In this document: in pieces, positions 1 to 64,000 of the stretch
Layout: each line of letters starts with the position of its first letter
Numbering within the stretch: position 1 is the first letter of the stretch
Assembly (NCBI GenBank): GCA_039621445.1
Contig: CP154954.1
Coordinates: 18,958,642 to 19,022,641, forward strand
Direction: 5' to 3'
Length of the DNA stretch: 64,000 nucleotides
From: Euglena gracilis
Lineage: Eukaryota
Translations under genes and position numbers: made by a program
The notes under the pieces: model-generated
Seen by the model: the letters and a program-made list of their open reading frames with translations, nothing else
Told to the model about the DNA's origin: nothing
Database searches by the model: none

Positions 1-1266
1 CATGGGCGGCGTCGCCTGCTTGCTATCGGGGGATCGGATTCCGCATCACTGTCGACGTTCACCATGTCACCCAGGGTGCCATCGAGGTCCACATAGGAAG
101 TCGAGGAGACACTGCTGCAGTCATCTTCTGCCGTCGAGGTCTGCATGCCCAGAGCCCATGAATTCTGACGAGGTGGTTCAGGTTGTCCGGCCGCAGCTAT
201 TTTTGTACTCAGTGAACGTTCATCCTCGTCACGGCCCATTGTACCACTTCTCTTCTGCCCCAATCTGGGCTTTCTATTCTTGTGTCTAGGACCTCCACTT
301 CCCGCAGTGCCTTTTGCAGGGGAAATGGGCTGGGGCTCGGGCTGTCTTTTGCAGGCGATCAGAGACACCTTCTTGATGTTTCTTGATCTATGACTTCAGC
401 ATTTGGAGAGCCTGAGGAATGTTGAGAGTGAACATGTGAAAAAAGGAGAGTGTCCTTACCTTCAACTGGACCAAAAAGTTCCAAGCTCGATAGGTAACCA
501 GGATGGTCTCTCTGAAGACAGGGAATGAGCTGTGGAGAGCAGGAAAGACAGCAACACACCAGTCCTCCTCACTGCCACAAATAAAATTCTGCTGCGTTCC
601 TTCTGTCGCTCCTTCAGGTTCGGTCACAGCTTCCCCTTGAAAAAGAAGAAAACCGGAAGGAGATTGCCGTAGAAAGTCGCAAACAAAAAAGTACGCCCGG
701 TTTAAGTCGCCAAGCATTCTGCGATAGAACGCGACGAGAAGGAAGAGGTTTCGCTCGGGCTTTTCAGACTTTTCGGCCGTGCTCTTTACTCAGACACCTC
801 GGGCTCCGCACTTTGCCCTTGTGAGGCCATGCCTTGTTCGCTGGATCAAAAGTTCCTCGGATCCCCTTCCTCCCCTGTCGGTTTGCCTCGAGGGAGTGCG
901 GCATCCCTGAATGCGACTTTGTTCGCGTTTGAAGTGCTTTTGGAATTGTGTTCAGGTGGACTCTTTTTTATTGATGACGCAAGGTGTGAGGCCGGCTCGC
1001 CGCCTCACAAGGTCTTTGTTCTTCGCCCTCGGTGTCCCTTCCTCCCTGGTCGGTTTGCCTCGAGGGAGTGTGAAACAGCACGCTAAACAGAGACCATTAA
1101 AAATTTTGAGACAGTCTGCGAGGGGTATCGAGAGCGTCCTCGACAGAGTTAAAGGTCGCCCGCAAGGGATCGAGGGCGTCGTGCGCTGTCCCTGGGCTTC
1201 GAATTGCACCCCCCCCCCCCGGTCCTGTTTCTGTAAAAGCCTGAAAAAGATGTCCGCCCCACCATT

Positions 1267-1626
1267 GAGTACTCCCGGGAAGTCTGACCAGGGAGGAAGT
1301 GACCATGAGGGCGGAGCACAAGAGGGGGGTGAGATCCTGCTTTGAGTGCCCGATGTTTTGTTGTGTTTGTGTTCTTCTTGGCGGGGTGCTTCTTACTGCG
1401 AATTTGGTGCCGGAGTCGGCGGTGATGTGCTCTTCGACACCGACTTGGCGAAGGTGAACCTCAGTGGCTCCCCGTCCCTTCGATGTATGTGGGTCCGTTT
1501 CCGCCACCCCCCCCCTCCCCTGATGGGGATGCTTTCCTTTTTCGGGTGGGTGTGGTGGGCTCACCCCCCTCTTGTGCTCTGCCCTCATGATCACTTCCTC
1601 CCTGGTCAGACTTCACGGGAGTACTC
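1267..1626. repeat. About 66-bp inverted repeat (stem-loop), possible DIRS terminal/internal complementary region; duplicated at about 16009-16370
   Basis: gagtactcccgggaagtctgaccagggaggaagtgaccatgagggcggagcacaagagggggg (1267-1333) is the reverse complement of 1560-1626 with few mismatches. The loop segment 1325-1420 has an inverted homologue at about 21555-21650. Confidence 0.8.
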
Positions 1627-1720
1627 GACCATTCGGGCTCCGCACACTCTGGGGGTGAGACTTTGTGCACGACCCCTTTTTCAATTTTTTTCTTGCTGAA
1701 TCCACCGCCCCCAATCGTAA

Positions 1721-1941
1721 GTAAACCGCCCCAATAGCACCCCCCCCCCAAATAACACCCCCCCCCCAAATAACCCCCCCGCCTCGGGGGCCGATTTCGA
1801 GCGCCAAAATAACACACCCCCCTGTTTTCCTTTGGTTTTCCATGTAATAATAACACCCCCCCAAATAACACCCCCCCCCTGGGGCCCCAGTTCGGGTGCC
1901 CAAATAACACACCGGGGGGGTGTTATTTGGGGGGGGTTTAA
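1721..1941. mobile_element. Palindromic MITE-like element, family gtaaac-cccccc-aaataa (also 16465-16686)
   Basis: Repeated ccccccaaataacacccc motifs on the left and inverted gggggtgttatttgggggg-tttaa on the right. Relatives at 23962-24344 and 50371-50799. Confidence 0.6.
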
Positions 1942-2939
1942 TGTGCTGAAAAAGCTGTGGTTTTTTTCCTTTGACCAAGTTCGCACACCTCCTCACTGGA
2001 CAATCCCAGTTTTTTGTACATCAAAACTCCTGCCCCCCCCCCCCTGGTGCTGTGGGCTTTCCAGTGGGAAATTGGAATGCAAAATGTTTCCAACAACTCT
2101 TTGTCAAAAAGTTGATCCTATTGGATGTCAAGGTTTTTTTGCCATCCAAGCTCCACAACAGAGGGGGCTTGACACCAGCCTTCTCCAGACATTCTATGTC
2201 TCGTTTTCCCATTCCAACAGGAGTCAAGAGGTTCAAGTTCAAATATGGCAAAGGCAAAGTCTATGGCATCCAATTCAAGTCTGGGAGAGGAAAGGGCTAT
2301 GGCAGCCAGTGGAAACCAGGGTGGTCCAAAGGTTCGGAATCCTCTCTTGAAAATGTCATTCCACGGCTTATGTCCTCAGGAAAGGCAAGGGGAAGGGATG
2401 AAGCATCAAAGTCCCTAGGAGGAGGGGCACCCAGCCAGAGTGAAGCCCAGATGGAATCAGGGAGAGCAAGCCCCCTCTGCCCAAGAAGGGCAAGCCAGAC
2501 CAAAGATTGATCATGGGAGAGAGCCCCCAGCCGAGCCAAGGAGAATGGGCAAGCTCCCAGCTGACCCCTGACCAGATATCCTATCCAGACTGGCAAGGGG
2601 TCCTGGAAGGAGTGAAATGGCCCCACCACAGTCCCCCCCCCCCCAGTGCAGTTGGAGGAAGGAATCATTCAGGGGCTTGAATTCACAGAACTGGTGCCAT
2701 TGTTTCAGAGATTGAGGACATGTCTGCCATGGTGGCAGAAACATGCAAACCGGTGGGTGGTGTCCCTAATTCAAAATGGGGTTCAACCAGACCACCCCTT
2801 ACCCCAACTACTGTCAAGAAGACAGCAACAAAAGTCAGCTCAGGACATCAGCCTGGCTTCAGAAATCCTGAGGGAGTACCAAGAAAGTGGGTTAACCATA
2901 AAATTGTAAATGCCACAGGCACTGCCCATCTGGAACCCT

Positions 2940-3460
2940 GGTTTGTGTTGTCAGAACCAGAAGGGGAGGGGGTCAAACATTGACTTATCACCGACTGTCG
3001 AGATCTAAATCAATTTTGCTGTCTAGAAAGGTTCACTTTGGAAAACATGACCACCATTTTCCCCAAAGGGGACTGGGCAGTAAAACTAGATTGCCTACTT
3101 TCATCTGGATCTGGAAAAAAAATTCAGAAAATATATGTCAGAATTCAGGTGGGCCCAGACCTGTGGGAGATTCAGGGGGCATGTTTCGGACTAAGCACCC
3201 TCCCAAAATTGTTCATGTCAACAATGAAAGTCATGCAAAAACTGTGGAGATCAGTGTTTGTTTATTTGGACGACATCGTTCTGTTTGGTTCAGCAGAAAA
3301 TCTGGTCAAAAGACATTTGTTGACCATGCTGAAAACCTTAGGGGAGGCTGGGTTCAAGATCAGCCGGAAAACGTCTGTGTTAACACCAACCCAAAGATTA
3401 CAACATCATCGTCGATCTGGTCGGGTTCATCGTCGATCTGGAAGAAGGTCAACTGGAGGT
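2940..3460 (+). pseudogene. DIRS reverse transcriptase (frameshifted)
   Basis: EPWFVL..K.RLITDCRDLN, WAVKLD, ACFGLSTLP, YLDD and LGEAGFKISRKTSVLTPTQ motifs spread over several frames. Confidence 0.88.
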
Positions 3461-4100
3461 GCCCCCCCACAAATTAAAATCCACCAGAAAGGAATTAGGC
3501 AAGGTGATTCTGACCCAGAAATTAAGTCGCAGAAAAATTGCCAGCATTCTGGGACAAATCAGAAGTTACCTCCCAGCTCTGCCATTTTTGCAGTTAGTAA
3601 CCCTAGAACTGTTAAAGTTCAGCCAGCTGAATCAGGAAAAAGGCTGGGATTTTGCATCGGCATTCCAAAAAAAACTGAAGGAGGAAATAAAATTTCTAAA
3701 GACATATCTGCAGCCAGGCTTGAGCAGACCTTTTCTCCAGCAGGCAAAAAGGGTACTGCACTCAGACTCCTCCACATGGGCATGGGGGGGGGTGGACTCC
3801 TCCCAAAACAAAGTCATACAAGAGTTTTGGCGGGAGCAAAATTGTTTGCATATCAATGTAAAAGAGTTGATGGCAGCAGTGCACACAGTGAAAGCCTTTG
3901 CAAAGCTTGGAGAAACTGTTCGGCTAAACGTGGACAATCAGGTGGCTCTAAGTTATCTCACCAAATTGGGGGGGGGCAAAAAAAACAGCAACTCAATCAT
4001 TTTTCGAACCTCTGTTTCGCTGGTGTTTGAAAAACCAAGTTCAGCTGCAGGTCCAGTGGGTAACCTCCTCAGAAATGTTGGCAGACCCCCTCACAAGGTG
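3459..4100 (+). pseudogene. DIRS RNase H domain
   Basis: D(SS)...E(LMA)...D(NQ)...(LA)D acidic tetrad in DIRS-like context, with one frameshift. Confidence 0.85.
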
Positions 4101-4560
4101 GGATCAGGACAGGGGGGATTATACACTGTGCCCAGGCCTGTTCAGGGATGTTCTAAAATTTTTCAGAAGGAAAATTTCCCCAGACACAGACATGTTTGCA
4201 TCTCCAGGAAATACCAAATTCCAGAAATTTGTGGCCAGATGGCCCCACCACAAACCATTTCTGGTAGATGCCCTGAAATGCGACCTGTACTCAGTAACAG
4301 AGGTTTATGCCAATCCTCCCTGGAAAGGCATCTTTCCTTGGCTCATCAGGCTGAGACTTAACAGGGAAGGGAAATGACTTTTGGTGACACCCATGTGGGT
4401 TTCCAGTCCATGGTGGCCTCTATTAATCAAATGTCAAAGCCTGGGACAAGAATGTTAGTCACTCCCCCCAGGGAGCGTATGTTCAAGAACTGTTGGGGGC
4501 AATCAATGCCAAAGCCAAAGTGGCCCCTGGTTTGCACCATTGTATCAGGTTCCTTTGGAA
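4100..4560 (+). pseudogene. DIRS-borne DNA N6-adenine methyltransferase (Dam-like) domain
   Basis: DMFASPGNTKF...VDAL...YANPPW matches the DxFAS/NPP(F/W) signature of the DIRS MT domain, immediately downstream of RNase H. Confidence 0.82.
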
Positions 4561-4700
4561 CAGCAAAAAGTGCCACATCAAGACATCGAAAATGTCCTGA
4601 GGACTTTGGGACCCCTAAAGCGGTATAACAGTGCCTTCAGAAAATTGTTTGTCATCTTGCAACAAAAAGGATTAGAGCCGTTGCAAGTCTCCAGGATGGA

Positions 4701-7043
4701 CACATATGGCATAAAGTGGAGCCCCCACACTTAAGTGTGGGGTATTGGGGGGGGTATGTGTGGGGGGGGTGGAGGGTGTTGGGGGGTGTGTGGGGGGGGG
4801 TGTGGGGGGGGTGTGGGGTGTGAGCGCGGGCCAGATTTGAGATTTATTTTGGTAAGAGATGCCACCAGAAATTAGGCATTGCCTCACAGAGATTTTGGGG
4901 AATTACATTTTTCACAGGCAAGCTGGCAAACAGTGTACAAGTTTGCGTGGGACTCTGAACTGGATTCAAGTATCAAGTCTTGTCTTCTGGGGTGCTGTGT
5001 GGGGAAGTTTGGGAAGAAGACCCCTGAAGACTGAAAATTTGGTTTTGGCCAGAAGTCTGATGTGGTGAAATTATCTGGACACACTGGACCATCCCCCAAC
5101 TTGCACAAACTTGTAGGAGATTTGCAGTGCAGAAAAGCCCCGTACAAACGTACCTGTGGAGCCGGGGACACTCAGAAGTGAAAAGGCATGGAAGTGGCAG
5201 GCCAGCTCAGCAGCAGAAGGGGGACAAGGCAGAGGAAAGCACCAGTTGGCACACAGTGAGATGCTGTGTTGGGCCACCATGATCAACTCTCCAGATCAAG
5301 CTAGCAGCAGGTGATCCTGGAGTTGGTGCTGCTGTGGATCTTGGTTGGAGCCTGGGCTGAAGGACAGACGAATGTCAATCACAGCCCGCCATCATCATCA
5401 ATAATCTCAATCTCCAAAATGTCTGTCAAGATGTCATTTCAGGGTCAAGTTCAAGTCAAGATGTCAAGTTCAATTTCAAGATCCCAAGGAATCTGTGGTG
5501 GAAGAAAGTTGTCATGTCAAGATTTCAATTTCCCAAGGTCAATCTGTGGAGGATCCAAGGTGTGATGTCCAAGATTTCAAGTTCCCAAGTTCAAGATGTC
5601 AAGTTTCAACGTCATTGGTCAATTACCCCCTGGAGATTTCGGCGCGAGGAGCCTGACCTCGTAAAAAACAGTGATCAGGGTTGTGCAACAGCCCTACAAA
5701 CGCACATCTGGTGGCCATCTTCGAGTTCGTCTACCTGTTGCTGCTGTGATGGCTGTGGTGTGTGCCGCCTCCCCGTTCGGTGCTGGGCCGCTTCAAGGGG
5801 GCTCTGCTCCGGTTTGGCTCGGCGGGGGTCGCCGAAGCCCCGGCTGGACCCCATGGGGGGTCATGTTGTACGGGGTAGGTCGTACGACATGGCTCTCTAA
5901 GGTGGAAAGGCTGGGGTGGAGGTAGGCGGGCCCCACATGGTATTTATCTGTGGATTTGGACATGTTTACAATTATCTGTGGATTCGAAGATTTGGCAATT
6001 TAAATTCGAGAACCGCCATTCGTCACTTTTCCATGTCGCTGCTGCGTGTGTGTGTGTGTGTGTGTTGAATTTTTATCTCCGGCCCGCTCATTTTTTACTT
6101 CCGTTTTGGACAATTGCCTGGCAATTGTTTTTGGGAAGGGGGGTGTGAGCGCGGGCCAGATTTGAGATTTATTTTGGTAAGAGATGCCAGCAGAAATTAG
6201 GCATTGCCTCACAGAGATTTTGGGGAATTACATTTTTCACAGGCAAGCTGGCAAACAGTGTACAAGTTTGCGTGGGACTCTGAACTGGATTCAAAGTATC
6301 AAGTCTTGTCTTCTGGGGTGCTGTGTGGGGAAGTTTGGGAAGAAGACCCCTGAAGACTGAAAAGTTGGTTTTGGCCAGAAGTCTGATGTGGTGAAATTAT
6401 CTGGACACACTGGACCATCCCCCAACTTGCAGGGGGGGGTGTGTGGGGGGGGTGTGGGGGGGTGTGTGGGGGGGGGTAGTGTGGGGGTGTGTGTAGGGGG
6501 GGGGTGTGGGGGGTGTGGGGAGGTGTGTGGGGGGGTGTGGGGGGGTGTTGTGGGGGTGTGAGGGGGTGCCAAATCTGAGGAAACTGGATCTTCGTTCCCT
6601 TGCCTTGCACACACAAGGGGATGATGTTATTTTGGTTCTGGGGGGTCCGGCCCCCCCCCCCCTGGACGAGGCCGAAGGCCGCGGCGCGACGAGGCCGAAG
6701 GCCGAGTAAGTCAAAAAAATGACACCCGAACAGTTGCACACATTCAACTTGGGTTTCAAAAAGAATCAGGCTGTTGCTCACCAATGGTACTGTAAACCAA
6801 AAAAGAGGATATTATTTCCCTTGCCTTGCACACACAAGTGGATGATGTTATTTTGGTTCTGGGGGGGGTCCGCCCCCCTCCCCCCCGGGCCGCGGCCGAA
6901 GGCCGCGGCACGACGAGGTCGAAGGCCGAGTAAGTCAAAAAAATGACACCCGAACAGTTGCGCACATTCAACTTGGGTTTCAAAAAGAATCAGGCTGTTG
7001 CTCACCCATGGTACTGTGGGGGCTCCACTTTATGCCATCACTC
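4701..7043. mobile_element. TIR element (hAT-like MITE) inserted in the DIRS YR ORF, with 8-bp TSD; contains two ~200-bp direct repeats and a nested LTR element
   Basis: TIR atggcataaagtggagcccccaca (4706-4729) / tgtgggggctccactttatgccat (7015-7038). TSD aggatgga (4693-4700) / agaatgga (7044-7051). Removal restores ...LQVSRMELATAL... Confidence 0.88.
4819..6431 (+). mobile_element. Non-autonomous LTR retroelement (TRIM/LARD-like), very recent
   Basis: LTRs 4819-5105 and 6144-6431 both start TG and end CA, differing by 2 substitutions and 1 indel. Polypurine tract gggaagggggg directly before the 3' LTR. No coding capacity seen. Absent from duplicate copy 2. Confidence 0.85.
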
Positions 7044-9399
7044 AGAATGGAGTTGGCCACTGCTTTGTGGGACCTGCATAAACTTTCACAGGCTGATGCT
7101 CGCTGTGCATACGCCTCTCTCCAGTATTTGCCTGGGTTGGAGTCCATTCGTTTTAATCCTCTACTCACAACAGTAAAAAAGGAATGGAATCGTTCAGTTC
7201 AGAGGTATGCTGCTTTTTGGGACTCCCTACCCATTTTGCAGAAATTGCTGAGTGCACAACTGGTTTCAGAGATGCCACTTGTAGAGCTCAGCTGGAGAAT
7301 CATTTTGTCCTTCAGACTTCTGGCTCTCCACATGGGGGTGGATTTAGCAAGACAACGGAGGACCATTTCAGTGGTTGGTGAAAAAATCTAAAATAGCAGC
7401 AGTGAGGGGTCAAAGCCTGACCTTCGGCTCCACATTTCCCCCAAGTGAGGTCGACTGTAAACCACCCCTAATAATCAGACTGAAGGCCCCACACACCCCA
7501 TGTGCCCAGGTAAACCTTTTGGTGGCCAAAAATCGACAATTGAGATGTTTTTTGGGGTCATCTTTACTCTGGGGACGGAGGTTCCACCTAACATTTTTTG
7601 TCGTGCCTCTAGTTTTCTTGGCCACCTAACCTCTTATAGTGGGAAAAGTATTCTTCAACAGCTTTCCACTGCCCAGTTTCACATATTTTTCTGAGCTCAA
7701 CCCCAGTTATTCTCGTCACTTTAACTCCTGTCCCTGGTGGAATGCGGCTCGAATACGACAATGAACTCCAAAGGGCACTGAATTATTTTGGTTAACGACG
7801 ACAAAGAGTCTGCCCTGATTCCACTGAAGGCGGCTTGGAGGGTCAAAAAGAACAGCTCTCCTTGGGATGAAATAGTGGTTGTGAGAGAGACGTTCTCCCG
7901 CAACACGTGCAATGGTGAGATTTGAGCAATTTTTGGAAAAAACCTCAGTCTTTTCTCCTTTCTGCTGTTTGACCATTTCTCCTTATCTTTACATAGTGAA
8001 TCGAACATAATAATTTTGCAATCATTTTCATTTGTGCTAAACCAGAAGATTTGAGCAACATAAAGTGTCTAAACGCCGGGAGCAAATGCAAACGTAACTC
8101 TGACAGGTTGTGATCAAGTGTGGTAAAGGAAAATGAGGCCAGATGTCTCCGAAAGCAGAGGCCAGGAATACAATAAAGCGCCATGTTTCTGAATATTTTT
8201 GTTCCACGCTTTTTTCTTTAAGGGTTCGAAGGGGATGAAATTTAAACTTCTCCCTAACTCCTGGCAGAAGTCACACCAGCTGAGTACCCTAAACCATTCT
8301 ATTTGGTTAATGGCCGGGCTCCTTCGGAACCAATTTGGGCGGGAGAACAATTAGCGTGGTTACCTTGAACATTATAAAATTTGGCTTGCCAGTTTTGAAT
8401 AGACCTGAGATCTTTACCCTGCACGGTTTGGACTGTAAAACCGAAAAGTGGCTCGGAATCTAGGCAGAGGCGGAGTGTTTGGGTGCAATTTTTGATGCGT
8501 TTTGTCGTCATGTTTAGCTCAAAATAGTACCTTTGGGTCTGGGAGGCAAAAGAACATCGTTTTAGGCAGTTTTTGTCTTCAGATTTATCTCGAGTTTTTT
8601 TCGACCTGCTTTTGACATCAAACCCATGAGTTTCAAGCCAAATTGGGGGGGCCAAGTTGGTGGAAAAGCTCGTCTTCGGCTCAAAAAACAGTTTTTTTCT
8701 GGGTTGGAGAGGCCGAAAAACATGGTATTGGACAAAAATGTGTTCAACTTTTTTTGACTTCTTGACCAAAAGCTGGCGTAAAAAGGCAACGTCAAAGCAA
8801 GCCAACGCTGAACAGAACGGCCGAGAGTGGCCAAAAAGAGCAAAATTGGCCAAAATAGCCGTACCTTGGACTGGGCGAGGAGCTGCAAAGCAATCTCAAT
8901 TATGTTAGATAGGACAATTTAATGGCTTCATTTTGAGGTCTGCGGACATTTCCATTGATTCCTAACCACTTTTGAGAAGTTTTTGAAAACGGATTTCTTG
9001 AACCAAAAAAAGGACAAAAGATGGCTAGGTCGCAGGCTGGCCGCGCTTTTTTGGGCAATAAATCAGCCAGGTTGCGAGGTAGGCTGGGGATTGTCGGGAA
9101 CACAAAATTCGGTTAAATAGGGCGTTCCAAGGGCTTTTGCGGACATTTCCTAGGATTTTGCTTCATTTTTTTGATAATTTAAAAAAACGATTTTTTGTCC
9201 CTGGAAAAAACCCCAAGACGGCCCCATAGTTAGGCAACATTTGGCCAAACATGGCCGTACGTCGGGTTAAACGAAGGGTTGAGGGAACCGTAAAGCATGG
9301 TTTGATAGAGCGTTCCAAGTTCTTCATTTTTGCTGTCTGGACAGCATGGTGCTGACTGCCCAAAAGGTGACCACCATCAAAACTTTTCCTTTGGGAAAA

Positions 9400-11600
9400 A
9401 GCTGTAGCCTGGCAGGAAATTAGTGAATGTTGAACCACGTGAGGTTAGCATACAACTTCCCGAGGCTTTCTAGATGGCACCGTAGAGCACATGTTACCTT
9501 TGCCTCCCAATGTTGCCATCTGGACGTAAAATTTGCAAGGTTTTGTTTCCTGGGGCGGCAAAAGGACCTGTTTGGAATGTGATGAAGGGTTGGAAATCTT
9601 TTCCAGGATGATGAATCATTTTTTTGTCCAAGGTGTAATCCCCCGCTGTCCTGTCCCCGTCTGCTGAGGGGGTCTGCCAGGTTTTGGCTGGAGGGGACCC
9701 ATTTTACCTCCAGGGTGTCATTTTTCAGGTCAGCCAATGAAAAAGTGGTTGAAAAACTCCATTGAAAGGGTTCTTTACCCTCCTTTTGCTCAGAAATAAA
9801 TAATTTCCTGATTGTGCACACATGCAAACTCCTGTGGTTTGCTTTGTAAGGAAATGAGTACGTGAGTGTTTGCTTTGTGAGTAAATGAGTACGGTGCGGT
9901 GATGAGTACGTCCTACAGATATACATACACCTTAATTTCCCTTTCATGCCATCCTTCTTTGAATGCACCGTTAGGCGCTGAAAACCATGAGACATGACGG
10001 GAAACTGGGATTATGTTTCACCCAAAGGGGGCTGCTTGTGACTGCCACACCTGGTCCCACCTTGTGCCTGAAAAAAAGCTTTAGGGTGTTGTTCAGTGGT
10101 ACATTAGCGTATGCATGTTTTACATTAATGTTTGTCCCCAAGTGACCCTTTTTGAAGGAGAGTGGATGCCTCGCATGTGGTCTCGGTAAAGTTTTTACAA
10201 GGAAATATGTGTTTATTTCTCTGCAGTTTGAAATAGAACTCCATTTTGAGTCTCTGAGGTTCTTTTAAGGCAAAACGTCATTTTCTGTTATCTGAGAGTT
10301 CCTGATTTGACACCAGGAAGCAGGGAAGCAGAGGGGCTGTAAACACACTCCTTTTTTTTGATTCTTTCAGAATCTTTTAGGCCCGCTCCAAATTGGAGCC
10401 CTGTGTGCCTGTCACAGACAAAGTTAATGACACTGGGGAACGATCCCGTCCCTGATCAACTTAACGTTGTGAGGGCTGGTATGCTTTCCCCACCATGGCA
10501 AAAAGAGCCTTAATCTCTGTGGGAGAGCTGTGTCCCCACAAGCCATTTCTGCTAGATTCGCCCTTTCCTTAATTGGAATCCTGGGGGTGTTGCCAGACCT
10601 GGGATCCCTTGGGCCTGTGGGGCTGGCTAGTCTACTTAGTGGGCCTGCCGTTGGGTCTCTGCTGCAGCACACCTTGGACGCTGAGCAGGTGTGGCAATGG
10701 AGTTTTCCACTTCCCTCCTGATGAGACAGCTGGGCAGGGATTGCCTCTGCCCTTGTCTTTTCCTGCGTGCTTCGGGCCTTTTCCCGGACCATCCTCCACC
10801 TTTTCCTTTTCTATACTTCTTGAACTTGAATATATCGGTTGGGGAAAGTAAAATAAACGACATTCCCTTGTGGGAAGGGTCAGTGATGGAGGTGGAAGAT
10901 TTGGAAAAAGCTCCAGGGAAGAACTACGTTTGGCTTTGTTGAGCTTCTCCACCTCATTCTGGATCTTTAGATCCTCTGATGAACACAACTTCTGTTCCAT
11001 CTGTTCCACCGAGTGTGAAAGGTAAGCCTTTTGCTCTCCTCGACCAACCATCTGCCCAGTTCCAAAAGATGCCGAATCAACACCACCTTGCCAGCTTGCA
11101 TTCCTTCGTCTATCATTGCATACATCATAGTAAATTTAGAATTATTTGCTGGCTTGACGTCAGCAGCTTGTCCAGCTTGGACGCGGAGCCCTGCCGGTGG
11201 ATGTTGACCTCCGGCTTGTCCTTCGGGCCTTGGAAATCGGGTAAACCTTCGAACAATGAACGGATATCCAAATTAAAAGAGTCCAATTCACGCCAGAGCA
11301 TTACCTTCTCTATCTCCAGGTTCGCGTGCAGGCTGTGGCAGGTTGTCTCCCAATCAACGGGTTCTTCACCCTCCTACTGTTATTCCTCGTTCGTCTTCCT
11401 GCGCTCGGCCGTTCGCGTCCAACGTCACCGCCATCGTGTCTCGAAGTTCACCAGTGGTTCGTCGAAAGTTCAGGCGGGGTAACTCTAAGGATTCCCGGCG
11501 GGGTTCCCGTCCTGATACGCGCGTATCCTGGGCCAGGTTTTTTGACATTTGCTTGAAGGAACTCCGGCCTCCTTGTCTGCGTAAGGCAGAAAGCTACGAA
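9400..11600 (-). mobile_element. Second, more decayed DIRS-type element (gag-like, pre-RT, RNase H end, MT)
   Basis: ALPQRLRLFLPWWGKH...LIRDGI resembles PLFQRLRTCLPWWQKH...LIQNGV of copy 1. VKWVPSSQNLADPLSR matches the RNase H end and FTSRWQHW...LYAN the MT. Gag-like LPDFQGPKDKPEVNIHRQ...DKLL..QQ near 11150-11270. Confidence 0.8.
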
Positions 11601-12697
11601 AGACGATCCAGTCTCCTCGAATGCAGGGGCTAATGAGAAGGGAAAGACCGTTGGACAAGCTTGTTATATGCGGCCATCATGGCCGCTCCGCGTAGCTGCT
11701 CCACGGCTTCATCCAAAGCAGGACGATGACCAGTGTTGGTGAGATTGGTTGATGCGAGACCGGGCTCGTTACCTGGCTGATCTATTGCAGCCGCACATAC
11801 ACTGGGGCAACACCCAAAGAGCTTTGACCCGGAGCTCGTGACAACGTTTTTTTCAGGCCACCAAAAGGGCACCGACTGCTCCCCGCGACAGAAATATACC
11901 ATCGTAGATGGTTTGTATCTCCGCCGCGTCCGCACTCGTGATGATTTCGACCAGTACTTCTTCCACCATGGAGCAGTAAGGACAGTCAACTTCATCAAAA
12001 TTAGGCACTAAAGGGGAAAAAGCTTAAACTTTCCAAAACATTCACCTTCAAAAAGCCGGCAAACAAGGCATGGCCTTACTTTTGGGCAGTTCAAAGCCCG
12101 AGGTGTCCCCATTTTGCTGTCCATGTGGCTCCCACATCTAGGTTTTGGTGTTTTTCCAACCATGACGCACGTTCATCCAGTGCTTGTCCTAACCATCTGC
12201 TCGGGGATAACCCTAGCGCTATCCAGAGCTGCTTCTTCATGCAGGCAAAGGCTGAAGTCTGCAAGTCAGGTGTTCAATGTTTAAAACAACCAACCAGACC
12301 TGATGGGCTCAATATAAGGATTAGAAATTGTATTCAGAATCCGGAACCATGGCCCATAATATGGCTTCACCACAGGGCTTTGCTCTGCTTTCTGGATCAA
12401 AAAAGCAATTTTCTGTTTTGTTTAATTTTTCTGGCCTTGTTAAGATTTTTTCGAACTGCATACAGGTGGTCTGAATAAGAAAGGTGACTAATAGCTCGGA
12501 CGCCGACATAGTGTATGTAGGTTGGGCCACCTTCCGTTGGACGGCCACCAGTCGGAAGCTTGTACTGGAACTTGCACTGTCGGAGGCTTATACGCCGTGG
12601 CACGTCATCAGACGGGGAACTACACACAAGGTCCGGACAACGAGGTTCCACATCCTTGCGCTCTCTGCCCGTACAGGATCGACCAGGACTCACACGG

Positions 12698-12770
12698 CGG
12701 ACCTGGGTTTCGAACCCACGACGTCCCGCGTGTGAGCCCAGCACCTTACCGAATAATATACTCGACGGAT
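12698..12770 (-). ncRNA. tRNA-derived sequence (Val-CAC-like pseudogene or SINE head)
   Basis: Minus strand has ...ct-cac-ac...gtcgtggGTTCGAAaccca (B-box/T-arm), but the acceptor stem is poor. Confidence 0.35.
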
Positions 12771-13459
12771 ACTTGCTTGGTGCTACGCGTTAGCTACCTA
12801 CCGTCGTAGGCTCTCCCGTCTCTGCACACACTCCCCTCCCAAAGGCCTTACCACACTAGCCCGCTGTGTCACCGTGGCCGTGGCCCCTACACCTTGGGGA
12901 ATGCATCACACGGCCGTAGTTGGCTAGTGCCTCTCACGAGTACTGCGTTACCAGGCTGTCGACTTCTGCAGCTCGGGTTGGCAGTTTACATGTTTTCGTC
13001 TTCCACGTGCTCTGTCTTGGAGCATCCTCCTTCGCGTTCTCCTTCGGCTTGAAACTTTGGAACGGGTTTTCAGTCGCCCTATACTCGGTGCGTTCGCCTC
13101 CGCCTTCCGGGCGCCATGGGGTCCGGCTCTGATCTCCAGTTCGTGTGGCATTGGACAGGTTCCCTCTTTTACCAAGTATACTTCTTCCCCTGTCCCCAAA
13201 AAAGCCTCGCTTTCACCTTAGGTGGGTAACACATTGTTTCAGCGAAAATAAGAGTATAAAACATTTTGTCAACGAAGCGAAGCACAGAGAGAAGAGGGGG
13301 AAAGGATAACAGACTGTTATAAGTCCGAGGAAGGACAGCAAAAATAATATAAAAAGAATGCCACTTGTGGAAGGAGAAAGGGAACCGGTTTGGAAATCGT
13401 AATAAGATCTGCTAGCATGCCAGATTCCTCATCGGAAGAGCAGAGAGCACAGGCCGGGG

Positions 13460-13462
<3 letters not shown>

Positions 13463-13554
<92 letters not shown>

Positions 13555-13560
13555 TAGAAA

Positions 13561-13611
<51 letters not shown>

Positions 13612-13783
13612 TATATAGATAGATAGATAGATATATAGAGATATAGATATAGAGAGAGATATATAGATATATAGAGATATAGATATATATATATATATAT
13701 ATAGATAGATATATAGATATATATATATATATAGAGATATATATACATATATATATATATATATACATATATATCTATCTATC

Positions 13784-13834
<51 letters not shown>
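13463..13834. repeat. Compound (GA)n/(TA)n microsatellite
   Basis: Direct reading. Confidence 0.98.
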
Positions 13835-14746
13835 GTCCAACAACCAACCGTCCCCCCGCCAGGCGATGGGAGGTGTCCTTGCCCCCCCCCCCCCTCGTTG
13901 GGGGTTTGAAAGAGATTGCTGGCTCGGAAAGAGTGACTCCGCCAGGGTCTGAATGGAGACATTTTTTTCACAGAGGGAAACGAACCAACCTTCACGAAAA
14001 GTTTTTACGACAACGTAAATGAGCGTGGGGGACAAAAAATGTTCAAGTTTTCTGAAATTTTCCTAAGTTTTTCTTATGCACTGTCTGAGGCAATACGACG
14101 AAGACTGAGATGACATCCAGTTTGTTGGGTGAAAGAGCGGTGGGGTCCCTGCGTTCAAGAACTCACGTGCAGCGAGTAATAATTTTGGAAGCATGGGACG
14201 AATTACTCAGAAACCAGCCGGGTGGTCCTCGTCGGGGATGGTAGGCTGCAAAGGAACCGCCACACAGGCTCATTAAATAACACGCTTTGACGTTTATGTT
14301 GAGTTTTTATTATTATAAAAACACATACGATTGTTCTTTTTCCATTCAAAAGGAGGGGCCTGTTCTCAAAACCCACTGTTTGAGAACTGTCGGCTGTGTT
14401 ATTGCGCAGTTATGGATTGAATTGCGCAGCGGGGAGATAAAAAAAATTCACGAACTTGCCTCCGAAACACCATTCCTTGTCACTTCATTGACAGAGTATT
14501 AGTCATCACCTTTAGGCTCACCCGAGGGCCTGCAAAACAACGGGGCAGAAAAGGGGTCCAAAACCTACAACAACCTTCTACCGATTTTGATGAATCTGAT
14601 GATTCGACGTTCACTTCTCCTCAGCATTTGATTTTGCACGCTTCACTGCACTGCGTGGAAAGACGGAAGGAAGGTGAAAGACGGAAGGAATACGGAGCGT
14701 TTGCACACCTCTAGGGGACGGCTGGCTACTTCCGTCATCAGAGTCC

Positions 14747-17700
14747 CATGGGCGGCGTCGCCTGCTTGCTATCGGGGGATCGGATTCCGCATCACTGTCG
14801 ACGTTCACCATGTCACCCAGGGTGCCATCGAGGTCCACATAGGAAGTCGAGGAGACACTGCTGCAGTCATCTTCTGCCGTCGAGGTCTGCATGCCCAGAG
14901 CCCATGAATTCTGACGAGGTGGTTCAGGTTGTCCGGCCGCAGCTATTTTTGTACTCAGTGAACGTTCATCCTCGTCACGGCCCATTGTACCACTTCTCTT
15001 CTGCCCCAATCTGGGCTTTCTATTCTTGTGTCTAGGACCTCCACTTCCCGCAGTGCCTTTTGCAGGGGAAATGGGCTGGGGCTCGGGCTGTCTTTTGCAG
15101 GCGATCAGAGACACCTTCTTGATGTTTCTTGATCTATGACTTCAGCATTTGGAGAGCCTGAGGAATGTTGAGAGTGAACATGTGAAAAAAGGAGAGTGTC
15201 CTTACCTTCAACTGGACCAAAAAGTTCCAAGCTCGATATGTAACCAGGATGGTCTCTCTGAAGACAGGGAATGAGCTGTGGCAGCAGGAAAGACAGCAAC
15301 ACACCAGTCCTCCTCACTGCCACAAATAAAATTCTGCTGCGTTCCTTCTGTCGCTCCTTCAGGTTCGGTCACAGCTTCCCCTTGAAAAAGAAGAAAACCG
15401 GAAGGAGATGGCCGTAGAAAGTCGCAAACAAAAAAATACGCCCGATTTAAGTCGCCAAGCATTCTGCGATAGAACGCGACGAGAAGGAAGAGGTTTCGCT
15501 CGGGCTTTTCAGACTTTTCGGCCGTGCTCTTTACTCAGACACCTCGGGCTCCGCACTTTGCCCTTGTGAGGCCATGCCTTGTTCGCTGGATCAAAAGTTC
15601 CTCGGATCCCCTTCCTCCCCTGTCGGTTTGCCTCGAGGGAGTGCGGCATCCCTGAATGCGACTTTGTTCGCGTTTGAAGTGCTTTTGGAATTGTGTTCAG
15701 GTGGACTCTTTTTTATTGATGACGCAAGGTGTGAGGCCGGCTCGCCGCCTCACAAGGTCTTTGTTCTTCGCCCTCGGTGTCCCTTCCTCCCTGGTCGGTT
15801 TGCCTCGAGGGAGTGTGAAACAGCACGCTAAACAGAGACCATTACAAATTTTGAGACAGTCTGCGAGGGGTATCGAGAGCGTCCTCGACAGAGTTAAAGG
15901 TCGCCCGCAAGGGATCGAGGGCGTCGTGCGCTGTCCCTGGGCTTCGAATTGCACCCCCCCCCGGTCCTGTTTCTGTAAAAGCCTGAAAAAGATGTCCGCC
16001 CCACCATTGAGTACTCCCGGGAAGTCTGACCAGGGAGGAAGTGACCATGAGGGCGGAGCACAAGAGGGGGGTGAGATCCTGCTTTGAGTGCCCGATGTTT
16101 TGTTGTGTTTGTGTTCTTCTTGGCGGGGTGCTTCTTACTGCGAATTTGGTGCCGGAGTCGGCGGTGATGTGCTCTTCGACACCGACTTGGCGAAGGTGAA
16201 CCTCAGTGGCTCCCCGTCCCTTCGATGTATGTGGGTCCGTTTCCGCCACCCCCCCCCCTCCCCTGATGGGGATGCTTTCCTTTTTCGGGTGGGTGTGGTG
16301 GGCTCACCCCCCTCTTGTGCTCTGCCCTCATGATCACTTCCTCCCTGGTCAGACTTCACGGGAGTACTCGACCATTCGGGCTCCGCACACTCTGGGGGTG
16401 AGACTTTGTGCACGACCCCTTTTTCAATTTTTTTCTTTGCTGAATCCACCGCCCCCAATCGTAAGTAACCCCCCCCAAAAGCCCCCCCCCCCCAAATACC
16501 CCCCCCCCCCCCAAATAACCCCCCCGCCTCGGGGGCCGATTTCGAGCGCCCATATAACACACCCCCCTGTTTTCCTTTGGTTTTCCATGTAATAATAACA
16601 CCCCCCCAAATAACACCCCCCCCCTGGGGCCCCAGTTCGGGTGCCCAAACAACACACCGGGGGGGTGTTATTTGGGGGGGGTTTAATGTGCTGAAAAAGC
16701 TGTGGTTTTTTTCCTTTGACCAAGTTCGCACACCTCCTCACTGGACAATCCCAGTTTTTTGTACATCAAAACTCCTGCCCCCCCCCCTGGTGCTGTGGGC
16801 TTTCCAGTGGGAAATTGGAATGCAAAAGGTTTCCAACAACTCTTTGTCAAAAAGTTGATCCTATTGGATGTCAAGGTTTTTTTGCCATCCAAGCTCCACA
16901 ACAGAGGGGGCTTGACACCAGCCTTCTCCAGACATTCTATGTCTCGTTTTCCCATTCCAACAGGAGTCAAGAGGTTCAAGTTCAAATATGGCAAAGGCAA
17001 AGTCTATGGCATCCAATTCAAGTCTGGGAGAGGAAAGGGCTATGGCAGCCAGTGTAAACCAGGGTGGTCCAAAGGTTCGGAATCCTCTCTTGAAAATGTC
17101 ATTCCACGGCTTATGTCCTCAGGAAAGGCAAGGGGAAGGGATGAAGCATCAAAGTCCCTAGGAGGGGGGGCAGCCAGCAGAAGCAAGCTCAGAAGGAATC
17201 AGGGTCAGCAAGCCCCCTCTGCCCAAGAACGGCAAGCCAGACCCAAGATTGATCAGGGGAGAGATCCCCCAGCTCAGCCAAGGGGAAAGGGCAAGCTCCC
17301 AGCTGACCCCTGCCCAGATATCCTATCCAGACTGGCAAGGGCTCCTGGAAGGAGTGAAATGGCCCCATCACAGTCCCCCCCCCCCCCAGTGCAGTTGGAG
17401 GAAGGAATCATTCAGGGGCTTGAATTCACAGAACTGGTGCCATTGTTTCAGAGATTGAGGACATGTCTGCCATGGTGGCGGAAACATGCAAACCGGTGGG
17501 TGGTGTCCCTAATTCCAAATGGGGTTCAACCAGACCACCCCTTACCCCAACTACTGTCAAGAAGACAGCAACAAAAGTCAGCTCAGGACATCAGCCTGGC
17601 TTCAGAAATCCTGAGGGAGTACCAAGAAAGTGGGTTAACCATAAAATTGTAAATGCCACAGGCACTGCCCATCTGGAACCCTGGTTTGTGTTGTCAGAAC

Positions 17701-20517
17701 CAGAAGGGGAGGGGGTCAAACATCGACTTATCACCGACTGTCGAGATCTAAATCAATTTTGCTGTCTAGAAAGGTTCACTTTGGAAAACATGACCACCAT
17801 TTTCCCCAAAGGGGACTGGGCAGTAAAACTAGATTGCCTACTTTCATCTGGATCTGGAAAAAAAAATTCAGAAAATATATGTCAGAATTCAGGTGGGCCC
17901 AGACCTGTGGGAGATTCAGGGGGCATGTTTCGGACTAAGCACCCTCCCAAAATTGGTCATGTCAACAATGAAAGTCATGCAAAAACTGTGGAGATCAAAG
18001 CAGTTACAGGTGTTTGTTTATTTGGACGACATCATTCTGTTTGGTTCAGCAGAAAATCTGGTCAAAAGACATTTGTTGACCATGCTGAAAACCTTAGGGG
18101 AGGCTGGGTTCAAGATCAGCCGGAAAACGTCTGTGTTAACACCAACCCAAAGATTACAACATCATCGTCGATCTGGTCGGGTTCATCGTCGATCTGGAAG
18201 AAGGTCAACTGGAGGTGCCCCCCCACAAATTAAAATCCACCAGAAAGGAATTAGGCAAGGTGATTCTGACCCAGAAATTCAGTCGCAGAAAAATTGCCAG
18301 CCTTCTGGGACAAATCAGAAGTTACCTCCCAGCTCTGCCATTTTTGCAGTTAGTAACCCTAGAACTGTTAAAGTTCAGCCAGCTGAATCAGGAAAAAGGC
18401 TGGGATTTTGCATCGGCATTCCAAAAAAAAACTGAAGGAGGAAATAAAATTTCTAAAGACATATCTGCAGCCAGGCTTGGGCAGACCTTTTCTCCAGCAG
18501 GCAAAAAGGGTACTGCACTCAGACTCCTCCACATGGGCATGGGGGGGGGTGGACTCCTCCCAAAACAAAGTCATACAAGAGTTTTGGCGGGAGCAAAATT
18601 GTTTGCATATCAATGTAAAAGAGTTGATGGCAGCAGTGCACACAGTGAAAGCCTTTGCAAAGCTTGGAGAAACTGTTCGGCTAAACGTGGACAATCAGGT
18701 GGCTCTAAGTTATCTCACCAAATTGGGGGGGGGGGGCAAAAAAAACAGCAACTCAATCATTTTTGGAACCTCTGTTTCGCTGGTGTTTGAAAGCTGCAGG
18801 TCCAGTGGGTAACCTCCTCAGAAATGTTGGCAGACCCCCTCACAAGGTGGGATCAGGACAGGGGGGATTATACACTGTGCCCAGGCCTGTTCAGGGATGT
18901 TCTAAAATTTTTCAGAAGGAAAATTTCCCCAGACACAGACATGTTTGCATCTCCAGGAAATACCAAATTCCACAAATTTGTGGCCAGATGGCCCCACCAC
19001 AAACCATTTCTGGTAGATGCACTGAAATGCGACCTGTACTCAGTAACAGAGGTTTATGCCAATCCTCCCTGGAAAGGCATCTTTCCTTGGCTCATCAGGC
19101 TGAGACTTAACAGGGAAGGGAAATGACTTTTGGTGACACCCATGTGGGTTTCCAGTCCATGGTGGCCTCTATTAATCAAATGTCAAAGCCTGGGACAAGA
19201 ATGTTAGTCACTCCCCCCAGGGAGGGTATGTTCAAGAACTGTTGGGGGCAATCAATGCCAAAGCCAAAGTGGCCCCTGGTTTGCACCATTGTGTCAGGTT
19301 CCTTTGGAACAGCAAAAAGTGCCACATCAAGACATCGAAAATGTCCTGAGGACTTTGGGACCCCTAAAGCGGTATAACAGTGCCTTCAGAAAATTGTTTG
19401 TCATCTTGCAACAAAAAGGATTAGAGCCGTTGCAAGTCTCCAGGATGGACACATATGGCATAAAGTGGAGCCCCCACACTTAAGTGTGGGGTATTGGGGG
19501 GGGTATGTGTGGGGGGGGTGTGGGGGGGGTGTGTGTGGGGGGGGGGGGGGGTGTGTGGGGGGGGGGGGGGTGTGTGGGGGGTGTGGTGTGGGGGGGTGTG
19601 GGGGGTGGGTAGTGTGGGGGTGTGTGTAGGGGGGGGTGTGGGGGGTGTGGGGAGGGGGGTGGGGGGGTGTGGGGGGGTGTTGTGGGGGTGTGAGGGGGTG
19701 CCAAATCTGAGGAAACTGGATCTTCGTTCCCTTGCCTTGCACACACAAGGGGATGATGTTATTTTGGTTCTGGGGGGTCCGCCCCCCCCCCCTGGACGAG
19801 GCCGAAGGCCGCGGCGCGACGAGGCCGAAGGCCGAGTAAGTCAAAAAAATGACACCCGAACAGTTGCACACATTCAACTTGGGTTTCAAAAAGAATCAGG
19901 CTGTTGCTCACCAATGGTACTGTAAACCAAAAAAGGGGATATTATTTCCCTTGCCTTGCACACACAAGTGGATGATGTTATTTTGGTTCTGGGGGGGTCC
20001 GCCCCCCCCCCCCCGGGCCGCGGCCGAAGGCCGCGGCACGACGAGGTCGAAGGCCGAGTAAGTCAAAAAAATGACACCCGAACAGTTGCGCACATTCAAC
20101 TTGGGTTTCAAAAAGAATCAGGCTGTTGCTCACCCATGGTACTGTGGGGGCTCCACTTTATGCCATCACTCAGAATGGAGTTGGCCACTGCTTTGTGGGA
20201 CCTGCATAAACTTTCACAGGCTGATGCTCGCTGTGCATACGCCTCTCTCTAGTATTTGCCTGGGTTGGAGTCCATTCGTTTTAATCCTCTACTCACAACA
20301 GTAAAAAAGGAATGGAATCGTTCAGTTCAGAGGTATGCTGCTTTTTGGGACTCCCTACCCATTTTGCAGAAATTGCTGAGTGCACAACTGGTTTCAGAGA
20401 TGCCACTTGTAGAGCTCAGCTGGAGAATCATTTTGTCCTTCAGACTTCTGGCTCTCCACATGGGGGTGGATTTAGCAAGACAACGGAGGACCATTTCAGT
20501 GGTTGGTGAAAAAATCT
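14747..20517. repeat. Segmental duplication, copy 2
   Basis: Colinear with 1-7389, including shared frameshifts, the shared catcgtcgatctgg micro-duplication and the shared TIR insertion. Confidence 0.97.
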
Positions 20518-20645
20518 TTATTTTGGTCAGGAAAAAGGGTTGGCCTTCACCAAAGTGGAAACAAATGTGCAAATTGATTCCCTTCCCTCTTTGAGTCCAT
20601 ATCATTTGATGACAGAATATGTGAAAGGAACATCTTTCATTACCC
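16790..20645 (+). mobile_element. Degenerate DIRS-type retrotransposon, copy 2 (YR extends further but is truncated)
   Basis: Same motifs as copy 1. YR continues ILVRKKGWPSPKW...LSPYHLMTEYV before being cut by a minus-strand gag fragment. In-frame TAG at about 20250. Confidence 0.9.
19450..20171. mobile_element. TIR element with 8-bp TSD in YR ORF, copy without the nested LTR element (722 bp)
   Basis: Same TIRs as 4701-7043. TSD aggatgga (19442-19449) / agaatgga (20172-20179). Confidence 0.88.
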
Positions 20646-21665
20646 ACTGGGCTTTGTCCACTGCTATGTCCTCCTTGGAGAACAGCCCATTGGTTGTACT
20701 TGGGATTGCCCCGGGAATGCTGCACTTCTTTCTCTGCTTCAGCTCTGCCACAGCAAAAAAACAGTTGTTGTGCCAATACTTGATAATCTGTATCAACACT
20801 TGCATACAGGCATGCCACCATCCTTTCCAGGTGCAACATTTTTTGCTGTAGTGTGTTCAGCTGCTTGTCCCGGGCCCCTTTTCCGTCTGAACCATGATAA
20901 TTATCTTCCGCTCTTACTTTTATCCCCTGATACCTTGGTAGCTCCGCCAGCACCATTTTCCATGGTAGTCGACCTCCTTTCTCGCCGGGCCGAAGGCACA
21001 CCACCAGCTCTGGCGCCAGCGGCGCCAATTCATCCCCAGGGGAACCGCTCGTCCGTCACGTCGTTGTCGTCGTCCTCGTCGTCGTCTCTGGCGTCCTCCT
21101 CCATCGCGGACCGCTCCGCTCTCTGCATCATCCCCTTCTCCATCTTCGACTTCATCCCCAGCTGGCGCTCAGCCAGCTTGAAAGCCACTTCCGCTTCTGT
21201 CTTCCCCAGGTCGATCAGCGGTACCTCCACACTTCCAGAAAGCGCCACCGAGTACAAGAACGAACTCCTGCAGTCTCCAACTTGACTTTAGACCATCGCC
21301 ACCGCTGTCAGCTCGTAGACCTGCTTCGCACACTTTGTCGTGTGCCAGCCGCCGCCCAGCCAGCGTTGCCAAGCTAGCGTTGCCAAGCCTCGATGACGGC
21401 GACAAGAAATTCGGGGGCGACTCTCACAAGAGTCTGGCGACATTGCCCTCGTGAAAGAACAGCTCGCTCCACGAAGTTTTGAGCACAGCTTCATCGGAGG
21501 ATGTCAGTTTCTCTGCGTGCGTTGCCATCCGATGTCATCGACGGGCGTTAATATCCGCCAACTCCGGCACCAAAAAGCAGTAAGAAGCACCCCGCCAAGA
21601 AGAGCACAAACACAACAGAACAGCCGGCACACAAAGTAGGATCTCACCCCCAGAATGGTCGGTAT
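20640..21665 (-). mobile_element. 5' fragment (terminal region plus gag-like ORF) of a third DIRS-type element
   Basis: LPRYQGIKVRAEDNYHGSDGKGARDKQLNTLQQKMLHLER aligns with the gag-like segment near 11150-11270. 21555-21650 is homologous to the loop of the 1267-1626 structure. Confidence 0.65.
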
Positions 21666-23004
21666 CTCGCGCGGGGTGGAAAACGCCTCGGGCTACCAAG
21701 TTCGATTTGGTGCCTTTTTTTTTGCCAACCAACACTGGTCACACTTCTGCGCTCGGAAACGCACAGAAGAAGATTAAAGAGAGCAGGACCTGCCATGTAT
21801 AGAAAGGCTTGTCCCTCCTTTCCCTTCCAAGAAGGCGTCGCATTTTTTAAAAAAAAGTGGTGCAGGCTTTTTGTTTTTAGGTAATTAAAAGAAAATCCCA
21901 TTGAAATACTTGGAAATGAGCCTTTGGCCAAATGCATCAAAATACGGATTGACAGAAACCCGGATAACCCTTGACCGCCCTGGAAAATAGCACCTTAAAA
22001 AGACTTAAAATTCCTTTAAAAGCTTTGACTTTGGAAAAAAAAAAACCCTTCAAACATTCATTCTTCCTGTGTCCGGGGAGCAAACCCCAACGAACAGTCC
22101 ATGACCAAGGCACCGTTAACAAAAGCAAAGTGCAGAGCTCGCGGTGTCGATATGCTGGCGTGATTGCCACCTGTAAAGGCCCATTCAGTTGCCAGTATCA
22201 ATCATTGCCCGCCTCCTTGGTCAATTATTGCCCAACAAACATTAAATAAATTGACAAAATGTGCAATCCATTGGACAACGATGTTTGATGAAACCAAACG
22301 TACACAGGCGGTGGCAAAAATTGCCGTCCGAACACGTGGTGTTTATCGGACAAGCGTGTTCGTTGGACACAGAGGAGGGGGGAATGTTTTAACCGGAATG
22401 AGCAAATTAATTCAATGATAATTCAATGTTCATTGAAGACTGGTTCTGTTGATGAAATGATGGTGCTGATTTTCCCAATAGAAGGGGGAAGCCGAAGATG
22501 TGAGAGCACACCATAGATCAGCCCCCTGAAGCTTCGATTGCGACCTGAAAATGTCGACCCGTGGCCCAAGGTGCGAACCAGTTGTGGAGAAGTGGGGGGT
22601 TCACGAGGAGCACGACACTGGGTCAGCTCCGTAAGTGCGGTGGAGGGGAGGGCACACCTTGCACGGGAAATTGCCAGAAAAAAACTGCACCCAGATTGTC
22701 CAGATATCACACCTCGAAACAGAACCACCTCTAAACTCTGGAAAGGAGATGTCCTGTTCGTGTCTTCTTCATGAGTTCTTTTCTCTGTCATCTTTTGGGA
22801 GAAACAAAATAGACAAAAACACAATCATCTACTCTCTTCCAGCATTTCTTAATTACTGCGAGTGTGACTGCTGGGGACAAGTGCGTTGCTGTCCCGACGA
22901 AGCGCTCCGAAACAAGACAGTTGGTTGAAATCCTTGGGAGGATATTTTGGCAAGGATGTTCGGGGGAAGGTTGGGGGGTGTTTTGTATGCCGGACAATAC
23001 AATC

Positions 23005-23255
23005 ACTTAGTCACTGGCCAACCCCCCCCAGGGGTTGGGTGACAGGTTTTTTTCAGAGTGACTGACTGGTTTTTGGCCTCCACCCCCTCCGCCCCTGGGG
23101 GTCAGCAAAAAAAAAAACCACTGAAGTGGCCAGGCGCCAAAGGCGCCGGAAAAATCCTCTGGCCTCATTCTCACGTTTGTGGTCAGTCAAATTTCCCTTG
23201 GATTCCAGAGTCGCTGACCACCCGGGGGGGGGGGGGTAGTGACTGACTGGTTTTC
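23005..23255. repeat. Dispersed repeat family (cttagtca...gtgactgactggttt...ccactgaagtg); relative at about 34328-34440
   Basis: Shared motif order in both places. Confidence 0.6.
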
Positions 23256-23961
23256 TGAGGAGAGAAAAAAATATGAGTGAGTGGTTTTTGGAGGAATGGA
23301 AATGACCACTCGGGGGTCGTTGGAAAAATTGGATGCGCCAGACGATCTGACGATGGGACGGGGGGGTTCGAGGTGGGGTTAAGGCTGCCAGGCGTTTGGC
23401 AACACGGTGGGAAAGCACTGGAACCCGCTTTTCCTGGGACTTGGGTTAAATTTCTGTCGCGTGAATCATGGAACGTTGACCTGCTTTTTCCTGTCCATAC
23501 CATTGCTTACCCACCCCCACCCACGGGGGGGTCACTTTCCACTTCCAAAACCAGTCGCCCACTTCACACCCCGGGGGGTTGGACATGCCTGATGCAATGG
23601 CATGGCCCCGTCCCCAGACTCACTGTACTCTGTTCCTTCAAATCAAGTCTGACGTTTGAAATGATTGGAAAATAGCATTTCCAAAGTCCCTGACATGGAA
23701 AAGACCACTTCGAAAATGCGCCACAAATGCAAAAAAAAACCCCAACAAGCACGATAGAGGTCTATTCCCGGCCAAATCCTTGAGGCCAGAGAGGCACCAG
23801 TTGTGGACGCGACCATGAATGTGTCTGTGCCGAACCAGCAAATGACAAAAAAATGCGAGGGGAATGGAATTTGGAATTGATTTGAGCCCCATTTTCCCCC
23901 GGAGGCATATCTTTGATCTTCCTTTTCAAAACATTTCAAAAATTTCCGCACACCCTTTCGG

Positions 23962-24344
23962 GTAAACCCTCCTCCCAAATAGTACCCCTCTGGGTATTAT
24001 TTTTTCGCTCGAAGTCCCGGCCCGAGGGGGGGGGTATCATTTGGGTGGAGTGTAATAGCATCCCAAAATTTTCGAAATTTTTCGAAGTCCCGTAGGACCC
24101 AAAATAGCACCCAAAACCCCCTTTGGGGTCATTTTTTGTACTTTCTCATGAAATTTTACAATTTTGGAGGCCAGATGATCCACAAAATCGATTTTTTCCC
24201 GTAATTTGTTGTCAGAGATTGAGATGTTTGCCTTCAGGTTAAAATCCGGGTCGTTGGCCCCAGATTGGGGGGGGGGTATTAATTCGGTCTGGGGGTATTA
24301 TTTGGGGGATTATTTGGGGGGGGGGTATTATTTGGGGGTTTATC
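23962..24344. mobile_element. MITE-like element, gtaaac-cccc-aaata family
   Basis: Inverted termini. The interior (cccaaaattttcgaaattttcgaagtccc...cccaaaatagcacccaaaaccc...tttggaggccagatga) is shared with 50371-50799 and partly with 46770-46910. Confidence 0.75.
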
Positions 24345-25107
24345 TTATGCCAGAAATGACAACTTTCCCTGTCCCAAACCAACAAACAACACAGAGGGAA
24401 TGAACGTGATGCCAAAAATCACACATGCATGTGGAGTTCTCTGTTTGATAAGAATCGTGAGGTTGCCAGTATGAAATGCACCCCACTGGGCACCAGTTGG
24501 TTGGCAGGGAAGGAGGCAATACGGTGCAGGTGCTGGACCATGAAACCAAAGTGAACACAATGCTCGGAGACAGCAATTAGAACACCCACAGTGGCCGAGG
24601 GAGGACACCGAGGCAAACTTAGGCGGCGTGAATTGCCGAACCGATTTTTGTGTTTTTTGACGTTTCTTGGCTGGTTTGAAATCCCCCTAAAAGGGCACAA
24701 AAGTTTAGGTTCAGAGGGCTGCATCGTAGCTTTGGGCCAAAAATTTCCATGTGTGGTTTTGCACGGTTATCCACCTAAACATTTTCCAATTGTGCGTGAT
24801 TTGTGTGTTTTGGGGGCAGTTTACAACAGCTTGAAAAGGTTAAAATAAAAGAATTTTGAAGGAATGTGACATGGGGCTGTGCCTCCATGGTTTTTATGTT
24901 GTTGACTATTTGAGAAACGAATGAATGTTGCAAGCGTACGCTGATAACCTCCAAAAATGAAACAAGAGGTGTCAGAGTTTAGGCAGATATCTATGTAGAA
25001 TAAACGTGTACGCGGATTACCGTCTAAAGGTGTAAACAAAGAATGGTTCGCAGATCACCGCCACCATAAAACAAGCAATTGATGATTTGTAGGAGGGAAT
25101 CCGCCTG

Positions 25108-25136
25108 CTGTGTGTGTGTGTGTGTGTGTGTGTGTC

Positions 25137-25221
<85 letters not shown>

Positions 25222-25233
25222 GTGTGTGTGTGT
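25108..25233. repeat. (TG)n microsatellite
   Basis: Direct reading. Confidence 0.98.
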
Positions 25234-25254
25234 CCCTGGTAAGTGATTGGCGAC

Positions 25255-25455
25255 TTGGTGTGGGTGGAGGTCCGTATGGGGTGAATAAGAAACATGGTGG
25301 TGTCCTGGTGGTATTGCCCTACCCGAGACCGGCATTGGCCAGATGCCCCTGCTGGGGTCTCTGCAATGGGGCGCAATAACACCATAGCCAATGGTGGCTG
25401 AAGAACTCCCTGACGACGTGGGCAGGTGCCACCTGATGATATCCTGCTTTTGCCA
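25255..25455 (+). pseudogene. Possible decayed PWWP-like domain fragment
   Basis: IGDLVWVEV..., ETWWCPGGI..., QWWLKNSLTTWA/VPPDDILLL appear in PWWP order but need several frameshifts. Confidence 0.3.
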
Positions 25456-27278
25456 ACGCTCTTGGATAGAAATGGCCTGTCTAAAACGGCCCAAAAACAA
25501 AAAGGCAAAATTAACTGATTTATGAAGCTCTGCACTCATAGCATCCCGTATGAGCAAACCCACAAAGCCTTTCCACCACCAGCAATTTGGTTTTAGGCGG
25601 ATAACCGCCTAACCGGACCCACATTAATTTAAAAAAAAACATTGAGGAGTTTGCATGGGGTTGGGTGGGGACCAAGAGACGACGTGGGCGGTTATCCGCT
25701 TGAAAAAAAATACAGAGTACCGCCCAGAGGCCAACAGCTGACTTGCCACGCTTGAGCACTGAGGCTTGGCCTCCTTTTATGTGTTTGGATGGAGACGGGG
25801 TTTGCAGAGACACCTTTAAGGGAGAGGGGGGCATACCAGCTGTGAGGTCAGAGAGGTCAGGCGGGAAACCGCCTGGACGCGTTTGGGTGGGCTGAAAAAG
25901 CAAACGGGATTGTGGACGATTGGGGGAGGGGAGTGGATGATGGGAACCTCCCTTGAATGCCATCTGCTGGTTTGTTTGCAAAGTTCTGAAACTCTTCCTT
26001 CACTACTTGTGACAGCAGTCGCAGTCGAATCTTTGCGGAGGGCATAGATGACAGATGTTGTTGCCAGGCTGCCAGGCAGTTTGCACGGACTGGTGTCTGG
26101 CGTGTTTTGGCGGGTTCGAGGACCAATTGCATTGGGTCAAACGTCGACCCAGCGTTGGTTGAGAACGAGGGTCCGGCAGCATCGCGACACAACCGGAGCT
26201 ATGGAGGCCAGGTGTTCTCCCATTGTTTTGTGTTGTGTAAACTTCAAGGCGTTCCAGGGGGTGTTTCCCAACCCCCCTTCCCCAAAACAGCCACATATTT
26301 TCAAAATCGGCACTTTGCCAAATGCCCAAATAGACCTAAAACGACCCAAATTTTTCCACCCACATCACCTCCTAAAAGTTTCAACCCCAAACAGGTGGGG
26401 TCGGCTAAGCGAAAACCCTCGCGCCTCAAACACACAGAAATTGGAAAAAAAAATTGGGCAACTCACGCCGCCTGAGGCAAACGGCGTCCACAGCCTTACC
26501 GAACAAGAACAGGAACGGCTGGGAGGAAGGTTAAAACAACAAATACAGGCTTGCTCTTCACGGCCCTGTTTCGTTGGGTTGCCGGGCAAATCCCTCGATG
26601 GGCCAAGGCGACAAGGAACGCGGTCCTCAATGCGGCTGACATGGGAAACCTGCCGTGGTGGATCAGGCACCCCGGTAGGAAGTCTGGGTGACATTGGCCG
26701 GGAGTCCTGCCACAGCAGGCCTTCTGCCCCTCCCCTCCAGCATGGCATTACCTACCCCTCCCCATCCCCACCCCTGGGAAACTGTCACCCGATGGGTCAG
26801 TCGGTACCAAGGACCCTGACAGTTTCCCAGGCGGGACCCTGGCAGTTTCCCAGAAAGGGCATTTCAAGTGGAAAATCGATTGAAAATGCCCCGTGACAGA
26901 TTGGCCAGTACCGGGGATGCTGACAACTTCTTATTTGACAAGTGGGCTGGTGACGGGGACCCTGACCAGGCTTTTGCTTAAGGACTGGGGAGGGGGGTCC
27001 ATTGGTTAGCCATTTTGCTAGTCACTTGACAAGGCCACTAGCTAGACCCCCCTTCCCCAGGAGGGGGTCTGGGGGAGCCCCCTGGTAGGGAAAAAATTTC
27101 CTCTGGCGCTGAGCGCCGAGAAAATAAGTTTCCAAAATTTTTTCAAGAATAGCTGAAATGGGCATTTTGGGCAAGTTTTGGGGTCCAGAAAAAAATTTAG
27201 CGCTTCGCGCCGCTCACTGGATTTCCACTGGCTCGCCCTGCTGGCAGACCCCCCCAGGGGGGCCCACTAGGATTTCAA

Positions 27279-27684
27279 CTACCTCCTCCCCCCCTTGTCT
27301 AAGCACCGGAAAAGATGGGTAAGAACCGGAGGGGTGGTGCTTATTTTGCCAAAATGTGGGTAAGAACCAGGGGGGTGGTGCTTAGACAAGGGGGAAAAAT
27401 TTGACTGCAAAAAAAATCCGCGCTTCGCACCGAAAAGGAAAAATTCCCCCTATCTTGGAGGTCCACTGTTGAACTTACACACATTTGGACGCAGAAATCA
27501 ACAATACCTCACCAAATCAGGCCTCAGAAGTTGCAGAAATTTCGAAATTTTTGAGAAATTTCCCTGAAAAATGCACACAAAATAAACTCCCCATGACGAT
27601 GACCTTTAAAAAGATGGGTAAGAAAGAACCGGGGGGGGGTGCTTAGACAAGGGTGGTGCTTAGACAAGGGGGGGGGGGAGGTAG
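27279..27684. mobile_element. TIR miniature element
   Basis: ctacctcc-ccccccttgtctaagcacc ... ggtgcttagacaagggggggggaggtag, with subterminal repeats of gtgcttagacaaggg. Confidence 0.7.
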
Positions 27685-28119
27685 CCAAATTTGGACTGGC
27701 TGTAGTCGAGCCCTCCCCCCCCCCAAAGCGCACTTCGAGCCCTTAATTACTGTAAAAGCCTGACCATGACAGGTTCTCGGGTATCAAAATTTCCCGGGGG
27801 GGGGTAGGCAATTCAAACAGACCAAACAAGGAAGCAAAGCTACTTTGGGCCCTTTGTTTACAGCTGGAGCGGCAGCCTGGAGGCGAAGACAGCAAAGAGG
27901 AGGGCCAATTTTCGGCCAAAGCGACCGAAGAGGAAAGCAGCCTTCCCCATGCGTGTCAACCCCAGAAGGTGTTTGCGGGCCAACAGAAGTTGTCCATCAG
28001 AGACACTCAGAGAGGGGCAGATGAAGAAATGAAGGTGATGCATTAAGTAGCCCCAAAAAGAGAAATCGAAACATAAATTTTATTTCCTGCACATGAAGCC
28101 AGGACCTGGATATTAACAT

Positions 28120-28156
28120 TTAGGGTTAGGGCTTGGGTTAAGGTTAGGGTTTGGGC
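28120..28156 (+). repeat. Degenerate interstitial (TTAGGG)n telomere-like tract
   Basis: ttagggttagggcttgggttaaggttagggtttggg. Confidence 0.55.
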
Positions 28157-29240
28157 TGGAGATTAATATTTAAGGGGTTAGTATTGGGGGAGGGGCAACG
28201 CCATTTCTCTACTCCCTTGCCTAAGCCCCAAAATTAAGCAAAACCCCGGAACCACTTGAAACACCCAGCCTTGGAAAGTCTGGCCCCAACACCAACAACA
28301 TCTGGGCTCACCCACGTCTGGGCTAACCCCACGAGAAAAAGTGGCAACTTTTAAATGAGCGAAATCAGGAGACAAAAAATATGACACGGCCTGGCGAAAA
28401 AAGATACCTCTCCACCGAAATAGAGCAAGGTTTCAAAGAGTCAACAACCTGGAAAGGACAATTTCTTCGATGAGGTAATGCGGAAAGGAGCTTTGCACAT
28501 TTGCAGATGCAACAGCTGAACGTACAAAAAATCCTGCACCAAAGTCAGCAGGGAGATTAAAGGGAGAACAAGGAGGGAATGAAATGTAAAAAAAAAACGC
28601 AGAGCTCCAGGTGCCCAATATATGAGTGGCTGGAATTCTTAGATCCATGATAAGAAACCACATGCACAAAATGACATCGCTGACTCCCTTCACGTATTCC
28701 GCCGAACCGCCGATACAGAAAAACACACCAAACCCCCACAAACACATCACACCCATCCACAGCACCATACAGCACCAGATACGGTGACATTGCCTCCCCC
28801 CAATAATTTCGCCCTCTACAAATTTTGTAGACCGATGTTTTTTGGCCATTTATTTTTTATTTGGGCAATACTCAAAACCATTGATAGACCGATTGACTTT
28901 TCCTAAAGGCTGTTTTTTATTATTGAAAAAATCATTTTCGTGAATGGCTATTTTCATTGATAATGCTGATGTGATTTAATGCATACAACAGAACATTATA
29001 GCACTTTGGATGATTTTTGCGCTTACAACCTCCTGATTGTCCAAAAAGATGCATCAGTCTGTCAAGCTTTTTGTTGTGAAGGGCAAAGAGCAAAATTGTT
29101 TGGGCAGACCTTTTTCCGTCCTCCCCCTGACAAAGTTATCTGGGCACGCAAAGCTTCAGCACAGTGCAAAGTTATTGGGGGAAGGGGGTTAACTGCACCC
29201 ACGCCGAGCGACGGCGGGGCCGCTGCGCCTTTCGGTCCAC

Positions 29241-54015
<24,775 letters not shown>

Positions 54016-55678
54016 GTGGCAGAGATGAGTGACACTTCCAGTATTAATCGGTTGAGCAACATCTTATAACAAATATTGAACTGCACAATAAACTTAACAA
54101 AACTCAAAAAAAAATTTTGTCTGGAGTGCGTCAGCCATTGCGTTCCTCGAAAGATAAAAGTAAACGTGTTCCATGCCAGGTTTGGAGTAGACGTTTTGGG
54201 GGGGGTTAGGGACCCACATTTGGGGGGGGGGGGTCAATTTTTGGTGAAATATTTTGGGTGCTTCGTGCCGAAAATAGAGACCTCTCCCCTTCAGAGGGTG
54301 CCCACTTGGCCCGACCTACTGGGTGGGAATACCCACCCAGTAACCCCACGTGGGTGATCAAAATTTTTTATTTCTATTCTCTTTGGCTGAACGACCCATT
54401 GCATTTTAAAGCCACTAGTATGGGTCAAGGGATGAAGCCACTGCCAACGAACAATAGAGAAATTGCGGATTGCAGTATGCATTTCCCCCCCTTGCATTCT
54501 CAGGGCCCTGCCAAGGTACAAGGGTCAGAACAAAGGTAAATGAGATTCGGAACTCCATTGAAAGAGACTGATGGGAGGAAATAAAAGATGGTGGGAAATT
54601 CAAAAATACTTGGACACATAACAATTTGAGTATAAACCGATCAAAATAAGAATGTTACTAGCTCGAGTGAGCACTTTGAGGGGGCCCAGGTCCCATATTT
54701 GGGGTCATCTATGCGTGTGTCTGCGTGCGTTTGCATGACAGGAATGGCCCATCCCACATTAATGTCCGCCCTCCTACAGGGTATCACTGCGGACTACCTC
54801 AGAAGGCACAGTCACATGGTGAGGTCGTGGCCCAGCACGATGCTTGGTGGAAGACCGGCACATGGTGTTTGGCATTATTATTCAACCGAATGATGAAACT
54901 TTGGGGGTGGTGCGGGTCACGGGGGGGTCACGGGGGGGGGGGGGGTTACGGGGGGGTTAGGGGGGAAATATGCCACTTTGGAGGTAGTCGGGGGGTAGCA
55001 TCCATCATGTTGCATCCCATCACGAGAAGGGCGGCACGCATCCAAAAAATCGGTGATTCTCAGGCCCAAAAAGTGGTCATTTTGAATCAGTTTTGGGCAA
55101 TTTTTGAACACAAAAAAAAACGCTTTTTTGGACCGAAAATGGTCATTTTGGGGTAATTTTTTATGTCTGAAATTGGTCATTTTTTTCATTTTTGAAAGGG
55201 AATTTTGTTAGGATTTTCTTGACCATCACATTTTTTGGGATTCATTTTGGGCCATTTTTTGACAAATTCTGTTTTGGGTATGGAAAAGCACCAATTTTTG
55301 GCACTTTTTTTAGGGGACAAGATTTTTGGCCATTTTTGGTGTGAAGGTGCGTTGGGCGTTGGGTGCCAAAAAGGGGTTTGGTTGTCCAAATGGAAGGTGG
55401 GGTGAGGACAATTCTTTTCTGTTTTTTGGGGGGTGATCTTCCACACAAATCTCATGTCCCCTCCCCCCTTCTTGCCATGAAATTCTTTCCTACTTGCACA
55501 ATATCCTCTTTTGCCAATGGACATATTTTGGGCCAAATTGACACAAATAAAAAAAATTAAATTCCTACACCAAAAAAGCGCCCTTGTTTGGGTCGAAAAT
55601 TTTTTCACCTCAAATCTTGGCATTTCCTTCCATTTTTTGACCATGTGAAAGCAAATTTTCGCTGGTTTCTGATACGAA

Positions 55679-55797
55679 AATTGTGTCCAGAACGCCGGTT
55701 CGGGCGTGAAGCCGTGTTCCAGAACGAACGGGCGGCAGCCCGAACCGGCGTTCTGGAACACGGCTTCACGCCCGAACCGGCGTTCTGGACACAGTTG
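55679..55797. repeat. Near-perfect palindrome (gccggttcgggcgtgaa family); relative at about 60589-60728
   Basis: tgtgtccagaacgccggttcgggcgtgaagccgtgttccagaacg / cgttctggaacacggcttcacgcccgaaccggcgttctggacaca. Both copies are followed by tgaaaccgtg. Confidence 0.8.
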
Positions 55798-55883
55798 TTG
55801 AAACCGTGTATTAGGGGCTCTGGCTTCCCGCCCGTTCATGGACGCATGGTCATTTGTGACTCCTCTATGCAGATTTCTTCTAA

Positions 55884-57426
55884 ATGAACGCCGGTCAGGT
55901 TGCTACCGTTTGCACCAGTGCACTGCCCCAACCCCCCACACCAGCTGAATTCTTTGCTGGCCTTGAGGCTGCCGACGCACCTCGGAAAACAGCAGAAGGC
56001 CATAAAAATTTTTTTTGGGGATACGTTTGTCGACAGTTGCCCCACTGGTGGATTGGCAAAAAACAAAATAGTGGCTCTTGCAGTTGCGCGGGATTTCCAA
56101 AAGGTTTGCGAACTACGTGGGGCAACGTTTGACTTTCTGGATGACTGGCTGGTGGCATTTGCCTTCTGGACGGTAAAAGTCACGTGCCTTTTTGATCACG
56201 GTGACGAGAAGCAACAGGCAGCCGCCGTCCAGCGAAACAAAAACCAAAACAAAAAGCGTAACAGTGCAATCAACAGAATGCCAAGCAACCGCTCCGGGAG
56301 CAGCTTATGCTGCCCCGTGACAACCCCAAAATTTGTGGGGTGGAGACATGGCAGCGGCAACTGGCACTGCTGCCAGATGCCGCTAATCCCTCCTTACCAT
56401 TCTGGTGCTCCTGCAAAATTATCTGCAAAATTCCGGTCCCGTCAAGGCATAGTGGGCCGGCCTGTTTTTTTTGACGTTGTTTTGTTTTGTTTTTTTAATT
56501 TTAACAATGTTTTTTTTAAAAAAAACAAAAAAACGCCCACTAGGTTTTGCATGGAAAATTTTTTGAATGAACATTTTCAATCATTTTTGGCAATTTCTGG
56601 GTAATTTCTGCCAAAAACTTCCTTCCACAAAAATGAAAAAAAAGGCATAAAATTCCATTTTTGTTGCATTTTGGATGTTTTTGACCATTTTTGGCAGTTT
56701 TTGAACTGAGTAGGATTCAAAATATGGTTTGGGTGTTTCATAACGAGTTTTTTCAATGAAATTTTCCTTTTGTTTTTTTTTTGATGTTTTTTTTTACTGT
56801 TTTTTTTAAAAAAAACAAAAAAATGCCCACTATGCGTCAAGGCAACTTATGCAACGTTTCCTGGGGCAGCCAATTGGGCGCGGGACGTGCTTGACCGGCC
56901 AAATTGTCTTCAAGGATCTGGCCCGCCGTCCGGTGGTGTCTGCTTTGGTGGACGAGTTGGGGTTGCATCGGGCGGCAAAGGCTGTGGGCATGTGCCCACG
57001 CAATACGGAAAAGTATTATCGTGCTCCCCAAGACGACATTTGTCGTCAGGCAGCGCAAGCTCTCCAAAACGTGTACATTTTTACATTTTAATTTTACCTC
57101 ACATACACGTATTCCTTTAGCAGAGGCGGCTGCCCACGGACATTCCCAGTTCTACCCGAACCTTATTGACGCCGAAGAAAGAAGAGCCACGGGTTGTGGA
57201 ACTGTTGGACAGTTCGGATGACGAGGTTTTGCAGATTCACCAGCTTGAAAATTCATTTTCCACTCACTCGAGGTCATTGTGGACGGCGGTGTTGCACCAC
57301 CTGTCACACTTCCTAAAGAGGATCCCCTGCCGGCTAAGCATCTCCAATGCTCCAGCGGTGAAGCCAGAGGAGGTAAAAATCCCGTTTGACGGCAGTTTTA
57401 CACTACTGTCTTCAGGAGCCGGCTGA
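55884..57426 (+). pseudogene. Decayed tyrosine-recombinase (Crypton-like) gene with unknown N-terminal domain, one GT-AG intron (57070-57120) and a MITE insertion
   Basis: After removing 56448-56842 one frame reads DNPKICGVETWQRQLALLP...PFW...IVFKDLARRPVVSALVDELGLHRAAKAVGMCPRNTEKYY, resembling YR CPV, HxxR and T..Y motifs. Splicing joins QALQN to QRRL...VVELLDSSDDE in frame. Confidence 0.6.
56448..56834. mobile_element. hAT-type MITE with perfect 8-bp TSD
   Basis: TIR catagtgggc / gcccactatg. TSD cgtcaagg at 56440-56447 and 56835-56842. AT-rich interior. Confidence 0.92.
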
Positions 57427-57613
57427 CCAGAGGCTGACAATCGACGATCTGTCGCATTACAGGCAACAATTAGCTAAAAATAAATTCGAATATAACGCCT
57501 TCGCGTTCTCTGAGCAGGGTCGTTTATAATTTGTCTCAATTTTCCCCCACCCCGCACCTCCCTGTTAAAATAAACTGTCCCTGTTTTCGCCCTTCCAACG
57601 CCGCAGTGCCAAA

Positions 57614-58566
57614 CGGTAGACTGGGGGGGGGGTAGTGGGTAGTCGGCCGACTAGTCGGCCGACCAATTGGGTAGTCGGCCGACTACCCACTCTAATGTAC
57701 TAACGGGTCAAAACCGCCGACTTTTAAGCCCCCCCCGGTAAATTTTTTTTGTCCAAATCACCTCAACACCAGTCAAAACCCACCCAAATGGCTCCAGAAC
57801 CCCCCAATCGGGGGTGAATATGCAAAAAAATTGGGGGAAAATGTCCATTTTGGGCCACTTTTGACAAAAGTACACCTCTCCCCATTTTCAATATAAGTCA
57901 AAATTTGCACAAAAAAAGGTCTTATCAAGCCAAGTCTATTGCCAACATAGAAGGGATTTTGTTATTTGAGTGGGGGGGCGGGGGGGGGGAGCCCCCCCCC
58001 CCCCCCGAATAGGCCAAAGTGAGCAACAAAAACGACTTAGCCCCCAGTATGTTGCCAACACAGAAGGGATTTTGTTATTTGAGGCTCGGATTGGGGTGGA
58101 GGGGGGAGTTTTCTGCCTCTCGTGATACAGAATGCTTGCATTCCTGAAGGATTTTCATGTAATCCCTGTTTCATCAGTGGTTTTTTACCCCTCCGGACCC
58201 CCATCAAGGGCCCACCGACCCCCCACGGACCAAAGATTTCCATCTGGGGGTGTTTATTTAGGCGTAAGACACCTATTTGGACCCATCCGGACCATTTCCG
58301 GGTGATTTGGGCCCGCCACAGACCATTTTTATGACCGCCGACTAGCCACCGACTAGTTTGCATTGGATTTTGTTCATGGGGGGGGCTTAAAAGTCGGCGG
58401 TTTTGACCCGTTAGTACATTAGAGTGGGTAGTCGGCCGACTAGTTGGCCGACTACGCACTACCCCCCCCCCCCCATGTCTCGCCGACCAGCTACCGACTA
58501 GGCCTAGTCGGCGGACCAATTGGGTAGTCGGCCGACTACCCACTACCCCCCCCCCCCAGTCTACCG
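57614..58566. mobile_element. Foldback/TIR element with long modular inverted arms
   Basis: cggtagactggggggg...gtagtcggccgactac...ctctaatgtactaacgggtcaaaaccgccgacttttaagcccc is inverted at 58378-58566. Confidence 0.82.
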
Positions 58567-58904
58567 CCTTGCGCCCAACGCCGCCAACTGCGGCGTTGCC
58601 CGTCGACTTGTCCAACGCTCCGAACCCCTTCCGCCCCCAGCCGGGATTTTTGGGCTTCGGCGCTTTGGCGCCAAAAGAAATGGCCACTTCAAGGGGGGTA
58701 AACCAAAGTTGCCAAAAATTATCCACACCGAGGGGGGGACACTTTGAGGGGGGGGGTGAGGGTGCCCACAACGTTGCACATAGCCGGAGAGAGATATGCT
58801 CGCGATCGTCGGATGAGACAAGAACAGAGTCGAAATTCGTGGTCATTTCTGGCACTGCTTTATTTGAGAAACACATTGAACAATACAATAAATATTCTTT
58901 TTCT

Positions 58905-59150
58905 TCTGGCCAGTTTTGGGCCAAAGGTGCTGGCCAGTTTTGGGCCAGATGTGATGGACACTTTTGCAAATGGAGAATGCCACGGGGGTTGGCCAGCTCT
59001 GGGCCACAGGTGGTGGTCAATTTTGTGCCACCTGTGGTGGCCATTTTGGGCCAGAGATGGTGGCCACTTTTGCACCACAGGTGGTGGCCACTTTTGGGCT
59101 AGAGACGGTGGCCAGTTTGGGGCCAGAGATGGTGGCAAGTTTTTGGGCAT
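58905..59150. repeat. Degenerate ~25-bp tandem repeat (tggtggccagttttgggccaga); relative at 63540-63622
   Basis: Direct reading. Confidence 0.8.
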
Positions 59151-59659
59151 AGAAAGGGAGGGCAACCATTTAGGGACAGTGTAGTTTCTATCGAGTCAGC
59201 AGACGCTTGCTTGCTTGTTGCCATCGACTGAGAAACGCGGGGTCCATGAATGACGGGGCAGCATTAATGAATGCTCTACTGGTCTCCCCGTAACATTTTG
59301 GACAAAACCGATGTAAATAATTCCCTGGGTTTCTGACTGACAAGGATAAATGTCTGTTTTTTACGATTGAGAAATGTCCTCCTTTTTGACGACTGGAATG
59401 TTGTAATGCGTAATTATACTGTCGGTAATAAACACAGAATGCAAAATACCATTACTCCCCCTTTAACGACCCCCCCCCCTAAATGACCCTCCGGGGTGGG
59501 GGCCCAGCCAATGGAAATTTTTTCAAGAAAAAAGTCTTCAAAAACCACCGATCTTTTTGAAATTTTTATAAAAGGGAGTTTTCCTTCTGGTAGAAATGGT
59601 GCCAGAGAACACAAATTTCACAAAAAAAAGTTCCGAAAAAATGGGGGTAGGGAGGTATC

Positions 59660-59820
59660 CAAGGGGGCGGACGGACGGACGGACGAACGGCTGGTGAAAA
59701 AAGCGAAGGTCCGGACGGACGGTTGACCTTGTGGGCTTGGTCCAGACGGCTGAAGAAAATGCACTTGGTCCAGCTAGCCGGCTGGCCGGCTGGCCGGCTG
59801 GCCGGCTAGCCGGCCGGGTC
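59660..59820. repeat. Dispersed repeat (ggacggacgg...ctggtgaaaaaagcgaaggtccgg...ctagccggc); near-identical copy at 62563-62700, diverged copy at 60225-60375
   Basis: Direct alignment by eye. Confidence 0.85.
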
Positions 59821-60072
59821 TTTGGAACCGCAGGCGTAAACCACAATCGCGTAGATCGCCAACCGGAAGTAACGGTCCAGATCTGGGTTCCACACAACAT
59901 GTCAGATCTACAGTACGATGTCCGCTGAGCCGCCCCGTACTGCAAGGTTCGTATCAGAGGTGATGCACGGGCCTATTTCTGTGGTATTTATCATTCAACC
60001 TCAAGATGATTATTTCCAAGTGGCTACAGTGACCTCCTTGTGTACTCAACTCATCCTCCGAGAATGATATCA

Positions 60073-60144
60073 CCCCCCGTGGTATAGCGGTCGTGTGGTT
60101 AGCGTGTGACCGGTAGATCGCGGATTCGAATCCCGCCGGGGGGC
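60073..60144 (+). tRNA. tRNA-like sequence (pseudogene or SINE head)
   Basis: 72 nt. Acceptor ccccccg/cgggggg, A-box tggtatagcgg, T-arm gcgga-ttcgaat-cccgc. The anticodon stem is weak. Confidence 0.5.
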
Positions 60145-61164
60145 AGCTTCGTGTTTTTCCTGATTTGACGCGACGAGTAGAGGGAAGCTGTGACTGCTTT
60201 TCGGAAAGGAAGGAATTTTTTTTTTGGTCCGGCCGGCTGGCAAGACAGACATTGGTCCGGCTTGACGGACGGCTGGCGAAAAAATGCTTCGTCCGGACGG
60301 ACGGCTGGGCGTCCAGCATTGGTCCAGCTGAAGAGGTCCGGACGGCTCGGACGGCTAGCCGGCCAGCCGCCCCCAAGCCCCTTTTTTCGACCCCCCCCCC
60401 TTAGTGACCCCCCCCCCTAAGTGACCCTTCGGGGGGGGTCCTGGCCGAGACAAGATGGGGGTCATTTGGGGGGGGTAATTGTAATTCCCGTTCCTTTCCG
60501 AGTGTCCATTGTTTGACATATCGCATGATGGCTGAGAAGTGAAAACTTTGGACGGGTTCAAGTTACAAGAGCTGTTATCTATATCGAGAATTGTGTCCCA
60601 AACGCCAGTTCGGATGTGAAACCTGTGCCTGGGACGTCGGTTCCGGGGTTACCGCCCGGTAGCCCGGTAGCCCGAACCGGCGTCCCAGGCACATGTTTCA
60701 CGCCCGAACCGGCGTCTGGGACACAGTTTTTGAAACCGTGGCTAGTGGGCTCCGGTTTCATGCCCGAACCGGCGGCTGAGGAATCACGGCCAATTTCGCC
60801 CAAAATACCCATGTTTGGGGCAGTTTTGGGCTACTTTGGCCCAAATGGGCCGCCGGTCAAAAATGGCAGATTACACACTTATGAAGCCATGTTACCCATT
60901 AATCGAAAGCTCTTCTCAAGGGCTTTCGACAGATGGCCATAGGATTCGGCGGCTCCCGGACCTGGCCTGGGGGGGGGGTAGTGGGCCGACCCTAGGGTCG
61001 GCCCAATACGACCCCAGGGTCGCTAGGGTCGCTAAAGTCGTTAAGGTCGACCCCCCCCCACAGGATGTGGAGTCTAGGGTCGGCCCACCCCACGACCTCG
61101 CCCGCCCCAAAAAAAATGTGGAGAATTTTTTTTGCCCATTTGAACAGGAATTGAAGTTGGACTT

Positions 61165-62560
61165 GATGTCGTTTTGGGGGGCAAGTCCCTTGTGTTTTCA
61201 AACTGTTTTGGGGGGCAAATCCCTTGTGTTGTCCAACCGATCGAGGGCCCCAAAATAATAAAATCCCTTGTGTCTCCAAGTCGTTTTGGGGGGCAAGTCC
61301 CTTGTGTTTTCAAATCGTTTTGGGGGGCAAATCCCTTGTGTTGTCCAACTGATCGAGGGCCCGAAAATAGTAAAATCCCTTGTGTCTCCAAGTGCCTTGC
61401 GTTCAAGTTGTTTTGGGAGGCAAATCCCTTGTATTGTTCGACCGATCGAGGGCCCCAAAATAATAAAATCCCTTGTGTCTCCAAGTCGTTTTGGGGGGCA
61501 AGTCCCTTGTGTTTTCAAATCGTTTTGGGGGGCAAATCCCTTGTGTTGTCCAACTGATCGAGGGCCCCAAAATAATAAAATCCCTTGTGTCTCCAAGTCG
61601 TTTTGGGGGGCAAGTCCCTTGTGTTTCCAAGTTGTTTTGGGGGGCAAATCCCTTGTGTTGTTCAACCGATCGAGCTCCCCAAAATAATAAAATCCCTTGT
61701 GTCTCCAAGTCGTTTTGGGGGGCAAGTCCCTTGTGTTTTCAAATCGTTTTGTGGGGCAAATCCCTCGTGTTTCCAACTGATCGAGGGCCCCAAAATAATA
61801 AAATCCCTTGTGTCTCCAAGTCGTTTTGGGGGGCAAGTCCCTTGTGTCTTCAAATCGTTTTGGGGGGCAAATCCCTTGTGTTGTCCAACTGATCGAGGGC
61901 CCCAAAATAATAAAATCCCTTGTGTCTCCAAGTCGTTTTGGGGGGCAAGTCCCTTGTGTTTCCAAGTTGTTTTGGGGGGCAAATCCCTTGTGTTGTTCAA
62001 CCGATCGAGCTCCCCAAAATAATAAAATCCCTTGTGTCTCCAAGTCGTTTTGGGGGGCAAGTCCCTTGTGTTTTCAAATCGTTTTGTGGGGCAAATCCCT
62101 CGTGTTTCCAACTGATCGAGGGCCCCAAAATAATAAAATCCCTTGTGTCTCCAAGTCGTTTTGGGGGGCAAGTCCCTTGTGTTTTCAAATCGTTTTGGGG
62201 GGCAAATCCCTTGTGTTGTCCAACTGATCGAGGGCCCGAAAATAGTAAAATACCTTGTGTCTCCAAGTCGGTTTGGGGGGCAAGTCCCTGGTGTTTCCAA
62301 GTTGTTTTGGGGGGCAAATCCCTTGTGTTGTTCAACCGATCGAGCTCCCCAAAATAATAAAATCCCTTGTGTCTCCAAGTGCCTTGTGTTTTCAAGTCGT
62401 TTTGGGGGGCAAATCCCTTGTGTTGTCCAACTGATCGAGGGCCCCAAAATAATAAAATCCCTTGTGTCTCCAAGTGGTTTTGGGGGGCAAATCCCTTGTG
62501 TTTCCAAGTTGTTTTGGGGGGCAAATCCCTTGTGTTGTTCAACCGATCGAGGGCCCCAAA
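61165..62560. repeat. About 112-bp satellite (about 12 copies) made of three related subunits each containing (a/g)tcccttgtgt
   Basis: Unit caagtcgttttggggggcaagtcccttgtgttttcaaatcgttttggggggcaaatcccttgtgttgtccaactgatcgagggccccaaaataataaaatcccttgtgtctc. Confidence 0.95.
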
Positions 62561-62916
62561 GGAGGCGGACGGACGGACGGACGGACGGCTGGTGAAAAAA
62601 GCGAAGGTCCGGACGGACGGCTGACCTTGTGGGCTTGGTCCAGACGGCTGAAGAAAATGCACTTGGTCCAGCTAGCCGGCTAGCCGGCTGGCCGGCCCGA
62701 GTCCTTGTAAGCGCAGGCGTCTCAGTGCACGCGACTCTGGAGCTGGGGTGCTGCTAGCCTGGCCACATCTGGCTAGCCGCGGCCAGCCGCGGCTGGCTGG
62801 CAAAAAAAAGGAGGAGGTCTGGCCAGCCAAGATTTGGTGTTCTGTCCCGAAACTTTCTTCCGCTTCATTTTGTTGGACTAGTCCTTTTTTTCTTTTGATA
62901 TTGAGAAGTGTATCGT

Positions 62917-62987
62917 GCACACAGTGTAGTTGGTGCAGCATGCAGTTCGGAACTGTCAGGTCGCGGGTTCAAACCCCGCTGTGTGCA
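62917..62987 (+). tRNA. tRNA-like sequence (Pro-CGG-like; pseudogene or SINE head)
   Basis: Acceptor gcacaca/tgtgtgc, T-arm gcggg-ttcaaac-cccgc, anticodon loop tt-cgg-aa. Positions 8-9 appear to be missing. Confidence 0.5.
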
Positions 62988-64000
62988 ACAAGTTTTCCTC
63001 ACTTGAAACCGCCATCTACTGTCATTTTTTTTGAAGAAATTATGAATCACCCTCACGCAAAAAAATGCTTGCATTCCCAATTCTTCTCCTTCAGTGTCAC
63101 AATGCCGTTTCGGGTGGAAGCGGTGTGGGATAGTTATGATGAAAGTACAGGGTACTGAAATGAAGTGAAAATACAGGAACTTATTGCTTTATGGAGGCCA
63201 CATCACCACATGCAGGCCACTCAGGCCTTTGCTCTGAACAAATCCACATTCGATCGAGCAGAGGCCTGCCTGCAACACGGTGACAGGCCCTTGGTGGGTC
63301 TACTTATTTTCTGCTACTTGCTACTTGCATCACAAGTTTCAAGTCTGAAGACAGATTTCACAGACATTTTGTCCTTAGATGCTGGTTTTCTTCTGAAACT
63401 TCAATTTTTATTTCTTGCGTTCTTTATTTGCTGTTCGACAAATGTTGTTGGAAACCAAAAAATTGGGGGAGAAGTTTTTCAATCTGGCAAACGGCCCAAA
63501 ATTTTGCATTTCACATTTTTTGCGATGTCATGGTTTTTTTTTTGGGCCGGATGTGGTGGCCAGTTTTGGGCCAGATGTTCTATCCAGTTTTGGGCTAGAT
63601 GTGGTGGCCAGTTTTGGGCCACAGGATTCTCTCAGGAAGGAGTTGTTTGGGTGCCATTCTCTTGGAAAGGGGGGGGGGCAGAAAAGCGTTTTGTTTCCGT
63701 TTTTTTTTTTGGCAAAATATGTGTTGTTCAACGAGAAAAATGTCAGTAAAATTTGACTGTGCCAAAAGTTTGTTTACTTTATTGACCTTCGTTTATTTCA
63801 CCTCCTCAAAAGTATGAGCTTTTAGGACGGAAAATTTTGAGGTTTTTTGTGAAAAAAGTTTTTTTCCATCAAAAATCACGTGTTTTTGGGTTTTATTTTC
63901 CAAAAAACTTTTCTGGGCAAAATCCCCGTTTTCCCGAAAACGGTGAAAATGTTGTGGTGGGTGTGGGGGGGGGGTCGACTTACCCCCCCTTCCGGTTCTT

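Follow-up and report, generated by a model that had tools for sequence, protein, structure and literature searches.

An ordinary non-autonomous TIR element in a retroelement of Euglena gracilis, probably without a role in nonconventional splicing

Background

Can a transposon that duplicates 8 bp of its target be born as an intron? The question is raised by a locus of Euglena gracilis, in a stretch of 64,000 nucleotides of contig CP154954.1 (hereafter the window), where an element that carries terminal inverted repeats (TIRs) interrupts an open reading frame between two similar octamers. The first-pass annotation of this locus presented the element as a candidate generator of the nonconventional introns of euglenids, on the grounds that the removal of the element together with one copy of its target site duplication (TSD) would reproduce the geometry of these introns. 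An origin of these introns in MITEs (miniature inverted-repeat transposable elements) has been proposed since 2013 and the passage from TSD to intron is partly in print, but no source transposon family is named in the literature found, nor was the explicit argument that 3 + 5 = 8 found there. The numbers refer to the splicing code N3-CDG...CH'G-N5, for which experiments have established a 3-nt and a 5-nt spacer, together 8 nt (PMC12501133).

Results and discussion

Structure of the element and of its family

The coordinates of the features discussed are given in Table 1. The element has a perfect 24-nt TIR core (ATGGCATAAAGTGGAGCCCCCACA), present with 0 mismatches in both arms of copy 1 and of copy 2 (19455-19478 on the forward strand, 20143-20166 on the reverse strand), while 0.00 occurrences are expected by chance (100 shuffles). 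The identification of a TIR transposon is supported; its insertion site is empty in four homologues (see below). Its long TIRs had been described as starting from the CAC...CTC tips; the core bears out their length, but the tips are excluded from them, as only one of the five terminal positions pairs.

Copy 2 consists of a TIR, a G/T-rich microsatellite (19495-19698), two tandem units of 222 bp (19727-20145) and the second TIR. The additional length of copy 1 corresponds to a nested LTR-like insertion with TG...CA ends, terminal direct repeats (4815-5105 and 6140-6431) that are 99.0% identical over 292 nt and a purine run preceding the 3' repeat. Copy 2 has no Pfam match and its three Rfam matches are all far below the gathering scores. 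No Pfam family was found in the ORFs of the element (two in copy 2 and two in the nested insertion) or in those of the other TIR elements, and no transposase family was detected among the 21 window ORFs scanned with Pfam. Since neither a transposase nor an autonomous partner was seen, we infer the mobility of the element from its structure alone; it would have moved by cut-and-paste, mobilized by an unseen transposase. In metagenomes, a 22-nt pattern of the TIR had 0 matches and a 16-nt pattern had 117 single matches, whose downstream bases fit the TIR at chance level.

Table 1. Features of the element family and of its insertion site in the window
Feature	Position	Strand	Remark
Element copy 1, family 1	4701-7043	+	2343 bp, holds nested 1.6-kb insertion
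5' tip CACAT of copy 1	4701-4705	+	common to copy 3; not complementary to 3' tip
TIR core, left arm (perfect, 24 nt)	4706-4729	+	0 mismatches
Nested LTR-like insertion in copy 1	4819-6431	+	not in copy 2
TIR core, right arm	7015-7038	-	0 mismatches
3' tip CACTC of copy 1	7039-7043	+	GACTC in copy 3
Left TSD of copy 1, aggatgga	4693-4700	+	7/8 vs 7044-7051
Right TSD of copy 1, agaatgga	7044-7051	+	7/8 vs 4693-4700
Host ORF, upstream half, ...LEPLQVSRM	4459-4698	+	DIRS-like retroelement fragment
Host ORF, downstream half, MELATALWDLHK...	7047-7388	+	DIRS-like retroelement fragment
Element copy 2	19450-20171	+	722 bp, ancestral state
Left TSD of copy 2	19442-19449	+	same insertion event as copy 1
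Right TSD of copy 2	20172-20179	+	same 8-mer pair as copy 1
Copy 3, diverged subfamily	37122-37421	+	300 bp, tips as copy 1, no TSD

A second locus, unrelated to the first, carries copy 3, which has the same three substitutions in both TIR arms. It lies inside a nonconventional intron (37838..36786) of a neighbouring cyclase gene, not at the ends of this intron, and its flanks (AAGAGAGG and CATGTGTT) match at 1/8 positions. The tips of the two subfamilies are CACAT...CACTC and CACAT...GACTC, both of the form CAC...CTC. The first-pass annotation had suggested that, with its CAC/CTC termini, this copy may be decayed, an account that becomes unlikely given that both subfamilies share these ends; the expectation of a family consensus resembling CAG...CTG is contradicted on the same grounds.

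A single insertion in a degenerate retroelement

The interrupted ORF lies downstream of a reverse transcriptase region (RVT_1 at 2984-4027 of the window, E=1e-6, 29.0 bits for a cut-off of 29.6). Among its homologues, P0027 has a clear RVT_1 match (E=1.5e-15) and also carries the interrupted domain. A test for a tyrosine recombinase gave a Phage_integrase match (E=0.0018) in 1/12 homologues; a pattern R...HSTRGAG...HY.R can be recognized by eye in the consensus, and PDB yielded no match, whether searched with one sequence or with a profile. Several breaks interrupt the host frames, and the host, frameshifted and rearranged, is a degenerate piece of a retroelement and no gene under selection.

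The uninterrupted homologue P0037 is collinear with both halves of the ORF, its residues 18-64 corresponding to the upstream half (ending in QVSR) and 66-115 to the downstream half (starting with ELA). P0025, P0026 and P0027 likewise span the site without the element (tblastn). The site is thus empty in four homologues, one of which is an E. gracilis transcript protein, and since these read across it the element is an insertion. Excision restores the frame labelled YR in the first-pass annotation, as had been claimed, joining ...VSRMELAT... in collinearity with all four. P0037 is 87% identical to the upstream half and 86% to the downstream half, values that indicate that it comes from another copy; a search of the protein collection for a closer transcript of the host ORF, weak because candidate lengths were restricted, gave only P0037, and no transcript product of the interrupted copy was found there.

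Copies 1 and 2 do not represent separate insertions. They are part of a block of at least 7.4 kb duplicated in the window with about 98% identity (1-4822 vs 14747-19574, 97.9%; 6432-7389 vs 19563-20517, 98.5%), and their flanks are similarly conserved to the left and to the right, an inverted upstream fragment included. Being located in one duplicated block, they derive from a single insertion event and copy 2 is not independent. The analysis of the family therefore covers two independent insertions, one of them without a TSD.

The 8-bp TSD proposed by the first-pass annotation has to be judged on this basis. The octamers agree at 7/8 positions in one insertion event (P about 4e-4 for one fixed register) and at 1/8 in the other, so that an 8-bp duplication is probable at the first locus and is not seen at copy 3. 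One alternative is that the true TSD is the perfect pentamer atgga, made by a superfamily with shorter TSDs, in which case the match with the 3- and 5-nt spacers would vanish. The last five of the eight positions are indeed identical and the first three agree at two (agg vs aga), for which the chance of at least 2/3 is about 0.16; copy 3, lacking a TSD of any length, does not decide. Nevertheless, agg and aga correspond on both sides to the arginine of ...VSR, which is conserved in the homologues, and perfect duplications of 8 nt accompany two further insertions in the window, which indicates that a system producing 8-bp TSDs is present. A 5-bp duplication thus seems quite unlikely.

Taken together, the locus is most likely explained by an ordinary non-autonomous TIR MITE which inserted once in a DIRS-like retroelement, was later duplicated and has no role in splicing. 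The MITE would have entered, on one occasion, the ORF that follows the reverse transcriptase, most probably duplicating 8 bp of the target. The retroelement fragment would later have been duplicated with the MITE at the DNA level, giving rise to copies 1 and 2, after which the G-rich microsatellite of copy 1 would have been the target of the LTR-like insertion of 1.6 kb.

The element compared with the splicing code

The boundaries of the proposed intron were correctly placed (4698-7048 in copy 1 and 19447-20176 in copy 2, enclosing the element proper), and both junctions are of the expected Y|R type (T|G), with a purine first downstream. Yet the two junctions follow from a single TSD dinucleotide and can be counted only once. 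More generally, any TSD gives back its target when its two copies are cut at the same offset, so neither the 3 + 5 geometry nor the frame neutrality constitutes an independent observation. The argument that 3 + 5 = 8 holds insofar as the published spacers do sum to 8, but the geometry of this element would be given by any 8-bp TSD.

Beyond geometry, the element departs from the code. All three copies have CAC, not CDG, at +4..+6, and all have CTC as the 3' triplet; a complementary CH'G is absent at both -8..-6 and -9..-7. At the five outermost positions only one A-T pair (+5/-7) is formed (pairing string.|...||||), +4/-6 and +6/-8 being unpaired, the latter with C opposite C. The stem starts at +9/-11 and the predicted RNA fold leaves 8 nt free on the 5' side and 10 nt on the 3' side. 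The claim that the TIRs pair in the same +4/-6 register as the introns of the neighbouring gene does not hold: the 11/11 introns of that gene that follow the strict code pair from +4/-6. Single substitutions in CAG or CTG abolish splicing in knock-in tests (PMC12501133), and the pairing at +5,+6/-8,-7 is kept in 55/55 analysed introns (PMC4770533). The code is not absolute, given that 38.8% of the nonconventional introns of E. agilis do not show the defined signature (PMC12501133).

It could be proposed that a tolerant machinery relying on the long TIR stem splices the element out of retroelement transcripts even though its ends are CAC/CTC. Besides this minority of E. agilis introns, a 24-nt stem that joins the element ends in the predicted fold and the Y|R at both junctions would be compatible with such splicing. 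However, the required triplets are absent, a 3 + 5 cut measured from the actual stem would leave 10 extra nucleotides and break the frame, and P0037, alone among the relatives in the protein collection in deriving from a transcript, comes from another copy. This scenario appears highly improbable. The nonconventional machinery requires a CDG/CH'G pair and a terminal stem that is flush; lacking both, the MITE would have no splicing role, and it is not evidence that such transposons become introns.

Introns of the neighbouring cyclase gene

The exons of the cyclase gene in the window match E. gracilis EG_transcript_1461 at 100% or nearly, in agreement with the claimed euglenid setting, and the gene has 28 introns. 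None of them (0/28) is GT/GC-AG, so that nonconventional introns dominate here, and 11/28 follow the strict published code; the stems of these eleven have 4-10 contiguous pairs. CAC does occur at +4..+6 in two real introns: one has a GTG partner within an 11-pair stem, and the other has CTG on the opposite side, with +6 unpaired beside a strong stem. None of the 28 introns examined belongs to the element family. When these introns were compared among themselves by BLAST, a single internal match of 111 nt appeared, between introns 108/109 and 208/209; for the 94-nt insert, BLAST found no further copy in the window.

These introns bear on a broader reading, according to which this family, or relatives ending in CAG...CTG, would be the source of nonconventional introns: the two spacers would be the two parts of the TSD and a fresh insertion would be exactly removed from RNA. 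The sum of the published spacers agrees with it, as do the 8-nt direct repeats at the junctions of a recently gained gapC intron of E. agilis (PMC4770533), the junction direct repeats of 84.4% of E. agilis introns (PMC12501133) and the presence in the window of two TIR families with 8-bp TSDs. On the other hand, the authors of the gapC study proposed double-strand-break repair (PMC4770533), the tips are CAC/CTC and unpaired in both subfamilies, copy 3 lies within an intron and not at its ends, and a scan of the window found no element ending in CAG...CTG with an 8-bp TSD. Nor is there the predicted excess of 8-nt junction identity, at least in this one gene: the value is 2.32 for the 28 introns vs 2.43 in the control, and 2.45 vs 2.39 for the 11 strict-code introns. 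The exception is a 102-nt sequence of the cyclase gene, discussed below, whose perfect junction repeat speaks for this reading and whose failure of the code speaks against it. On balance, a source of introns in this family or its relatives is unlikely.

Other 8-bp duplications in the window

A second MITE of 387 bp, unrelated to the first, is found at 56448-56834 with a perfect 8-bp TSD, which shows that the E. gracilis genome ordinarily harbours elements that produce TSDs of 8 bp. A kinship between the TIRs of family 2 and family 1 was considered and rejected, only an invariant stretch of 6 columns being alignable.

The other case is the 102-nt intervening sequence of the cyclase gene (29314-29415), whose perfect 8-nt junction repeat is equalled in length by 0/756 mismatched donor-acceptor control pairs. 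The CDG/CH'G code is nevertheless absent at all 9/9 compatible boundaries, and instead of an intron the sequence may represent an insertion specific to one allele. In a search with restricted candidate lengths, and hence weak, only P0001 (exon part) was found when a retained form was looked for.

A more speculative scenario, rather doubtful, is that the 3- and 5-nt spacers are the molecular fossil of an 8-bp TSD: nonconventional introns would have arisen from TIR transposons with 8-bp TSDs, of a kind seen three times in the window, the element and one TSD copy being removed exactly. The sequence at 29314-29415 would then be such an intron caught young, with family 1 as a relative that cannot be spliced.

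On the preferred explanation, the element is not the source of nonconventional introns. The analysis provides a fully mapped E. gracilis gene of 28 introns as a test case for proposals of this type. It also shows that this genome is home to TIR elements which duplicate 8 bp and insert in genes or beside them, and the 102-nt sequence with its perfect junction repeat provides a concrete target for RNA tests.

Comparison with known systems

hAT elements make 8-bp TSDs and have YARNG as TIR tip motif. The 5' tip CACAT fits this motif in part only, which falls short of a hAT tip. Merlin elements, documented in E. gracilis, also make 8-bp TSDs and have TIRs beginning with GG (PMC8101967), so that hAT is not alone in making a TSD of this length. 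Membership in Merlin was ruled out, as 0/3 of the window elements start with GG.

The element does show the generic features of MITEs, namely TIRs, no coding capacity, occurrence at unrelated loci and an otherwise intact insertion site. Like MITEs with 8-bp TSDs, it is short and non-coding, it has probably duplicated 8 bp, and its TIR arms co-vary between subfamilies found at unrelated loci. Unlike them, its outermost 5 nt are not inverted repeats and one of its two independent copies has no TSD.

With the nonconventional introns of euglenids (N3-CDG...CH'G-N5-6|R; PMC12501133, PMC4770533, PMC3935182), the element shares the host organism, inverted repeats near its ends, Y|R at the proposed junctions and a frame-neutral removal, but it differs from them by its CAC/CTC triplets, a stem that only begins at +9/-11 and a host that is a degenerate retroelement. 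The introners of Micromonas, Aureococcus, dinoflagellates and others are TIR/TSD transposons that have become spliceosomal introns, the TSD providing one splice site (PMC11282704). The concept is the same, in that the geometry of TSD and TIR makes an insertion spliceable at birth; introners, in contrast, use the spliceosome and GT/GC-AG boundaries and reach hundreds to thousands of copies that are intronic and resemble each other.

Structure and insertion of the family-1 element

The family-1 element is an ordinary non-autonomous TIR transposon which was inserted once in a dead retroelement and duplicated along with it. An identical 24-nt perfect inverted pair is found in copy 1 (4706-4729 / 7015-7038) and copy 2 (19455-19478 / 20143-20166), and copy 3 carries a variant (37127-37150 / 37393-37416) with three substitutions that are identical in both arms; none of these pairs is expected by chance. 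Outside this core, the left tip is made up of five conserved bases (CACAT) in the three copies and the right tip reads CACTC in copies 1 and 2 and GACTC in copy 3. Since the flanks differ from locus to locus beyond these tips, they set the limits of the elements. The first-pass annotation had placed the same limits, and the "intron" that it proposed (4698-7048 in copy 1, 19447-20176 in copy 2) exceeds the element by 3 nt at its left end and 5 nt at its right end.

Features of the window, by position
Feature	Position	Strand	Length	Description
Family-1 element, copy 1	4701-7043			TIR core and conserved tips
LTR-like insertion	4819-6431		1613 bp	copy 1 only, in a G-rich microsatellite
Family-1 element, copy 2	19450-20171		722 bp	TIR core and conserved tips
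Cyclase-domain gene (EG_transcript_1461)	54558 to 29244	minus		complete, 29 exons, P0001 mapped onto the window
Last intervening sequence of the cyclase gene	29314-29415	minus	102 nt	absent from the transcript protein
Family-1 element, copy 3	37122-37421			TIR variant and conserved tips
AT-rich MITE	56448-56834		387 bp	unrelated to family 1
Inverted repeat	57672-57736 / 58378-58442		65 nt	perfect, in a GC-rich palindromic region
Tandem array	61124-62617			period ~112 bp, at least 13 copies, 62-99% identity

The 8-mers flanking copies 1 and 2 (aggatgga / agaatgga) are identical at 7/8 positions. The first three of these positions match at only 2/3, which leaves a small probability for a 5-bp duplication, but 8 bp is the better reading. 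The flanks of copy 3 (AAGAGAGG / CATGTGTT) match at 1/8 positions despite the tips shared with copies 1 and 2, so the family-1 TSD rests on one event. Indeed, positions 1-4822 are 97.9% identical to 14747-19574, and 6432-7389 are 98.5% identical to 19563-20517; these matching flanks on both sides place copies 1 and 2 within a single duplicated block, at least 7.4 kb long, and imply one insertion, not two. Fragments of DIRS-like retroelements make up the block (1-7389 and 14747-20517, ~98% identical), both copies of which also have, upstream, an inverted piece of a related C-terminal ORF (about 1265-2164 and 16007-16907). The duplication of the block looks like a DNA-level event. The block copies part after 7389/20517, where copy 1 has an inverted ORF piece (7615-7984) and copy 2 continues to about 20641. 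They also contain a ~340-bp inverted-repeat structure (1275-1618 and 16017-16361) with the palindromic 8-mer GAGTACTC on either side; because such an 8-mer reads the same on both strands, this may be a TIR extension rather than a TSD.

A search of the representative library with the downstream half of the split host ORF (7047-7388) found 244 relatives at E<=0.001, the closest being P0037 (EukProt Euglena gracilis EG_transcript_11465). The upstream half aligns with P0037 residues 18-64, ending ...QVSR, and the downstream half with residues 66-115, starting ELA...; the single residue left between them is what is expected once the element and one 8-bp copy are removed. Three more distant homologues are likewise collinear across the empty site (tblastn). 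These alignments show that copies 1 and 2 are an insertion into an otherwise collinear ORF, and the VSRMELAT joint which had been proposed after excision is correct. The host is a frameshifted retroelement (RVT_1, E=1e-6 within the window and 1.5e-15 in its homologue P0027). Its tyrosine-recombinase nature is weakly supported by a Phage_integrase match in 1/12 host homologues (E=0.0018); PDB searches for this domain gave no match.

The terminal direct repeats of the LTR-like insertion in copy 1 are 292 nt long (99.0% identity); together with TG...CA ends and a stretch of purines ahead of the 3' repeat, they give the insertion the look of a small LTR element. Its ORFs matched no Pfam family. 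Its presence in copy 1 only makes the shorter copy 2 the older state.

Other elements with 8-bp duplications

The window was scanned for TIRs no shorter than 10 nt whose flanking 8-mers match at 7/8 positions or more. This gave 37 raw matches against 0-3 in ten shuffles, most of them low-complexity or palindromic. Besides family 1, the clean match is the AT-rich MITE, which has a perfect 8-bp TSD (CGTCAAGG), 10-nt TIRs flush with it (CATAGTGGGC...GCCCACTATG) and CAT...ATG termini, and which shows that 8-bp-duplicating elements are ordinary in the E. gracilis genome. It lies ~1.9 kb upstream of the cyclase start codon and contains a partial internal copy of its 3' TIR near 56520-56545. Merlin families with 8-bp TSDs have already been described in E. 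gracilis (PMC8101967), but Merlin elements are reported there to begin with GG, and membership was rejected for the three window elements, as 0/3 do so.

Introns of the cyclase gene

The ORF 38559-39143(-) led to P0001 (E. gracilis EG_transcript_1461, 813 aa), a cyclase-domain protein from which the window copy differs by a few substitutions and an indel of one residue. All intron boundaries that P0001 permits were enumerated. GT/GC-AG occurs at no compatible boundary (0/28 introns); the strict published code N3-CDG...CH'G-N5 fits 11/28, the same code with a 6-nt 3' spacer 2/28, and other paired triplets in the same register 5/28 (CAA/TTG twice, CAC/GTG, CGG/CTG and AGC/GCT). All 11 strict-code introns have 4-10 contiguous pairs starting at +4/-6. 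This makes the window well suited to testing the transposon-to-intron idea.

CAC stands at +4..+6 in two real introns (51926..49012 and 31861..31075, minus strand), so that the gene does not follow the triplet rule without exception: in one of them CAC and GTG pair within a stem of 11 pairs, and in the other CAC lies opposite CTG, with +6 unpaired, adjoining a 6-bp GGCCGG/CCGGCC stem. Copy 3 lies within a strict-code intron (37838..36786), far from its ends. Another nonconventional intron (53869..52328) contains a ~1.1-kb element (52470-53630) with 38-nt perfect TIRs (52486-52523 / 53575-53612) that reach TTAA on both sides via a 2-nt bulge; its ORFs have no Pfam match.

The last five exon and first three intron nucleotides were compared with the last five intron and first three exon nucleotides, using 756 mismatched donor-acceptor pairs of the same gene as control. 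Mean 8-mer identity was 2.32 for all 28 introns (control 2.43) and 2.45 for the 11 strict-code introns (control 2.39, sd 1.4), and the mean junction direct-repeat length was 1.32 (control 1.04). The predicted excess of 8-nt junction identity is thus not general among these 28 introns of one gene, which may all be old.

A perfect 8-nt direct repeat (CCCTGGCC) stands on either side of the 102-nt last intervening sequence; none of the control pairs (0/756) has a repeat of that length. This repeat results in nine protein-compatible boundaries, and the CDG/CH'G code is absent at all nine. The 94 nt between the repeats contain an 8-bp inverted repeat that lies 5 and 7 nt inside their ends, and no second copy of them was found within the window. 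Retention would end the protein 26 codons in; no retained form was found among proteins of the restricted candidate lengths in the collection. Two readings fit this sequence: a young intron of an unusual kind, or a 94-bp insertion confined to this allele and flanked by an 8-bp TSD. Several residues of the transcript differ from the window, so the transcript could derive from another allele.

The element and the intron code

The proposal that nonconventional introns arose from MITEs dates from 2013 (PMC3935182) and is restated in passages of PMC12501133, PMC11282704 and PMC12621601. TIRs (CAG/CTG at +4..6/-8..-6), Y|R junctions and "TSD-like" repeats are already described in PMC11282704, and PMC4770533 mentions a recently gained intron with 8-nt direct repeats, for which double-strand-break repair was suggested. 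A source transposon family, or the argument that 3-nt and 5-nt overhangs sum to an 8-bp TSD, was not found in the literature searched, supplements aside. The general TSD-to-intron hypothesis is attractive and testable, and it has some circumstantial support, partly published and partly new.

The first-pass observation is largely right; the intron-origin interpretation is not carried by the family-1 element. That the element reproduces the intron consensus holds for those features which follow from the TSD itself: a cut at the same offset in both copies of any TSD restores target and frame and leaves an identical dinucleotide at both junctions, here T|G. It does not hold for the triplets, the tip pairing or the unpaired lengths. 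The proposed intron has CAC at +4..+6 and CTC at -8..-6, only +5/-7 pairs among its first five positions, and in its predicted RNA fold 8 and 10 nt stay unpaired, against 3 and 5 in the code. According to PMC12501133, spacer lengths are fixed (3 and 5(-6) nt) and single substitutions in CAG or CTG of a knocked-in intron abolished splicing, and PMC4770533 gives +5,+6/-8,-7 pairing in 55/55 analysed introns. Decay of a single copy had been offered to explain the CAC/CTC tips. Both subfamilies carry them, which makes them a family trait; tips resembling CAG/CTG, on which the interpretation depended, are not those of the family. Judged on its sequence, the element lacks the signals for nonconventional splicing. 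It differs from euglenid nonconventional introns in having CAC/CTC where their code has CDG/CH'G, and from the 11 strict-code cyclase introns in that their stems are flush from +4/-6, whereas its own is not.

What the first reader, a model, noticed from the sequence alone, without database searches (positions are those of the whole stretch)
55884..57426. Candidate new tyrosine-recombinase DNA element (Crypton-like) with a PHD chromatin reader
Seen: this plus-strand relic and the minus-strand ORF 52921-53406 share an unrecognised N-terminal domain. LPQPPTPAEFFAGL aligns with [39 protein letters not shown] aligns with [25 protein letters not shown] (11/25 identical, ungapped); both continue W-x6-LFD. 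One copy continues into a PHD finger. The other continues into YR-like motifs (KNQ; PKICGV; PFW; FKDLARR; VG...NTEKYY), a GT-AG intron and a SIM-like acidic tail (VVELLDSSDDE). No RT is adjacent. Inference: both derive from an N-domain-PHD-YR element that may target integration by histone marks. The fused architecture is not directly seen in either copy.
Basis: partly seen in the sequence, partly recalled or inferred. Interest (0 to 1): 0.8.

Follow-up and report, generated by a model that had tools for sequence, protein, structure and literature searches.

The report
Decayed euglenid tyrosine-recombinase element copies
Two broken copies of an unclassified, repeated family of Cre-like tyrosine recombinase genes of euglenid algae lie here; one is a very abundant short form that joins the recombinase's first 120 residues to a PHD zinc finger.

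Summary
Minus ORF 52921-53406 and the plus-strand relic share about 65 residues (BLASTP E 2e-9). Both belong to a family of 66 protein clusters, one of them from a Euglena gracilis transcriptome.

Full-length members (about 425-491 aa) fold like Cre recombinase over both domains (Foldseek E 9e-8; Z 18.4 over 288 residues). Pfam and sequence profiles do not see this. The "unrecognised N-domain" is the start of the Cre-like core-binding domain. Arg, Lys, Arg and Tyr are conserved; the His of HxxR is Asp.

The plus copy is dead. It lacks about 142 codons, including Arg I and Lys, is frameshifted, and carries a 387-nt inverted-repeat insertion with 8-nt direct repeats whose removal restores an ungapped match (E 2e-23).

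The minus ORF is a decayed copy of a very high-depth, transcribed repeat. Most other copies read CAA, not TAA, and about half complete the PHD finger. It lies between 54-nt inverted repeats.

No homologue joins the catalytic domain to a PHD finger. Termini and mobility are not shown. Best reading: a Crypton-like, recombinase-only element family (0.55).

The parts
55884..57094 (+). Decayed copy of a Cre-like tyrosine recombinase gene of the P0065/P0063 subfamily, from ATG 55884 to the stop at 57092-57094
   Evidence: tblastn of P0065: 55891-56238 = aa 42-157 (E 8e-11); 56268-56453 = aa 302-363 (E 3e-6); 56903-57073 = aa 382-438 (E 2e-9). Summed contig depth is about 20-150 times the lowest bins in X1 and about 10-38 times in X3.
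55884..56238 (+).
   Evidence: P0063 aa 1-44 matches 55884-56015 and aa 43-115 matches 56011-56226 in the next frame. Some other copies and 2 of 2 RNA reads of X24 lack one base at 56004.
56239..56267 (+). Internal deletion junction. About 142 codons (P0065 aa 158-299) are missing: the second half of the core-binding domain, Arg I and the hairpin Lys
   Evidence: Gap between the P0065 matches. The missing part holds R234 and K267 in P0021 numbering.
56262..56447 (+). Catalytic domain, C-terminal half, first part (PKICGV, PFW)
   Evidence: Ungapped alignment to P0065 aa 300-438 once the insertion is removed, E 2e-23.
56448..56834 (+). 387-nt inverted-repeat insertion, MITE-like or a euglenid nonconventional intron. 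The 8-nt direct repeat CGTCAAGG lies at 56440-56447 and 56835-56842
   Evidence: Repeats and ends checked. The ends pair in both the minimum-energy and centroid RNA folds. Inverted arms are I11. Depth is about 806,000 in 56576-56749 against about 203 in the lowest bins. In register 56445-56839 the ends read CA at +4,+5 and TG at -7,-6, the pattern given in PMC3935182 (passages).
56843..57091 (+). Catalytic domain end: FKDLARR at 56909-56929 (place of HxxR) and candidate nucleophile Tyr at 57014-57016
   Evidence: Alignment to P0065. Family conservation of K-D-x-x-R-R and Y.
57063..57426 (+).
   Evidence: No family match beyond 57073. P0065 ends at the equivalent of 57073-57091. Depth falls towards the lowest level by 57272-57445.
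52921..53406 (-). ORF A, 161 codons: recombinase N-terminal helices (aa 1-about 120, 53047-53406) joined to a PHD finger. This is a decayed copy of a very high-depth repeat
   Evidence: 66 homologous clusters. Collinear with P0059 over both parts, E 4e-17. Summed depth is 0.4-1.1 million against about 203 (X1), and 15,000-69,000 against 13.5 (X3).
52865..53022 (-). PHD-type zinc finger (C4HC3), broken in this copy by the TAA at 52921-52923 and by two extra bases at 52880-52881
   Evidence: 52923 reads G (CAA, Gln on the minus strand) in 767,270 of 768,122 depth units in X1. RNA reads agree: 16 of 16 in X21 and 31 of 32 in X24. Two bases are left out at 52880 in 139,801 of 289,873 depth units, which gives ...GSFLCKACRLP-stop. 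P0011 is 91% identical over this part. 9 of 10 weak PDB sequence matches of P0011 are PHD fingers.
53044..53045 (-). Junction between the recombinase part and the PHD part. Other DNA and RNA molecules diverge here in both directions
   Evidence: Loose ends at 53044 and 53045: 18 and 16 contigs in X1, 8 and 10 RNA reads in X24. The alternative sequence upstream of the PHD part reads like P0011 (my translation of the loose-end consensus).
52472..52523 (.). Left arm of the inverted repeat that encloses ORF A
   Evidence: 54 nt, 96% complementary to 53575-53628.
53575..53628 (.). Right arm of the inverted repeat that encloses ORF A
52524..52707 (.). 32-nt tandem repeats inside the left arm, about 5.5 units, in the same orientation as the right array
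   Evidence: (families D1, D3)
53437..53518 (.). 32-nt tandem repeats inside the right arm, about 2.5 units
   Evidence: (D1, D3)

Best explanation
Both features are decayed copies of one repeated euglenid gene family. Its full-length proteins (about 425-491 aa) are two-domain, Cre-like tyrosine recombinases.

I read the family as the recombinase of a recombinase-only (Crypton-like) DNA element. By analogy with Cre and Cryptons, a tetramer would bind short repeats at the element ends. Tyr392 (P0021 numbering), helped by Arg234, Lys267 and Arg361, would cut and rejoin DNA. The element would leave as a circle and enter a new site through a short identical core. Asp358 stands where other recombinases have the His of HxxR.

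The plus-strand copy (55884-57094) cannot act. It lost about 142 codons holding Arg I and Lys, has a one-base frameshift, and carries a 387-nt inverted-repeat insertion that looks like a MITE or a nonconventional intron.

The minus-strand ORF is a copy of a much more abundant short derivative. In it the first about 120 residues of the recombinase are joined in frame to a PHD zinc finger, inside a 1.16-kb unit bounded by 54-nt inverted repeats and 32-nt tandem repeats. This copy is itself broken by a TAA and two extra bases, but most other copies are open and the family is transcribed. I take the short form to be an internal-deletion derivative of a longer element that carried the recombinase gene and a PHD-encoding part in the same orientation.

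Shown: fold, residue conservation, high relative depth, the defects of both copies, transcription of the short form.
Inferred: mobility, the reaction, the deletion origin.
For: Family:
- ORF A finds 66 clusters at E<=1e-3 and 33 at E<=1e-10.
- P0001 is named EG_transcript_15018 of Euglena gracilis.

Fold:
- The AlphaFold2 model of P0021 has pLDDT 83.5.
- Foldseek gives 51 PDB matches at E<=1e-3. All 30 rows shown are tyrosine recombinases; the best is Cre 3crx_A at E 9e-8.
- VIA-align gives Z 18.4, rmsd 4.1, 288 residues aligned, model 28-409 to chain 13-341.

Catalytic residues:
- hhalign pairs R234 with Cre R173 and K267 with Cre K201 (E 0.0076). It pairs R361 with Cre R292 (E 0.19). The roles of those Cre positions are recalled.
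- Conservation in A1: R234 in 23 of 24, K267 in 19 of 19, D358 in 15 of 16, R361 in 15 of 16, R362 in 16 of 16, Y392 in 14 of 14.

Relic membership and defects.

Repetition:
- Relic bins have 3,775-30,376 summed depth against 203 in the lowest bins in X1, and 138-513 against 13.5 in X3.
- ORF A bins have 405,682-1,071,819 in X1.
- Only 9 of the 66 clusters are 375 aa or longer, and many short ORFs sit on 1-2.7 kb contigs, as expected of decaying copies.

Short form:
- It is collinear with P0059 (E 4e-17).
- P0012 and P0014 join other points of the recombinase to later points of a PHD finger.
- The other copies repair both defects, and RNA reads lie mostly in the sense of the ORF: 17.5-22 against 6-8 in X24.

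No RT: the only RVT_1 match in the window is at 2984-4030 (E 1e-6), and family matches are confined to 52-56 kb.

Protein-language-model neighbours are eukaryotic ALOG/Phage_integrase, QRICH1-like and Phage_int_SAM clusters, scores 0.94-0.98. These are leads only.
Against: - No element ends, target-site repeats, empty sites or insertion polymorphism were seen for the recombinase-bearing form, and no whole genome was available.
- No full-length genomic copy was seen. All full-length members are database proteins on 1.5-3 kb contigs that I could not read, so a host multigene family is not excluded.
- Summed contig depth is not a copy number, as the tool itself warns.
- The canonical His is absent, so activity is uncertain.
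- Sequence methods give no significant recombinase match. PF00589 appears only at E 0.012 and 0.046 in 2 of 10 proteins. The A1 profile finds no recombinase among PDB sequences at E<=10. The hhalign probabilities are low (5% and below).
- The 54-nt inverted repeats around ORF A are unlike Cryptons, and the relic does not share them. ORF A might simply sit inside an unrelated inverted-repeat element.
- P0011's N-terminal part shows no significant likeness to recombinase tails.
- RNA reads are mostly 92-99% alike and carry the other copies' letters, so transcription of these two particular copies is not shown. The relic bins hold 0-1.5 reads in the 5-6% of the two RNA runs that was read.
Confidence: 0.55

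Rival explanations
1. The family is a host multigene family derived long ago from a recombinase. It would act as DNA- or chromatin-binding proteins, like the DUF3504/QRICH1 or ALOG genes, and would not be mobile. The window then holds two pseudogenes of it.
For: All intact members are known only as transcript-sized contigs. The His of HxxR is replaced by Asp. The PHD association suggests a chromatin role. Feature neighbours include QRICH1-like and ALOG clusters. No ends or empty sites were seen.
Against: Arg, Lys, Arg and Tyr are almost invariant. The domesticated Crypton genes lost the Tyr and the second Arg (PMC3212892, passages). There are tens of close copies by relative depth for the relic and far more for ORF A. 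Truncated ORFs are frequent (9 of 66 clusters reach 375 aa). Two decayed copies lie 2.5 kb apart in a repeat-rich stretch.
Confidence: 0.2
2. The recombinase is one module of a larger element, such as a DIRS-like retroelement, an integrated large DNA virus or a giant cargo transposon. The two copies here are fragments of it.
For: The window holds DIRS-like retroelements: an RVT_1 match, RNase H and NPPW methyltransferase-like motifs that I read from the ORF translations, and two copies 98% alike. Euglena gracilis is reported to have many such elements and integrated giant-virus genes (bioRxiv 10.64898/2026.05.21.726589, passages).
Against: Family matches lie only at 52-56 kb, more than 35 kb from the RT-bearing copies. 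One ORF of the DIRS-like copy (6846-7391) is unrelated to the family profile (hhalign E 0.68); I did not establish that this ORF is its recombinase. Database contigs of 1.5-3 kb hold recombinase ORFs of 1.2-1.5 kb that start at a conserved Met.
Confidence: 0.12
3. One reading: the ancestral element encoded one protein with N-domain, PHD finger and recombinase, and the PHD finger steers integration to marked histones.
For: At least three different junction types link recombinase N-terminal parts to a PHD finger: ORF A and P0059, P0012, and P0014. This is easiest to explain if a PHD-coding part lies downstream of the recombinase in a parent element.
Against: None of the 66 clusters or the 12 has both a catalytic domain and a PHD finger. 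Intact recombinases end 20-90 residues after the Tyr without one. The search for longer relatives of P0011 found none (weak evidence by the tool's own note). The order N-PHD-recombinase is excluded, because the N-domain is continuous with the core-binding domain. A separate second ORF (P0011 type) fits equally well.
Confidence: 0.1

Closest known systems
Crypton DNA transposons (recombinase-only elements of fungi, oomycetes, diatoms and animals; Kojima and Jurka 2011, PMC3212892, passages read)
   Same: It encodes a tyrosine recombinase with no RT nearby. It is repeated and decayed. The N-terminal half has feature neighbours in Crypton-derived QRICH1-like and ALOG clusters.
   Different: No sequence-level match to any recombinase model at a curated threshold. 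The tetrad is R-D-R-Y, not R-H-R-Y. The ends are unknown, so the short terminal direct repeats cannot be checked. The abundant short form is bounded by 54-nt inverted repeats, which Cryptons lack. It is associated with a PHD finger. The host is a euglenid; my searches found no paper on Cryptons in Euglena.
Cre recombinase of phage P1 and the Xer/integrase recombinases
   Same: The two-domain fold matches over nearly the whole of Cre (Z 18.4, 288 residues). Arg I, Lys, Arg II and Tyr are in matching places.
   Different: 12-15% identity. Longer N-terminal domain (about 190 against 130 residues). Asp in place of His-II. The Trp/His position is variable (H in 9 of 14). A eukaryotic repeated family.
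DIRS, Ngaro, PAT and VIPER/TATE tyrosine-recombinase retroelements (VIPER and TATE are the recombinase elements known in Euglenozoa; PMC6681497, passages)
   Same: Eukaryotic recombinase-bearing repeats. DIRS-like copies lie in the same window.
   Different: No RT or RNase H beside either copy. An ORF of the window's DIRS-like copy shows no likeness to the family.
ALOG and DUF3504/QRICH1 genes: parts of recombinases reused as DNA-binding or regulatory domains. PMC3212892 for DUF3504; the ALOG origin is recalled, not read here.
   Same: The N-terminal part of a recombinase is used apart from the catalytic domain, here joined to a chromatin-type zinc finger.
   Different: The short form here is a very high-depth repeat bounded by inverted repeats, not a conserved single-copy gene. 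It holds only about the first half of the core-binding domain.
Euglenid nonconventional introns and MITEs (PMC3935182; PMC12501133; passages)
   Same: The 387-nt insertion has direct repeats at its junctions, paired inverted ends, and CA/TG at the described offsets.
   Different: Its removal from RNA was not seen. It lies in a dead gene copy.

Membership tests
Tyrosine recombinase superfamily (Cre/integrase fold) | Two-domain fold: helical core-binding domain plus catalytic domain | tested here: met
   Model of homologue P0021 (pLDDT 83.5). Foldseek Cre E 9e-8 with 51 matches at E<=1e-3. Z 18.4, rmsd 4.1, 288 aligned, covering Cre 13-341. The relic itself retains only the N-terminal helices and the last 139 residues.
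Tyrosine recombinase superfamily (Cre/integrase fold) | Arg I and the beta-hairpin Lys | tested here: met
   R234 in 23 of 24 and K267 in 19 of 19 family rows. They are paired with Cre R173 and K201 by hhalign (E 0.0076). Both are deleted in the window's relic.
Tyrosine recombinase superfamily (Cre/integrase fold) | His-x-x-Arg (box II) | tested here: not met
   The Arg is kept (R361 in 15 of 16, R362 in 16 of 16). The position three before R361 is Asp in 15 of 16 rows. R361 is paired with Cre R292 only weakly (E 0.19). The relic reads FKDLARR.
Tyrosine recombinase superfamily (Cre/integrase fold) | Nucleophile Tyr near the C-terminus | tested here: met
   Y392 in 14 of 14 rows. The relic has Tyr at 57014-57016, aligned to the Tyr of P0065.
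Tyrosine recombinase superfamily (Cre/integrase fold) | Match to Pfam PF00589 at its gathering score | tested here: not met
   Only 2 of 10 proteins match, at 15.8 and 13.9 bits against a cut-off of 27.1. None of the window's own frames matches.
Crypton | Encodes a tyrosine recombinase and no reverse transcriptase | tested here: inconclusive
   No RT lies within about 35 kb of either copy. Complete genomic copies were not available, and the homologues' contigs could not be read.
Crypton | No terminal inverted repeats; short (4-6 bp) direct repeats at both ends | not testable with these tools
   The ends of the recombinase-bearing form are unknown because no genome is held. The short N-PHD unit has 54-nt inverted repeats, which does not fit.
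Crypton | Catalytic tetrad R-H-R-Y | tested here: not met
   R-D-R-Y.
Crypton | Groups with Crypton recombinases in a tree | not tested
   No Crypton reference sequences were at hand. There are only language-model neighbours: ALOG/Phage_integrase 0.98 and QRICH1-like 0.94.
DIRS-like retrotransposon | Recombinase gene beside RT/RNase H in one element | tested here: not met
   Family matches lie only at 52-56 kb. The RVT_1 match is at 2984-4030. ORF 6846-7391 of the DIRS-like copy is unrelated to the family profile.
PHD finger | C4HC3 zinc-binding pattern | tested here: met
   The pattern is complete in P0011. It is also complete in the reading given by the other genomic copies: CAA at 52921-52923 and two bases fewer at 52880. 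The window's own copy stops after C4HC.
PHD finger | Pfam PF00628 or PF13831 at gathering score, or a PHD fold | tested here: inconclusive
   P0011 scores PHD_2 19.4 bits (cut-off 28) and PHD 17.3 bits (cut-off 24). 9 of 10 weak PDB sequence matches are PHD fingers, E 0.03-0.9. The model of P0011 was too poor to search with (pLDDT 40.9).
Euglenid nonconventional intron | Direct repeats at the junctions, ends paired by inverted repeats, CA at +4,+5 and TG at -7,-6 | tested here: met
   8-nt repeats. The ends pair in both folds. The CA/TG offsets hold in register 56445-56839, read. Criteria are from PMC3935182.
Euglenid nonconventional intron | Removed from RNA | tested here: inconclusive
   Almost no RNA reads lie on the relic. 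No joint 56445 to 56840 is among the 15 shown; 81 joints were not shown.

The most novel reading that the evidence does not exclude
Euglenids carry a so far undescribed kind of tyrosine-recombinase DNA transposon. It would be bounded by long inverted repeats with 32-nt subterminal repeats and would encode a Cre-like recombinase (R-K-D-R-Y) plus a PHD-finger part. Its internal-deletion derivative has spread to the order of a thousand or more copies and still expresses a 181-residue protein made of the recombinase's N-terminal helices and the PHD finger. That small protein could tether the recombinase or its DNA sites to marked chromatin, or could repress transposition as a truncated competitor.
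Probability: 0.2. Interest if true: 0.8.

Novelty: new variant of a known kind. Interest (0 to 1): 0.6.

Why it matters
Recombinase-only (Crypton-type) elements are rare and poorly understood. In Euglenozoa the tyrosine-recombinase elements covered by the paper I read (PMC6681497) are the retroelements VIPER and TATE. My four literature searches found no paper on such a DNA element in Euglena. Here a whole family with a clear Cre-like fold escapes Pfam and profile searches, so it is probably unannotated in euglenid genomes.

The abundant, transcribed fusion of a recombinase N-terminal fragment with a PHD finger would be a live example of how parts of recombinases become chromatin or DNA-binding proteins, as proposed for ALOG and DUF3504 genes.

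The 387-nt inverted-repeat insertion is also useful. Whether euglenid nonconventional introns arise from MITE-like elements is still stated as open in 2025 (PMC12501133). This insertion is a concrete case on which that question can be tested.

Tried and rejected
- Whole genome: none is held, so I made no genome-wide copy census, ends or empty sites.
- Metagenome contigs: the scan with the N-domain alignment A3 matched 73 pattern stretches, none confirmed. The scan with P0011 matched 185, none confirmed. The DNA of the homologues therefore could not be read.
- Two alignments (A2, A1) were too diverse for pattern scans (errors). I replaced them with smaller ones (A3, A5).
- Viral contigs gave 116 pattern stretches and prokaryote genomes 2, none confirmed. 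With only one or two peptide patterns each, this is a thin test.
- Longer proteins containing P0011: none.
- Near-length relatives of the read-through ORF A: only P0011.
- P0011's N-terminal part against the tails of P0025 and P0071: no significant match. My idea that P0011 continues the recombinase tail is not supported.
- Frame D against PDB sequences: no recombinase. The A1 profile against PDB sequences: no recombinase.
- Structure of P0011: pLDDT 40.9, not usable.
- Earlier findings of this scan: nothing by place or by sequence.
- Sequencing-run index: no RNA holder listed.
- My first removal of the insertion used wrong coordinates (390 nt) and gave a stop. It was corrected to 395 nt.
- The weak tblastn matches of the N-domain at 17685-17888 and 2942-3121 (E 0.009 and 0.25) lie in the RT region of the DIRS-like copies. 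I dropped them as chance.
- No complex prediction was run: the nearest full-length partner comes from another source organism.
- Supplementary files of the papers were closed. Lists of Crypton families or of Euglena repeats in them might bear on the novelty claim.
Full report
**Observation.** The minus ORF 52921-53406 (161 codons, "ORF A") and the plus frame 55888-56604 share an ungapped 65-residue stretch (19 identical, BLASTP E 2e-9). tblastn within the window gives E 4e-7 and 1e-6. This is not a chance pair. ORF A finds 66 protein clusters at E<=1e-3 and 33 at E<=1e-10 among 1.84 billion representatives. When all 86 proteins then stored were run back on the window, the 146 matches at E<=1e-3 fell only at 52-53 kb (80) and 55-56 kb (66). 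One member, P0001, is named EG_transcript_15018 of Euglena gracilis in EukProt. Another, P0042, is filed under the carnivorous plant Genlisea aurea; I take that to be prey contamination (inference). The organism of the window is coded and I did not try to name it.

**What the family is.** Nine of the 66 clusters are 375 aa or longer; the rest are shorter. The full-length ones (about 425-491 aa) share a conserved plan (alignment A1). It runs: the shared N-terminal part, FRTYVNA, VPSSxxQFP, QRxNIL..TGxRAE..RL, GTMKNLP, LCPxAA, LFR, TFKDVARRAAMTRL, AKYFGVxxNTxxVYH.

Pfam does not recognise them. PF00589 appears in 2 of 10 scanned proteins at 13.9-15.8 bits against a cut-off of 27.1, on the TGxRAE region. 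Sub-threshold helix-turn-helix models hit the C-terminal part in 6 of 10. A profile of A1 finds no recombinase among PDB sequences at E<=10.

The structure is clear, however. An AlphaFold2 model of P0021 built on A1 has mean pLDDT 83.5. Foldseek finds 51 PDB chains at E<=1e-3, led by Cre (3crx_A, E 9e-8, TM 0.63 on the target) and followed by XerA, XerH, Tn1549 and lambda integrases. VIA-align gives Z 18.4 (rmsd 4.1, 288 residues) with model residues 28-409 on chain residues 13-341 of the Cre variant Tre, and Z 17-18 for 16 further Cre entries. The match therefore covers both domains of Cre.

**Catalytic residues.**
- I fetched cre of phage P1 and compared it with the family profile A5.
- hhalign aligns 45 columns (E 0.0076, probability only 5%) and puts P0021 R234 on Cre R173 and K267 on Cre K201.
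- A local alignment of the C-terminal parts (E 0.19) puts R361 on Cre R292.
- These are weak on their own but agree with the fold match. That those Cre positions are Arg I, the hairpin Lys and Arg II is recalled knowledge.
- In A1, R234 is kept in 23 of 24 rows that have a residue there, K267 in 19 of 19, R361 in 15 of 16, R362 in 16 of 16 and Y392 in 14 of 14.
- The position three before R361, where Cre has His289, is Asp in 15 of 16. The Trp/His position is His in only 9 of 14.
- The family thus keeps R-K-R-Y and has Asp for the His of HxxR. This differs from the domesticated Crypton genes, which lost the Tyr and the second Arg (PMC3212892, passages). I read it as a probably active, non-canonical recombinase (inference).

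**The plus-strand copy.** Its nearest relatives are P0063, P0055 and P0065/P0076.
- Against P0065 (439 aa), 55891-56238 covers aa 42-157, 56268-56453 covers aa 302-363, and 56903-57073 covers aa 382-438.
- About 142 codons are therefore missing at 56239-56267. They hold the second half of the core-binding domain, Arg I and the Lys.
- P0063 matches in two frames that change near 56004-56015. Some other copies, and 2 of 2 RNA reads of X24, lack one base at 56004. The frameshift is thus a defect of this copy or of a subset of copies.
- Between 56447 and 56843 lies a 387-nt insertion (56448-56834), flanked by the 8-nt direct repeat CGTCAAGG at 56440-56447 and 56835-56842. Its ends are inverted repeats (CATAGTGGGC / GCCCACTATG).
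- Leaving out 395 nt gives 144 open codons that align without a gap to P0065 aa 300-438 (32% identical, E 2e-23). My first attempt with 390 nt was a miscount.
- The ends pair in both the minimum-energy and the centroid RNA fold.
- In the register 56445-56839 the insertion has CA at +4,+5 and TG at -7,-6. That is the pattern described for euglenid nonconventional introns, which also have direct repeats at their junctions (PMC3935182, passages).
- The middle of the insertion has very high depth (about 806,000 against about 203), so it is a member of an abundant repeat. Whether it is spliced out was not seen.
- The homologue P0065 ends where frame D stops, and nothing in the family matches beyond 57073.

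**The minus-strand ORF.** Residues 1 to about 120 align with the family's N-terminal helices (39-44% identity to nine close members). Then the family continues into FRTYVNA, whereas ORF A continues into a PHD-type finger.
- P0011 (196 aa), with a different N-terminal part, is 91% identical over the finger and completes it as C4HC3.
- Its Pfam PHD scores are below threshold, 9 of its 10 weak PDB sequence matches are PHD fingers, and its model was too poor to use.
- The N-part-to-PHD arrangement is not a one-off. P0059 is collinear with ORF A across both parts (34% over 125 residues, E 4e-17). P0012 and P0014 join later points of the recombinase to later points of a PHD finger.

**Reads laid on 52400-57600.**
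- The lowest DNA bins (54314-54661) have summed contig depth 203 in run X1 and 13.5 in X3.
- The ORF A unit (52400-53791) has 405,682-1,078,429 in X1 and 14,782-69,490 in X3.
- The relic's coding bins have 3,775-30,376 and 138-513.
- The tool warns that summed depth is not a copy number. I use it only to say that ORF A belongs to a very abundant repeat and the relic to a moderately repeated one.
- At 52923 nearly all depth (767,270 of 768,122 in X1) and the RNA reads (16 of 16 in X21, 31 of 32 in X24) read G. That turns the TAA into CAA (Gln), as in P0011.
- Two bases are left out at 52880 in about half of the depth (139,801 of 289,873 in X1; 3,337 of 5,185 in X3). That gives ...GSFLCKACRLP-stop and completes the finger.
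- The window's copy is therefore a decayed member of a family that mostly encodes an intact protein of 181 residues.
- RNA reads cover the ORF with depth 4-22 in the 5-6% of two runs that was read, about three to one in the orientation expected for sense transcripts of a stranded library. They carry the other copies' letters, so they show transcription of the family, not of this copy.
- At 53044/53045, exactly between the two parts, many contigs and RNA reads diverge in both directions. The alternative sequence upstream of the finger translates like P0011 (my reading of the loose-end consensus).

**Setting of ORF A.** The ORF lies in a 1,157-nt unit (52472-53628) bounded by 54-nt inverted repeats that are 96% complementary. 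Inside each arm are 32-nt tandem repeats in the same orientation. A contig in which the two arms are joined by 30 other letters (joint 52525 to 53581) suggests that short arm-only forms also exist. I cannot tell whether ORF A is cargo of this unit, an insertion into it, or the remains of its own recombinase gene.

**Explanation.** The simplest account of all this is a repeated, decaying family of recombinase genes of a mobile element that has no RT, closest in kind to Cryptons.
- The many different N-part-to-PHD junctions are what internal deletions of a longer unit would give, if that unit held the recombinase gene followed by a PHD-coding part. The P0011 type could be a second ORF or a C-terminal extension.
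A shared element remains possible.
- Mobility itself is not shown. No ends, target repeats or empty sites were available, because no genome is held and the homologues' DNA could not be fetched.
- Host multigene family and module-of-a-larger-element remain as rivals.
- No relative was confirmed in viral contigs or prokaryote genomes. With only one or two peptide patterns each, this is a thin test.

**Comparison with what is known.**
- Language-model neighbours of P0021 are eukaryotic ALOG/Phage_integrase clusters (0.98). Those of its first 195 residues are QRICH1-like, ALOG and Phage_int_SAM clusters (0.94). These are leads that fit a Crypton/DIRS-type eukaryotic recombinase.
- Crypton's defining features (PMC3212892) are met only in part: recombinase without RT (as far as seen), R-H-R-Y not met, ends untestable.
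- In Euglenozoa the recombinase elements covered by the paper I read are the retroelements VIPER and TATE (PMC6681497).
- Searches for Euglena with tyrosine recombinase, Crypton, or DIRS and genome assembly, and for Crypton transposons, found no description of this family. Supplements were closed and subscription journals are not covered.

**Verdict.** This is a new variant of a known kind: a divergent Cre-like recombinase family of euglenids with PHD-linked short derivatives. Both copies in this window are dead.

Noticed in passing
window 56448-56834 (direct repeats 56440-56447 and 56835-56842): A 387-nt member of a very abundant inverted-repeat family is inserted with an 8-nt duplication. 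Its ends fit the euglenid nonconventional-intron pattern (CA at +4,+5; TG at -7,-6; paired ends). It is a concrete case for testing the MITE origin of such introns.
   Followed up: partly
window 1-4822 and 14747-19574; 6432-7389 and 19563-20517: Two copies (98% alike) of a DIRS-like retroelement. It has an RVT_1 match (E 1e-6), and I read RNase H-like and NPPW adenine-methyltransferase-like motifs from the ORF translations. The first copy carries an extra 1.6 kb at 4823-6431. This fits the methyltransferase-bearing Euglena retroelements of bioRxiv 10.64898/2026.05.21.726589. A third fragment lies at 9420-10010 on the minus strand.
   Followed up: partly
window 55679-55796 and 60665-60766: A palindrome with 48-nt arms (98% complementary) lies just upstream of the relic's ATG, with a related copy 5 kb away. 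Depth is very high (656,000 in 55706-55879). It is probably another short foldback repeat.
   Followed up: no
window 57623-58471: An inverted-repeat unit with 65-nt perfect arms (57672-57736 and 58378-58442) and GTCGGCCGAC-rich palindromes lies directly downstream of the relic.
   Followed up: no
window 53629-53745: A small hairpin next to the ORF A unit has arms that repeat the AAAACGTGTTCAG end motif of the 54-nt inverted repeats. It may be an arm-only relative of that unit.
   Followed up: no
window about 53869-54001: RNA reads (depth 8-17 in X21) cover a short block. Many loose ends lie before 53869-53929 and behind 54000-54001, as for a small exon of a spliced gene or gene family. DNA depth is about 15 times the lowest bins.
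   Followed up: no
window 62915-62987 (+): The only Rfam match at gathering score in the window is a tRNA (34.9 bits).
   Followed up: no
window about 61074-62753: Long overlapping ORFs in several frames repeat the same peptide blocks. This suggests a tandem array of roughly 110-nt units.
   Followed up: no
runs X1 (organism A) and X3 (organism B): A run labelled as a second organism holds the same repeats with the same variant letters and similar depth ratios. The two labels are therefore very close relatives or the same species.
   Followed up: no
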